This document shows positions 1 through 64,000 of a DNA stretch of 64,000 nucleotides, one piece after another. The stretch lies in assembly GCA_048213135.1 (NCBI GenBank), contig PS015442.1:14194-78193 (forward strand), in the 5' to 3' direction. The notes below the pieces were generated by a model. The model searched no databases. It was not told the DNA's origin and worked only from the letters and a program-made list of their open reading frames with translations. The position numbers were made by a program, and so were the translations under genes. Positions within the stretch are counted from its first letter, which is position 1. The number at the start of each line of letters is the position of its first letter. This DNA is from Reclinomonas americana ATCC 50394. Its lineage: Eukaryota.

Positions 1-604
1 GCCGGTCACGCCCACGGGACACTCGCCGGGCTTGGCCGCCCGCGAAATGGCCTTCTTGACTGATATCATCAGGTCGCGCGGGCACGCAGGCACCACCGTG
101 GCGCCCTCGCACACCAGCAGTGAGCGCACATCACCTGTGTGTGTGTGTGAAAATGAGCACGCGTTGAGTTGGGACGCACTCGTACTGACACGCACCATTG
201 CGATCGCGACGAGAGGCCTCGCGCACGCGCTGGAGCTGGCGAGTGAGGTACGCATGACGCGAGGCAGTGCTGCTGGAGTCGCCCAGCAGGTCTTCCTTGG
301 GTGTGAGTGGATGCAAGGCAAAGTAGGGGTGCGTCGGAGGCAGGCCGCGTTGATCCACATTAGGATTCACGTACTTGTGGTACGCCTCTGCGTATACCAC
401 AAGACACAGAAGCGCCACGCCAACAGCGGCCAGGAGGCCACCGAGAACTGAGTGCGGATGGCGCATGAAAAGGTCTTTTCTCGCACGATTACGGAAAAAC
501 GAAAACTGGCATACCGGGACAAAGACAACTTCCGACGCACTCGACGTGAGGTGCTTGTCGAAAGTCTCCATGCCCGTGCGGCACTTGTCCTCAACGCCCA
601 TCAT
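1..604 (-). CDS. Hypothetical membrane protein, spliced, runs off the window edge
   Basis: ORF 131-604 has a hydrophobic segment (VLGGLLAAVGVALLCLVVYA) and intron-like interruptions; no family recognised. Confidence 0.45.
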
Positions 605-754
605 CTTCTTCTTCAGCGACGCCCGCTGCGGTTGATGTAATTATTGTGGTTCATTTTTTCGAATTCGCAACGCAGAATAACAAAGGGGGGGAGATTGGAG
701 CTACTATTACGGGATTGCAGAACAAGGATATTTGGAGGGAGGGCGGGAGACTGG

Positions 755-3291
755 TCAGTCGTCTGGTCCGAGCCGACTTCGCTTGAAGGGTGGTGGAGTG
801 ACGGAGCGATCGACGGGCAAGACGTCGGCGTCGACGTCGATGTTCTCGTCGCTGCTGCTGCTGGCCAGGCTGCTGGCGCCTCGCTTGAAGAGGCGTCGTG
901 CAGAACGCATGTCGCTACTGGAGACTCCGCCGCCGCCGCCACCGCCACCACCACCACCTCCACCGGCGGTGGCACTGGCGGTGATGTCCAACGAGTTGCA
1001 GCTCTCCGATCGGCAAAAGCCCCAGTCGTCGTGCAGGCCGGGCACGTCGTCTCCGTTCAACTCGGATGTGGTCATGGTCAAAAACTCCTCCTCGTCGGGC
1101 ATCAGAATCGACAGATGGCTGCTCAGCTCTGCTGCCTCCAGGGATGGCTCAGGGCTGGCGCTGAACATGCGGCGCACAGCCAGTGCCGACGACATCCCCG
1201 ACTGCTGCTGACAAGGAAGTTGTGGTGGCGGCTCCGCCGGTGTCACCGACATTTCTGGCGGCGCAGGCTGCGGAGGGTGCAGCGGTATTGGAAGTGGCAC
1301 CGGTGCGGCGGAGATGTACGGCCCGGGTGGCGGAGAATTGTGGCCGCTGCGTGCACGCGCCGACATTTGCAGCGCGGCGGCGATTGACCTGGCCGGCAAA
1401 GGCACAGGTGATCTGACTGGCAAGGGCACAGGTGGTCTGTCCGCGACTATCGGCCGCTGGGCGGCGGCGGCGGCGGCGGTCGCGGTGGTAGTGGTGGTGA
1501 TGGTGGCAGGCATCGACGACGCACTGGGTTCCACTGTTGTGGTGGTGGTGGTTGTTGTTGTCGTGGTCGTCAGCACGGTGGTGGCACCGGTGCCGCTTCG
1601 CGACGGGACAGTGGAAACGGTCACAAGCTGTCGCCTACCCTCCGTGTAGCTGCGACCCTGAAACCTGTCGAGGCAGTAGACGACCTGTGGTCGATGGCCT
1701 CCGCTCGTGGAATCGTAGCTCGGAGTTGAAGACGGCGCCTGGTGTTGCTCGCCAGCCGCCACGCCTGTCTCTGACTCATGTGGCGATTCCGACGACCGCG
1801 GCGGCAGCGATTGCAATGGAAGCTCAGAGGCGGGTGGGCGTTGTTCCGTGTTCTGCCGTGGCGCCGGCTGCGCGTGACCCGCGAACGGTGACATGGCTGG
1901 GGACATAGCCGGCGACTGTTGCGAGAGCATCATTGACGACGAGAACGGCGACGGGCCGCTGGCCGGTGGCGCTGGACGAGGTGGTGGTGGTGGCGGTGGT
2001 GGTGGCGGTGGCGGTGGTGGTGGTGGTGGTTGCGGTGGCGCATAGCTGTGTGGTGACGGCGCCACCGACGACGCCGGCGATGAAGACGACGAAGACAAGG
2101 AAGAGGGGCTCTCGCGCGGGGGACTGTGAGAGCGCGCCGAGCTATTGTTCAGGGTGATGGGCTGTCGGGAACCGGCCTCAGCGGACTTGTTGCTCGGTGC
2201 TGGCGGTGTTGGCGGCGCTGATGGCTTCGTCTTTTTCATCGGCTGCAACGGCGACTCCACAAACACAATCGTGCCCTTCGCCGCCGGTGAGGAGCGCTGC
2301 CGAGTGTGGCGAACCTTGCGCGTTGCCGCCGCAGGTGATGGCGTATCCCTAGTCGATCTCGACGGCGATTCTGCAGGCGACGACGCCTGAGTGGCGGCTG
2401 TCGACACGGCAACCGACGCAGGCACAAGCGGCACGGCCAGTGGCTGCGCCATATCTGCTGGTGGACCAGCGACAGGCATCAACACGAAACGCGGTGCAGA
2501 CGCGCCCTGCACCTGCATCGGAACTCCGGCCGCCGTCGGTGTCCCCTGCACAGATAAGTAACGATGAGTGCGGTGCACTCACGAAGCCATAGAAGTAGAG
2601 AAGAACAGACACACCGATCGCTGCACAAACATGACATTGCGGAGAAAGTCTCTGGCGTTGAACGTGATGGTTCCGCCATCCGGACTGAACACGCCAACGC
2701 TTGTCTCATTCCCCTGCAGGCAATCGGTAAGCACCACCGCCACCAGTGCCACGCAATGAACCACAGCGAAGCATGCACGCAACATCCATGCCTCCCTCTG
2801 GCGGCATTACAGGCACCAACACTGAACATACGAGCACGCACGTCACTCTCCCAATCAGCACATGATGATACCGCACGGTGACGAGTACAAAGAAAGCGAT
2901 TGGTACCTTCCATCGGCATGTAATACGTCGCCGCCGTGGGTGCCGGCGTCGTCACTGCAGCAGCAGCAGCAGCAGCAGCAGCAACCGGAGTCATAGTCGC
3001 CGCGGGTGGCGGAGGCGGAGGCGGCGGCGACGATAACGGAACCGCAAATGCAGCCGTTGATGACGGCGGCGATGAGTAATGCGGAGGCGGCGGTGGCGGC
3101 GGCGGTTGATGCTGCATATGCGGTGGCGAATGCGACACTGGCGGAGGAGTCGGCATCAACGGCGTGTGCATCATCATCATCATCGATGGATTCGAAAGCT
3201 GCGGTGACGACCATGACGACGCCGGTGACGCCGCCGACACAGCCACACTCGTCGGCATTGACGTCACAGGGCTCACGCCACTCGCATGCAC
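755..3291 (-). CDS. Pro/Ser/Thr-rich low-complexity hypothetical protein, spliced
   Basis: 607-aa open frame at 755-2578 plus a 5' Pro-rich frame near 2905-3291. Poly-P, poly-T and poly-G tracts; basic C-terminus FKRSRL. Internal exon structure uncertain. Confidence 0.55.
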
Positions 3292-4291
3292 CGCATCGAT
3301 CGGCGACTGAGCGAAGAGAGAGTGCGTGATATGAGTGAATGAATTTTTTCAGCGCAACGAATCATGCATGCATGCGTGTGTGCGCCAATAAACGCACCAC
3401 NNNNNNNNNNNNNNNNNNNNNNNNNNNNNNNNNNNNNNNNNNNNNNNNNNNNNNNNNNNNNNNNNNNNNNNNNNNNNNNNNNNNNNNNNNNNNNNNNNNN
3501 NNNNNNNNNNNNNNNNNNNNNNNNNNNNNNNNNNNNNNNNNNNNNNNNNNNNNNNNNNNNNNNNNNNNNNNNNNNNNNNNNNNNNNNNNNNNNNNNNNNN
3601 NNNNNNNNNNNNNNNNNNNNNNNNNNNNNNNNNNNNNNNNNNNNNNNNNNNNNNNNNNNNNNNNNNNNNNNNNNNNNNNNNNNNNNNNNNNNNNNNNNNN
3701 NNNNNNNNNNNNNNNNNNNNNNNNNNNNNNNNNNNNNNNNNNNNNNNNNNNNNNNNNNNNNNNNNNNNNNNNNNNNNNNNNNNNNNNNNNNNNNNNNNNN
3801 NNNNNNNNNNNNNNNNNNNNNNNNNNNNNNNNNNNNNNNNNNNNNNNNNNNNNNNNNNNNNNNNNNNNNNNNNNNNNNNNNNNNNNNNNNNNNNNNNNNN
3901 NNNNNNNNNNNNNNNNNNNNNNNNNNNNNNNNNNNNNNNNNNNNNNNNNNNNNNNNNNNNNNNNNNNNNNNNNNNNNNNNNNNNNNNNNNNNNNNNNNNN
4001 NNNCTTGCTCTTGGCATCCTCCGCCGCCGCGGCCGCCTCATCATCTCTCATCGTCCGATTGTGCAACATCGTCCGAAGTGTCGAAAACAAACACAGAAAA
4101 CGAAACCCGCACACTCACTGTGTACGCGCGTGTGTGTGTGTGTGCGTGCGTGTGTGCGTGGAGGCACACACGCAGAAAAAGTGTGTGTGGGGGAGGGGAG
4201 AGAGAGAGAGAGAGTCGCTGCGCGTGTTTTCCGGCTCACACACTCACAATTTGTGTTACTCGCGAGCGATCGCCGGAGAAACTACTTACGT

Positions 4292-5496
4292 ATGCGCATT
4301 GTGCACGTCACGGGCTTTGAGGAGGACGGCTCGTTGCTGGCACGTGCGCCACTGGTGGAGTGGGACGACGACGATGAGGAGCTGCAAGTGGGCGTCGTCC
4401 GTCGACGACTGATGCAATCGGTGGCTGGCTGCTGTGAGCTGCGACTGGTGCACGTCACTGCTCGCTCCCCACGTGTGTGTCTCTTGCTCTCTCACTTGTG
4501 TGTGTGTGCAGTCGCGTCGCGATCACAGTGAGCGAGCGATGCAGCGTGGTCTGATTTTGGCGGCGCCACTCGATGAGGACGATGAGCGGGTGCGACGCGA
4601 TGAGACGCTGTATGTGGTCGTGGTGTGCGAGGTGCGCGAGGTGCCTCTGTGGAATGCGCGGGTGCGAGTGGGCGTGTTTGCCGGCGATCTGTTTGCGATC
4701 AACGCCGATGCTGTTGTCAATCCGGCCAATGAGGCATTGTTGCGCGCAGCGAGAAAAGGGAAGGGAAGGGGGAAGTGCGGATCGCAGCCACTGAGCGAGA
4801 ATGCACAGACTCGGCGGTGGCGGTTTCGATGGCATGATCCACATGGTGGCGGGACAGGTGCTGCAAGACGAGAATCACAAGCTGCCCGGAGAACTGGTGG
4901 TTCGTCTTTGCGTGTGAGCAGGTGGTGATCGTCGCGATTGCTGTGCCCCCTCATCGCTGCGGTGCAGTACTCTCTTGGCGACATTGAGTTCCGCGAACGA
5001 TGTCGTGCGTCTCTTGCTCCCACGTCTGTGATCGATTCGCGCTACATGCTCACTTTGCCACACATGCAGCCGATGGCGGTGCGGTAATCACGCCGGCTGG
5101 CCACTTGCCGTGCCGGTACGTAATCCACGCCGTGGCACCGTATCTGGACGAAGAGGGCCGACCAAAAGAGCGCCTCCTGCGGGAGACGTACGCCAACTGC
5201 TTTGCGCGTGCCATGGAGACGCCCGACGTGCACTCGGTGGTGTTCTCGGCGCTCAGCGTCGGTTTCTACGGCTACCCCATCGTGGAGGCGACGCGGATTG
5301 CTCTCGAGTGCACCAAGCACTTCCTGGAGGAGGTCGATCGCGAAGGCAAGCTGGAGCGAGTGCTGTTCTGGTCGATGGCGTGCAGCACAACCGAGACGCG
5401 GAGATTTTTGATCGTCGCGTGCTCGAGGAGGAGATGGAGAGGGTGTTTGGAGCGGCAGAGATTCGGAAGGCCGAGGATCGGGGGGGAGGGGAATGA
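4292..5496 (+). CDS. Macrodomain protein (MacroD/YmdB-like ADP-ribose or O-acetyl-ADP-ribose hydrolase) with an N-terminal extension; apparent 1-nt frameshift near the 3' end
   Basis: Spliced translation gives GDLFAINADAVVNPANEALLGGGGFDGMIH, AVITPAGHLPCRYVIHAVAP and SVVFSALSVGFYGYP, which are the classic macrodomain motifs. Confidence 0.9.
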
Positions 5497-6128
5497 AGGC
5501 GATGGGGCAAGTGAGATATCGGAGGAGGAAACGCATTTGCCGGCATGCGCAATTCATTCAACATCTCCAAACAAGCAACAACCAGATGACTTGACCCGAC
5601 TAGATCTCAACATAGCTGTTGCTTGCTTGTTGGTGAATTGGGGTTGTTTGTTGCTGAAGATGATCCCTTTTGCAGCAGCTGGCCATGGTCGAAATCGATG
5701 TCGAAGCTCTGCAATTTATCGCGACCGGCAATTCGCCTGATATCGATACTCTGCGCACGACACAGGCAAGGAGAGGAACAGGTTCAGTGGTGAAGACCTC
5801 CACGAGTACAAGGAAGCTGCAGCCTTTCCAATTACAACGATTCCGCGGCCACAAAATTTGCGAAGTCAAATTCACAGCTCTGATCCTGCAACTGCACAAG
5901 CACCAAGAAGTATCGCATCACGTACTGCCTTGTGCCGACATTGTACGCGCAGTTGGAGTTGGCCTTTGCCAGCACCGCTTTCATGTCACGACGATCGACG
6001 GTCCATCCGATCCACCGACCGATCGTTGCTCTTCGCGTGTGTGTGCACGTGTGTGTCTCTCTCTCTCTCTGTGTGCGCACACACCCACGTGCGTGTGTGT
6101 GTGTGTGTTACAAAAAAAGGCAGTCGCC

Positions 6129-9100
6129 ATGCACTCGGACGCTGATCACGAATTTCTGAGTTTCTCAGCGTTGCAACGCACTCTCGGTCTCAAGAATGAG
6201 AACCTGGAAGACAGTCTGCCTCTCGATGATACCAAGGTGACACACACTGCACTCACTCTGTGTGTCTGTGTGTGTGTGTGAGAGAGAGAAGAGAGGAACA
6301 GTCACCAATGAGCGTGTTTGGTGTGTGAGAGTGTTGACAACTGGTGACCGACCGTTCGTTTGTGCGCGCCATGTGCCACTCACACTTTTTTCTCGTCTCT
6401 CCAACTCTCTCTCTCTCTCTGCTCACACGCTCACACACACGCGCACTCTCGTCAGTCTCTCATCACGTGTGTCACATCTCTTGAGCACAAGCACAAACAG
6501 ACACTCAGTCAGATAAAAGATAAACTCATTCTTGTGAGGAGAGTGAGAGAGAGCACTCTTTTGAAGAGAGAGACACACACACATACACACACTCTGACAT
6601 ACGCAGACGCACTGGGTCACACAGACACTCACACGTTCACCCAATCATGGTCACTCTCACACACAGTCGATCGTTTCTCATTCGCTCGACCTCTCCATAT
6701 CCTCTCTCTCACACGCATGCACGTACACACAGATACACACATACACACACAGAGAGAGAAAGAGAGAGACAGACGCACTGTCTCACTCACTCATTCATTC
6801 TCACTTGTTCACCCAATCACTCCCGAGCTCGTTCACACCCTCTCTCCTGCCCACGCCCTCTCTCCTGCACCTCCCACACTCTCTCGCACAAGAGAGAGAG
6901 AGAGAGAGAGATTAACTGACAATCTCTCNNNNNNNNNNNNNNNNNNNNNNNNNNNNNNNNNNNNNNNNNNNNNNNNNNNNNNNNNNNNNNNNNNNNNNNN
7001 NNNNNNNNNNNNNNNNNNNNNNNNNNNNNNNNNNNNNNNNNNNNNNNNNNNNNNNNNNNNNNNNNNNNNNNNNNNNNNNNNNNNNNNNNNNNNNNNNNNN
7101 NNNNNNNNNNNNNNNNNNNNNNNNNNNNNNNNNNNNNNNNNNNNNNNNNNNNNNNNNNNNNNNNNNNNNNNNNNNNNNNNNNNNNNNNNNNNNNNNNNNN
7201 NNNNNNNNNNNNNNNNNNNNNNNNNNTGGTGCGCCGGAGCTGGTCAAGGCCGCGTTGGATCACATTGTGACTGCGCCACCGGATCACCAGTTTGTGTTTG
7301 CCACCGGTCTCATGCATTTGCTGGAGCCGCCAAGCGAGCTGGTCGATGAGGCCTCTGTGGAGGACCCACCGGCACCCGAGATCACATCACCGACGGCGGG
7401 TGGTGGAGTCAACATTGGTGGTCGACGGCCACCGGGTGTCCGCGCGCTGGCGTCGGCGTCGGATCTCGACGAGGACGACGATCGCGTGGCTAGCGATATT
7501 GCCGCGCCGGCCGGGTTCTTTGTGCGCTGTTTGAGCGCTCTGCTCAAGCTCTCCGAGTCCACCAACGCCGCAGTGGCCAACGACTTTACCGATGTGCTGG
7601 TGGAGGCTGTGAGGGTGGCCCTACCGCAGGGTGTTATTGCGAAGCAGGTGCGGACTGGGTACAGCTGGCGTTTCCATATTTTGTTGTTTTGGCTCATTCC
7701 AGATGGTCGGCACACAGGTCCTTCCGTTCGCCGTCTCACACAGCGGCATCAGTGCCAAGTCACGTGGTCGTATCCTGGCCTGCCGTCTCTTTGGTGCGCT
7801 GGCTTCGCGGTTGCCGCGCGAGACGATTCAGCGCGAGTTCCTGCAAGATGCGCTCTCCATGTGTCAGGATACGGATTTCGATGTGCGGTGTACAATGTGC
7901 TTGCAGTTGCACGAGGTGCGTGTGTGCTGTGCGTGCTGCTACTGTTCAGTCTCCAGTGATGCTCACGTGCTCGTGCACACAGTTGGCACGCGGCATCGGA
8001 CCGGAGCTGTCCAAGGAGCTGCTGCTTCACGAATTGTTGGAGTTGCTGCAGGACGAGGAGGTGCATGTAAAAAGTGTGGCTGTGCAGGAAGGTAGGCATG
8101 CCCGTGTTCACGCGAAAGTCAAGCGTTCTGCCCGACCGGCTCATCCCTCTTTTTGGCAGTGGTGGAACTGTTTGATTTCTTTGACGACGATGTGCGGCGT
8201 AACACGCTGTTGCCGATTTTTGTACAATTTGCTGTGTCGGCGCCGGCGGACTTGCGTGAGACCCTGGCTCGCTCCATTGGGACGTTCTTGTGGAAGGCCA
8301 AGGGTGTGTGCAGCACATTGTGTGTGTGGGTGGGTGGGGGAGCGACTTGTACTCATTTTTCTTTCGTTGTGCATACAAATAACAGGTATCATGACCGACG
8401 AACATCTGCTTCTCTTTGTGGAGTTTTTCAGGGATACGTGCCGTCGTGGCACCACCGCGGCACGTCATCTGTGTGCATTCAATTTCCCGGTGCGTGGCGA
8501 TCTCCTTTATTTTGTGTGTGCCATACGTGTCTCACTTGCCATGCACGCGCATAGGCTGTGGTCGCCGTCGCTGGTATCCGGCGGTACTCTTCGCATCTGC
8601 ACGCTGTGCATGATGGATTCTCGACGGACGCAGAGGAAAATGTTCGCGTCCCCACTGCTGCCTCGCTGCATGAGGTCTGTCGTCGTCTCCTGATGTTTCG
8701 ACTGTCAAGTGTCGTCGACCCTCACCTCACGTTGCGACAGGTTGCACGACTCGTAGGTCCAGAAAAGGCCTCGGAGCTCGTCAAGCCTATTGCTGTGAGG
8801 CTACTTGGAGTTGCGTGTGTACTTTCAAGAAAAGGTGTACTGTCGTCACGCGGAGTCTCACGAATGTGCGCAGGATGGGTCGGACTCGGTCGTCATTGGC
8901 GTTCTCAGTCACATGGAGGAGCTGCTGGAGATGCTGACGGCGGCGCCGGGAGTGTCGTCCGTGGGTGCCTGGGCAGGTGGAGCAGCCGCGTCGTCGTCAA
9001 GGTGAGAGTCGCGCGAAAGAGGGGGTGGAGATTGTGTCGCACTCACACTGCGTTTGTAGGCTGGACCCAACGCCACTCGCTCCCAACGATCGTCTGGTCA

Positions 9101-10991
9101 CCACACTGCTGGAGTTGGAGGCACGAGTGCGTGACAGATGGCGGCCGCTGTTGGCGTATGTGACGCAGATGCGGTGCCTGGTGCGCTTTGTGAACATTGA
9201 CGTGATCATCGACAAGGTCGTACCCATGTTGTTCAAGTACATGAGCTCGGTGAGCTTGGGCGACCGTGGGGGAGGGGTGCGTGCACACAAAGCTCGGTGA
9301 CTGACTAGCGTGTGCTTGTATTGCAGGGTCCAAAACCCGTGAGTGACGCGGCCACGGTAGCCGTTGCGGCATACATGCGTAGTCCGCGTCTGGGTAGTCG
9401 AGTTGCGTGTTTTGTTTCATTGTTTTTTTGTTTCTCGGTGGGTCATTGCTCGGAAATGTCTCACGCACCCCGTGGTGCAGAGAACGGAACTGCTTCGTCG
9501 TCTGGTGCTGGATTTTGGAGCGGGGCGCAGCTATCGGCAGCGCATTCAGTACGTGGAGATCGTGCGTGGCATGGCCAAGCACTTCTCACGGCGGTTCATG
9601 CGCTTGAATCTGCTCGACATGGCTCTGCAACTGACCAAGGTGCGTGCGTGTGTCGCAAAACAGATACTGTGAACCCTCACTCACCGACTCTTCTCTCACT
9701 CCGCGCAGGATCCCATACCTAATGTGCGGCTAAGCGTGTGTGGATTGTGCCCGCTGCTCAAAGTCATCCTCAAGCCACCATCCGACGTGACCATGTCGGC
9801 ACGGTTGAACGAGTCCCTGTCGCACTTGTTGCTAGATAAGGACCCAGACGTTGTCAATGCCGCTCAACAGGCACGTGCTTTCTGTCTCTCTCTTTCTTTC
9901 TCTCACTCTGTCGTCTGTTCCTTGTCTCACCACGATCACTGCGCAGGCCCAGCAAGTCACCAGCAAGCTCGACGAGGAGTTTGCCAAGGAGAGTCGCACC
10001 GGCAATCGTGCACCAGAAGACGAGCTGGACCGGAGGAAAGAAGAGGAAGAGCGTGATCTCTTTGCTGCGGTTTGTTTGCTCTGCTGGGCTTTTTTCTGTA
10101 TTTCCGCTATCTAATCAGTTTGCGCCACAGGATGAAATTGATGCCAAGGCCGGGAGGAAAGCGTCGGGCGTTGCAGTGCCGGTGCGCTCGGGTGTTCGCG
10201 GTTCACCAAGTCCAGCAGTCACCGCAGCGGGCAAGCGCGGAGCGCGTGGTGTCATTGGTTGCGTCTTGTTGTGCCGCTGTCCCAACCGCGGATGGGTGCG
10301 CATGTCCGTCACACACACACACGCACTCACACACACGCATGTTCGCTCTCTTTCTCTGCACAGCCAACGGGGTCGGTGGCAGCGGATCAAGTAGTGGCGT
10401 GGGCGGAAGCAGCAGCATTGGGTCGAGTGGAGGCGTGGGCAACGGGATTGGGAGCGGCGCGGCGGGCATTGGGGCCGGCGCCGGCAGATTAGCCGGCGGC
10501 GGTGGCTCTTCCCTAGGCGTCGGTGCCTCCGGTACCGCAGGTCGTGCCGGCAAAGTGGGCGAGAAGCCGTCGGTGGCCGGTGCTAAACCCTCGCCCGACC
10601 GTTTGCGTGCGGGTCTGTATTGTGATTGGGCTTGCTTTTTTTGGAGCGCATTTTTTCTCCTTAAAAACTTCCTTCTTTTTTTTCTCTTTCACGGCGACAC
10701 AGGAGGTGCAAGTGGCTCTGGCTCGTCGTCGACTGCATCGTCGGCATCGGGTGCATCTGCAGGAGCCAGTGGTGCCGGTGGACCCAGGTTTGTGGGGTTG
10801 TTGTCAGATTGTTTTTTTCTTCTTCAGTTATGGTGAAGATGTTCTTTTTTGTATCCTACCACAGCGGCCGCCGGAGCAGCTCCAATACACGAGCTGGAGC
10901 GCGTCCTGTTAACTCGGCTGCCGCCGCCGGTGGTGGTTCCTCCTCATCGTCACTACCAGCCGTGTCGAGACTGGCAAGTCGCGGCCGGTGA
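6129..10991 (+). CDS. PPP4R4: Protein phosphatase 4 regulatory subunit 4-like HEAT-repeat protein with a Gly/Ser-rich tail; multi-exon, spans an N-gap, first exon tentative
   Basis: Spliced motifs LSMCQDTDFDVRCTMCLQL, LLHELLELLQDEEVHVK, RHLCAFNFPAVV, EENVRVPTAASLHEVA, GAGRSYRQRIQY and DPIPNVRL resemble PP4R4 HEAT repeats. Introns are GT-AG and restore frame. Confidence 0.75.
6240..6928. repeat. Compound (CA)n/(CT)n/(GA)n microsatellite tract next to an assembly gap
   Basis: Degenerate dinucleotide repeats seen directly. Confidence 0.85.
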
Positions 10992-11381
10992 GCAGTTGTC
11001 GCGGACAATGCGATACCGCGACACCATGCGTTCTGCATGGTTCACGCACAGTCTCTCTCTCTCTCTCTCTCGCTCTCTCCTTTCTGTTCATTTTCTTGCT
11101 TACATGTATGCATGGTTAAAGAATTGCAGCTAGCAGCACAACCAGTCGCACACGCACACATCATTGTTCATTAGGTGGGCGAGGTGTGAGAGGTCACTTG
11201 ACGCGTTCTAGAGGCGCGAACATACACGGCGTGCATTGCAGGCCGAGAGGCAAAGACAAAAAATAGGAGGGGGTTGTATAGGGAAAGAGAAAGAGAGAGA
11301 GACACACACACAAAAGCGCACGACAATTTTTCTTTCAATCATTAGGCAACAACAACAACAAAAACAGCAGCAGGAAGACGG

Positions 11382-12571
11382 TCAAATCATCGACGCAGAT
11401 CGCAGCATTGCTGGCGAAAACGACATGGGGGGCAGCGCTGCACCCGCCGACGACGACGACTCAGGAGGTGGCGGCTGCATGGTAACGCGGATGAGATCCT
11501 CATAGTCCCTTCTCAGCACCTCCTCTAGCAGATCCACCAGACGCGGGTTAGGCTCCAGCGTCGGCAACACCATTCCGCCCGCATCGTCGACCGGTGGTCC
11601 CGCCCGCACAAAGACCTCGGCTCGCAGCGCCACCCCAAACAGCTCCCGCAACTCACGTACCCGACGTGCAAATGGATCATCGCGCGTAGAAAACGGCACA
11701 AAGCGCTGTGGTGGCGACGGTGGTGGCAGCTGCGACGACTGCATGTATCTATTACCGGCAGCCGTGGGCGACGGGATCACCGGCGATAGTTGCTGCTGCA
11801 GCAGTCTCTGTTGCTGCTGATAGGCCGCCATGCCCGGCGGCAACGTGCGCATTGCCGGCGGCGCTGGCGGTGGCGGCAACGGAGGAGGCAACGGTGGCGT
11901 CTGCGACGTACTCCGTTGCCTTCTCATCGATCCGGCTGCAGTCGCGGTTGCGGCTGTAGGTGCGCTGGACATGGCCATGGTTGTTGTCGATGTTGTCGAT
12001 GTTGCAGTCAGGTTCGGTGGCAGACCGAGCAATGGTGGCACCGAGGCAGCAGCGGCATTGCCAACTGGTGCTGCAGCGGGCACGGGGCGGAGGAGCAGGG
12101 CCGCCGAGGTCGACATCATTGTTGTCGGCGATCCCGAACTCATCAATACGGGGGACGATGGGGAGGAATTGGAGCCGGCCTCGCTGCCGTCGGTGAGCGG
12201 TGTTGAGCATGCAGACTCGCCCGCCGCCAGCGGCAGGCTGCGGCGCGACCCAGGCGCCTGTGCACTTCTTTCTTCAGCAACAAGAGAAGAAGAGGGGAGA
12301 GGGCGAACATGGCCACACACGAAACGACAGGTGGTCCTAGCAAGCCCGACTTGCGCAAGGCGCGCTTGACCTTGGCACGTCGATTCTGGAACCACAGGTT
12401 GATCGACTTTTCCTCGCGGTTCAACACAGCCGCAATCCGCAGTCGCTGTGTCGAGGTGCAACGATAGCAATCAGCTGCACAATACAGGATTGCAATAAAC
12501 GAGTGACGGGAGACGCAACTTCTTCGCGCGACGGGTACGGCGTCGTGGCGAATACGTTCTCTAGCAGGCTC
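11382..12571 (-). CDS. Homeodomain protein with a Pro/Gln-rich C-terminal region; 5' exon(s) further upstream, unresolved
   Basis: Spliced sequence SLLENVFATTPYPSREE|RLRIAAVLNREEKSINLWFQNRRAKVKR contains the WFQNRRAK helix-3 signature. Confidence 0.9.
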
Positions 12572-14144
12572 TGCGAGAGGGAGAGGAAGAGGCAGGTGGG
12601 TACATGATGATTGGTTAAAAACATCACAGGCAGACTGTCTCAAAAAGAGAGTGTGCGTCGCGGCGAGTTGCCCCGGCACATGACCGATGCATTGGCACAA
12701 CGCAGCCGCCGCTTTTGGCCATAAGGAGGAAGACAGCGAGGAGATTGCGGCATCAACACAGTGTGCAATATCACGCGCAGTAAATCCCAAGGCAGTGCAG
12801 AACAGCATGGCACGCAGTGGCATGCACAGAGGCACAGTGGAGAAAAAATTTGTGATCAGACGTGGGTCGGGACATACCAAAGAGGTTGAAAAACGACAAT
12901 TGCAGCGCGTGCGTGTGCGGCAGACAATGACGCGATGTGCGTGGAGTCCAAGGAAGAAGCGACACACGACAAAAAAGGTAAAAGGTGTGTGTGGAAAGGA
13001 AACACAAATCGGACGGCAGAAAACAGAAAAAGATAAACGGCTGTGCGCTGTCGAGCTCCATATGGTGCAGAGGGAAAAGGGGAAAGAATTGCGATGTGAC
13101 AGCGTGTGTGCATATGCGCTAGGGGCAAACGCAACCGCACAGATGGTAACGGAAGCGATTGAGAGCGAAAATCCATCGAGTGTCAGCAAACAACATCGCG
13201 GGGCTGTTTGTGCCGAGTGATGAAACGAGCAAACAGGCGACTGGTTGCCGATTTCTTCTCACTCTCACTTGCTCTCTCTCTCTCTCACACACACACTCAC
13301 ACTCTCCGACGCGCACATACACACACACACACACTCACTGCCTTAACACGCCTCAATGCACTACACGGCAGCAGCCAGCAGCAACACAAAGGAAAACATG
13401 CAATGTGCAGCGGCAATGCAACCAATCAAAACGTGATTTTTCGGCCACTGCTCACACGCGCTCACTCTCTCTCCCTCTCTCACACACACTCATGCGCACT
13501 CACCTCCATGTCACCAAACACGGGACTGGCACTGGCGCGTCGCTGGTCGCGACGCGCAGCAACCTCCTTGCTCATCGGAGGAGCACACACACACACGCGT
13601 GTGGAGAAGAGTGTGGTGGGGTAGTGTGTCGCACACACACTGGCAGTGATGCTTTCAGGTGGTGGTGGTGGTGCTGACCACCTCACCAATAAAAGCGCGC
13701 TCTCTCGACACAGAGACTGAGAGCGAATGACGATAAGACGGACGGGACACACACGCACTCACCAGAGGTGACAAACGGTGATGTGTCCGCACTCACCACT
13801 CGTCGATATACTGTCCGCCACCTCCTCTTTCTCTTCCACTTCTCTCAGCTTGCGCAGAACGACAATCACGAACGAAAAAAGGAAAGGAAGAAAATATAAG
13901 GTCTGGTTGGTGCGGTGGGTGGTGGTGCGAAACACAACACTAGCGCGCAGAGTGCGTGAGACTTGCTTCTTCGTGCGCCTCGCCCCCTCTGTCTCCTTGC
14001 CCGTGCTCAAACTCACGTGCACAGTCTGTTCTCTCGTGTTCGGGTTCGAGTGTGCGACAATGGTTTCCCTGTGAGGAGATTCAAATGAGATGCGGCATAC
14101 GCAGTCTGCTCTTTCACGTGCATGTCTCAAACGGGTGGACACAT

Positions 14145-14146
<2 letters not shown>

Positions 14147-14192
<46 letters not shown>
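14147..14192. repeat. Perfect (CA)n microsatellite
   Basis: Seen directly. Confidence 0.9.
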
Positions 14193-14195
<3 letters not shown>

Positions 14196-14430
14196 CTCTC
14201 TCTCCCCGTTGCGATACGTCACATTTGATTGTGAGAGATCGATCGATATCGAGATCGGTATAAACGTATCACTGCGTCGACACTCACAAGCGGGATGGCA
14301 TATTCCACGCACTCTCGCATTCGCTGCACACACGCATCTACTGCCACACACCGACCAAAGGAAAGGGGACACGCACGGTGTTAACCTCGTCGACTGTGGT
14401 TCACTGGAACCCAAATGCGGAGGCGCCAAT

Positions 14431-17400
14431 TCATTTTATCGAGCCGGCCGTGCTGGCTCCCACGGCTTTGCGCATTGTGGCCATCCAGTCGAGCTTGACT
14501 GCCTCTTGCACGCAGCGCACCAGCAACGATTGGTTGCTGTGCCGCGTGACCACCATGAAATAGTGCAGTGCATCTTGGCCGCGACCCTCCGCGCCCATGT
14601 CGCGCACCTCCAGCACGTCCGCCAACGGAATGCTGCGTCGCAGGTCGCGCTTGTTGGGCTTGAAGTAGCGCAGCACGCTTGCCTGTGTGCGATAAATAGA
14701 ATATGTGCATGAAAAATGGGCAAAGAGAAAACACGGACATGCAGACATCGTGGCCAAGATCTGACAAACCTCCAGCAAAAAGTAACGCACTCTCCAGTTC
14801 TTCCACACACGACCCTGTTTCTCCAGGAGGCCCACCTTGATCACCCTGTTGCGCGCATGCTCTGGCATATTCGGTGGCAGTTGATCAGTGGCAATCGGGA
14901 CAACTGCCGCCGCGGTGGGGGTCGTTGCAGCTGGCGCTGCAGGCACAGTACTGGGCACTTGCGGTGCTAGTGACCGTGCTGTCATTGTCGCCGGCCGTGC
15001 CGCACTCCGCAGCTCCATGGCCTCCTGCTCCAGTGCCGCGTAGCGTGTCAACAAATCTCGATATCTCTGCTTCTCGGCCTCCATCAGCCCGCGCACTCGT
15101 CGCATGCAGCGAAACACGTCGTCTTCCACCCGCGCTCTGCATACAGAGCGGGTCAGAGAGAGCGAGTGCGCACGCACACACATATACGCGTGAAGACTAG
15201 TCTCTCAAAGTACCGCTTGGCATCGGCGTCGTCTTGCATGTGCAGACCAATGTCGTGGTTGGCGTGGCCGATCAACTCGCGCAGTCCCTGCAGCACGTGA
15301 TCGCGGTACTGGAACACGGGCGATGCCAGTGGTTCTTGCACGCGCTGGAGGAGGGAACAGCAGATGAATGGAGAAGGGAAGAGAAGTGAAGAAGCGGGGA
15401 GTGCACGCACCAGTCGGCGGTACATGTCGTCGGGTGCCGATCGAGTCGGCAGCTCATGGTCGTCCACTCGCGAGATTTCGTCCCCGCCGAGCGCCTCCCC
15501 GCGCAGCAATGCGTCGGCCTCCCACACTGGCGTCTGCGTACCGACATCCACCGGCCGCTGTTCGCGTCGTAGGAGCTCCATCAGCGGATTGCCGGCCACA
15601 AAGAACGCCGGTGGGCGCTCTGGATCCGCAGACACCTGAAACGACACGCCACGTCGACGAGCCTTAACAGTTTGCTCGTCGAGTGGCATCCCACGCATGC
15701 TCTGCGGTCGTGAGTTGCTGATGCGTACGTGACGCCGACTGCTGGCACCCGACACCAGCGACGACACTGGTGCAGCGGAATCGACGGCTTCGCCTCCGGT
15801 ACCCGCCTCGCCTTTCGCCTGCTCGTCTTGATCGGTGTTCACCGTCGCGGGCGCCGCCTGTCGAAGCACAGAAACACACACTCAGCACAAGCTGTCACGT
15901 AGCAATCGTTCTGTGTTTTTCGACGACGCAACTTCCTCGACGACATCGTGCACGCCACTGCTCTGCTCCCCCTCCACCTCCCCCTCCCTCTCCTCCTTCT
16001 TTTCCCCCTCCTCCTCCTCTTCCTCCTCGTCGCCCGACGACGACGACATCAGCTCATCGTCGAGAAAGCCGCCAAGCTCGGCCGCCAAGTCGCGCCCGAC
16101 ATCACCCGACAGCGACGGATCGGGTTCCGCAAACTCGGGGTAGTCATCGAGCAGCGAGTGCGGTAATCTGCCGCTGAACTGTGTCGTCGGCCACCATCAC
16201 ACTTCCCGTGAGTGGGAGGAAGGAGGCACCGCAGAGAGAGACAGCAACGAAACTCTTGCAACTCGAGCCAGGTACTGATTGGCCGAGAGCGTTCGCTGCA
16301 AGGCCTCCGCGTTCGAGGCATCCAGCTCCGCGTCGAGCGCCATCCCTCCATCTCCGTGCAGCACCTCGTCCCGCGACACACGCCGATGCATGCTCGGAGG
16401 CCGACTCGCCGCAAACAGTTGCTGCCTGAGTGTGCCACACGAATCAGACNNNNNNNNNNNNNNNNNNNNNNNNNNNNNNNNNNNNNNNNNNNNNNNNNNN
16501 NNNNNNNNNNNNNNNNNNNNNNNNNNNNNNNNNNNNNNNNNNNNNNNNNNNNNNNNNNNNNNNNNNNNNNNNNNNNNNNNNNNNNNNNNNNNNNNNNNNN
16601 NNNNNNNNNNNNNNNNNNNNNNNNNNNNNNNNNNNNNNNNNNNNNNNNNNNNNNNNNNNNNNNNNNNNNNNNNNNNNNNNNNNNNNNNNNNNNNNNNNNN
16701 NNNNNNNNNNNNNNNNNNNNNNNNNNNNNNNNNNNNNNNNNNNNNNNNNNNNNNNNNNNNNNNNNNNNNNNNNNNNNNNNNNNNNNNNNNNNNNNNNNNN
16801 NNNNNNNNNNNNNNNNNNNNNNNNNNNNNNNNNNNNNNNNNNNNNNNNNNNNNNNNNNNNNNNNNNNNNNNNNNNNNNNNNNNNNNNNNNNNNNNNNNNN
16901 NNNNNNNNNNNNNNNNNNNNNNNNNNNNNNNNNNNNNNNNNNNNNNNNNNNNNNNNNNNNNNNNNNNNNNNNNNNNNNNNNNNNNNNNNNNNATTGTGTG
17001 CACCCTTGCGAGAGCGCAGGCAGGCCTGTACGCGACTTTTCGAGCAGGGTGATGCGTGCGTGAGCGCCCTCCAGCAGCTCCTGCAGCTGCAACACCGTGT
17101 TGACCATCACATGGCCGTCGCGCACGAGGATCACATCGGCGAGTGTCTGCTCGGCGACTGTGAGGAAGTCTTCGTCGTCGTTGTCCTCGACGAAGCTCGC
17201 TGGGCTGCTGCTGCGTCCCATCGGCGAGGGTGCACGCAGTGTCGACTGAGCACAGGCGAGTGAGTGAGCGTGTGTGTGCGTGAGAGAGAGTGAGAGAGAA
17301 TGCATGCAAGACGTGCATTGCCACGCCGAGTGCTGTGGACTGGCACTGCGCCGCCGTTGACCGTCAGCAGAAAGGCTCCACTCGCCGCCTGCAAGCGCAC

Positions 17401-17458
17401 ATATGAGCAGAGGTGTGTCTTTGTGTGCGTGTGTGAGGAAAGGGGGACGACGTGCCAT
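14431..17458 (-). CDS. Coiled-coil plus C-terminal PH-domain protein; spans an N-gap, start tentative
   Basis: IKVGLLEKQGRVWKNWRVRYFLLE|ASVLRYFK...SIPLADV...LDWMATMRKA is a PH domain. It is preceded by a coiled coil and acidic tracts. Confidence 0.75.
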
Positions 17459-17509
17459 CGGAAGAAGCGTGCGCGACAACAAAAACGATTGGTTGTGACT
17501 GTTTCACTG

Positions 17510-19581
17510 TCAGTACTCGCGGTCCCAGTCGGCTTCATACAACAGGTTCTCCACCAAGTGCTCCGAGGCTGGGCTGGTGACATCGGGGGCCTGTGAGAGT
17601 TCGCGTCGGAGCCATCGTTTGCAGTTTTCCTCAAACAGCTCGACCACATCTGGTAACGCAAAGTTAGTTGTCGTCGTCTGGCGCACTTGTCGTGCTGGCT
17701 CTCTCACCTCGGGTTCGCGTCGGTGCCGCCACGTGCGGTGTAATGTACGCGTTGCGGCGCGTCCACAGTGGATGCGAGCTGGGCAGTGGTTCTTCGGGGA
17801 ACACGTCGAGCACGGCGGCGCCGAGCCAGCCGCTGTCGAGTGCACGCAGGAGCGTGTCCAGGTCGATCACGTCGCCGCGGCCGACGTTGATGAACACGCA
17901 GCCTCGCTTGCAGTCCGACAGCACGCTACCGGCCAGCAGATGTCGTGTGCTGCTGGTGCTCGGCATCACATTCACAATGTAGTCGCACCCGCTCAGGAAG
18001 CTCGTCAGCTGCGTCCGTGTAAACGTAATGTCCACGTGTCGCAGTGGCCGGTGTGATTGCACAAAGCCCCACACCTGCACCGATGGGGATTCAGCAGTCG
18101 GCTCACGACGAAGTTGAATTGTGTGAGCTGATGCGCGACAAACCTCGGCGCGGAACTGCTTGAGTGCAGCACACACGCACTGGCCAATGTCTCCACCGGC
18201 ACCCATGACGCCAATTATTAGCGACGACACGGGTCGTGTGTGAGTAAAGTCCTCCGGCTGCCACCTGGATTGCAGCTGCGCGTCGCGCATCGACAGCAAT
18301 CGTCGTTCCATCGACAGCACATACATCAGCACGTATTCTGCCATGGCCGGTCCAAAGACGCCACCGAGTCGAGTCAGCACGAATCGCTGCAGGGTGCGAT
18401 CCTCCTCTACGAGATAGAAAAAAAGAGGAGTGAGTTACTCGTGTTTTTCCCTTTCTTCTCTAGCGCAGACTTTGGCGGTCACGCAACGCTGCTTCATGTC
18501 GCCCACTTTGGCCGCCAGCACGGCCAGTTCCTCGGCCAGCGCCTACTCACATCATCAGCATATCGCTGACACGGTGCGCCACAGATCTTGCCGTCACACT
18601 CACCTCACTCTGCTCGCGCAGCGGTCTCGTCATCTCCAGCATGAGTGAAAACGACACAAACGCCGACAACCACTTGTACAGCACTCCACACGCCTTGCTC
18701 GCCCGATTCACGCTCTCGTACGAGTATTGTGAGCAGTTCAGGAGCCGCGCATTGACGAAATCGCGCACTGGCCGACGCATGCGAAGACCCGTGTTTTGGT
18801 CCGTCAGGCGCTGGAAAAAGTCGGGTCTCCGCACCATTCTGTGCACGCACAAATAATTGTCACGCAACATCATCATGTTTTCTTCATCACACAACACACA
18901 CCTTCTTGTCTCCTCCCAGTCCACCGGCGTACTGAAATCATTCATCACGGCGCACACGGCCAGCAAGCACGCACGCACAGCCTCCGGGGGATTCGTCAAT
19001 GAGCGCGACTCGTCGTGATATCTCTTCTCAATGGATGCCAGCAGTGCCATGGCTTCCTCCACCGCCGGCGCAGTGGCCGACAGCGCCTCCTCCAACTTGG
19101 CCTTGCGTGCCTCCAAGTCGGCAGTGCGTGTCGCCAACTCGGCCAGTAGCTCATTCTTCCTGCGTGTCAACTCGGTCAGTTGCTCTCGATCCGCACGGTG
19201 TTGCTGCATCAGGGCATCGACACCGGCCGTGGTGGCCTGGAACCACTGCGCGACAGTACATGTCATTACAAAAGCAAGGCCAATGATGTGTACACGTGCC
19301 TGTGCGGACCAACCTTGAGATTCGACGCATGCTTCATCAGTGGCGCCAGTCGTGCAGGACTGCCAACGGCAATCTCCACCGTCCTCAGCTTCTCCGCCGC
19401 CGAGCTCTCCTCTGCCGCGGCGAACGTGAGAGGCAAGAACGAAAAAAGGCAAAGAATAATATGCTTGCAGCGCACCTTCATCCGCGGCAATCTCCACGAA
19501 ATCACAGTAGGGGCACACTTCGCGCAAGCTCTCCACCAGACCCGTCAGCTTGCCACTCAGCACGGCCACTCGCTTCCGCAT
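17510..19581 (-). CDS. D-2-hydroxyacid dehydrogenase (GhrA-like glyoxylate/hydroxypyruvate reductase family) with an inserted dynein stalk and microtubule-binding domain; 8 exons, 535 aa
   Basis: Exons 19581-19476, 19411-19314, 19245-18902, 18838-18604, 18542-18488, 18406-18144, 18074-17708 and 17649-17510. All 7 introns are GT-AG and the total of 1608 nt is in frame. Enzyme motifs: NLKWFQATTAGVD, LTRLGGVFGPAMAEY, GVMGAGGDIG, FINVGRG, LDVFPEEPL, ITPHVAA. Insert motifs: NPPEAVR, YESVNRASKACGVLYKW. Confidence 0.9.
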
Positions 19582-19655
19582 GGTGGAAAACTCTGCATAC
19601 CGCGGTCGAAGGGTAAGAGAGGGAGAGAGGAAGCAATGCTTGAAGACTCGCGGCA

Positions 19656-21872
19656 TCACCAACCGTGCGACAGCTTGATGAATGCAAGGTCCGAGTTGCG
19701 TCGATCTTGCAGAATCGCCGCCAGCTGCCTCTCCTCCTCCTGCTCACTGTGCAGCAGGAGCGACTCGTGTGCCCGTTGCCGCTCGCGAACCTGCTGCTGC
19801 AGAAACTGGCCACTCTGTGGTCGCCGAAGCGACCCATTCACCTTCTCGCGCGCCACAATCGGACCCTCCTGCAACAGCGTGGCCAACAGGCGCGCACCCG
19901 GTGTCGACGGCGGCGACGATGACGGCGACAGCTGCATCCGCTCAATGCCACTTACTTCACCACTCCCGCCCCCGCCACTGCCACCACCACCACCACCGGT
20001 GCCCTTCCATCCCGCCGTCCCCGGTCGCGCCTTTTGCATACCCATGACCGTGCCAACAGCATTAGCAGGGCCGACGGCCGCCGGAGGAGCCGTGGTGGTG
20101 GTCGTTGTCGAAGAGAGTAGGAGAGCAGATGCACTGCTGACACTGGTACCCAGCAACGCTTCGCGCAAACTGCATCGCAGTGCCGCCAGTGATTCCGCAG
20201 ACGGTGGTGGTGGCGGTGATGGTGTGCGTGAGCGCGACTCGAGTGGTGGAGGCAGTATGTCGTCCACACCAGACAACGATCCGGCAGCCGACAAAGCACG
20301 CTCATCCAACGATGGACGAGTGAAGCCGATAGCAGTCTGAGCACGCCGAGGCGGCGGCTGCACTCTGCCACTGTTGTCCCTCCGTGACTCCTTCTCCTCC
20401 CGCAGCCAGCGATACTGCTCCAACACAACACCAGGTTTCACATTGTCTGCCGATGCCATCACCACACCACCACCGTCGCCATCGTCGTCAACACCGTCGT
20501 CACCGCCACTGTAGTCATCGCCGTAGTCATCATCGTCACGCTCACCGCCCACCACCACATCATCATCGTCCTCGGTTGCGCCGGCAAAGCGGCCCCCACT
20601 GCGAGTCTGCGACAGAAACGCACCACGATCGTCACTGTTGGTGCGCCGCGACTGCGTCGAAGAAGAGGGCTTGGCGCCGGTGCCGCGCACCAACGCCGAG
20701 CTGGCACTGCGTGTCTTCAACAGTCGACTCTGTCGCTCCACTGCTGCCGCCGACATGCGCTCCTCGCCCTGTGCAGCTCCTGCTGCTCCGGTGGCGGCGA
20801 CAGCTGATCGACTCGCACTGGAGGTCGACGGACGTCGTCCACGGTCGCCGGTCGAAGACGCGGAACGCGCCTGTCGCGTGCTCTTGGTGGAGTTGGCCAT
20901 CAGAGGCACGGTGCGCGCACTCGACCGCCGTGATGATGACGACGAGTCACCACCACCACCACCGCCACCACCATAGCCACCATCGCCGACAGCATCGACT
21001 CCTTCAGCGGCGTGATTTGGAAACGGCAACGGCTGCGGTCCGCTTGCCGCTGCTGCTGCCGTTGCTGCACTGCCGCCCTTCCATGCCGCGTGCGCAGTGG
21101 CCCACGAATTCTGCTTGGACGACAGCCGCGGTGCATTGCGCAGTGCGTCGCTCGCGGTGTGGCCGAGTGCTGAACTCGAGCGCGGCGGCAGTGGCAACGA
21201 TGGTTCGGGCGACACTGCGCCGGGCCGCGTTAATGATGCAGACTGCGCCAAAGAAACACAGTAAGGAACGAATGCCACACTCGCACGACACAGCAGCGGC
21301 GGCACACACGCACCCGCGGCGCCGGTCGCACGTGCGAACCCAAGATCATGCCCGACGCGAGTCGACCGCGCACCTCGTCGTCGGCGGCGCCGTCGTCATC
21401 ATCATCGTCGCCGAGGCCCAACCGCTTTGCCGAATCACCCAGTGCGTTGCGCATCGCAGCGGCGATCTGTGCCGACCCCAGTACCTGCGACGGCGAAGGG
21501 CGGCGTCCACCAGGCGCCGTTCGCGAACGATGCAGCTCGTGTGTCAGTCGACGAGCCGGTGGCGCTGCGCAGCACACGAGTGAGAACAGATGGTTGAGAG
21601 AAAGAGAGAGGGAGGGAGAGAGGAAGAGGCAGCGATCGCAAACCTTCGACGCCCTCTCCATACACCGCCGCGACGCGCTGCAAATCGGTTCCACCTATAC
21701 ACCATGTTAACAATCACTCCTCCTTTCCTCTCCCTCTCCCTCTCCCTCTCTCACGCAGACACATACCCGCGGCGGTGGTGTTGGCGCGTTGCAAGGCATG
21801 CGAGTGAGCGCGCTTAAGCACGGGTTCGCGCTTGTGTTGCAACAGCATCGACGTGGCCTCTTCCACACTCAT
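19656..21872 (-). CDS. Low-complexity Ser/Ala/Gly/Arg-rich hypothetical protein, spliced
   Basis: Long open frame at 19656-21305 plus frame-compatible upstream exons starting MSVEEATSMLLQHK; no family recognised. Confidence 0.55.
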
Positions 21873-22277
21873 TGGCGGCTCCTCCAGTCGTTGCTGATGT
21901 TGATGGTGATGAACATGTGCGCTGGCCGCACGGATCGCCGAGGCGCCTCTGTGGAGCGAATGATTGTGTGAGATGAGGCGAAACGAACGAGAGGGAGCGA
22001 GCGATCGTAAACGGGCGCGCAGAACTCTTTGACGAGAATGGTGCGTGCGGGGACTTGGCGGTGGCGAGGCGCAAGTGTGCCTGGTGAGAAGAGGTGCCCG
22101 GCCGATGTCGAGTGCTTTCCGGCACGGAGCGGGAAGCGTGCATACAGGTCGTCGCCCGCGCTCATCAGACAAATCCTATCCAATCAGAAAATGGCCGTTT
22201 CGTCGCTCGGAAATCTGGGAGACTTTCACTAAAAAAAACTTGACGCGCTATCGGTATGCGTAGGTGTGTATCAGTGT

Positions 22278-24256
22278 CTACTCTCTGCGCGGTGCTGCGG
22301 CGTTTGCGACTACAGCTCCTCGTTCTTCCTCGTGCGCTTCCTCGATGTGTCGACCGGTGTGGTTCTCCTGCACCAATGGTGTGAGCAAGAGGGCAAACCA
22401 TCTTGNNNNNNNNNNNNNNNNNNNNNNNNNNNNNNNNNNNNNNNNNNNNNNNNNNNNNNNNNNNNNNNNNNNNNNNNNNNNNNNNNNNNNNNNNNNNNNN
22501 NNNNNNNNNNNNNNNNNNNNNNNNNNNNNNNNNNNNNNNNNNNNNNNNNNNNNNNNNNNNNNNNNNNNNNNNNNNNNNNNNNNNNNNNNNNNNNNNNNNN
22601 NNNNNNNNNNNNNNNNNNNNNNNNNNNNNNNNNNNNNNNNNNNNNNNNNNNNNNNNNNNNNNNNNNNNNNNNNNNNNNNNNNNNNNNNNNNNNNNNNNNN
22701 NNNNNNNNNNNNNNNNNNNNNNNNNNNNNNNNNNNNNNNNNNNNNNNNNNNNNNNNNNNNNNNNNNNNNNNNNNNNNNNNNNNNNNNNNNNNNNNNNNNN
22801 NNNNNNNNNNNNNNNNNNNNNNNNNNNNNNNNNNNNNNNNNNNNNNNNNNNNNNNNNNNNNNNNNNNNNNNNNNNNNNNNNNNNNNNNNNNNNNNNNNNN
22901 NNNNNNNNNNNNNNNNNNNNNNNNNNNNNNNNNNNNNNNNNNNNNNNNNNNNNNNNNNNNNNNNNNNNNNNNNNNNNNNNNNNNNNNNNNNNNNNNNNNN
23001 NNNNNNNNNNNNNNNNNNNNNNNNNNNNNNNNNNNNNNNNNNNNNNNNNNNNNNNNNNNNNNNNNCGACGCGGGTGAACGTCTCCAGGTCTGTGTATGTG
23101 CGTACGTGAGGGCCACTTTTCAACAACAAGCAGCGCAGGAGGGTGGACGACGCAACGCTCCGGCTTTGCAGGGTCAATGTACGCCACCACACGGGCATCG
23201 GCGACCGCACGGCCAAACGCAATCTCGTCGTCCTCGTCCTTGATCTCGTACACTGGCTGTCCAGCACCCAGCGCCTGGAAGTAATCGACGGCCCTATCAA
23301 CACACGCAGAGTCAGTACCTCCACACACATTGCTTCCTTTGCCACGACTCGCTCTCAACTTTTGCGGCTGGAACCAGTCCATCTGCCACGGACGCGCCAC
23401 ACCCTCACTGTCACGCGCACACACGTGAGACAAAGGACCAACAGCAGATAGAGGCGACGACTGCGGCGCACCGAACGACCCACACGGACGGGATCATCAT
23501 CTTTTGGTGGGAGATCGGACCAAAGAAGGGGCTGGCCTGGTTGAAGGCCACCATGGTCTCGTTGTACTTGGGCACATCGATCATCGCACAGCGGTACACT
23601 GCGTGCTCGATCTGCAGCTGGCGGATCATATCCTCGCGCGTGCGGCAAATGTCGCACAGCTTGCGATCACTCGCCGTACTGCACGAAAATGCAGGCGAGT
23701 TGTCAGCGGAAATATCAATACGCAGAGTCTGTGCTCGACGAAACACACATACGCAGAGAGACAGAGTGACGGAGAGAGTAAGAGAGAGAGAAAGAGCGTG
23801 TGTGTGTTTTCGGTGGTTTGGTTTGCGCGCCATTGCCACGTGCATGCGTCACATACGCAAACAGAAAGCAACGAGTGGAGCAAGACGCAACAGCAAGAGA
23901 ATGCCGACATCCTGCGGGCCCTTCGGCTTCATCCACTTCTTCAGCGCCGACTCGGTCAGCGATCGCAGCGGAGGGAACTTGTTCAAGTGCTCTGCAAAAC
24001 ACAACAGAAGTCAGTTGCACATACGCACACAAGAGAGAGAGAGAGAGGAGACAACGCGCGCGCGCTCTTTCTCTTCACTGTCAGGCATACCAATGAACTG
24101 CTCATCGTCTTGCTCCGCGGGCTTCACCTGATCCTCGTTATCCTGCTGCGGTGTGACAGGCACCGAGTGGCGCGGAGTGCGCTGCGCCTCGGCCACCAAC
24201 GCCACGGCAAGCAGCACCAGCAGCAACACAGAGAGAGACCACCGTGTCGACGTCAT
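22278..24256 (-). CDS. Signal-peptide-bearing hypothetical protein, possibly an ER thioredoxin-fold protein; spans an N-gap
   Basis: Signal peptide MTSTRWSLSVLLLVLLAVALVAEA. Contains a CDIC motif, and the segment VYEIKDEDDEIAFGRAVADARVVAY resembles a PDI b-domain start (weak). Confidence 0.55.
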
Positions 24257-24498
24257 CTCCTCTCGCACGCGGAAGAAAAGGGGAAAAGTGCCACGTGGCG
24301 CCGTGTGATGGACACCGGTGGCACCGACCGATGTCTAACAACGTGCTTCTGGACAAGGGTCGACATCGACTTTGCGATGTTGTGTGCAGTGGCGCGCGAT
24401 GTGCAGCTCGCGGCCGGCGATCACGTGCTCGGCTGGCGACGATATGTTGCGCGCGCGTGTGCACATATGTCTCTCTCTTAGTGTCTCTCTCACACACA

Positions 24499-26709
24499 AT
24501 GCGAGTTGGCAGTCGCGCGATGGTGCATTGTGCGCGGTTGTGGTTGCCGCGTGTGCAACGCAGCGAGGTGTGTGTGCATGCGTCTCCCTGCCCCTCTCCC
24601 TCTCTCTCTCTTTCTCTCTCACACACACATGCAGCGGATAATCAGTGTGAGGTGATTGGTCGCGTTGTGTCATCGACTGTGGCCGTGCTCGACAATGGAA
24701 CAGTGCTGTTGGGCGCGGACGATGAGGCATCGACGTTGTGGTTCGATGCTGCTGAGGTCACGTGTCGGTTCACTGTACTGGAGGCGCCGTTGCGTTGCCT
24801 TTTGTGGGCGGTGTGTGAGCGGTGTGATTGTGCTGAGGAGCGAGTGCGCAGATTGTGCGTGGAGACGAGCGATGGGCAGCAGGCGGTGTTTGATAATGTG
24901 CAGGCGGCGTTGCAGGGAGAGGAGGAGGAGGACAAGGAGAGTGTGGAGCAGTGGGAGTGGATGCTGTCGAGGGTATGCGTCTTCATGCATTGTGCTCACA
25001 ATCGCCCACTCACTCATTTGCGCAACAGGTGCGGCTGGTGCCGTCGGTGCGAGTGGCGTTGCGACAGTCGCGCACTCCGGCGACGAGGGTGACTCTTCCG
25101 TCTTTCTGCATGCGTTGTCCACTGCCACCTCACTGTGCGTCCACAGTTGTTGCGCTTTCCGCCTTGGGTGCGCTGGATGGTGCAGGTGCATCTGGCGCAC
25201 GTGTTGTTTCGCATTGCCAGCTGGTGTGGTCTGTGGTCGCCGCAGGTGCGCGCGCTGTGAGCTGTGTGAGTGATCCTCCCAGCCAATCGCTTAGCCTCCT
25301 TTTTCTCTCCACGCAGAGCGCCAGCATCCCCGTGGCCGGTGCTGCGGAGAAAACGAGCTCCATTGGCGCCCGACTCACTGATTTCTTCCTCGGCCGCTCC
25401 GCCACTGCCGTGCGCGAGATGCTTTCCCGCTGGCACGCGTGCTATGCTGCCCTCCGCTCTCGACACTCGCGCAAGGTTCGATGCCTGAAGAAGAAACGAC
25501 GCACCGAGTGCCCTTCTCCTTATCAGTGGCGATGCAGAGTGTGCCACAGTTCTTCAACGTGTTTGTCGCCTCTGCCGGCTTTGTGTGCTCAGCAGTGATG
25601 GATTCCGTGTGTGGCGCACTCCTCTTTGTGTGCCTGTGCCACACAGCCACGGTTCGGAGAAGCAATGGATGTTCCCCCGCTCACATCACAACTCCTCATC
25701 GACATCATTGAGTGCGTGCAGACGTGGCTTCCATGGGCGACACACACGTTTGGGGAGCACGTTCCGCGAATGACACAGGGTTTGATGGAGCAGTTCCGGC
25801 ACACACCGGCTGGCTTCAAGCCGAATGAGCCACTCAACGGCTTTCTGATCGGCATGACCACCGAGACCATGGAGTTTGCACGCAGTGAGTCGCGTTCTCA
25901 CACTCCACGTCTCATCACTCCTTCTCTCACCCTTCTTTCACGCTCAGCCTACGTCGCCACCCTGTTTGGGTGGCTGCCGCCCGCGGCGGTGCTCCTGCAC
26001 CACCGATTCGGAACAGAAGCGACCGCACTGGCAGCGGCGCTGTTCGGCTGGGTGGTGGGTCTGCGTGTTGCCGCTTGCTCGGCTGTCGACATGGTGCTGC
26101 TGGCCCTGCTACCGCTGCGACTGCTCTCGGTGCTCTTTGTGCGGCTGTCGTGGGTCGCCGTGTCGGTGCTGCGCACGCTCACTCGTCTCCTGTCGGGTTT
26201 GTGTGCGAGTCCATCTATCTTGTGAAGGATTGTCTTGCTAATTATAGTGTTCTATACAGGGAGCAAGTACAACGTTCTGAAGAATCGCGTGGACAGTTGC
26301 GATCCCGGCGTGGACGCACTGGCGCTGGGGGCACTCCTGCTTGCGGTGCTGTTGTGTTTGGTGCCGACGTTGGTGCTGCACTTTGGTTTCTACTGGGCCG
26401 TGTCGGTGCGCTGCGGTGTTCTCCGCAGTTCCTTCCCGTGGCGTGTATCGCTCACCTCCCTCGCAGGCCAGCATGTACGGGACGTGGTGGCTGGTGGATG
26501 CGGTCACACGTGCGGTGATCAGCGCTGCGCAAGCACTCGGCACAAGTGTCGTGCGTGCCATGCATCCACAGATGCAACGAGGTTGGCAGTGCCCTGCACC
26601 CTTGACCTCGACGCCACACCAATCTCACGATTGTTCTCGGTCTCACGCAGGCGGCGAGACGGTAAAGACCGTAGACGGACAACTCCATCTGCATCTCGTG
26701 TCGCGTTGA
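24499..26709 (+). CDS. PIGQ: GPI-GlcNAc transferase subunit Q (Gpi1/PIG-Q)
   Basis: TPAGFKPNEPLNGFL and LLSGSKYNVLKNRVDSCDPGVDALALGALLLAVLLCLVPT match the Gpi1 motifs (PAGLKLN; GKKxNVLRxRxDS...QLxxGTxLFTxLxFLxPT). Multiple TM segments. Confidence 0.85.
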
Positions 26710-26909
26710 TTCCACGCCGCCCTCGTTTGATCGCACCCGCATCAAGTGCGTGCCTGAGGAGAGGCCTCTTTTGCACTCTCCAAGCCAGAGACACCGTTTC
26801 TCTCATAAGGCGATGGAATAATGGAAGCAAAGCAATCGCTGCTGCATCATCATCAAGACGTCAACCTAATGTTTCTTCCTCCTTCATTCTCAAACAAACA
26901 CCCCTCCCA

Positions 26910-29718
26910 TTAGTCGACATCCTCCATCACATTGTCGACCGCCGCCACCGGCTCCAACGGCGGTGCGCCCGAGCCGCTGCCGGCCGAGGCCATTGGCACA
27001 TCATCGTCGAGTGACAGGCCGAGCTTGATCATGCGGTAGATGCGTGAGGCGTACGAGGTCGGCTCCTCCAGGCTGAAGCCCGAGGTGATCAGGGCCGTGT
27101 CGAACAGCAGGAAGATGAGGTCGCGCACGGTCTTGTCGCCCTTGTCGGCGGTGGCCTTGTTGCGCAGCTCCGCAATGATCGGGTGGTGCGGGTTGATCTC
27201 CAGCGTCTTCTTCGACACCATGTAGGTGGCCATGGTGTTGTCGCGCAGCGCCTGCGCCTTCATGATGCGCTCCATGTTCGCCGTCCAGCCGTACTGGCCA
27301 GTCACCAACACCGCCGGTGAGTCGACAATGCGGTCCGACAGCTTGACCTTCTCCACGCGCTCTCCGAGGATCTCTGCGCGAGGTTGACAAAAGCGAGAGA
27401 GGTGGTGAGTCGTCAACACCAAGAGTGAGAAAAGAGAGTGAGCAAGTAGAGACAAACCCTTCATGGTGGTGCAGAGGCTCTCGAAGCTGGCCTTCTCCTC
27501 CTCCTTGCGCGCCTTCTCCTCCTCAGAGTCCTCGAACTCCAGGCCCTCCTTGGTGACGCAGACCAGCTTGTGGCCCTCGTACTCCTTGAGCTGCTGGACG
27601 CAGTACTCGTCAATCGGCTCGGTCATGAAAAGCACCTCGTAGTTGCGGGCGCGGCAAGCCTCAATGAACGGCGACTTCTCCACGGCCTTCTTGCTCTCGC
27701 CCGTGATGAAGTAGATGTCCTTCTGGCCCTCCGGCATGCGGGTCACGTAGTCGGCCAGCGAGGTCACCTGATCCTCCGACGCCGTCGAGTAGTAGCGCAG
27801 CAGCTCGGCCAGCTTCTTGCGGTTGTCGGCGTCCTCGTGGATGCCGAGCTTGATGTTCTTCGAGAACTGCTCATAGAACTTCTCGTAGTCCTCCTTGTTC
27901 TCCGAAACTGTGTGCAAGCAAAGGCGGGAAGATGAGCAAGAAGAACAAGAAAGAATTGGAAANNNNNNNNNNNNNNNNNNNNNNNNNNNNNNNNNNNNNN
28001 NNNNNNNNNNNNNNNNNNNNNNNNNNNNNNNNNNNNNNNNNNNNNNNNNNNNNNNNNNNNNNNNNNNNNNNNNNNNNNNNNNNNNNNNNNNNNNNNNNNN
28101 NNNNNNNNNNNNNNNNNNNNNNNNNNNNNNNNNNNNNNNNNNNNNNNNNNNNNNNNNNNNNNNNNNNNNNNNNNNNNNNNNNNNNNNNNNNNNNNNNNNN
28201 NNNNNNNNNNNNNNNNNNNNNNNNNNNNNNNNNNNNNNNNNNNNNNNNNNNNNNNNNNNNNNNNNNNNNNNNNNNNNNNNNNNNNNNNNNNNNNNNNNNN
28301 NNNNNNNNNNNNNNNNNNNNNNNNNNNNNNNNNNNNNNNNNNNNNNNNNNNNNNNNNNNNNNNNNNNNNNNNNNNNNNNNNNNNNNNNNNNNNNNNNNNN
28401 NNNNNNNNNNNNNNNNNNNNNNNNNNNNNNNNNNNNNNNNNNNNNNNNNNNNNNNNNNNNNNNNNNNNNNNNNNNNNNNNNNNNNNNNNNNNNNNNNNNN
28501 NNNNNNNNNNNNNNNNNNNNNNNNNNNNNNNNNNNNNNNNNNNNNNNNNNNNNNNNNNNNNNNNNNNNNNNNNNNNNNNNNNNNNNNNNNNNNNNNNNNN
28601 NNNNNNNNNNNNNNNNNNNNNNNNNNNNNNNNNNNNNNNNNNNNNNNNNNNNNNNNNNNNNNNNNNNNNNNNNNNNNNGGAGGAGGTGAGCACGACTGAA
28701 AATAATTCAACTTCGAAGCGAGTGACGCAACATCCTCAATGGTCAGCGTCTTGGCCTCCTTGTTGGGGATGAGGCGGATGCGCAGCTCCGGCTCGCCAGC
28801 CAGCACCGACGGGTCGGTCAGGCTCATGTAGCGGATCTTGTCAATGGCCTGCGATGGGAGAGTGCTGTCGTCAGCAACTAGTACTAAAAATAACCCCAGG
28901 AAGAAGAAAGCGTGACAGGAGGCAGCCACTCGAGATGTGAGGAGAGTGCATGACACAGAGGTGAGAGACGGAGAAAGAGACAAGGAAACGGGACGAGGAA
29001 GAATGCGACGAGTGGCGGAAATGTGCACCGCCATCGACAACACACGCCACGTCAGCAAACTGCACCAGTCGCATCGACGAGGGGTGGGATGCTGCATACA
29101 CAAGAGAGGCAAAGAGACACACGAGTGTGCACGACGACAAGGCTTCTGCATGCATGGGTGGGCGGAAGACAACAGCGCGAGGAGGCGTGCATGTGCAGCT
29201 CGGGCGGAAATGTGCAACCGGACCCTNNNNNNNNNNNNNNNNNNNNNNNNNNNNNNNNNNNNNNNNNNNNNNNNNNNNNNNNNNNNNNNNNNNNNNNNNN
29301 NNNNNNNNNNNNNNNNNNNNNNNNNNNNNNNNNNNNNNNNNNNNNNNNNNNNNNNNNNNNNNNNNNNNNNNNNNNNNNNNNNNNNNNNNNNNNNNNNNNN
29401 NNNNNNNNNNNNNNNNNNNNNNNNNNNNNNNNNNNNNNNNNNNNNNNNNNNNNNNNNNNNNNNNNNNNNNNNNNNNNNNNNNNNNNNNNNNNNNNNNNNN
29501 NNNNNNNNNNNNNNNNNNNNNNNNNNNNNNNNNNNNNNNNNNNNNNNNNNNNNNNNNNNNNNNNNNNNNNNNNNNNNNNNNNNNNNNNNNNNNNNNNNNN
29601 NNNNNNNNNNNNNNNNNNNNNNNNNNNNNNNNNNNNNNTTGTTGCGGATATGTAAACACCCAACACCCCCCACACACACCTGCTGGATCTCAGCCTGGAA
29701 CTCAAATGTCTCCGACAT
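26910..29718 (-). CDS. HSP90: Cytosolic heat shock protein 90; interrupted by two N-gaps
   Basis: [57 protein letters not shown] and C-terminal MEDVD. Confidence 0.98.
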
Positions 29719-29992
29719 GGTTTGTTGATTGGGATAGTAGCGTTGGGGGTTGAAGGAAAGGTTGAGTTTGCGAACTCTCCGCGAGAAAGTGCAAAAGTGT
29801 TAACTGCCGGGTTTGACGGGTCCTGCCGGGTTTTGTTGGCGTCATCCTTCGTGTTTCGGCCGGCGCCGCTCTGCTGGCCACCGGAGGGCGGGGGAGCGTG
29901 GCGGGGGAGGTGGGGGAGATCTGTATCCTTGTCGGCTGCGGCGAGAAGATCGAAGAGGAGCTCGGCAGTTGCATGTCCAACGCGATCATTTT

Positions 29993-30047
29993 TGACGTCA
30001 CGCGGTGACGTAATCGACGGATGACGCAAGCATGGGGGATGACGTGA
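29993..30047. promoter_or_regulatory. Cluster of four TGACG (CRE/ATF-like) motifs upstream of HSP90
   Basis: TGACGTCA at 29993, TGACGTAA at 30006, TGACGCAA at 30022 and TGACGTGA at 30040. Confidence 0.4.
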
Positions 30048-30298
30048 GCGCCGAGAATACTCTTGGCCGCGACCCGCGAGGAAAGCGGACGGCCTCTGGA
30101 TCGGTGTGACTCAGTTCCAGCCGAGATATCGAGTCGATGCTCAATGAAGGGGCGATCGGCCGCGGGCCTGCCAAAGCAGCAAGCGCAGTGCACCCGATGA
30201 GTGCAAGCCGGCGAGCTGCACAGCCTTATACAAGTCGATAACGATCCCTTCCTGCACGTCCCGAACTGTCAAGAGTTCCTGCGATCACGATCGCGATC

Positions 30299-30510
30299 GA
30301 CATGCAAGTTGTCTCTCTCCTCCTCTCAGCCCTCCTGTTCCTTCCTGCCCTCACCCACTGTGTTCCACTGTCCACGACCGTGATCGCAAACACCGACAGT
30401 CGATTGCGATTGATGACATGCAGGAAGTTGTCTCTCACCCCCTTCCTGCCCTCACCCACAACGCTGTACACTGTGCTGCACCACAGCTGTCCACGACCGC
30501 GATCGTGATT
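30299..30510. repeat. Imperfect tandem duplication, period about 115-120 bp
   Basis: The blocks gacatgca..agttgtctctc, ccttcctgccctcaccca and ctgtccacgaccg(t/c)gatcg each occur twice in the same order. Confidence 0.7.
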
Positions 30511-30602
30511 ATCACTTGTCTCCCTCTCTTCTCCACCCCCTTCTCTCTCTCCCCCCCCCCTGCACCCGTCCACACGCCTCACAATCTTCACTCACCACCA
30601 CC

Positions 30603-31260
30603 TCATCTCTCGCGATCGCGATCATCGCCCGCCACATGCACGTGAGCATGCGCGTGCGCGGCCGTCGGAGCACTCCGACTATTCATCCACGACAGAATCG
30701 CCGTCCACACCACACTCATCGCACCCACAAACACCACCGGCGCGCTGCCACCGCGCGGAATGTAGCGAAAGTTGATGACATTGGCGAGGGGCCAAAAGGC
30801 GGTGCCCAGCACAAACGCCGTCGGCACATTTCGTTTCGCATGCTCCACCGCCTCGTGCGCCGTGCCGCCCTCCAGTAACCGAATGGCGGGGAAGAACATG
30901 CACAAGTACACCGGAAACATGGTCACCTGCCCCGTCAGGCTCTTTCGCAGCGCCCCGCGAAAGCCGCCCGGTTGCGCCGGAACCCACCGATCCAACGCCC
31001 GAAATGCGTCTGTGTTCACTGTCATCATCTCAGCACAGCACGCACACACAGCGAAAGAAGGCGCAACAGTAAAAGTAGGGCCCGTGCATGCAAGCACCAA
31101 TGAGCGCGAATCGCCCCACGCGCTCCCAGTCCCACTCCACACGCGCGAGACCATGCGCCTCTGCAGTCACTGCTTGGCACAGCATGTCGCCGCCACTGAG
31201 CATCACGCTCGAGGAGAGCGACGAGCGCAGGAGCGGATGGCGGAGCAAAAAGCCGAGCAT
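30603..31260 (-). CDS. Mpv17/PMP22 family membrane protein, 2 exons
   Basis: GDMLCQ, WDWERVGRFALIG..HGPYFY|YAFRALD, FWPLANVINFRYIP and WTAILSW. Confidence 0.92.
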
Positions 31261-31432
31261 CTATAAGAGGGGTAAACAGTTCGCAAGCGACAACTGCACC
31301 CCAGCGCAACGATAATAAGGGGTACGGTACCCCAAGAAAATGGGATTTCAGGCAACCACCAGGGACAGACGCTGCGCGCTCGCAGTGACATCTGTCCATT
31401 CGTTTTCCCGCCGGTTGTTATTGAGCGTGTTC

Positions 31433-34400
31433 ATGTCGCTCTTCCAGGTGTGTGTCTCTCTCTGTGTCTCTCTCTCTCTTGCTCTCTCTCTAAGGTGTTG
31501 TGCAGGCGCGTGAGTGGTGGGGCACGAATGCCGGTCACGATGAGGAGTTTGGTGACGGCTGTCTGTGTGTGGCCAATGTCGACAATGATGCAAGTGGTGC
31601 CGGTGAGTGAGCGCACACACGCGCGCACACATGTGTGTGAGAGAGGGAGTGTGTGAGAGTGNNNNNNNNNNNNNNNNNNNNNNNNNNNNNNNNNNNNNNN
31701 NNNNNNNNNNNNNNNNNNNNNNNNNNNNNNNNNNNNNNNNNNNNNNNNNNNNNNNNNNNNNNNNNNNNNNNNNNNNNNNNNNNNNNNNNNNNNNNNNNNN
31801 NNNNNNNNNNNNNNNNNNNNNNNNNNNNNNNNNNNNNNNNNNNNNNNNNNNNNNNNNNNNNNNNNNNNNNNNNNNNNNNNNNNNNNNNNNNNNNNNNNNN
31901 NNNNNNNNNNNNNNNNNNNNNNNNNNNNNNNNNNNNNNNNNNNNNNNNNNNNNNNNNNNNNNNNNNNNNNNNNNNNNNNNNNNNNNNNNNNNNNNNNNNN
32001 NNNNNNNNNNNNNNNNNNNNNNNNNNNNNNNNNNNNNNNNNNNNNNNNNNNNNNNNNNNNNNNNNNNNNCCTTCAACACCAACATGGAGGTGCAAGCGTA
32101 CAAGTTTCACGTGCTGGCCACGGCCTCGGGCTCTGCCGAACGGAAACGCGAGTCATCTGGTGCGCTTTTGCTTTTTTGTATTCATTTCACCTTCCCCTTT
32201 TTCTGAAATGCCCGCACCGTCAGCTCCCTCGGGCAGTGGAGCGAGTGGCTCGGGCGACGGCTCGTCCTCCTCCTCGTCGGGTCCCTCTGCGGCCGCCACA
32301 GGACCCGGCTCTGACGGCAAGCAGCTGCAGGCGGAGTGGTCGCTGAATGTCGGCGAGCACATTTACGAGATCCGCACGGGCAAGTACTCGAAGAGCCTCG
32401 CTGCGCAGCAGGTCGACATTATCTTGCTCGGCGAGCGTTCGCTCTTCTGCGTAAAGGAGAATGGCGCCATCCGGCAACAGCGGCGGTTCGACTTTTTCCC
32501 CAGCTGCTGCATCACGTACGACGTGACGCGTGAAGGTGCGACTCCAAATCTTTGCGGTTGTCGTGTGCCCTTGTATTCATGCATGTGTGCTTGTTTTGTC
32601 GCTGCAGCGGGTGGTGCCAGTGCCGCAGCAGCACTGCAGAATCTGCTGGTTGGCACACACAGCAGCTCGATGGTGGTGTACCGCGATCCACAAGTGGTGT
32701 GGTCAGCAAAACTGACGTGCACCCCGATTTCACTGCGTGTGGCAGCGTTCGGGTGCGTGCGCGCTCTCTCCTTCTCCCCTGCACGCCCGTGTAGGTGTTG
32801 CTTCCGCTCACGGGGCATTGTGTGCAGTGGTCTGCGCGGCCTGGTCGTGTCACTCAACGAACAAGGGCGCGTGCTGGTGACGTACATGGGTACGGATCCA
32901 GCATCGAACCCCGTATCGGTGGGCGAGGGCAAAGAGATGGACTACGCCGAGATGGATGCGGAACACAAGCGTTTGCAGGCGCACATTCGAGAAGCGCAAG
33001 CGAGTTTCGTTTCCCGCAGGCCGCCATTCGTGTCCTTTCTCCATCTCACCCACCTCCTCGCACACAGCTGGCAAAATTGCACGGAGGGAGGGTGTGACAC
33101 TAGATGTGCAAGTGCCGTCAAATTGCGACACGCGAATTCCGCCAGGTGAGCACACAACCCCTACGTCGCCCCGTGTGTTGTGGTGGTGGCGTCGGTGCTT
33201 AACGTGCGATTGCGTGCAGAAATGCTCGAGGAGCTAGAGGCCGATCTGTCGGATCACCTGGGAGGGCGGCCGCGAGTCAAAGTCGCCAATGTGCGTCTGT
33301 ACATCAACTACACTGGAAGCGAAGAGCTCAGCAGTCTCATGCTGAACGTGAGACCACCACCTGGTGTGCGTGTCTCGGAGGAATCGATCACCATCCCATC
33401 GCTCAGTTGCGTGTCAACCCTTCTCTCTGTATCTGTTCTTGTGCGCTGGTGGTGGTGGTGGTGGCCGTTGCCGACTATTTTCTTCCGCTCTGCTGGTGGC
33501 GCAGGTGGATCGGGTCGTGCAAGGACGCCGCTGATGGTGCCGCTGGTGTTCCTGTGCGACGGCACCAAACTGCCCGTGTCGCTGGATGCCGAGGTGGTGT
33601 GCACGTACACGCTGCCGTCGGGTGAGCCGCTGTGTGCGCGTGCGGCCTTCTCGCTTCCGTTCAGCCTGGTGGGTTCGGTGGTGCCGCCCGTCAAGAATCC
33701 CGATTTCAAGGTCCGACTGCTGGCATGCCGATGTGTGTACGTACGTGTTCTAACGGAAGAGACGACTGCAGGTCACCTTTGACACCAATAAGCCGCCGGT
33801 GCTCTTGTCGACCCTGTTCGAGGACGTGATTGCGAGCAGCTCGGAGGATGCGCGCTCCGTCGTCACACCCAATGTCTTCACATTCCAGTACCTAAATCAG
33901 GCCGATGCCACCATCCTGGTGTCGAAGAAAGCCGGTGTGTGTATGTGTGCGCGACTGTCTCGAGGTTGCCTCGCTCCACTCACCCCACTCGCCTGCACGC
34001 AGATTCGGGACGATATCGAGTGCAGGCCGGCAGTTTCGAGGCTCTGTGGCTGCTGAGTCACGAGCTGGTGCGCCGTCTGGAGCAAGATGCNNNNNNNNNN
34101 NNNNNNNNNNNNNNNNNNNNNNNNNNNNNNNNNNNNNNNNNNNNNNNNNNNNNNNNNNNNNNNNNNNNNNNNNNNNNNNNNNNNNNNNNNNNNNNNNNNN
34201 NNNNNNNNNNNNNNNNNNNNNNNNNNNNNNNNNNNNNNNNNNNNNNNNNNNNNNNNNNNNNNNNNNTCCTGCGTGAGTGCCTGTCACCGATTGTCAACGA
34301 CTGCGGAGACCAGGGCTGGGAGGAGGTCACCGATGCCGCCATGACCCACTTGCTGCGCACGGCATTGGCACGGAGCGCCAAGGAGAGTTCCAGTGTGCCG

Positions 34401-34717
34401 GCACCACTGGCCATGCCTCCCGACACGCACAAGCTGAAGGTGAGCCGAGAGAACAAGTTGGAGCGGCCGTGGATGTGCAGTCGATACTCACTCCCCGACA
34501 GAAACACATTGCTCTGGTATGCGAGCGTCTGTCCAAGGGCATGCGATTGGTCAAGGATGCGCAAAAGAGCAGCAGCAGCAGTGGCGGAGGAGGAGGAGGA
34601 GCAAGTGGCAGTGGTGGAGGTGGCGATGGAGAGTCCTCCAGTGCTGTGGGCACCAGCGAGGGCGGCTCGAGAGGTGGCAGCCGACCGCGAAGCAGCAGCG
34701 GTGGTGGTCGGAAGTGA
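31433..34717 (+). CDS. BBS9: BBSome subunit BBS9/PTHB1; multi-exon with two N-gaps
   Basis: MSLFQ|AREWW...EEFGDGCLCVANVDN, LLGERSLFC, VVWSAKL, YMGTDP, ILVSKKA|GRYRVQA and QGWEEVTDAAMTHLLRTALAR. Confidence 0.95.
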
Positions 34718-34796
34718 GTGTTCATCTCCTTCTCCATTCTCGTCGTCCTGTCGGTGTGTCCCTCTTTCGTTGCACTTTCGTAAAAAGCAAGAAAAA

Positions 34797-36423
34797 ATGT
34801 CGTCGAGCGAAAGTGAAACGCGTTTGGTATTGATGGCTGCCTTTTGTCGCGTGCATGAATGCACTCGGCCAGACTTGCTGCGCGAGTTGGCCGTTTGTGC
34901 GGAGACAGTGCATGAGGCGTGGTTCAGCAGTGAGCAAGTTGCGCGAGAGGGTCGGTCGATGCGGACTCTGACGAGCTCACTTCAATTGGGGTCGCAGAAG
35001 TTCGCCCTCGTGCCGCACTTGTTCACGGTGTTGTCGCATGTGCGGGCGGATGTGCAGCAGTATGAGGCCGTGTTTCAGGATCTTCTAGGCGACGATCCGA
35101 CGAGGTTGGTGATGCATACGGGGAAAACTGTGTATTGTTCGTGTGCCTGTTTTTGACGGTGTGCACAGACCGGATCATGTTCTGCTTTGCACCATCGAGT
35201 TCTTGTATCACCAGCATCGCGAGTCGCTGGGCGAGTGGCTCACAACAATGCAGCGCTTCAGTGGCGGGTCAATGTCATTCGAGTTGCGCACGCTCGTTGC
35301 GAGAATGTCGATTAATATTGACAAATACCGACTTCGAACAGAATGCTGCTGCTGTGTGCCCTCCACCTGCTGAGCGACCGATCGCCGATGCTTGCGGCGC
35401 TGGAGGGAGATGACGATGACGAGGAGGCGCACATGCATGTGCTTGCCGGCGACGATACAGTGGTCCGTGAGTTCGTGGACCTGGTGGAGCAGACGGTGGT
35501 GCCGGAGGCGGCTGCCGATCGGATGGACGCCGCCTTGCGGCAGCTGGCGTACCGCACCAGTGCGATGTTTGCGGCGCATGGTGTGCACGCGGAAATGCAC
35601 TTGCAGTTGCTGTGCGATTCGCTGGACCACGACGAGAGCGCCGACAACAGAGCGACACTGGTCATGGCGCTGGCCGACGTGGTCAGAGTCATCGGCCACC
35701 GCCAGTGCGGTCTGAGTGACGCGGTGATGGAGCGCGCCCTCGATATTCTCTTTGCGTACACCGACGGACCCGTGCACGAGCTGCAGGTGGTGGCCACTGC
35801 GGTCTTTTGCCGCCTGCTGCTGTTGGAGTGCGCCGTCATTGACGAGCGACTCGAGGTGTCACTCGTCAAGTTGACCGACAAGCTCCTCAACGAAATCGAC
35901 GAGGCGCGACAGCGACGAACGGTCGCCGGCGCCGACAGTGGCCACCAACAGCGAGATCCCTCGGGCACCGACGCTCCCGAGCTGGCGGGCATTGCCGGCG
36001 CGTTCTTTGACGAATACACTGGCGCGGAGCACGACAGGCACCAAGAGGCGGTGGCCAACACAGTGCTGAAATGCATTGTCGACGGAGTGGATCGCGGGTC
36101 GCTCGTGGTCACCGCCGACGGCGTGCTCTGTCAGTCTCGTTGCGTCGACGAGAGAGGGAGAGCGTACAAGTTCCACCAGCGACTCACGCCCTCGCACAGC
36201 CACTCCCGTTGCACTCGCCGCAAACGAGCATCAGCCGCTGACACGCGTGCAGTGCCTCCTGCGGTACCTGCAACGCCAGTACCTCACGCAGGTGGCCAAT
36301 GCCGTGCACGAAAACCTGCTGCTCGAATTCGGCCTGAGCACCCACACAGTGTGCGTCCGCCGCCTGCTCGACGATCTGGCCACACGCAACAACAGCAAGC
36401 CACTGGGCGCGGCGGGTCAATGA
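34797..36423 (+). CDS. Hypothetical alpha-helical (ARM/HEAT-like) protein, spliced
   Basis: Four long Leu-rich coding frames joinable by GT-AG introns; no family recognised. Confidence 0.6.
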
Positions 36424-36478
36424 AGAGGAGGAAGAACAGAAAGCCGAGCAACTTACAACAACTCCCACTCGAGAGCTT

Positions 36479-37262
36479 TTACTTGGACGAGATCTCGTGC
36501 AGGAAGGCCACGTAGTCGACATTGCCCTCCTCGTCTGGGGTAAAGAACTTGGCGAACTCGACCATTTCCTCGTCGGTGAGCTCCTCGCCCATCTGCACAC
36601 ACACACACACACGCACGAGTCACGACACAGTCCGGCGATCACCGACGACAACTGCAACAACAAACGCACCTGCTCGACCGAATCACGCAGCGTCTCATAC
36701 TTGACCTTCATCGTGTTCTCCGGATCAAACACGCGCCACGCCGCCACCATCTCCTCAAACGACAGCGGCTCAAACTGCTCCTTGGTCCTCTCGTACATCT
36801 CCAGCAGCTGCTTGTACGTGATAATGTCGGGCTTGTCGGGATCGCCGGCCTCGGCCAGCGCCTGCTTCAGTCCCATCACGGTCGGATTGAATCCAATTAA
36901 CGGGAACATGTATGTCACGTGCTCCTTGTTCAGCGTCTTGGCCTCGCCCTGTGTTGCTGGGTCAGTGATGGTGATCACAGAGATCGAAATACCACGCTCA
37001 TCAGTGTACCTTGTTGGTCGCCGTCCACCACAGGAACAACAGATAGTCTTTCCTGTACTGATCAATGGCAGCAGGCTGTGCACACGCACCGCGTCAGAGT
37101 CAACAGTTAAACAGAGAGCAAGAAACAAGATGTGACTCACATCGGCCGAGGATGGCAGATCGGGCTTTTCCGGATCTGTATGTATGCGCAGACAGTGAGT
37201 AGCAGCAGCAGGAGACAATGCGAGCGAAAGAGGCACGAACCCTTCTTCTTCTTCGGCGGCAT
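36479..37262 (-). CDS. Calmodulin-like EF-hand protein (EFCAB2/DRC8- or light-chain-like)
   Basis: MPPKKKK start, IGFNPT, EEMVAAWRVFDPENTMKV and MGEELTDEEM...DEEGNVDYVAFL. Confidence 0.85.
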
Positions 37263-37338
37263 TGTCGATGATTGATAACGGAAGGACAGAGGCTCGCGTC
37301 TTGTTTCGCGCGCATTCTTGCCACACACAGAGAGAGCA

Positions 37339-40300
37339 ATGAGCGCAGCAGCGAAGCGAGTGGCGTTCTCTGCTGGTGGCGACACGAGCGATGCGGTGCT
37401 GTCCTCTGTGACGTTTGTCTTGCCGCCGGGCACAGTCGCATCCAATGAAAAGAGCAACAACAAGCGAGGCAAGAAGAGTGGCTCGACCACGACGACCACT
37501 GTGGCAACCAGCACGCGTCTCGAGGACATTATGATCAGTGGAGACCATGAGGTGCGTGGGAGAGCGCGTGACAAGTTCGCGCCATTTCTCACTTTTATCA
37601 CACGCACACGCAGACTTTGTTGGCGGCGCTCGACGTCCCCGCCAACTCACGTCCTCGACTCGGCTACGATCTCGGCGTGGAAGTCGTGTTTGAGGCTGTC
37701 ACATCCGATCGACATGCGCCTCTGCTACGGTCTGTCTGTGTGCGCGTGTTGGTGTCACTCACACTCATCACTCACTCGCACGCAATCAGTGGCGTGTTGA
37801 GCAAGCGACCGGAGTTGGCGCACTCGCGCAAGCACGGCAAGACACCGCTCTTCAGCGCCGTTCAGTATGAGTGCATTGAGGTGCGATTGAGAGAGGAGCC
37901 GTTGTGATTGCCTTGATTGCCTCATTCAATCGATTGATGGTGGTTGGCAGTGTGTTCGCGCGCTGCTGGAGGCCGGTGCCGAGGTGGAAAGCAACGCGGC
38001 GGATGAGTACGGCGTGACTCCGCTGGCACTGGCGGCCAGCATCCCCAGCACGGATATCTTTATGCTGCTGCTGCGCGACTTTGGTGCGTCGGTGTATGCG
38101 GTCGACAAGTGTGGCGAGACGGTGCTGCACAAGTGTGCCATTAGCGGCGATGTGCTGATCATGGAGGCGGTGCTGCGCGAGTTTAAGCCCTCAGACCCAC
38201 GCAGCAAGTGGTCGTCGATTGAGGAGTTTGTGTCGGTGTTGGACTCGGTGGGTCAGTGCGCGGTGCACTTGGCCATGTGTGATGGGTTGCGTCTACGACT
38301 GTGTCTCCCTGGTGTTTTCTGTGCACAGTCGCTGACTGTGCGGGTATTGCAGGAAGCTGTCGCCGCTCTACGGTGCGCCCAAGTCAAGAACACCTGTCGC
38401 GAATGCCGCTGTGGTTGGTGTGTCGGTCAGGGAGTCACCGCCCAAGACGACTCTGGTTTCGGTGGCCAGCAAGAAGCAGGCGAACAGTGCGGTCGGCTTG
38501 GTGTCGGGCGAGGGAGTCGACGGTGAGCATGCCACCGTGGTCGACCCGGAGCTGGATGGCGTCGACGATGAGGCGTTGCAGGAGGAGGTTGTGGACAGCG
38601 ACACGGGCAACATGGAGGTCTCGCAAATCATGCTCGATCTCTTGGTGCGCTTCTGCCCCAAGCTCGACTTTTGCGTGCGCGACGGGCGCGGTTTTGCCCC
38701 GATCCACTACACTTGCTCCGTCGGCAACGCCGACACCACGGCACGCCTCATGATCCTCACACGCAGACCAAACGTGATGAGCAAGACGGGACGCACGCCA
38801 CTCTTTGTCGCCTGCATGCACGGCTGGTTCGAGGTGGTGGCCAACATGCTGGACGTCGCCGAAGAGGACCAGGAGATTTGTCTGCAGCAGGCCGAGGAGG
38901 GAATGCGCAATCCGGCCGCGCCCAGCTCCTCCAAGTCCCCGACCCCGATGGAGATCGCCATCAATGCGCCCGACATCAAGGGTCGCACGCCGCTCATGAT
39001 GGCGTGCAAGCGCGGCTCCGACTCTTGCGTGCAGCTGCTGCTCGCCGAGGGTGCAGCGGTGAACACCATTGAGAAGCCGTCGCGCGATTCCCCACTGCAT
39101 GCGCTGGCACGCAACACCACCGATCGCGCGGGTGCGCTGCGTGCGCTCCAGCTCATCATCACCGAGGCCTACATTGGTCACAATCTGATTACCTATCGTT
39201 GCGTTGGTCGCCCCCCCTCCACTGTCGTGTCGTGAGAGAGAGATTCTCATCTCCGAGTCTCCCCCGACTGCAGCCAACCACGCTGGCCGACACATTCCCA
39301 AGCCCGCCGCGCTGGCCGATCTGCTGTACCACTTCAACAGCGAGCAGATGAACGCCTTTGAGGTGGCGGTGGAGTACAAGAATCGGGAAATGGCACACAT
39401 TTTGCGCCGCTACATGGTGCGTCCATCATTTTGTGAAGCCCTCCCACTGTCAGCAGTGCGACTCAACGCGTGTGTGTGGCAGGACGCGGTGATTATGTGG
39501 CGACCGGGTGGATACCAGCCGTTGACCGAGGACGAGGAACGCAAGGTGCTGCAGCGCCACGAGCAACTGCAACAGGTGATGATCATGCGGCTGCGCGAGG
39601 AGCTCGGCTACACGGTGGCCACCGAAGACGCCGTCGCAGTGCGACCAGATCGGCCGTTGGCGGCGATTGCTGCCGAGCCGACTCCGGCGCCGACCTCGGC
39701 TGCAGCTCCGCAGTCACCACCGAGCGGCGCCGTGTCGCCGCCGGCCACCAATGTGCGTTCACGAGGTAAGAAGGGTGGCAAGACTGCGGCGTCGGCCACC
39801 GTCGTGGAGCGCCACGAGTTGCCAGTGGTGTCGGAGGCCGACAAGGAGAATGCGAATCAGTCGCCGGTGCCAGCGTCGGCGAAATCAAAAACCGCCAAGC
39901 TGGGTGTCGAGGTCACCACAGTGGCGACCACCAAGAAGAAGGGTGCCGGCAAGAAGGCGGCTGTGATGGCCGCGGCGGCACCAGCCGGCAAGGCCCGCGT
40001 GTTGATTGTTGCGTCGTCGCCGCGTCGAGACCGACTCCGTTGCCTTTCTCTGACTCGCACTCGCGTGCCGATGCACAGAGCTCATCTTCCACCGCCACAC
40101 ACAATGTTAACGTGGGCGGCAAGCAAAAGGGCGGCAAGGTGTGTGTCGCGGGCAAAAGCATATGTCTGTCCCATTCCGCACTCACCAACTCGCCCCCCTT
40201 TTGCAGGCCTCCAAATCAAACACCAATACCACCAAGGGCTCGACCGTCGCCAGTGACAACACGTCGACGGTGGAGGTCACGACGACCAAGGTCACTCGCG

Positions 40301-40446
40301 TGCGCCGTGAGGTGGTGATGCGGTATCGTCACCCTTGCCTTCGTGGCTTCAACTACATGTTGCTCGTGCTCCTCGTGTTCCTCGTCGGCCTCCTCTTCTC
40401 GCACCTTGTGTACTGGAGAGCCGGTCGCGTGTCGCTCGGCTGGTGA
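37339..40446 (+). CDS. Ankyrin-repeat protein with a C-terminal TM anchor
   Basis: Repeats GKTPLFSA, GVTPLALA, GETVLHKCA, GFAPIHY, GRTPLFVA, GRTPLMMA and DSPLHAL. Terminal hydrophobic segment MLLVLLVFLVGLLFSHLVYW. Confidence 0.9.
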
Positions 40447-40715
40447 TTCGATCGCCGTCCACAGACGACCAAATATGTGTGTTTGTACCCGCAGTGTTGT
40501 TTTGCTGTGTAGTTTGTTTTGTGTGTTGTGTTGATCTGCCGCGACGCCTTGCGCGTGTCTGCGTCTCTCTCCCCCCCTTTCCCCCTTCATGTGCACCGCC
40601 GACTGCGCGCAGAGCGTGGGGGCCGTCGATTGGCCGCTGCTCCCTCTCTGCGCTGCGCTGAAAGAAACATTAATCGTACATAAAAATCTTGTTGCCCGTG
40701 GCGTGTGACTCGCGT

Positions 40716-42370
40716 TCAATAGTACGACTTGCGTGGATTGTTGAATGGACTGCGCGCACACACGAGAGATGAGCACGAGGAGAACAGGCGTGCCCAAGGT
40801 GTCACGCCTCGTAACTTGGGTCGATGCTGGTACGACAGCATCATGCGTTTCCTGAAAATCTCCGTGTCGTCGTCCTGCGCCTCCACCTCAAAGGTCTTGG
40901 CGCGGGCTCCCAGGCCACGAGTGCCACCCATGTCGACGGCTTCTACCGGCGCCACACGGCCCTGGCCCTCCGCCCCGAGTCCACCACCACCCCAACCCAT
41001 CCGTGCCATCATCTGGTGCCCCTTGTTGCTGTCGTCCAGTTGAATCTGCGACGCCGGATCCACCTCTTCCTCGTCCAACTGCACGCCCTTGGCGCGCGCG
41101 GCCTGATGTATGAACTTTTTCAGTTCCTCGCGCGGCAGATAGTGGTTCACAGAGCGCTTATTGGCACCACGCGCTCCGCTACCGCCACCGCTGCCACCAG
41201 GCGCGCCGCTGGCCGGCGTGCCCACTCCCTCGCTGCCACCGTGCTTCATCGGCGTCACCTCCACCTCCATCAATTCGGCGCCCGCACTGGACGTGAGAAT
41301 GGCTGCAGCACGCACAGTGAATACCGCAGATCGCTGTCGCACACTATTGCGGATAAAGAAACGCAACAAGAGGGCGTCGCCAGGCGCGCCAGCACCTCGG
41401 GCGAGTTGAAATCCCGCGTGTGCGACTCAAACAGCGGCTTACCGAGCCGCTGTCGCTCACGAGCCAAGCGTGCACGATAGTACATGCAGTCGGTGGAGTC
41501 GTAAATGTACAGGAACGAGAAGCGCGGATCGGCCATGTTCTTGCGCAGACACGCCAACTCCACTCGCGGTCCGTGCTTGCCAATGAAGCGGGCCAGCTTG
41601 TCGATGCGCTCGTGCAGCACTCCGTTGCTGGGCGGAGCCACCGATGCTGTGCGATGATCGCATTAGCAACGAAGGAGGATAGAGAGTGAAGGAGAAGACG
41701 CGAGAAGCTCACCTGGCATCGCCGTCAATGCTGGCGACGACTCGGGCAGGCCGTCCAGTGCCGACTCGCGTCGCTGTCGCTTGCTGCTCGACTGCCCATC
41801 ACTCTCCATTGCTGCAGTGGACGCAGACAATGCCGGCGAAGCTGCAGTCGTTGTTGTTGTTGTTGAAGATAATGACGAAGGCGTGGCAAAGGAGGAGCCC
41901 CCTGCGGCAGCCTCTGCGGCCGCTCTACACCGTGCACGCGAGACGAGTGAGCTCTCTTCACACATAGAGAAGCAATGACAATCGAGAACGAGAGAGTCAC
42001 CTTCTCTTGGACACTGCCTCGCTGCCGCGAATGCGAGGCTGTGGAGGTGACCTGTGTGTGGCGCACAAAGCGTGTGAGTCTCTTTCTCTCTTTCACACAC
42101 ACATACTCTCCTCTCTCTCTTTGAGCATCCCCATCAGCACCTGAGTGCACTGCGCTTAACAGGGCCAGAGAACACCTCATCATCGTCCTCGTCGGCACCG
42201 AGAGAGAAGGGCACTGCACCAATGACTCCGCCTCCTCCAGCCGACATTGCCGAAAGCGGCGTGGCAACGGTGGAGATGAGAGAGCTGGTGGGAGTTGCGG
42301 TGGCGAGCAGGTCGCCACCGGGCGTTGAGGGGGTGAGGCTGAAGGAGAAGGCCGGCTTCTTGCTTGACAT
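40716..42370 (-). CDS. SUGP1: SURP and G-patch domain splicing factor
   Basis: SURP domain RIDKLARFIGKHGPRVE...FSFLY...YYRARL; G-patch SNKGHQMMARMGW..GLGAEGQG; C-terminus FRKRMMLSYQHRP..NNPRKSYY. Confidence 0.88.
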
Positions 42371-43526
42371 TCTTGTCTACGTACGTATTGTGGAGTGTGT
42401 AGTGGGACGAGCGCAGGGTGTGGGACGCAATGCGACGACGGTGATGGAGCTCGTGCAGCAGTTCAGGCGTGCTGATCGGGCGTCGGCAAGGCAGTGCGAG
42501 CATGCACTGTCACTGTGAGTTGATGGCACGACGTGCACCAGGTCGACGTCCGTGTGATATCGATCCGCGTGTTCGGATATATATCGATTGCAGCCGGCGC
42601 CGGCCAGCTGCAGGCGTTTTCTGATCCAGACAAACGAGAGTTGATGGGAGAAAGATGCGTTTGTCGATTGCCACATGCTTGCTGGGGCAGTCCTTGTATA
42701 AGTTGTTGTTGACGCATGCGCGAGAGCAGTCACACCCGCAAGCGCATCGCTGTGGATCGATCATTCAGTATCGCTGCGTTGTTCTGCAGGCCCGCTGCTA
42801 CACGCCTCCAACCTGCTTGGTGCACCTCTGCATTGCCAGTCTTCTGTCGCTATCAATTGGTGCGCGCGGTTTTGCCATCGATATCCATGTACATGTGAGG
42901 GCCAGTTTACTCTTTCCGCTCGCGGCAGTGTGAGTGCACTCGCACATGCGCCATCCACGCTTCGATTCAAACCCTCTTGTGCGCACCGCTGCGTGTCGAG
43001 CTCAACGGCATCGAATAAGACGACGATCGTGAATAACGGTGCAACAAAATACCGACGCACCTGAATATCGGGTCCTCCTGCTGTCCCTCTCTCCTCCCTC
43101 TCCCCTCCGCATTGACCACTGCGGCTGTGCCCCCATCGCTCCCCGCCAAGTGCTGTATTGCCTAAGATGTCGCCGATTGGTTGATCATACAGATGTCGAG
43201 TGGTCACTCCGGACAAGTCGATTAACTCGTACACACCACCTCGTCCCCCTCACTCTCCGTGGCTGTACTGCCCTCTGCACTTTGGTGGAGGCGCGACATG
43301 TGCAGTCAACGCAACTCTGCACACTGTTGCTTGCCTGTTGTGACCCCAGAAGCCGTTGGCGGAGCATTTCACAAAAACGACCGTTTGTGCGTCTGTCTTT
43401 TCACTTTTTGCGCGAGAGAAGACAACACTGTATCACTCGCTCCACACACACGCACGCACGCGCGCCCACACGCATCTCACACGAACACCTTGTTAATCCC
43501 TTGTGCGTGTGCGTGTGCTGGGTGAG

Positions 43527-46500
43527 ATGAGCCGTGGTACTACAAAAAATAGATGCGTCGCCTGGTCTGCGATGGCAGTCTCGCTACTGCTGGTGCTGCT
43601 GCTGCCGGTGGTCGCGGCGGAGAGAGTGGTATGTATGCGCACGCGATCACCCCGCATATGTGGCGATTCTCACTGCGCTCTCTGCGGTAGCACTCGATGA
43701 ATACCGGTCCAAGCGTCCGGGTTGAGAGCATCGATGGTGCGTGCGTGTTCTGTGTATGCCAAGCGGTGCGCATGTGCATCGTTCCCTCACTTCTTCTTTG
43801 TCTGTTGCACAGGCTCATTACTGCTGAGTGGCGGCATCTCTCTTCGCACTGCATCACCGTCCATTGACGACTTCACTCCTCGCTACTTCCCCAACCTCTC
43901 GTTGAGTTGGACGAGCACACACTCCTCCTCTGCCCCCGTCGCCTTCTCACCCTCTCACACGACCAGATACCGTCGATTCAACATCACGGTCACCGACGCT
44001 GTGGACAACTCTGCCGACGCCGGCTGGTTCGTGGTCATTCCGGCGGCGACCTCCTGCCTCTCTCTCATGTCGGTCGACGATCCCGACTCGCCCACCTCGA
44101 TCGAAACAAGGGCAGCCGAATTGTCGACCTCGTCTGCGCATGCAGCACCATCGACGAGAACGGCGTCAGTCCAGTCGACACTCAAACTCACCGGTGACTT
44201 CTCGGCCACCGCTGCTGGCTTTTACACAGTCTGTGTGCGCTGGTCCCCTACCTCGGCCTACTCGACTGTTGGTACACTGCAGGTCACTGCCATTAGCAGC
44301 TGCTCGTTTGCTGGCACGGGGAGCACTGGTCTCGCCAGTGGACCGGCTGCCTCAGCCACGTTCACCCACCCATACAGCATTGTCAGCGACAACGCTGGAG
44401 GCTGGTTTGTCAGCGAAGTGGTGAGTTGACGGTCGCCGGCGCCTGTCATGATCGCGCGCACCGTGACGGTGTTTCACCTTTCATGTTGCACAGGAGTCCC
44501 ACAAGATTCGTCGCATCACGCCATCCGGGTACGTGTACGACTTTGTCGGCAGCGGTGCCGCCGGCCTAGTCGATGGCTTCCGTCAGGGCGCGGCCTTCAA
44601 CGGGCCCAGCAGCCTCTACTTCAACGCCAACAACAGCATGCTGTACGTCGCCGACTCCAACAACGGGGCGATCCGCATGGTGAGCCTCGACGGAACGGTG
44701 ACCACGCTGGTCGGTGCTGGCAATGGAATGCCGAGCGACGGATCATTCCCCATCGGCAGCGCCAAACTCGGCACCACCAAGTTCCTCACGGGCCAAGGCA
44801 ATCTCTTGTATGCCAGCGACAACACCAACCGTGTGCGCCGCCTTGATGTCGCCAGTGGTGAGTGCTGCACAAGCCGGTCTCGAGCACCGCATGCTGATGC
44901 TCCGTTCCCCCCACCGATGCAGGCACCATGCAGACAGTGGCTGGCGATGGCACAGCAATGTCCAGCACTGGCACACTCCCCTCACGGATCAATGGCCCCA
45001 CCGGCATCACCATGTCGCCCACCAGCAACAGGCTGTTTGTGGCAGACTCGTCACACACTGTTCGCTTCCTCAACTTTACCGGCAGCACTCTGAGCCTTGC
45101 AGCCGGCGTCAGCGACACCTCTGGCAATGTGGACGGTGCGACGTGGGCCACTGGAGCGTCAAAACCCAAGTTCTCGTCCCCAGAAGGTGTGGTGTTTGAC
45201 TCGCGAGGCAGCCTGATCATTGTCGACGCGGTGCGTGCACGCGTATGGGTGTGTGCGTGTGTGCACAAGTGGGAGTGTTCATTCTGCCTTTTCCCCTGGT
45301 AACCAGGGCAACAGCGCCGTTCGCGAGCTCACCACCGACAGTCGTGTGTACACGTTTATCAATGGTCGTCAGCAAGCGCACTCACCGACGATCCGAGCCG
45401 ACGGCACCAGCATTCTGCTGCCATTCAAAGGAGTTGAGCTGAACAGTTGATCCATCCCGCTTGCCCCGTCTCTTGTCACTTACCATTCACGTTTGCGCTC
45501 TCTGTTGCAGAACACCACCCCTCGCATCGACGTCGTTTACTATGGCAGTTGCGCACAGCGCTAGCTTCTCTCTGCCTTCCCTCCCCTTCATGCTCACTCC
45601 CACGAATGACAGGCACGGTCATTGCCGTCACTCCGCACGCGGTGGCCCGTCAGTCGGGTACGCGCAGTATTACACTGACTGGCTGCTCGCTGGTCGACGT
45701 GTCGTCTGTGGACTCGGCCTTCTTGTTGACGAGTTCGTCGACGCCATGCAGCAGCTTGAAAGCCGTGCCGATGGGCGCGACAAAGCCCGACGTTACCAGC
45801 GTCACATACACTAGTGCCTCGCAGATGGTGCTGAGCGTCGACACGACTGGTACCTCTGGCGGCATCTACAACCTGTGCTTCCGCGCGAAGAGCGACTGGA
45901 TGTCGTGGGTGCAAGTCGGATACCTGCGACTGTGGCAAATCACCACAGTGACCCCCAGTGCGCTGCAGCGGCGTGCCAACTCGGTGATTGTAATCAATGG
46001 CACGGGACTGCCGGATCTGACGGGTACCAGCACCACGGCATTCACAGTCGGCATTGGCTCATCGTGCACGTCGCTGACGGGCACGCTTCCGGCGGTGGTC
46101 ACCTCTGTCAGTTCGCTGCAGATGATCCTCACTGTTGACGCGTCGGGAGCGTCGATTTTGAACTCGGTGTACCGTGTGTGCATGGACGATGGCTCAGGCA
46201 GTGGACCCACCTCGGTGTACTCGACACTGGTCGTCAGTGCGTTTCCATCCGTCAAATCACTTTCCCCTCAATCTCCCTTTTCTCGCAACTAATTTTCGCT
46301 TGCCGCTCCTCAGTGTCGAGCACGACATGCACCGTGACCGGTATCGCCGATACTCCGGGTGCTACCGACGGCGCTGCCACGTCGGCCAAGTTCAGCGGTC
46401 CTGCCGGTCTTGCGCTTCACCCCACGACAGGTGATCTGTTCATCGCCGACACTGGCAACAAGATCATTCGTCGCATGAGCTCCGGTGGCACTGTGTCGAC

Positions 46501-49500
46501 ATTGGCGGGCGTTGCAGGCTCTTCGGCGCACGTTGACGGACTGGCCACGACTGCGCGCTTCCAGTCGCCGTTCGGGTTGGTGGTAGATGCTGCTGGAGGG
46601 TCACTGTATATCAGTGAGCCGGACCATTTCTACATTCGAGCTCTCAACCTCACCAGCAATGCGGTGACGACTCTGACCGGCAACGGCACGTCGACATACA
46701 CGGACGGCTCGTTTGCTTCGGCGCGATTGGTGCAGCCGGCGTTCCTCACGCGTGCACTCACCGGTTCCAGCATCTACTTTTGCGATGGATCAGTTGCGCC
46801 AAGTGATTCTCAGAAACGCGCGCTCGCTCCGTTGCTCATGACCACCGTTCCTCCTATGCAGGGCAATCGACTGCGGCTCTTGCAGTTTTCCTCCACATCG
46901 CCGGGTGGCGGCACCGTATCCACAGTGGCCGGCACCGGTGTCGGAGGCAGACTCGATGGCCCTGCTCTGAGTGCAACACTCACGAATCCGTGGGGTCTGG
47001 CCTGGGTGACAACGACAACCATGATGATCACCGAGCGAGATAGCTACCGCATTCGCATGTTGGACGTCTCATCCAGCACACTGGGTACAGCAGCCGGCTC
47101 GGGCGTCAGTGGGTGCGTAAAATAGCAGGGAATTCGGCAGCAATATTTGTTCGACCATCACCCACCGTGTCGTTTGCCGTGCAGGTTGCTGGATGGTGTG
47201 GCCTCGCGCAGTCAAGTGGGCCAACTGAGTGCCGCTGTCAGTCGCAATGTAGGCAGTGGTCTGGCTCTGTTTGCCGACAAGGTGTGTGAACAGTATGTGT
47301 GTTTCGCACATGCGACAACCTTTAACATGCTGTGCAGCAAAATCGTGTGATTCGCATGTTTGCTGCCAACGGCGGTGGTGAGTTGCAGAAACCTACAGTA
47401 GTGAGCGAGGCGATGTGCGTGTGTACTCACTGCGCTTGCTCGCACAGGTCCTGCCACTGTGTCCACGGCATTCGGTTCGGGTTCGCCTGGCACCGCTGAC
47501 GGCAGCTCTTCGACAGCCTCTGTTGCGTCGTCTCATAGTCGCCTTCCACTCCTGCGAAAGTGTCACCCACATGTGTGTGCAAACAGTTCCGTTCGATGGT
47601 GGACTTGGCATTTTGGCCTGGCAACGACATGTTGTATGTGTCGGACCAGGATGCGAACACGATTCGAGCTGTCGTCTCATCTCGTTGTGTGCACTTGTGT
47701 TCGAGTTTTTGGACTCTTCTCTCTCGCTCATGCTTCATGTGTGTTGCACGCAGCCACCATCTTTTACGCCGACAAGTTGGTTCTCTTCAATGACACCACA
47801 CCGTCGACCATTGGTCTCTACGGGTGCGCTCTGGTGGACGTATCGGCCGACTCTAGCGCCTTCCGTGTGTTGAACAGCACCTCGGCCGCGCCAGTGACCA
47901 CCATGAGCATCACCAGCGCCTTTGTCAACAGTCGATCGCTCACCTTGTCGGTCCGCACAAACTTTGCTCTACCTGGCGTATATGTGATGCAAGTACGATG
48001 GTCGACATCGTCGCAGTACCTGACAGCATTCAACTTTACCGTCGGTGCGTACACTAGCACTTGCATACAGGAGACGCTTATCTGTCTCACACTTTGGTGA
48101 CCTTGCTGATGTGCAGCGGAGAAGCCGCGTCCGTTGTGCGCCGACCTGACCACTGTGAGCGTGGCTGCTGGCGCGCAGACGTCCGTCACCGACGGTAGCA
48201 AGCCGACGGCCAAGTACGAGCCGTTTATGTCTTGTCGGTGGCTGGTGCAAAGTGCCACACCCTCCTCCACGTCGATCTTTTACACCATTGCACGGCTGGA
48301 TACCGAGGCAAACAAGGACACTCTGCGAGTGTACAAGGACGGTGTGGAGTCGGCCGCCAACTTGCTGGCCACCTATTCTGGCAACCGCGCAGGGGCCTTC
48401 TTGGAAGTTGCCGGCTGTTGCGTTGATAGACTGCAGCTCTACTCGCTTCTCTTGTTCATCTACTCACGCGAAGCGGGCCGTGCAACGCAGCCTCGAAACT
48501 GTTGGTGGTGTTCGAGTCCGATGCCAGCAATCAGTACACTGGGTGGGAGATGCAAGTCTATGGTGCAGCCCCCTGTTGTCAACAAGCTGTGTTGCATTCA
48601 TTCAGTCTTACCACCTATCACAGTTCCGCGAGGCCTGCAAGTGACGCTCTCCGGCGACGGTGGCTTCTACTCGTGGGGCGACAGTGTAAAACTGGCAGCC
48701 TCAGTCAACGACATGGACAGTTCGTCTGTGTTTGCGACGGTGCGTTAGCGGGCAGCTTTTGTCGTCCTGGTCGATGTACGTGTCTTGCTGATGTGGAAGT
48801 TGCTGGCAGGCGGTGTTGGCCAGCACCGTGTGGGATTGTGCCTACTACTCTCCGCTGGGCTCGGGTGCCCCCGAGGCGTGTGGTCTGTCGTTTGGATCGC
48901 CAGTGAGCAACACATTTGATGCCAGCAACATGCGGAACGGAACGTTGCGTGTCCCCCGTTGCTCGCACCGCCGACTGTCAACTTGCTGCTGAGATTTCCT
49001 TGTGTTCTCTCCGTCAAACAGCTATGTGTTCTCCGTGACGGTGACACGCAGCAGCTACACGGCCACTGTCTCGTCGTCGATTACCTACGGTGCTGCCATG
49101 TCGGTGTATCTCTCGGTGGTGAGTAGTGTGCGCTCTGCTAAATTGCGTACCACATCGCTTGTTGTCATTGTATGTTGCTGACGGGCGGCTGGTGCAGCCG
49201 AGTGTGGGCGGTTCATCACTGCTTCGCAACTACATGGAGCCGTTTGTTGTGCGTGCAATGTTCCCGAATGGCGTCAGTGACGACATGGCCTCCATGACGA
49301 CTACATTCGAGGTCACAAGTTGCGCACACGACGCATTGCAAGTTGTCGTCGTGTCTCCTTCCTTTGCCACTATTCTCAATTCGCTCCTTTCGTTTGTGAA
49401 TGGCAGATCAAGGCACAAAGGCGGTAGTACCACTGGAAAAGTTCACTGTGCTGCGCAACTCGCGCTCACAGCCGATTGCACTGCGTATTGCTGCGGGTGT

Positions 49501-52500
49501 TCTCGAAGCCGGTGCCACCTATGACTTTGCATATGCTGTCAAAGCTGGCAAGACGACCTGTTGCGTGGCACAATGCGGTGGTCTTCTGCAACGTGCAGCT
49601 GACGCGCGCGCGCATCGCACAGTGAACACAACTCTGGCGGTACAGATGCGATCGCTGCCGACAGTCAGTGGCACGGCCACGTCGTCGCCGCCGCTGGGCG
49701 TTGCTCGATCGACCACGTACACGCTGACGGCTCCGACTGCGACCAGCACAGACTCGGCACTGTACTACGCGTTCCTCTACACTCGTGTGTCCACAGGCGC
49801 GACCGTTCTTTTGGGCCTCCAGCTCAACTCCACGCTGGTGACCACTCTCGAGGCCGGTGACCCGAACGACAACTACAAGGTTCTCGTCCAGATGGAGGTC
49901 GTAGACGCCTATGGCGTTTCGTCCAAGTTGCGCATTGCGACATGTCACACTCTCCACTGTATTACCACTGTGTCACCCACTCATCCTCATGACAGAACGG
50001 CACTGAACACCACTGTCAACGTGGGCCCAATGACCAACACGACGGACGAATCGCTGCAGCAGCAGTTCCTGGCGGAGACCACTGATCTCGCCGCGCTGTC
50101 GCTGCTCGATTCCACCGATGCTTTGCGTCTGGTTGCTCGTGCACAGTTCACGCTGTCGATGCTCGAGGAGGGGGCAAGCCGGAGTCGCATCATGGCCGGT
50201 GGCTCGACTGTCAGTGCAGCTGTTGTCACCACGGCTGGTTTGCTGGGAACAGCGTCGACACTATTCCGCTTCGCCGACATGCCTCGTGCTTCGTGGGCAC
50301 TGGCTTCGAGTGTGCAGATTGTCGCCGAGTTGCGTTAATTCGTGAGCGGTTGTGAACCAAGCTTGCACGTGTGCCTGACAGTGTCGGGTAGGACATTGCC
50401 GTCGCTGACGGCAACGAATCGCGTGAGCGTAGCTACGCAACTCACATCGATTGCCGAACTCATGGCCGCATCGTCGTACTTTACTCAGACCACGTCGAGT
50501 CAGAAGCTGATGACAATCGTCGATCGCATTGCGTCTGCGCTGAGCGCGAGTTCGTCAGACAGCAGTGCGAGCGCCTTGATTGTGCGCCTGAACAAGCTGT
50601 CGCAGCAGCTGCTGACCAGCGTGGCCACCCTCAAGGTGAGCAGCCGTGTTTCCACTGTTTCCAGGGTGTGCGTGTCAGCTCAATAAGCGTATTCCTGCGG
50701 CAGGTGCCGGGTGAGGCTGCTACTCGCTTCTCTGGCAGCACCTTTGTGATGGAGACGGCATTCTTCTCCACCGACGGCACTGGCTCCAGCGGAGTGCAGT
50801 TGGCCGACAACAGCTCGCCCACGTCTCTCTTGAATGCACTGGATTCACCATTTACTGGTGGCGCCGGCAGCTGGTCGCAACTGTCCTCGTCCACGACCTC
50901 TGCGCCGGAGCTGCGCGTTGCATCGCCGCCGTCCTCGTCGACATTTGTGTTCCCGCGGTCGTACGTGTCGGCCTTTGGCACCTCTGGTGACACCACGTAC
51001 GTGTCGACCATGTACAACTCGGGCTACAATCCGCACGATACGCTCGGCGCCGGCACGGCGAATCAGGCCAACAACAAGACCGCGCAATTGTTGACTTCAG
51101 TGCACACATTCAAGCTCATGGACAGCGCCTCCAGCGAGATTGCGGTCACCAACCGGACTGAGCCATTCTACTTCCAAGTTGGCGGCACCAGCAACACGCT
51201 CTCAACGAAACTGGCGGCACAGTTGGTACGATTCGCCCGTCGCCTCTGTACACCAACCGTTCGTTCCCTTTTTACTTACTCTCTTGCTGTGTGCAGAACA
51301 ACACTCTGCGCTACATTCAGGCGTGCAATCCGGGCAACTACACATACAGCGAGAACGTTCAGCTCGTGCCTCTGTTCGACATGTGCACCCAGGGACTGCC
51401 CTTCGCAGCCACCAACATGACGCTGGGCTTCAATGCTACCAGCGGTCTCACTGAGGTGCTGCCACAAGGCAACAACAGCACCAACAGCAGTAGCAGCAGT
51501 GCACTGCTCAACCCACAGCGGCTAGACCTGTGCGTGTATTGGTCTACGTCGACTGGCAAGTGGGACACCTCCGGTTGCAAGTCATACATGAAGGTGCGTG
51601 CACGTATGTGATTGAGCAAGTGACCCGCAATTCCGTTCTCACACCCGCTCTTGGTGTGCATGCATACCACAGGTACAAGCCGGCACAGTTGTCAACGTGG
51701 TGTGCGCCTGCAACCACATGACCGACTTCTCGGTGGACGCCAGCGACATCTTTGACATTCAATTCACATTTGCCAGCCCGCTCGACATTAGCCAGTTCCC
51801 CGCCGGCACAGGCATTCTCAAGATGTGGACCATGTGGATTCTTGGCGCTGTCCATTTGTTCTACGCAGTAGCCTGGTACGTTCTCTACCGATGGGACCGC
51901 AGCCGTGATCGCGTGCTGCGCACGTACGAGGCCTTCAAGGTGCTGGCCAAGGAGCGGGTGCGTACTCGATACCTCGTTGTATAGGCTGCTGCTGCTCTTG
52001 CTGTCAGCGTGATCATGAGAGCTAACTGTGGTTGTCGACAGAGCAACACGCACAAACGCAGCCCGTTCTGCGGCAAGTTCAGCTTTGTCGAACTGGTGAA
52101 GGAGGTGTGGCGACACAAGTATGGAGTACGCGATGTGGCAGAGGTTTTGCCCGCTGGATACGCATTGCAGTTGCGGTACAACAACTGTCGCCACACACGA
52201 ATTGAGTGTCGCTCACTCATTCATTGTTCTCCCTCTGCTCCCCGTTTGCAGAGTGGATGGCGAACTGCAGCCGACCGGACCCGGCGCTGGCGGACGCTTG
52301 TCAGTCACTGACAGCTCGGCCGACGCGAATTCACTGAGCGACGAAACTCGCAGTCCGAACTCTGATGCGGCCTCACCCACCGACATGCCCGTGCCGACTG
52401 TGGTCGCCCTTGGTGTCGGTGATCGACGCTCATCGCGAGTCCCATCACCGCTGTTGCCAACGCAGCCACCCTCTGCCACCGTTGCCGAGCGAGTTCGGGG

Positions 52501-55500
52501 ACACCGCCGATCAGTGTCGCTGTCGGAGACGGCTTTGCAGTGCGGCAGCTCGTGCTCCGATTTGCATGTCTCTGCCACCGACAGGGTGCGTGCTGTTGTG
52601 AGAAGTAGAAAGAAGGATTTGTCGACGGGAATGGAGAAGACTGACCAGGAGTGTGCGCAGGTGCTTGCAGCGGGCTCTACCGTTATTCAGGAGCAACGCA
52701 AATCGTCGGTGCTGGCGGCTGTCGACGGAGTTGATGTGGGCGCCTTGGTGGTGCGGACGCGTCCTCGCGGTCGCAGTCTGTCGCCAGGAAGGACCGGTGA
52801 GTGTTTTCATCGTCGTGCGACAAGAAAGCAATCAGCGCCTCATGTTTCTCCTTTGCGCAGAATCACCTCGAGTCCCGATGAGTCTGCAAGCCTTTGCTCT
52901 CCCCTTGGCGGAGCCCGTCTTTGGCGATGTTAGTGGCTCACGACGCATGTCGTCGATCGACAGCCCCGCATCGTCGTCAGTGGTGTCGGACTCGGCGCCG
53001 TTCATGCGACGCAATCGTCACGTGTCGGCTGATTCGGATCACGACTTGGTTCGTCCGCCGTTTGCAGTGTGTTGACGCTGCCGCTGACACGGTTTTAACC
53101 CCTTTCCGGTGCAGCTGTCGTGTTCCTCGCCAGCGAAAAGTGCGATTACTGCCAAGTGTGTCGGTGTTTCGATTCCGTCGCTGACAAGCGCCGACAAGGA
53201 GATTCTGTCACACACCGACATCGAGGCGGAGCTGGAGAGTACTCTGCGCCGTCACCATACCGTGGTGGCACGTTTCAAGGGTACGGCTGGCAGGAATGCA
53301 AAATGCGCTCAGCGAGTGATTCATGTGGTTGTGGTGCAGGTGTTGTCAAACGCATCATTGAGGCGCAACGCAAACGAAATGCGCTGCTCAAGGCCGGCTC
53401 CAAGCTCACGCGTCTATTCAAGCACGGACACACCTGGCTGGCCACCATGACGACGCGGCCGCTGGACAACTTCCGTCGCACCCAGAAGCTGACGGTTGCG
53501 TGCTGCTGCTGGCTTGCCATTTTCATGCTGCCGTTCCTGTTGCTCATGACGCACTAATGTGTATACAGGTTCTGTGGCTAGCCACCATTTGCTCACTGTA
53601 CTTCAACACTGTGCTGGCTGGCCAAAAGGACTCATCGTTGCTGTCGACATTCTTCCAAGACATTATCATCGGCATCTCAATCGGTGAGGTCCTCGCCAGA
53701 GAGACTCCCAGCATCGCAGACAACTCACTGCATATTTCTCTTGCCAGGTCTTACCATGATGCCCGTGTGTCTCTTGGCCAGCTTTGCATTCCGCTTCACC
53801 GCGCGAACGCCAACTGAGGACACGTGGTTTGAGGCCGGTGAAAATCGTTTGCGTGCAGAGATGGTCGACGCTCTGCGCGAGGCGGCCGTGAAGGGCGCCA
53901 CCAGCAACAACAACATCCACAGCAGCAGTAGCAGCAGCGGCGGCAGCGGCAGCGACTGGCATCAAGCCAAAGTTCCCACACTTGCGGTCGACGGCTCGGC
54001 CAGTGCTCGCCTCATTCTTGAACGAGAGTGGCGCTCTGTGCAACGTGACGCGAAGTTGGAGAAAGGTGTGCATCGACAAACTGGCCGAAAGGTGTGATTC
54101 AGTTTACTCATCTGCATGTCGTGGTTCTGCAACAGTCGCCGCACTCGCAGCACCTTCTGACAACGATCAGACAACCGACTGCGCCGATCCCATGCGTCGC
54201 ACGTCATGGGCTCCGAATTCTTTCACCGCAGGCAGTGCAGCATCAGAGGTGTGCATCCAGTGTCTTCGACATACTATGCAGGTTCTCATGTGGAGTGTGT
54301 ACAGGCATCGCATTCGGCTGGCAGCTTTGGAGACCATGGTGCTCGTTCATTGCTATCCACGGTGATTCGCGTTCCGCGCTCCCGCGCCGACTCCGGCAGT
54401 GAGCTTGTGGTCAAAGCCAACCCTGCCGCTGAGATGAACATGTCGCTGCCTATCTCGTCGATCTTGGAGGTACTCGCGTGTTCGCCGAGGCTGACACAGA
54501 ATTGGATAAGCTGCTAACTTGCTGCCATTGCAGACCCGTCGGTTCAGTGCCATTCGACCGGTGGCCAGTGTTGCCACTGCACGCAGTGTGGTACGTCGCC
54601 TTCACCTCCTTTCTTTTCTTTCACACAGTTGGTGACTTGGTCGCAACGACAGTACGCGGAAGCTCCTCTTGCGCCGTCCAACCGCAAGGACTCCACTTGC
54701 GTTGGCACGGCAGCTGTTCAGCAGTTTGTCGTCACAGGTCCCAGTGTTCAGCCCCCGCCAGTCAATAATGGTGCGTGTGATACAGCCTGCCGTATGTTTC
54801 GAGTGCGTTTTTGTTAACTCACAGACACACGTAGTTCGTCATTCGCACAACGCCGACCCCGTCAATGTTGCCGAAGTCGATGACGATGAATCGCATGGCG
54901 GGCATGTGCTGGCGGTGCCGAGTCCGGCGCAGGGTGTCAGATTCAGCGCCGACCGGAACTCGCATTTCTTTGAGGACGAGTTTGCGGACGATGACGGGCA
55001 AGACAGGGCGGCGGATGATGTGGACGAGGACGAGACGGACGCTGTGCGAGTTCATGCTGATGCTGGAGACTTGTGGGGCAAGCATTCCGGTCTCCCGAGC
55101 CTGGCGTCGGTGTTGGAGCGCGACGAGATACCGTCCATCATTGTCTTGCGACCTGGCTACTACAAGCCATTCACGATTCCGGCAACGACACGCACACCAA
55201 CCGGCACGCTGACCATCCGCGCCCTGCAGCCGAAGAAAGCCGTTTCGTGCTAGCATTTGCTTCTGCTGCTCGCACGGTCATTGCTTCTCACCTTCTCCAC
55301 ACAGATTGTTTGCGCACTGCGGTTCTCGAACAAGGGCGAGCGAAAGTTGGCGCGTTTGCGAGCACTGCAGGAAGCCAGCGAGGTGTGTTGGTGCTGCCAG
55401 GCGCTGTTTTCTCTTGTCGCATGTATTGATTGTGGACTGGCGAGCAGGAGTGGCACGATGTGTTGGAGGAGATGTTGGAGGGTCTGCCGCCGGCCATTTC

Positions 55501-56511
55501 CATTCACGTCAGTGATCCAGACGAGCGCACGGTGAGCAGCATGATGGTACATGCTGTGCGTTGTTTGTGATTGTCGCTCACTTTCCTCATGCGTCGCAGT
55601 CGGAGTCGCATGTCTTGCCTGGTTTGCCGTTGCCCGTGCGCTCTATTGAGCTTGCTGGTCTCGCGCTAGAGGCGTCCACCTGCGGCATCTCGGTGAGCAA
55701 CGCCAGCTCTCAGTGCGGTAGCGGTGCCGACCGTCCAGCCTCCTCCTCCTCCTCGTCGTCCTCGTCCGCCTCTGCAGCCAGTGCGGTATGTTGTGAGACG
55801 ATGGGCTACACTGTGCATTCCTCTCGCTCACATGATTGTCCGCTGCGCAGCGCCGATCCAGTATGTGTCGTGGGAACAATGCTCGTGGCAGTAGTCGGAG
55901 CCCACGCAACGCAAACTCGTACCTCGTGGAGATTTACAGCCACCACAACCACTTCCGCGATGTGCGCAATCTGGCGCTGTACGACTCGCCGCGCACATAC
56001 GGCAGTTTGGTGACGCGAACCGAGGAGAATGTCAAGGTGGTGCCGCCGAAACCGACCAGGAAGCGGACGGTCACCAGTTGCGTTTTCGCCACCCTTTGCT
56101 CTTTGGTCATGTGGTCTCTGGAGTGCTAATTGTGCTCTTTGACCGGCAAACAGATCCGCTGTGGAGCCGTCTGAAGGCCCGACAGCTGCCGTACGCCATG
56201 GTACGTGTTGTTGGCCAGGTGTTGTCCACTGTGCTTTGTTGCTTATTTTCCTCGTGGCATTGCAGGTCTACGTTTCGTACTTTTTGATCTGGGCCACCGG
56301 CATCTTCCTGTCATACATGACACTGGTGACGACGGCCGTGATGATTAACAAGATTGGCGAGGCGTCAGTGCTGCGTCAGTCGGCCGGCAGTGTGGCCGGT
56401 GACATTTTCATCAATGAGCCGATCAAGCTAATCATCCTCTGGATGATGGGCCCGTGCTTCGTGCCCGCCGTGTTTGCTGACATTATCGCCCTCGTCGTCG
56501 GTCTAATCTAA
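43527..56511 (+). CDS. Very large polycystin-1/REJ-like surface receptor: signal peptide, Ig-like repeats, two NHL clusters, CUB, REJ, GAIN/GPS and several TM helices
   Basis: NHL repeats (FNGPSSLY..LYVADSNNGAIR; FSGPAGLALHPTTGDLFIADTGNKIIRR), CUB (YEPFMSCRWLV..LDTEANKDTLRVY..LLVVFESD), GPS (CVYWSTSTGKWDTSGC..CACNHMTDF), and PKD1-type HTWLA..FRRTQKLT and IFINEPIK motifs. Many frame-restoring introns; not every junction was checked. Confidence 0.82.
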
Positions 56512-56672
56512 TAACATCCTCGCACCCCGGCGACGACGGCATCATAGAAAAAAGAAAGAGAAAAAGTAATAGAAAAACTGGAGGAATGAAAATGTGGCAT
56601 GTACATAATGACAAAATAAGTGGGCACGAAAAAGAAAGAGAGGTATTCGGAATGGGAGCAGACACGGCGGCA

Positions 56673-58747
56673 TTACGGTCGCCGAATGATAATGTAGGCC
56701 CACAGGGCCAGCAGCATAATGGCCACCAGCAGTGCGATTCGACTGGTCAGTCCCGACGACCCTGTTGTCGCCCACCAGCAGGTGTGAGCAGAAAATGTGC
56801 GTTAGCAAGGACGCACACAGAACAAACGCACCACTTGTTCGTTTGCCAGCAGCAAACACGCTAACTGAGCTGGCGATGGAGGTGGAGGCCACGAGGATCT
56901 GCGACCGAGCGGCAAGCACAGCCGGATCCGGCAGTGGGCTGCTGTTGTCGCCCTCATCGTCCGAATCACCCTCCTCGTCGTCACCATTGTCCTCGGCCTC
57001 GTCAGTGCTTTCGTCGGCCGCCTTGGATGCCTTCTTGGACGCTCTCCGCGACTATACAAAGCGAGGTGAGCAGCATGTAAGAGACTTGACGTACGGGCGC
57101 GCGCGCGCGCAACTCTTGTGGGTGGCAGCGGGGCAATAGAGACGTGTGTCACTGGCATGCGGTGAGCCTGGCACACAGTGATGCGACGAAGCGACGACGT
57201 CTTCATAACGGCGACCTTGCCGCTGGAGAAACCGACGGCGCAGTGCTCTCCCGACGGACTGCCAAATGGACGGTGGCAGTCAGTGCGCTGTTGGTGCAGG
57301 GCAAAACGGAAAGTCAACACGAACACATACCTCACAGTCAGCGCCGTGGCGGCCGGCAGCAGAGTGACACGCGAGTCGCGCAAGCCCGACGGCTTGGGTT
57401 TCGCCTCTGCACGCACAGATATCAGCAGACAGATTTTCACCCACGCGCACTCGATCGCTCACTCGCCTCTTGGTTGTGGGTTATCGAGATCCGCCATAAT
57501 GTCGCGCTTCACCAGAATCGAATTCTTCTTGCCGTGCGACTCGAGGACAAGCAAGTACACGGACTCAGCATCGGTGCAGAATCTGCATGTCGCGTCAGAC
57601 TCGACAACTCTCTCGCACAAGAACAAGAGGGCGACAAAACTCATTCGCCCGTGTAATGTACTCCGGGGTAGTGGCGGCGTACGCGCAAATGTGAACGAGA
57701 TCACTCTTCTCGCTCCGCAGATTCAGGCTCCACACCCTGGTAATGCGATCGTATCCCGACGTGGCAATCTGTGCGCATCCCAACATCATTGTTCACCTGA
57801 CCGGTTTGCGCGCACAAGGTTCAACACGCGTTACCAGCACTTGACTCGACGACAACTCCATGCACGACACACTCCAGATGGACGTGGTCTGATCCGTCGG
57901 CTCGTGCGCCTTCGACACCTCCACCAGCGTCTTCACTCGCCACTCACCATTGCTGGCGTCTGCGCCCAGAGACAACGCTGTTAACACGCGGCAGCACACA
58001 AAACACAACCAGCCAGCCACTCAATCGCGCACCACGTGCCACATGCTGCACGATGAGATCACCGGCCTCGTTGGCCGCACACAGCAGTCGCGGTGCGGCG
58101 CAGTACGTGCTCACCGACTGAGCACGAGGAGTGGTGAGCACAGATCAAAACAAAGACGAGATCAGTGGGATCGTCACCTGGTGATCCAGCTCCTGCTTGT
58201 CAAGCACCTCATTCGGCAACGCTTGTTCGCGCTCCAGCTGCATGCTGCCATCCTCACTGGGCAACAAAAGCGCGCATAAGATGACAGCATCTGCAACACT
58301 CTCTCAACACGACCTGCGCACCTCAGCTTGATGGAGATGATCTGTGAGCGCTTCGGCAGCACACACAGCAGGTGTGGACTGTGCGGGCGGATCTGTGAAG
58401 AGAGAGAGAGACAAGTGAGCGCGTGTGCGCGAGTGTGAAGAGTACACGTGTGACTGACCGGATGCACGCCCCACACACACTCGTTTCCAGTGCGCAGTGC
58501 TGCACGCTGTGCAAGGTGTTGATCCACGGGATCAAAGTCGTAAATCACCTGCGCACATGCACATGCACACACGCATGAGATTGCGCGCGCGCGCGCTCTT
58601 CTTCTTTTGCATCACACACACACACACCACTCCATTCTCAATGCCAGTCTTGGCTGCGCCACCACCGCCTCCACACGCCAAGGTGCGATAGTCAAGCCAG
58701 CGTGTGTAGTACAGTGGAAAGGGCGCGTAGTCGAGAGGTGAGCTCAT
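56673..58747 (-). CDS. SEC12: Sar1 GEF Sec12/PREB-like WD40 protein with a C-terminal TM
   Basis: APFPLY...GGGGGAAKTGIENG signature, WD40 pieces (IATSGYDRITRVWS; AHRMPVT) and terminal IALLVAIMLLALWAYIII. Confidence 0.85.
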
Positions 58748-58806
58748 TGTCGCAACAATGAAGGAAAACGAATTTGCGGTGTGCTGTTGGTTTCACTACG
58801 CCTGTC

Positions 58807-61068
58807 TCACTGTCGCTCGGAGCCAAAGGTCGAGTCCAGCAGCGAGAGATTGCCACTTCCCGCGCCGCCTACATCCATCATGTCGAGTAATTCCACGGGT
58901 GTTGGAGCGCGCTGGAGGTGCTCGAGGTGAGAAAGAAGATGCACTGCGTGGTGCAGGAATAGAGCCTCACCTCGTTTAGTCTGCGCCGCAGCTCGGCGAC
59001 GCGCTTTTGTGTCTCCACCAGCTCCTTGCTCTTGTCGTCGAGCAGCTGTTGGAGAACGAGCTCGAGGCCGGCTGGGGCGGCGCGGCCGGTGCTTTCCAGC
59101 CACTCACGATCTCGAACGCCTGCAGGTGACGCAAATTAAAATGAGCTCGATGCAGTGCGGCGGGAAGCCAGCGACGGTGATGGGGGAGGGGACCTTGGTT
59201 GACACTTTGCAGACGGCCGAGAATTGACTGGAAAGTGCCGACATCCGACGCCTTGGCAATCGCCTCCAGCTCCACACATCGCTGATGTTCTGCAACAAGA
59301 AGTGAGATTGTGACTTGGTGCTTCTGGTCGCCTCGCACGCGCATCACTAACCATGTTCCTGGTACCGCTGCAAGTGGGGACTCAGCCGGCGCCAGAACTC
59401 CATCTGCGCACGGCGTCTCTTGATTTGGTGTTTCACTTCGGCGCCTGCTTTTGGTTTGGCCGGGCGCGTCTTGCCGAACGACGCAATCTCGTCGTCGAGA
59501 CGCGGCAGCACCACGTTCTGCATCATCTCGAACTGCGATCGCCATATGCAGTACTGCGAAACCACACCCACTTCAGCATCACAGGGCAAGTGTGAGAGGA
59601 CGAGCGACCTCGACGCACCTGGTGAATGAGGTCATCCTGATCGCGGTAGTACTCGCCCAGCGCGTGCAGATACCGACACCGCGCCGACACGAAATACTCG
59701 TGCAGGTATCGATTCATGATGGGTCGTTGTTCCTTGCTCTGTGACCCCACACGAATGAGCAAAAAACGAAACGCCCTTGAGGATGCTTTGCAAACTGCGC
59801 GCACCAATTGCTGCAACATGTCGTTCTCCTCGGCCATCGCATGCAGCTCCTCACGCAGCTGCTCCCGTTGCATCTGCGTGGCTGCGCGCATGTCGGGAAT
59901 GCGTTTTTTCATGGCCTGTACCGCCCGCGAACGTGAGACACGCAGACACACAAGCGGGTGGCTGCGAACACACCTCCACTTCGGCATACTGCTGCGCTTC
60001 GGTGTTGGCACAGCTCTCACGCCACCGCACGAGCGTTCGCAATCGCTGTCGTGCCGTCTCCAGCACATTGGTGTCGGCCAACTACGACACGCGCGCCACA
60101 CGTGAGCCAGGAGCGGCAACTTGACAAGAACGCACACACACACAACAAGACCTGTCGCTTCACATGCTCGTTGGCGTATCGCAGTCGGCGCGTGTCGTTC
60201 TCCAGACTGGCGATCGTCGCCGGCAACTCGTGATCGATCCGCCGCTCCACCACCTCCAACTCATGCACCAACTCTCTCCTCTGCTGCGCCTCCTGCCGCG
60301 CCCGCTCCTCCGGCGACATGCTCTCAATCGCAATCTCCTTGCGCAGCCGCTCCACATTCTCGCTCGCATCCTCCACTTGCCGCCGCCGATCATCGACCAT
60401 CGACCGCAACATCTGCGCCTTGTTCGTCAACTGATCGTTGCGGGCACGCGCGCTCTGCACCTGCACCGACAGATCATGATACGTATCTGCACCACAGTCT
60501 ATCAGCATCGCCTATCGATTGATGAGATCCCAATGCCACTCTCGCACTCACTCTGCAGTCCCACAAGTGGATCGCTGTCTTCTTGACTTGCGCCACCACC
60601 ACGAGCTCCCTGCGCAGCTGCGCCTCCAACTCCACCACCAGCTGTGCGACCAGTGGCATCCAGTGACGACGACGTGCGCGTCAACCGCACAGTGTACCGT
60701 CGCAGTGCTATCCACGAGTGAGCAAGTGTGTGTGTAAGAGTGCACGTGAAAGAGTGCGTGTGCACACCTTCCACCCACTCTCCACTGGCAGTTCGCGGAG
60801 GCGAGAGTCGCTTCCGCAGACGCGCATCGATTGCTCGCTGTGGAGCCACCGCCGGCACTGGTGCAGCTGTGGCAGCTGCAGCAGTGCCCAGTGCAGCAGC
60901 AGCACTCGTGGGAGAGTGACTGAGGAGAGTGGTGCGCGGGGAAGGCGTGCGTGGAGTCGGTGGACCTCCTCCTGCTCCTGCTCCTGCACTTGCTGCTGCG
61001 CGTTCACTGCCCATGCGCATGATGCTCGACCATTCAAGAGAGGACGACGCGGAGCTGTTAGTGCTCAT
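58807..61068 (-). CDS. Coiled-coil hypothetical protein, multi-exon
   Basis: Heptad-rich exons at 59800-60510 joinable by GT-AG introns; no family recognised. Confidence 0.6.
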
Positions 61069-61226
61069 GCTGCTGATATGTTTTATGAGCGGGCGATTGA
61101 TCGATCGCGTCAATGATGGGTTCTGCGTTGTAGAGCTCCCATGTCGAGCTCTGTGCAGCCTGATTGGTGCGCTCCCATTCTGTGCTGAGTGAGGAACACG
61201 TGTTGTTTCGTCGCGCATCTTGTTCT

Positions 61227-61987
61227 TCATGAGAGCGGGCGTGCGGCCGTCCAGTGACTCCCAGTGCGACCGACGACGACTTGTCGAGCTGCGTGAATGG
61301 GCGTAAGGCCCCCCTTGCGCTCACTGCGTGTATACAAGTCACCTGCGCTTACCTGCCACCACTCCCAACAAGTCCTTGCTACTGCTGCTGCCGCCCAGTG
61401 GCGGAAGCTTACTGGGTGCTCTGTTGATTCCCCCCTGCTGTTGCTGTTGTTGCTGTTGATACCGTTGAGGACTGCTGGCACCTGCACCTCTGCCTGCGTG
61501 GATTCCCTCACTGGTGGACTGTGCTTGCTGTTGTTGCTGTCGTCCTCGTGGAGTCAGCAGCAGTGAGGCACCTCCGCCTTGTCCACTGTTGCTGCCCTCG
61601 GCTCCTTGCGCAAGAGGATCCAACTCGATGGGCAGTGGACGAGAGCGGATGATACTCTACTCATGTGTGCGTAAGTGGGCGTGAGAGGCAGGGAGTGAGA
61701 GAGCGGGCGCACCTGACGAGCGGCCTTTGACTCGCGCAGTGTCTGTTTCAACGCACGCACAGCATGATTGCGTCGTGACTGTTTGTGTAACACACACGAG
61801 TGAGACACACGAGAGGAGACTCACACGCGTGTGTGTGCGTGTTGTGTCTGCAAACCGCTGAGGACTGGAAGGGCGCAGGTGGAGTCGACACCACTCGTTC
61901 CACATCGTCGCTGCCAGTGGCACCGCGGCGGCCTCCTCCTCGTGACTCTTTGTCGCTGTCGGAGTCTGCGCTGGCGGAGCACCCCAT
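61227..61987 (-). CDS. Small hypothetical protein with an N-terminal MGCSAS dual-acylation motif
   Basis: MGCSAS start; three frame-compatible exons. Confidence 0.5.
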
Positions 61988-62296
61988 TTGCGCGCTCGAC
62001 TGTTGTGTGAGTGAGAGTGTGTGTGTAATTGCGTCGGTTGAGTGGTTTGTCCGATTGTATCAGCGAGCCGGCACAATACCGAAGGTACAACTAATAATCC
62101 AAAGAGCAACGTAGCTGCGTGAAGATCACCATCTCGAATGAGCAGAAACAGAGACATCACAGGAACTGTACGAGAGAAAGCAGGAATGCACAAAGCTGGT
62201 GTGGATTCTACGACACGTTTGTTTATGTGGTCGCCGTGCCCTTTTTAAAAAGAAAAGTATGGGCAAAGCTCTCTCCTTCTCCCTCCCTCTGCCTCC

Positions 62297-63872
62297 TCAG
62301 TGGATGATCATGCCGGCCTCCTTGTCCTTGCGGAATAAGCTGGCGATCCTCTTGAACAGGTTGACCTGCTTGTTTTTCCGTGGAGCTGTACATGTGCATG
62401 CATGCGGAGTCAGGAAATGAATCGCCTGGGTGTATGCAAGAGGGTGCGTACCATCGTCGGCGCCCGGAAGCGACAGCTCGGTCACCGACAGCGAGATGAA
62501 GAAGCCAAACGGAACCTGCAATGCACAGTCGAGTTTAGGAAGAGGGAGAGGAGATGACGGCAAAGGAGGAGAAGAGCGACGAGGGAGGAGGAGGAGGAGG
62601 AGGAATAGAAGAAGAAGAAGAAGAAGAAGAAGAAAAGACAACAGCAACAGCAACATCGACTACGACGACGACGACAACAACAACAACACCGACGACGACG
62701 ACGACAACAACGACAACACCAACGACGACGACAACTACAACAACAACAGCAACAACAACAACAACAACAACAACAACACCAAGAACTAGAAGACGAAGAG
62801 GAATAAGGGCACAGAGAAGAAAAACCACCACCACCCCCACAACGACGATAACAAAATGAGAAGACGAAGAAAGCGAAGAGGGAGACAGACAGTTGACCGT
62901 CAGCTCTGCAGTCGTTACTACGCACCATCCACACGGCGTAAAAGTAGAAGCACAGAATGTCGGACATGGTGTACTCCAGACCCTCGGGCGACACGAAAAA
63001 GTTGTACCACAACAGGTGGCTGACCACAAAGCACACTGTCGCCGTCGCCAATCGCTCTCAGTGTCAGCCCGTCAACGCAATACTCACACACAGACAAACG
63101 CACCACACGAGCCAATGAACGTGACACCGCTGAGCACGAGCAAAACACAGTCATCAGCGACAATGTGAGGCAGGCACACAAGCAGGCAACACACAATCGC
63201 ACCGGTAATCAAAGAACGGATACCGCCGCAGCAGGCTGTTGTAGCACAAGTGCGCACCGATGCCTGACACGCAGAATGAGTCACAACGCTACGGCATGCA
63301 GTCGGGCAAAGGGGTCTCTCACCGAATGCACAGGCGATCAGTGGCATGCCATCAAACAACCAGTGCAACGCATGCAGCCCGACGACCACCTGTGCGTGCG
63401 AGAGAGTGAGTGTGTGCAAGAGTGTGTGTGAGAGAGGCAGCACGCACCCAGATAGAGTACTTAAGCGTGTTGCGGAAAATGTATGTGTACTCCTCTGCCA
63501 ACTCGGCCAGCTGTGAACGAAATTGAGGTGAGTGAGCGTGTGAGACTGAGTGCACAGAGAGGCATGCGTGTCAGAGCGCAACGTAATACAAGCCGCATGC
63601 TGAGCAGAGAAGAGAGAGAGAGAGAGCGCGCGTGTGAGTGCCATTGCCAACACACACACACACGCAAGCGACAATGAGCAACGCACCCAAGCACAACGCA
63701 AGGAACGCCACTGCCACGTACAGCGACAAGTACGACAGGATACTGTGAGCGATGTGTGTGTCAGTGAGTGAGCACACAGAGGGCAACAACGCATCTCTCT
63801 CTCTCAGTCACACACACGCACACGCGCGTACACACATGCAACCAGAAGACGCAACGTGAAGAAGTAGCCCAT
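62297..63872 (-). CDS. TEX261: TEX261/Svp26 (Erv26) family ER-Golgi cargo adaptor
   Basis: FLALCL|ACGLYY|LAELAEEYT, AHLCYNSLLRRYPF, VSHLLWYNFF and FYAVWM|VPFGFFISLS...LP. Confidence 0.88.
62560..62790. repeat. Intronic compound trinucleotide array (GGA)n(GAA)n(GAC/AAC)n
   Basis: Seen directly; lies between two TEX261 exons. Confidence 0.9.
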
Positions 63873-64000
63873 CGATGCTCTCACAGTCGCACAGTCGCAC
63901 GCGATCAGTTGATTGTGTGTCTGTCTGTCTGTGTGTGAGTGACTCTTTCTGATGTTGGCCAGTGTGTTTGCACTGTGCTCTGGCGGCTCTGGACGGTGCG

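Follow-up and report, generated by a model that had tools for sequence, protein, structure and literature searches.

A GhrA-like dehydrogenase gene of Reclinomonas americana with a dynein-1 stalk and microtubule-binding domain inserted in a loop, a putative microtubule tether

The stalk and the microtubule-binding domain (MTBD) are regarded as the distinguishing feature of dynein heavy chains, and the effect of a short stalk on MTBD affinity has so far been studied with engineered chimeras. GhrA-like 2-hydroxyacid dehydrogenases are dimers. CtBP and plant ANGUSTIFOLIA, which belong to the same dehydrogenase superfamily, are NAD(H)-dependent regulators, and ANGUSTIFOLIA influences the arrangement of cortical microtubules, the link to microtubules being indirect; we know of no dynein-derived domain in either of them. 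According to PMC4298687, the MTBD contacts the microtubule through its helices H1, H3 and H6, and an MTBD placed on a foreign coiled coil and locked in the alpha registry shows high-affinity microtubule binding. In the same paper and in the titles of PDB entries, seryl-tRNA synthetase-MTBD constructs are described that bind microtubules without a motor.

In the 64-kb stretch of R. americana DNA that was analysed here (the window), a gene at 17510-19581 on the minus strand, to which all coordinates of the gene refer, combines these two kinds of sequence in one protein. An independent splice model gave 8 exons and 7 GT-AG introns (64, 68, 63, 61, 81, 69 and 58 nt in order, thus 58-81 nt) and a protein of 535 aa, the length that the first-pass annotation had reported. 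A GhrA-like D-2-hydroxyacid dehydrogenase makes up residues 1-80 with one half and residues about 284-535 with the other, and residues about 81-283 consist of a short coiled coil, an MTBD and a second coiled coil. Exon 1 (19476-19581, with the ATG at 19581) encodes residues 1-35 plus one base, was aligned with GhrA-like N-termini and covers the strand and the helix with which the substrate-binding half begins. Upstream of the ATG, a candidate intron of 71 nt (19593-19663) might connect the gene with an ORF of 579 aa. Exon 2 (19314-19411, residues 36-68) continues this N-terminal half, ends in HASNLK and was aligned at 19373-19314 when the oomycete protein P0004 was used as a tblastn query. Exon 3 (18902-19245, residues 69-183) is a continuous ORF in which the enzyme motif WFQATTAGVDAL is followed in the same frame by coiled coil 1 and then by the initial helices of the MTBD, with the NPP motif and DW, and it is colinear with residues 108-297 of the Physarum protein P0003. 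The N-terminal junction, where AGVDAL passes directly into the coiled coil, is situated inside exon 3 in a single unbroken reading frame, as had been claimed earlier. Exon 4 (18604-18838, residues 183-261) encodes the second half of the MTBD with VNRASKACG..W and RPLREQ, and exon 5 (18488-18542, residues 262-279), the 3' end of which is ambiguous, encodes most of coiled coil 2. The insert ends in exon 6 (18144-18406) at about residue 283 (nt 18396), after which enzyme sequence returns with FVLTRLGGVFG and continues through the cross-over helix to the dinucleotide loop G348-AGGDI-G354, in the region of Pfam 2-Hacid_dh_C. Exon 7 (17708-18074) completes the NAD(P)-binding domain and contains R433, E462 and H481, and the C-terminal return to the substrate-binding domain is encoded by exon 8 (17510-17649, stop TGA at 17510-17512). 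The C-terminal junction depends on introns 4 and 5, both of which are predicted. The first-pass annotation had described this join as made by ordinary frame-restoring introns. The donor of intron 5 is ambiguous, its alternatives altering the protein by 7 residues at most.

The enzyme part was recognised by Pfam 2-Hacid_dh_C (PF02826) on the ORF 17664-18434(-) with E 1.4e-39 and 135.7 bits against a cut-off of 25.1. Residues 1-80 and 484-535 are colinear with insert-less GhrA-like relatives in the alignment, the nearest rows to the enzyme part are GhrA-like proteins, and its identity to P0167 is 42%. R433 (VGRGD), E462 (DVFPEEP) and H481 (TPHV), which we take to be the catalytic Arg-Glu-His set of the family, fall in the alignment columns where GhrA-like relatives keep Arg, Glu and His, and judged by these positions the active site looks intact in the window gene. 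The dinucleotide loop G348-A-G-G-D-I-G354 is atypical, with one residue more than GxGxxG and than the loop of most relatives; P0010 likewise has an extra residue.

The homology of the insert to dynein was found with each of its main exons separately. In phmmer searches of the PDB, exon 3 alone matched the mouse cytoplasmic dynein-1 stalk (E 4.7e-8) and exon 4 alone the yeast dynein MTBD 6kjo (E 2e-15), and among the matches listed for exon 4 at E<=10, 19 of 19 were dyneins or dynein chimeras. A profile made from dyneins only, 67 heavy chains at full length, matched spliced residues 79-279 with 139.5 bits (E 7e-39 at Z=1e6), and none of 77 insert-less dehydrogenases was matched by it. In a gap-poor alignment with eight dynein-1 stalks, coiled coil 1 (19069-19209, residues 81-127) extends up to the first conserved proline, P128, and the MTBD proper (18622-19068, interrupted by intron 3 at 18839-18901) from P128 to P255 (residues 128-255). 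Both prolines align with dynein prolines, and the insert keeps the EPAV-like P128, NPP, DW, R..DF, VNRASKACG..W and P255-LRE. The coiled-coil arms are unequal, with about 47 residues in coiled coil 1 and about 28 in coiled coil 2. The earlier suggestion that the insert follows the dynein-1 stalk, including both prolines, is thus borne out by phmmer, profile and alignment. A domain order of 2-Hacid_dh, PF12777 MT and 2-Hacid_dh_C had also been predicted; 2-Hacid_dh_C was recovered, but on the window's unspliced pieces Pfam MT (PF12777) stayed below threshold with exon 3 (13.8 bits, cut-off 24) and gave nothing with exon 4. The dynein row most like the insert is P0043, which together with P0046 was assigned to cytoplasmic dynein-1 (2502 and 4366 bits versus about 1090 and 1486 for other classes). 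When these two heavy chains were searched by tblastn against the 64-kb window, 3,816 letters of which are N, the only match was 18604-19209, in agreement with the earlier statement that no motor is nearby. The gene is not a dynein heavy chain: this search showed no ring of six AAA+ modules, linker or tail in the window, and dehydrogenase sequence stands on both sides of the stalk.

Structure prediction, which had been proposed earlier, gave the fold of a dynein stalk and MTBD. The AlphaFold2 model of a 218-aa stretch of the window protein had a pLDDT of 88.2, with the lowest confidence (58-75) on the translated intron, and coiled coil 1 formed one long helix. At E<=0.001, Foldseek matched the arm model to dynein stalk/MTBD entries, with dynein-1 first; the best matches were 8ptk, 5ayh, 3err, 3wuq, 6rzb and 6kjn, and the TM scores normalised to the target were 0.75-0.76 for 6rzb, 6kjn and 6kio. 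In the predicted fold of the insert, a bundle of six helices thus sits on the end of an antiparallel coiled coil, and both places where the two meet are marked by a proline. The full model of Physarum P0003 (pLDDT 88.3, pTM 0.71) showed a dehydrogenase with a helix of 61 residues, six short ones and a further helix running back. Foldseek of this whole model found GhrA-type enzymes best and only dehydrogenases among the matches listed, and for this reason the arm was modelled separately from the enzyme.

The insert occurs at the identical site in P0003 of the slime mould Physarum polycephalum, in P0010, P0075/P0165 and P0136/P0166, and in the genomic fragment P0028. P0003 (EukProt) is a transcript-derived ORF of 587 aa with Pfam MT (E 8.8e-10) and 2-Hacid_dh_C; both domains are above threshold also on P0136. 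P0010, P0075/P0165 and P0136/P0166 are continuous called proteins from three environmental lineages, and P0028 is a 216-aa genomic read-through that is 49% identical to the window protein in its best stretch. Among the family members the identity is 21-29% in the insert versus 26-43% in the C-terminal enzyme part. In P0136 the active-site His is replaced by Asn and the DVF..EP segment is lost, indicating that catalysis is not required in all members. Only six lineages were found with the architecture, and the family is therefore rare. A profile search with the family alignment A1 returned 65 proteins, which did not include the known members P0010, P0165 and P0136; except for P0003, these proteins had 293-529 aa at 41-52% query coverage, indicating insert-less dehydrogenases. 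A metagenome scan with A1, using a pattern from the C-terminal PLW motif, kept 80 loci, and when five inserts served as tblastn queries, none of the 80 proved to have the insert. The 398-aa unspliced ORF, searched at near-equal length, had a single match, the dynein fragment P0001, and searches of the ESM Atlas with whole P0003 and with its residues 100-360 led to nothing beyond dehydrogenase clusters at 0.80-0.81, or yielded no match of use. Two candidates were set aside: P0022 (MT and Peptidase_M78) as a probable chimeric contig, and P0152, which matched the dehydrogenase profile weakly and is a dynein fragment. The member sequences are already in public databases with both Pfam domains precomputed. 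A full-text literature search found no description of a dehydrogenase with a dynein stalk/MTBD, in line with the first-pass annotation, which knew of no described protein of this kind.

For the insert tree, 67 of 148 matches were taken; P0075, P0136 and P0022 were dropped, as were sequences of <3,300 aa or <170 profile positions. Five inserts lay on one side of a branch that separated them from the 67 dyneins (SH-aLRT 85), and their terminal branches were 2.7-7.2 in length versus a dynein median of 0.47; by these branch lengths the inserts evolve fast. With the enzyme part alone, holding the five together improved the log-likelihood by 3.78 units over the free tree (p-AU 0.603), and the free tree requires 4 changes of insert label. 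A single origin of the insert is allowed by these sequence trees.

From the sequences and the predicted models, this is a real and conserved gene for a GhrA-like reductase with a dynein-1 hairpin in a loop, and we consider it probable that the arm holds the enzyme statically on microtubules. The enzyme would be an NAD(P)H-dependent GhrA-like 2-oxoacid reductase. In its substrate-binding domain, the short linker that leads on the surface from the AGVD loop to the following strand has given way to a hairpin from a cytoplasmic dynein-1 heavy chain, in which the six-helix MTBD stands between the longer coiled coil 1 and the shorter coiled coil 2. The two ends of an antiparallel stalk meet, so that it can occupy a loop and leave the host fold undisturbed. 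The arm would work statically and free of ATP, keeping the enzyme on microtubules like an engineered MTBD on a foreign coiled coil, and there would be two arms per enzyme if it forms dimers as its relatives do. Microtubule binding by the insert is what we infer from its likeness to dynein. A BBSome gene was found within the same 64-kb window, and cilia are on this account a possible site of action.

Other readings of the gene have to be weighed against the tether. That the arm is an artefact or a relic (a chimeric assembly, a wrong gene model, or a dynein fragment in an intron and outside the mature protein) seems to us very improbable. It could be argued that the splicing was predicted from sequence, that two introns carry the C-terminal join, one of them with the weak donor GTTGCG, and that a cryptic in-frame donor at 19197 could in principle lead to skipping of the insert (18407-19196) and leave 340 aa. 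However, 2 of 6 local GT sites are in frame, which is the chance level, and skipping of exon 3 would remove a core enzyme strand. The N-terminal junction needs no intron at all, the three insert exons are in frame without a stop codon, GC3 is practically equal (0.754 in the insert versus 0.739 in the remainder of the gene), and the gene lies inside the gap-free piece 16993-22405 of a window with 3,816 N in 8 gaps. With the colinear relatives, including the transcript-derived ORF, these observations speak against an artefact and uphold the earlier claim that a merged gene is unlikely. A more serious alternative, though one we still regard as unlikely, is that the architecture is real and microtubule binding has been lost, the arm being re-used for docking another partner, for oligomerisation or as a spacer. 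The long insert branches and the within-family identity, by which the insert is less conserved than the enzyme part, would fit such a loss, as would the VNRAS Arg, which is present in the window protein, P0010 and P0165 and missing in two of five full members (P0003 and P0136), and Pfam MT, which is absent on P0010 and below the cut-off on P0165 (17.5 bits). Against this, every member keeps the motifs of the MTBD fold (NPP, the C-L-x-A helix, F-D and A-C-G-x-L-x-x-W, with the flanking prolines in most) despite 21-29% identity, and of all the copies that of the window is the most dynein-like in H5-H6.

The arm might also act as a switch, in which binding of NAD(P)H or substrate shifts the stalk helices and hence microtubule affinity, or microtubule binding alters catalysis; dynein's stalk-registry signalling would then be reused on a different nucleotide-binding engine. 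We find this doubtful. Coiled coil 2 reaches the strand and loop FVLTRLGGVFG within about 10-15 residues, ahead of the inter-domain cross-over helix, the two arms are unequal in length, and dynein affinity depends on stalk registry according to PMC4298687. However, both ends of the insert are on one enzyme domain, so that domain closure need not shear the helices, and P0136 retains the arm despite its degenerate active site. A more specific form would be that the stalk registry is set by the state of the reductase, either redox or substrate (open versus closed, with or without NADPH), giving a microtubule binder gated by metabolic state or an enzyme switched by microtubules, with a dead enzyme such as that of P0136 surviving purely as a sensor; this idea appears to us just as speculative.

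The hybrid is probably a real means of anchoring an enzyme on the cytoskeleton that is new to the literature searched, and if the enzyme is indeed tethered, it may point to a link between metabolism and microtubules, with glyoxylate/hydroxypyruvate-type or NADPH metabolism attached to the latter. Here a dynein module has left the motor and persists in a small soluble enzyme across lineages with 21-43% identity, a clean case of a hairpin domain inserted in an enzyme loop. At about 535-590 aa the protein should be expressible, and it could serve as a small natural system for how a short stalk sets MTBD affinity.

The window gene can be compared with known systems on both of its sides. With cytoplasmic dynein-1 (PDB 5ayh, 3wuq, 6rzb, 6kjn/6kjo, 3vkh) it has in common the six-helix MTBD between coiled coils 1 and 2, as well as the flanking prolines, NPP, DW and VNRASKACG..W, at an identity of up to 33%. 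However, the insert covers about 190-200 positions of the 297-position local stalk profile, the base of its stalk is a dehydrogenase loop, and its rate of evolution is several times that of the dynein MTBD. GhrA-type glyoxylate/hydroxypyruvate reductases (PDB 6p35, 3kbo, 4weq, 3hg7), of which the Branchiostoma 'GhrA-like' P0169 and the amoebozoan P0171 are eukaryotic relatives, have in common with it the two-domain enzyme, the WAGVD ... LTR.GG.FG..MAEY frame and the aligned Arg, Glu and His. Where these insert-less relatives have a linker of 10-15 residues, the window protein has about 200 residues at the same place, and its dinucleotide loop is one residue longer. P0003, P0010, P0165 and P0136 share the architecture, and their identity to the window protein is 21-29% for the insert and 32-43% for the C-terminal part of the enzyme; their N-terminal extensions differ. 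The seryl-tRNA synthetase-MTBD chimeras (PDB 3err, 3j1t, 8fcy) likewise carry a dynein MTBD and a short stalk on an unrelated enzyme. However, they are man-made and built on a pre-existing coiled-coil arm, whereas the window gene has a natural insertion of the whole hairpin in a loop, conserved across lineages.

The architecture of a dehydrogenase carrying a dynein arm is real and conserved. In the Reclinomonas americana protein, residues 1-80 represent the N-terminal part of the substrate-binding domain, ending in WFQATTAGVDAL, and the enzyme restarts at about residue 284 with FVLTRLGGVFGPAMAEY, followed by the NAD(P) domain and a C-terminal tail (alignment with relatives). Between them lie about 200 residues (~81-283), whereas insert-less relatives have 10-15 at the same place. 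The ORF 17664-18434 (minus strand) matched Pfam 2-Hacid_dh_C (E 1.4e-39), and the nearest enzyme relatives were GhrA-like, including a Branchiostoma 'glyoxylate/hydroxypyruvate reductase A-like' protein, an amoebozoan transcript, oomycete proteins and many others. R433, E462 and H481, which we take to be the catalytic set, align with the Arg, Glu and His columns conserved among relatives, and the dinucleotide loop (GAGGDIG) has one residue more than is usual; judged from its sequence, the enzyme is probably active. Three-frame translation and junction sequences gave eight exons on the minus strand (19581-19476, 19411-19314, 19245-18902, 18838-18604, 18542-18488, 18406-18144, 18074-17708 and 17649-17510), separated by GT-AG introns of 64, 68, 63, 61, 81, 69 and 58 nt, respectively. 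The spliced product has 535 residues, the length previously claimed. All introns except intron 5 were unambiguous. For that one, three in-frame donor/acceptor pairs are possible; GTTGCG...TCGTAG was adopted, and the other pairs alter at most seven residues, all at the extreme end of the insert. The insert had a GC3 of 0.754 and the remaining coding sequence one of 0.739, and the introns' GC was 0.41-0.55. The gene lies inside a gap-free scaffold piece (16993-22405), and all 3,816 N of the scaffold, in eight runs, fall outside it. GC dropped to 0.377 at 28001-32000 (0.51-0.60 elsewhere), which may be partly due to N runs at 27963-28678, 29227-29638 and 31662-32069.

The dynein homology of the insert was evident in exon 3 and in exon 4 singly. 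In phmmer searches of PDB, exon 3 alone matched the mouse cytoplasmic dynein-1 stalk 5ayh (E 4.7e-8), the remaining list being mostly dyneins, while exon 4 alone matched the yeast dynein microtubule-binding domain (MTBD) 6kjo (E 2e-15), and all 19 of its matches at E<=10 were dyneins or dynein chimeras. The unspliced 398-aa ORF, searched against 1.84 billion representatives, matched 327 proteins at E<=0.001 and 66 at E<=1e-10, with none at E<=1e-30; Pfam MT was present in 23 of the 25 matches scanned, the exceptions (P0010 and P0075) being family members, and a profile built from five family inserts matched 148 of the 150 phmmer matches listed. Pfam MT itself stayed below threshold on unspliced exon 3 (13.8 bits vs 24) and did not match exon 4. 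A profile built only from 67 full-length dynein heavy chains matched the spliced protein at residues 79-279 with 139.5 bits. It also matched the four other full family members, at 92-171 bits, but gave no match to the 77 insert-less dehydrogenases. The insert aligned almost without gaps to eight dynein stalks, retaining NPP, DW, R..DF and VNRASKACG..W; the conserved prolines expected on either side of the MTBD were found as P128 and P255 at both stalk-MTBD junctions. The closest dynein row was P0043 (33%). Donor class was checked on two dyneins, P0043 and P0046, both cytoplasmic dynein-1 (2502 bits vs ~1090 and 4366 bits vs ~1486 for other classes, respectively). The structure modelling that had been proposed was carried out on 18601-19254 (minus), reading through intron 3, and gave one long helix, several short helices in a bundle and a return helix (mean pLDDT 88.2, pTM 0.77), with pLDDT falling to 58-75 precisely at the 21 intron-encoded residues. 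The predicted fold resembles a dynein stalk/MTBD: Foldseek returned 21 PDB matches at E<=0.001, those listed being dynein stalk/MTBD entries (8ptk, 5ayh, 3err, 3wuq, 6rzb and 6kjn) led by cytoplasmic dynein-1, and target-normalised TM was 0.75-0.76 for isolated MTBD structures. The first-pass annotation had also noted no dynein motor nearby; likewise, tblastn with two dynein-1 heavy chains matched the window only at 18604-19209.

Relatives carry the insert at the identical position, flanked by the same pair of enzyme motifs. They are P0003 from EukProt, an ORF on a Physarum polycephalum transcript (587 aa; Pfam MT E 8.8e-10 plus 2-Hacid_dh_C), P0010 (570 aa; contig of 2,183 bp), P0075/P0165 (508 and 524 aa), P0136/P0166 (550 aa; Pfam MT E 3.9e-9) and P0028, a 216-aa genomic read-through, 49% identical in its best stretch. 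P0028 comes from a source closer to R. americana and apparently shares the position of an intron, ahead of WFQ.TTAGVDA. The relatives' inserts were 21-29% identical to that of R. americana, and their C-terminal enzyme parts 32-43% identical; therefore, the architecture is old. The full-length Physarum model (pLDDT 88.3, pTM 0.71) placed helix 118-178, six short helices and helices 274-316 between dehydrogenase strands, and its best solved structures were the GhrA-type enzymes 3hg7, 5vg6, 4weq and 6p35 (Foldseek). In the insert tree, the five full inserts fell on one side of a branch from 67 dyneins (SH-aLRT 85). All five sit on long branches, and the grouping may reflect long-branch attraction. 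In the free enzyme-part tree the five bearers were scattered within a 20-row group (99% support), needing 4 changes; the tree keeping them together was 3.78 log-likelihood units better (p-AU 0.603). These data are consistent with one insertion event, which is the simplest reading because the insertion site is identical. Separately, P0022, a 532-aa called protein on a 1,773-bp contig, has a dynein stalk (MT E 3.6e-23) fused to a Peptidase_M78/IrrE-like domain. The contig is probably chimeric, but P0022 could be another motor-less stalk carrier.

Several further features were observed around the gene. A 579-aa low-complexity ORF (19656-21395, minus) ends just 75 nt before the gene's ATG (19581), and a candidate 71-nt GT-AG intron (19593-19663, minus) would link it to exon 1 in frame and stop-free. 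The donor, GTTGGT, is the intron 2 hexamer, followed by a pyrimidine tract and a CAG acceptor; one of six GT/AG pairs tested was in frame. The protein may thus have a long disordered N-terminal extension; the sequence around the ATG, CCACCATGC, favours the shorter form. In exon 3, GTGCGG at 19197 (minus), directly following ...DALMQQH, shares the frame of the intron 5 acceptor (18406), and its use as donor would yield a predicted 340-aa insert-less isoform with a normal-length linker; two of six nearby GT sites are in frame, and this one may be chance. Neighbouring ORFs matched a homeodomain (12143-13258, minus), a PH domain (14431-15204, minus) and an NHL repeat (46139-47125, plus). Another, at 33792-35156 (plus), matched PTHB1/BBS9 (E 5.6e-15), a BBSome and ciliary gene, which points to cilia or flagella in this organism.

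Because the dynein stalk is an antiparallel hairpin whose ends meet, it can take the place of a surface loop. In this protein the enzyme body anchors about 47 residues from coiled coil 1 and about 28 from coiled coil 2. Relatives of the enzyme are dimers, and a similar dimer would carry two arms. One study states that MTBD helices H1, H3 and H6 form the microtubule interface, and that a distal stalk has high microtubule affinity when joined to a foreign coiled coil in alpha registry (PMC4298687). We lean towards the reading that the protein is a motor-less tether placing a GhrA-type reductase on microtubules. However, this is weakened by inserts evolving several-fold faster than dynein MTBDs (insert tree), and by absence of the Arg of VNRAS in two family members (alignment). 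We also counted against it P0136, in which Asn replaces the catalytic His, the Glu-bearing DVF..EP segment is missing and the VGRG motif is altered; P0136/P0166 is probably a pseudo-enzyme. Since P0136 keeps the arm though its catalytic residues are lost, the family hints that the arm, and not catalysis, is its constant feature. That the arm has been re-purposed seems unlikely, and we think it rather improbable that it works as a redox-gated switch. An artefact is very hard to credit: the fusion is real because independent relatives share the insert and the N-terminal junction lies inside one exon and one frame. Both the placing of the N-terminal junction within exon 3 and the view that merged genes were unlikely held up on this evidence.

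The tether proposed here concerns an architecture previously thought undescribed. Among the papers listed by full-text literature searches, we found no description of a dynein stalk/MTBD in a dehydrogenase, nor of any motor-less stalk/MTBD carrier of similar kind. The member sequences are already public, one database row displaying both Pfam domains, so the novelty lies in recognition and interpretation of the architecture, not in the data. The R. americana protein is a natural counterpart of the fusion between a dynein stalk and a foreign coiled coil (PMC4298687).

What the first reader, a model, noticed from the sequence alone, without database searches (positions are those of the whole stretch)
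17708..19245. Catalytic triad intact in the fusion: possible metabolite- or redox-gated microtubule binder or cross-linker
Seen: the catalytic Arg (NVGRG), Glu (DVFPEEPL) and His (TPHVAA) are all retained. The Rossmann loop is an atypical GAGGDIG, and no acidic residue ends strand B (VWGFVQSHR), which suggests NADPH preference as in GhrA. Established: these enzymes typically dimerise through the cofactor domain and close the substrate domain on ligand binding, and dynein MTBD affinity is set by CC1/CC2 registry. Inference: a dimer would display two stalks and could bundle microtubules. Anchoring both helices in the mobile substrate domain could either lock one registry or couple ligand binding to microtubule affinity.
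Basis: inference. Interest (0 to 1): 0.7.

Follow-up and report, generated by a model that had tools for sequence, protein, structure and literature searches.

The report
Dehydrogenase carrying dynein's microtubule-binding stalk
An intron-rich protist gene encodes a seemingly working metabolic dehydrogenase that has the microtubule-gripping tip of the dynein motor built into it, a rare design that probably anchors the enzyme to microtubules rather than switching on and off as first proposed.

Summary
They do not lie in one open frame. The locus is a minus-strand eukaryotic gene of 8 exons and 7 short introns (58-81 nt), spanning 19581-17510 and encoding 535 aa. The finding's range covers exons 3-7 and four introns, two of which are in frame and can be misread as protein.

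The product is a two-domain D-2-hydroxyacid dehydrogenase. A dynein-1-type stalk and microtubule-binding domain (MTBD) is inserted as a continuation of helix alpha4.

Nine database proteins share the build: one Physarum transcript and eight metagenome proteins. With the window they form four lineages under about 35% identical. All have the same insertion site and the same CC1 length, and all keep the catalytic Arg, Glu and His.

The window's MTBD keeps 5 of 6 tubulin salt-bridge residues. A homologue is predicted to dimerise through the cofactor domain.

In two AlphaFold models CC1 is one 61-residue helix. CC2 is only 16-22 residues and returns through a coil that is disordered in one model. 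Rigid registry locking or ligand gating through the stalk is therefore unlikely.

Most likely this is a dimeric, catalytically competent reductase tethered to microtubules. NADPH preference is plausible, but the GhrA fingerprint is only half met. I found no paper describing it.

The parts
19476..19581 (-). Exon 1. The ATG is at 19581. Encodes the start of the substrate-binding domain (MRKRVAVLSGK...).
   Evidence: The spliced model is in frame. The N-terminus aligns with homologues. Whether a further exon lies upstream is open.
19412..19475 (-). Intron 1, 64 nt, GTGCGC...CAG.
   Evidence: A frame change between exons 1 and 2 is needed.
19314..19411 (-). Exon 2, substrate-binding domain (beta3, alpha3).
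19246..19313 (-). Intron 2, 68 nt, GTTGGT...CAG.
18902..19245 (-). Exon 3. Encodes strand beta4, the AGVD substrate loop (19227-19216), the whole of CC1 (49 aa from AGVD to the CC1 proline) and MTBD helices H1-H2.
   Evidence: Matches dynein heavy chains in PDB. Alignment A2. Coordinates.
18839..18901 (-). Intron 3, 63 nt, in frame and without a stop, GTGTGT...CAG. It lies inside the MTBD.
   Evidence: Its 21 codons are absent from yeast dynein (gap in the alignment) and from all 3 fusion homologues aligned.
18604..18838 (-). Exon 4. Encodes MTBD helices H3-H6 and the start of CC2 (TRPLREQSE).
18543..18603 (-). Intron 4, 61 nt, GTGAGT...TAG.
   Evidence: Accounts for the +1 frame change. The dynein alignment ends at this point.
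18488..18542 (-). Exon 5, CC2 helix (ALAEELAVLAAKVGDMKQ).
18407..18487 (-). Intron 5, 81 nt, GTTGCGT...TAG. It removes the in-frame TAA at 18437-18435.
   Evidence: Of the three introns tried here, only this one both keeps the frame and uses a donor class already noted in this genome. It gives 34 aa from the CC2 proline to LTRLGG, against about 35 and 36 in homologues by my count. The donor class was noted by earlier agents.
18144..18406 (-). Exon 6. Encodes the return linker, strand beta5 (LTRLGG), the domain-crossing helix and the Rossmann loop GAGGDIG (18203-18183).
18075..18143 (-). Intron 6, 69 nt, in frame and without a stop, GTTTGT...CAG.
   Evidence: Its 23 codons are an insert absent from all 16 other sequences aligned. 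Removing it restores the family spacing.
17708..18074 (-). Exon 7. Encodes strand B (VWGFVQSHR, 18074-18048), NVGRG (17888-17874), DVFPEEPL (17807-17784) and TPHVAA (17741-17724).
   Evidence: PF02826 at 1.4e-39. PDB 3hg7 at 2.9e-34. Coordinates.
17650..17707 (-). Intron 7, 58 nt, GTGAGA...CTAAC...CAG.
17510..17649 (-). Exon 8. Encodes the C-terminal helix that returns to the substrate-binding domain. It ends in DWDREY followed by the stop.
   Evidence: The C-terminus matches the family ending (...RGY or ...KEY).
19593..19663 (-). Candidate extra intron, 71 nt, GTTGGT...CAG. It would join the 579-codon low-complexity frame (21395-19664) in frame to exon 1.
   Evidence: The in-frame join was shown. 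Only about 75 nt separate that frame's stop from the ATG. This is unresolved because no RNA data were available.

Best explanation
The gene encodes a catalytically competent, homodimeric D-2-hydroxyacid dehydrogenase of the GHRA/DDH-like branch, probably a 2-ketoacid reductase that prefers NADPH or accepts both cofactors. Helix alpha4 of its substrate-binding domain has been extended into a helix of about 61 residues (dynein CC1). This helix carries a cytoplasmic-dynein-1-type microtubule-binding domain at its tip. The chain comes back through a short CC2 helix and a flexible linker to strand beta5. Because CC2 is not rigidly anchored, the MTBD should behave like an unconstrained dynein MTBD. 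It would sample low- and high-affinity registries and be pulled into the tight-binding registry by the microtubule itself. The protein would then be a constitutive microtubule binder, bivalent through dimerisation, that places a redox enzyme on microtubules.

Shown here: the gene structure, the two modules, the insertion site, conservation of catalytic and most tubulin-contact residues, and the family's existence in other eukaryotes.

Inferred: microtubule binding, enzyme activity, cofactor preference, the dimer in vivo and the lack of gating.
For: Gene and modules:
- A spliced 535-aa reading frame with 7 GT-AG introns.
- PF02826 at 1.4e-39, 3hg7 at 2.9e-34 and E. coli GhrA at 1.2e-24.
- Yeast dynein heavy chain at 8.7e-21.
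- A family stalk/MTBD profile hits dynein-1 at 2.6e-42 to about 1e-38, DNAH6 at 5.4e-22 and dynein-2 at about 1e-20.

Family:
- Nine database proteins have the same build: P0002 (a Physarum transcript), P0090/P0235, P0007, P0224/P0236, P0225, P0226 and P0227.
- They share the same insertion site. CC1 length is equal to within one residue across the four aligned lineages.
- Constraining the 10 fusions to one clade on the enzyme columns gives lnL 2.87 better than the free tree, p-AU 0.597.
- On the MTBD columns, the 7 fusion rows used sit on one side of a branch against 45 dynein heavy chains, SH-aLRT 99.

Catalysis:
- Arg, Glu, His and the NVGRG frame are kept in 10 of 10 sequences.
- The A-G of the beta4-alpha4 loop is kept in 9 of 9 that cover it. 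Residue roles are from PMC6303947; equating that loop with AGVD is my own mapping.

Microtubule contacts:
- Of the six yeast Dyn1 salt-bridge residues (K3117, E3122, R3124, R3152, R3159, R3201; PMC7042235), the window keeps 5. This is a hand mapping on the alignment; position R3152 is Glu.
- Both flanking prolines are kept (TAPAV, TRPL).

Fold:
- AF2 model of P0002: pLDDT 89.2. CC1 helix 118-178, CC2 helix 295-316, coil 317-330.
- AF2 model of P0007: pLDDT 84.7. CC1 helix 101-161, CC2 helix 276-291, residues 292-310 with pLDDT below 50.
- Foldseek of the P0002 model: 3hg7 at E 1.4e-22 with TM 0.89 on the target, followed by NADPH-dependent GhrA structures.

Dimer:
- P0090 residues 9-508 in two copies: ipSAE 0.81, best of 3 controls 0.00. 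The runs agree in at least 84% of contacts and partner pLDDT is at least 70.
- The mark was reached by 20 of 30 proteins solved as pairs of one chain and by 1 of 23 solved as single chains. These counts hold only roughly, because my own alignment was used.
- All confident contacts lie in residues 273-477, that is in the dehydrogenase part and none in the stalk or MTBD.
- A like complex has been solved, so the pass may come from memory.

Unconstrained MTBD behaviour:
[quoted passage not shown] It also reports that microtubule binding induces the alpha registry.
Against: - No expression data for this locus. No RNA run could be listed.
- Pfam did not report PF12777 on the window's MTBD frame at E up to 1.
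- The Rossmann loop departs from GxGxxG. It reads A-x-G-x-x-G preceded by an extra Gly.
- The GHRA NADPH fingerprint is only half met, and the GHRA Trp is missing, so substrate and cofactor are uncertain.
- Tubulin-contact residues are less well kept in the other lineages: by hand count, 4 of 6 in P0002 and 3 of 6 in P0007 and P0090. R3152 is kept in none.
- The MTBDs are long branches in the tree, so their grouping may be an artefact.
- The structures and the dimer were predicted for homologues, not for the window's own spliced protein. That protein could not be handed to those tools.
- CtBP-type 2HADHs also keep the triad while acting mainly as sensors, so triad retention does not prove a metabolic role.
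- Both stalk ends sit next to active-site loops, so some coupling cannot be excluded.
Confidence: 0.5

Rival explanations
1. Cofactor-sensing MAP, in the manner of CtBP. The dehydrogenase module serves mainly as a NAD(P)(H)-dependent dimerisation switch. Cofactor binding makes the protein bivalent and so raises its avidity for microtubules, or lets it cross-link them. Catalysis would be secondary.
For: - 2HADHs of the CTBP subfamily keep the triad, and NAD(H) binding drives their dimerisation (PMC6303947, passage).
- The predicted dimer interface lies in the cofactor domain.
- The stalk geometry is conserved.
- The plant CtBP relative ANGUSTIFOLIA is linked to microtubule arrangement. This is recalled; I only saw a related title in the listing.
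Against: - The substrate-carboxylate loop and the full triad are conserved in every lineage. This is more than a sensor needs.
- There is no CtBP-type Asp in the betaB-alphaD loop.
- No evidence here shows that dimerisation depends on cofactor.
Confidence: 0.2
2. Domain closure on ligand binding shifts CC1 against CC2, or microtubule binding shifts CC1 and thereby alters the active site. Catalysis and microtubule affinity would then be allosterically coupled.
For: - CC1 is the direct continuation of helix alpha4. The N-terminal loop of that helix (A-G of AGVD) is, by my mapping, the loop said to bind the substrate carboxylate.
- The chain re-enters at beta5, next to the beta5-alphaA loop, which also lines the pocket (PMC6303947).
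- CC1 length is conserved to within one residue across four lineages.
Against: - CC2 is only 16-22 residues in the two models. It is followed by a coil that is disordered in P0007, and this segment varies in length and composition between lineages.
- With one strand of the coiled coil free, sliding need not be transmitted to the enzyme, nor driven by it.
- An unconstrained MTBD reaches the tight registry on the microtubule by itself (PMC7042235).
Confidence: 0.1
3. The MTBD-like module no longer binds microtubules. It would be a repurposed helical bundle on a spacer that binds another partner or serves as a structural arm.
For: - The fusion MTBDs are long branches.
- They keep only 3 to 5 of 6 salt-bridge residues, and R3152 is lost in all four lineages (hand mapping).
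- Pfam PF12777 was not reported on the window's frame.
Against: - The window's copy keeps 5 of 6 contact residues and both hinge prolines.
- The family profile matches dynein-1 MTBDs at about 1e-40 over H1-H6.
- Dictyostelium dynein also lacks the two H3 arginines and uses neighbouring basic residues (PMC7042235). The window has T-R-R at those neighbouring positions.
Confidence: 0.1
4. The locus is a pseudogene or an assembly artefact. The frame breaks and the in-frame TAA would be real lesions rather than introns.
For: - No contiguous ORF.
- A draft assembly with eight N runs in the window.
- No RNA evidence.
Against: - Every frame break coincides with a GT...AG interval of 58-81 nt.
- Removing these intervals gives one 535-aa frame whose length and ends match the homologues.
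- The two in-frame intervals are exactly the segments missing in all relatives.
- The odd GTTGCGT donor is a class noted independently elsewhere in this genome.
Confidence: 0.04

Closest known systems
Cytoplasmic dynein-1 heavy chain stalk and MTBD (for example yeast Dyn1 in PDB 9mfv and 6kjn; mouse/human DYNC1H1 in 3err, 5ayh and 3wuq)
   Same: - Six-helix MTBD with the same spacing from the CC1 proline to the N-P-P motif.
- Both hinge prolines are present.
- 5 of 6 tubulin salt-bridge residues are kept.
- CC1 and the start of CC2 align without large gaps.
   Different: - No AAA+ ring, linker or strut. The base of the stalk is a dehydrogenase.
- CC1 is about 61 residues in the models.
- CC2 is only 16-22 residues and is followed by a flexible return, so the base sets no registry.
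Engineered seryl-tRNA synthetase-MTBD chimeras (PDB 3err, 3j1t)
   Same: The dynein MTBD on a shortened coiled coil is grafted onto a helical element of a dimeric enzyme. These chains are among the best PDB matches.
   Different: - Those chimeras are artificial, and both helices continue a rigid native coiled coil that fixes the registry.
- This protein is natural. Only CC1 is continuous with an enzyme helix.
- The fusions form a family found in at least four eukaryotic lineages.
GHRA / DDH-type D-2-hydroxyacid dehydrogenases (E. coli GhrA 6ovl and 6p35, S. meliloti GhrA 4weq, the uncharacterised Aeromonas protein 3hg7, Haloferax Ddh 5mh5)
   Same: - Two-domain fold. The P0002 model matches 3hg7 with TM 0.89 on the target.
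- Arg/Glu/His triad, NVGRG, and the A-G substrate loop.
- No NADH-type Asp after strand B.
- Dimer interface in the cofactor domain.
   Different: - An insert of about 210 aa after AGVD.
- The GHRA fingerprint [ST]R[ST]X[RK] reads V-Q-S-H-R.
- By hand alignment the GHRA Trp of the beta3-alpha3 loop is Gly.
- The Rossmann loop has an extra residue.
- The tree leaves the fusions in an unresolved group with eukaryotic plain forms and enterobacterial GhrA.
CtBP / ANGUSTIFOLIA, moonlighting members of the 2HADH family
   Same: - A 2HADH scaffold used for a non-metabolic cell-biological role.
- Cofactor-dependent oligomerisation in CtBP (PMC6303947).
- A link between ANGUSTIFOLIA and microtubules (recalled).
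   Different: - Those proteins have no MTBD and carry the NADH-type Asp.
- They act through partner proteins, not through direct tubulin binding by a dynein module.

Membership tests
D-isomer specific 2-hydroxyacid dehydrogenase (2HADH) | Cofactor-binding domain matching PF02826 | tested here: met
   E 1.4e-39 and 135.7 bits against a cut-off of 25.1. 158 PDB sequences match at E up to 0.001.
D-isomer specific 2-hydroxyacid dehydrogenase (2HADH) | Catalytic Arg-Glu-His triad with the Asn and Gly that frame the Arg | tested here: met
   NVGRG, EEPL and TPH are in the window and in 10 of 10 family sequences. Residue roles are from PMC6303947.
D-isomer specific 2-hydroxyacid dehydrogenase (2HADH) | A small residue plus Gly in the beta4-alpha4 loop (substrate carboxylate amides) | tested here: met
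   A-G of AGVD at 19227-19216. It is kept in 9 of 9 family sequences that cover it. Equating this loop with the one in the paper is by position in the AF2 secondary structure.
D-isomer specific 2-hydroxyacid dehydrogenase (2HADH) | GxGxxG dinucleotide loop | tested here: inconclusive
   GAGGDIG reads as A-x-G-x-x-G with an extra Gly before it. Relatives have G[LCG]G-x-[IV]G.
D-isomer specific 2-hydroxyacid dehydrogenase (2HADH) | Two-domain fold and a homodimer through the cofactor domain | tested here: inconclusive
   Met for homologues only. AF2 models of P0002 and P0007, Foldseek, and the P0090 dimer at 0.81 against 0.00. The dimer pass may be from memory. The window's spliced protein could not be submitted.
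D-isomer specific 2-hydroxyacid dehydrogenase (2HADH) | NAD(P)H-dependent 2-ketoacid reduction | not testable with these tools
   Needs an enzyme assay.
GHRA subfamily (GhrA-type glyoxylate/hydroxypyruvate reductase) | [ST]R[ST]X[RK] NADPH fingerprint in the betaB-alphaD loop | tested here: not met
   The window reads V-Q-S-H-R where Salmonella GhrA (P0221) reads S-R-S-R-K, so 2 of 4 defined positions match (alignment; fingerprint from PMC6303947).
GHRA subfamily (GhrA-type glyoxylate/hydroxypyruvate reductase) | Subfamily-specific Trp in the beta3-alpha3 loop | tested here: not met
   By hand alignment of 'IAVGSP' with GhrA 'ALVWQPP' (sequences), the Trp position is Gly. The automatic alignment was poor in this region, so this is a weak test.
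GHRA subfamily (GhrA-type glyoxylate/hydroxypyruvate reductase) | Placement inside the GHRA clade | tested here: inconclusive
   The fusions, eukaryotic plain forms and enterobacterial GhrA sit in one unresolved group.
Dynein heavy chain stalk/MTBD (Pfam PF12777) | Sequence match to MTBD helices H1-H6 with flanking CC1 and CC2 | tested here: met
   Yeast Dyn1 at 8.7e-21. Family profile at 2.6e-42. PF12777 is precomputed on P0002. Pfam itself gave no PF12777 hit on the window's frame at E up to 1.
Dynein heavy chain stalk/MTBD (Pfam PF12777) | Tubulin salt-bridge residues on H1, H3 and H6 | tested here: met
   5 of 6 are kept in the window (K, E, R, R, R; position R3152 is Glu). This is a hand mapping on the alignment. 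The residue list is from PMC7042235.
Dynein heavy chain stalk/MTBD (Pfam PF12777) | Long antiparallel coiled coil whose registry is set at an AAA+ base | tested here: not met
   There is no AAA+ domain in the 535-aa product. The CC2 helix is 16-22 aa, followed by a coil or a disordered linker, in the two homologue models.
Dynein heavy chain stalk/MTBD (Pfam PF12777) | Microtubule binding | not testable with these tools
   Needs co-sedimentation or microscopy.

The most novel reading that the evidence does not exclude
Catalysis and microtubule binding are allosterically linked through one continuous helix. Under this reading, alpha4/CC1 starts at the loop that holds the substrate's carboxylate and ends at MTBD helix H1. 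Microtubule binding, which shifts CC1 and H1, would then tune the enzyme. Alternatively, substrate or cofactor closure would tune microtubule affinity. This would be a natural enzyme whose activity reports or depends on cytoskeletal attachment. The same genome is also noted to hold a motor-less tandem-MTBD gene. That suggests a lineage in which dynein's MTBD has become a portable microtubule-targeting module.
Probability: 0.12. Interest if true: 0.85.

Novelty: new variant of a known kind. Interest (0 to 1): 0.62.

Why it matters
As far as my searches and recall go, dynein's MTBD is described only at the tip of the dynein motor. Here the module has been moved onto a metabolic enzyme, at one fixed site and with a conserved stalk length. 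The design has persisted in at least four distant eukaryotic lineages, including Physarum.

This gives a natural counterpart to the engineered synthetase-MTBD chimeras. It offers a small, motor-free system for studying how the MTBD binds microtubules. It is also a concrete case of a redox enzyme apparently targeted to the cytoskeleton.

For this particular finding, the retained active site makes enzyme assays worthwhile. The flexible CC2 return tells the experimenter to expect constitutive, avidity-driven binding rather than registry gating.

The locus also shows that ordinary gene finders will break such genes in this genome. It has in-frame introns and GTTGCGT donors.

Tried and rejected
Readings rejected:
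- I first read the region as an intronless (trypanosomatid-like) pseudogene because of its GC content and long ORFs. I rejected this once every frame break proved to be a short GT-AG interval.
- I considered a stop-codon-reassigned code by eye only. It does not explain the frameshifts.
- For intron 5, GTAACT...TAG (32 nt) breaks the frame.
- For intron 5, GTCTGC...GAG (66 nt) keeps the frame but uses a weak donor and an unusual acceptor. I dropped it in favour of GTTGCGT...TAG (81 nt).

Searches that gave nothing usable:
- RNA evidence: no RNA holder was listed.
- Own genome: none is held, so the second dehydrogenase-MTBD locus noted earlier could not be fetched.
- The profile search with whole fusions gave 61 proteins at E up to 1e-20. 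It was swamped by plain dehydrogenases; only P0002 is a fusion.
- ESM Atlas: no usable hit.
- The metagenome DNA scan with P0235 found 2 loci, both distant matches of 36-39% identity to the C-terminal dehydrogenase residues only. They were not used.

Artefacts:
- P0014, P0016 and P0134, with many 'stretches', are translated tandem repeats, not MTBD arrays.

Literature: six searches found no paper describing a dehydrogenase-MTBD fusion or a non-dynein MTBD. Subscription journals are not covered, and I did not look at supplements.
Full report
1. WHAT IS AT THE COORDINATES

The window is about 58% GC with eight runs of N. The range 17708-19245 is not a single ORF. On the minus strand there are two stop-bounded frames, 18547-19743 (398 codons) and 17664-18434 (256 codons), and they are out of frame with each other.

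Each frame break coincides with a short GT...AG interval. Removing seven such intervals gives one 1608-nt CDS of 535 aa.
- Exons: 19581-19476, 19411-19314, 19245-18902, 18838-18604, 18542-18488, 18406-18144, 18074-17708, 17649-17510.
- Introns: 64, 68, 63, 61, 81, 69 and 58 nt.
- Donors: GTGCGC, GTTGGT, GTGTGT, GTGAGT, GTTGCGT, GTTTGT, GTGAGA.
- Introns are 41-55% GC and exons 61% GC.

Two introns are in frame and stop-free (63 nt at 18901-18839; 69 nt at 18143-18075). A reader of raw sequence would take them for protein. Their 21 and 23 codons are missing from yeast dynein (gap), from three fusion homologues and from all 16 other sequences aligned.

Intron 5 was the hard one.
- The obvious GTAACT...TAG (32 nt) breaks the frame.
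- The GTTGCGT donor class was flagged by earlier agents for this genome. Using it gives an 81-nt intron that keeps the frame and removes the in-frame TAA.
- It leaves 34 aa between the CC2 proline and LTRLGG. By my count on the sequences, two homologues have about 35 and 36.

The product ends in ...DWDREY, like the family's ...RGY or ...KEY. The finding's range therefore covers exons 3-7 and introns 3-6, and three exons lie outside it.

2. THE OBSERVATION

All five motifs are present.
- GAGGDIG at 18203-18183.
- VWGFVQSHR at 18074-18048, directly after intron 6.
- NVGRG at 17888-17874.
- DVFPEEPL at 17807-17784.
- TPHVAA at 17741-17724.

The C-terminal frame matches PF02826 at 1.4e-39. It matches PDB 3hg7 at 2.9e-34 and E. 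coli GhrA at 1.2e-24.

The upstream frame matches yeast cytoplasmic dynein heavy chain at 8.7e-21, mammalian dynein-1 at about 6e-13, dynein-2 at about 2e-6 and axonemal dyneins at 1e-3 or worse. Pfam gave no PF12777 hit on that frame at E up to 1, which I report as a miss.

3. A FAMILY, NOT A ONE-OFF

Searches.
- With exon 6-7 as query and longer proteins allowed, 13 proteins came back. Two of them carry the same insertion at the same site: P0002, a 587-aa Physarum polycephalum transcript with PF12777 plus PF02826 precomputed, and P0007, 570 aa from JGI (sequences).
- The exhaustive representative search with the MTBD exons gave 356 proteins at E up to 0.001. Of the 150 listed, only P0090 also matches the dehydrogenase exon.
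- A profile of the four stalk/MTBD segments returned 13 proteins. Six are fusions (P0090, P0007, P0224-P0227) and seven are dynein fragments.
- Cluster look-up added P0235 and P0236, plus five further members of P0227's cluster that I did not inspect.

I therefore examined 10 sequences (window plus 9). They fall into four lineages that are 21-35% identical in pairwise comparison.

Shared features.
- The insertion site is the same in all: between A-G-V-D and L-T-R-L-G-G.
- CC1 has the same length to within one residue in the four aligned lineages.
- P0226 has a gap of about 12 residues in CC1. It is N-terminally truncated, like several of the metagenome sequences.

Origin.
- On the enzyme columns the free tree leaves the fusions in an unresolved group with plain eukaryotic relatives (Branchiostoma, Stereomyxa, oomycetes) and enterobacterial GhrA.
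- Forcing the 10 fusions into one clade gives a tree 2.87 log-likelihood units better, p-AU 0.597. A single origin is not rejected, and it is not proven.
- On the stalk/MTBD columns, the 7 fusion rows used are separated from 45 full-length dynein heavy chains by a branch with SH-aLRT 99. The fusions are long branches and the tool warns that such joins can be false.
- The family profile matches dynein-1 structures at 2.6e-42 to about 1e-38, DNAH6 at 5.4e-22 and dynein-2 at about 1e-20. The module is of the cytoplasmic dynein-1 type.

4. IS THE ENZYME LIKELY ACTIVE?

Arg, Glu and His are kept in 10 of 10 sequences, together with the Asn and Gly that frame the Arg (NVGRG).

Matelska et al. 2018 (PMC6303947; passages read) give these roles. 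They add that two backbone amides of a small residue plus Gly in the beta4-alpha4 loop hold the substrate carboxylate. I equate this with the A-G of AGVD. It is kept in 9 of the 9 sequences that cover it.

The same paper states that the betaB-alphaD loop sets cofactor preference: a conserved Asp for NADH, and [ST]R[ST]X[RK] in GHRA for NADPH.
- The window has no Asp there.
- It reads V-Q-S-H-R against S-R-S-R-K of Salmonella GhrA, so 2 of 4 defined positions match.
- By hand alignment the GHRA-specific Trp of the beta3-alpha3 loop is Gly.

'NADPH-preferring' is therefore a fair guess, but 'a GhrA' is not established. The nearest solved protein, 3hg7, is uncharacterised.

The Rossmann loop GAGGDIG has one residue more than in most relatives. 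It can be read as A-x-G-x-x-G.

5. IS THE MTBD LIKELY TO BIND MICROTUBULES?

Nishida et al. 2020 (PMC7042235; passages) list six salt-bridge residues of yeast Dyn1: K3117, E3122 and R3124 on H1, R3152 and R3159 on H3, and R3201 on H6.

Mapping them by hand on the alignment gives K, E, R, Glu (lost), R, R for the window, which is 5 of 6. The T-R-R just after the lost position could substitute, as the paper describes for Dictyostelium.

Both hinge prolines are present (TAPAV, TRPL), with dynein's exact spacing to N-P-P.

By the alignment the other lineages keep fewer: P0002 4 of 6, P0007 3 of 6 and P0090 3 of 6.

6. ARCHITECTURE AND THE GATING IDEA

The window's spliced protein could not be submitted, so I folded two complete homologues with alignments.

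| Model | pLDDT / pTM | Strand beta4 | CC1 helix | CC2 helix | Return segment | Strand beta5 |
|---|---|---|---|---|---|---|
| P0002 | 89.2 / 0.74 | 109-112 | 118-178 (61 aa, starts at the D of AGVD) | 295-316 (22 aa) | coil 317-330 | 331-333 |
| P0007 | 84.7 / 0.65 | 92-95 | 101-161 (61 aa) | 276-291 (16 aa) | 292-310 with pLDDT below 50 | 314-316 |

Foldseek of the P0002 model finds 3hg7 (E 1.4e-22, TM 0.89 on the target), aligned across the insert. NADPH-dependent GhrA structures follow. The two-domain enzyme fold is therefore intact.

They flank active-site loops.

But CC2 is short, and it returns through a linker that is Pro-rich in Physarum and Gly/Asn-rich and longer in the P0007 clade. 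The base cannot fix CC1 against CC2.

[quoted passage not shown] They also report that microtubule binding itself induces the alpha registry.

I therefore expect constitutive binding, not a locked or ligand-driven registry.

CC1 between AGVD and the proline is 37-47% charged residues in the six sequences counted. That would suit a stiff, solvent-exposed helix. This last point is inference.

7. DIMER

Two copies of P0090 (residues 9-508, trimmed to the size limit and N-terminally incomplete) scored ipSAE 0.81 against 0.00 for the best of 3 controls.
- The runs agree in at least 84% of contacts and partner pLDDT is at least 70.
- The mark was reached by 20 of 30 proteins solved as pairs of one chain and by 1 of 23 solved as single chains. 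These counts hold only roughly, because my own alignment was used.
- All confident contacts lie in residues 273-477, in the dehydrogenase part, and none in the stalk or MTBD.
- 2HADH dimers are textbook, so the pass may reflect memory of solved structures. It shows likeness, not binding.

How the two stalks point relative to each other could not be read from the output, so bundling remains untested.

8. CONTEXT

I gave 74 of the 78 stop-to-stop frames of 175 codons or more in the window to Pfam. I left out the gene's own two frames and two antisense frames over it. The hits were:
- Macro
- Homeodomain
- PH
- Gpi1
- Mpv17/PMP22
- the PTHB1 (BBS9) GAE domain
- ankyrin
- G-patch
- NHL

A BBSome subunit suggests a ciliated eukaryote. 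No closer placement was attempted.

The best database identity to the dehydrogenase exon is 43%, so no close relative's protein was retrieved.

Earlier notes on this genome report another dehydrogenase-MTBD locus on a different piece, and a motor-less tandem-MTBD gene with CAP-Gly. I could not fetch either.

9. LITERATURE

Six full-text searches found no description of this architecture or of a natural MTBD outside dynein. The library lacks most subscription journals.

10. VERDICT

- An active enzyme and a dimer are likely.
- NADPH preference is plausible.
- Registry gating is unlikely.

Most likely this is a microtubule-tethered, bivalent reductase (confidence about 0.5). A cofactor-sensing MAP is the main rival (0.2).

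Noticed in passing
window 19593-19663 (-) and 19664-21395 (-): A 71-nt GTTGGT...CAG interval would join the upstream 579-codon low-complexity (Ser/Ala/Gly/Pro/Asp-rich) frame in frame to exon 1 (...AFIKLSH|EFSTMRKRV). Only about 75 nt separate that frame's stop from the ATG, so the protein may carry a long disordered N-terminal extension. That frame has no Pfam hit.
   Followed up: partly
window 18407-18487 (-): Intron 5 uses a GTTGCGT donor after a non-G exon end (agc|GTTGCGT). This is the unusual donor class that earlier agents reported as common in this genome. Here it is backed by frame and by the linker length in homologues.
   Followed up: partly
window 33150-33779 (+): An exon-sized frame matches the PTHB1 (BBS9) GAE domain at E 1.2e-07. 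A BBSome subunit implies that the organism builds cilia or flagella.
   Followed up: no
P0001 (581 aa; JGI/ENA metagenome protein): The closest plain relative of the dehydrogenase module (43% identity) is itself a fusion, with an N-terminal agmatine-deiminase-type domain (PF04371). Oomycete relatives P0003 and P0004 carry N-terminal extensions of about 200 aa. This 2HADH branch seems prone to fusions.
   Followed up: no
window 17540-17600 (-), exon 8: The window's protein has a 17-aa insert (about LSQAPDVTSPASEHLVE) in the C-terminal segment that no homologue has. I saw no GT-AG interval that would remove it, so it is probably real coding sequence.
   Followed up: partly
window, several places (4988-5737+, 12146-13258-, 25599-27011+, 30606-31166-, 37891-39232+, 40719-41426-): Other exon-sized Pfam matches: Macro, Homeodomain, Gpi1 split over two frames (so intron-interrupted), Mpv17/PMP22, ankyrin repeats and G-patch. 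This is an ordinary gene-dense, intron-rich eukaryotic scaffold with eight N gaps.
   Followed up: no
P0014, P0016, P0134 (one search hits): The top-scoring 'multi-stretch' hits of the MTBD search are translated tandem repeats that share short words with the query. They are not tandem MTBD proteins.
   Followed up: yes
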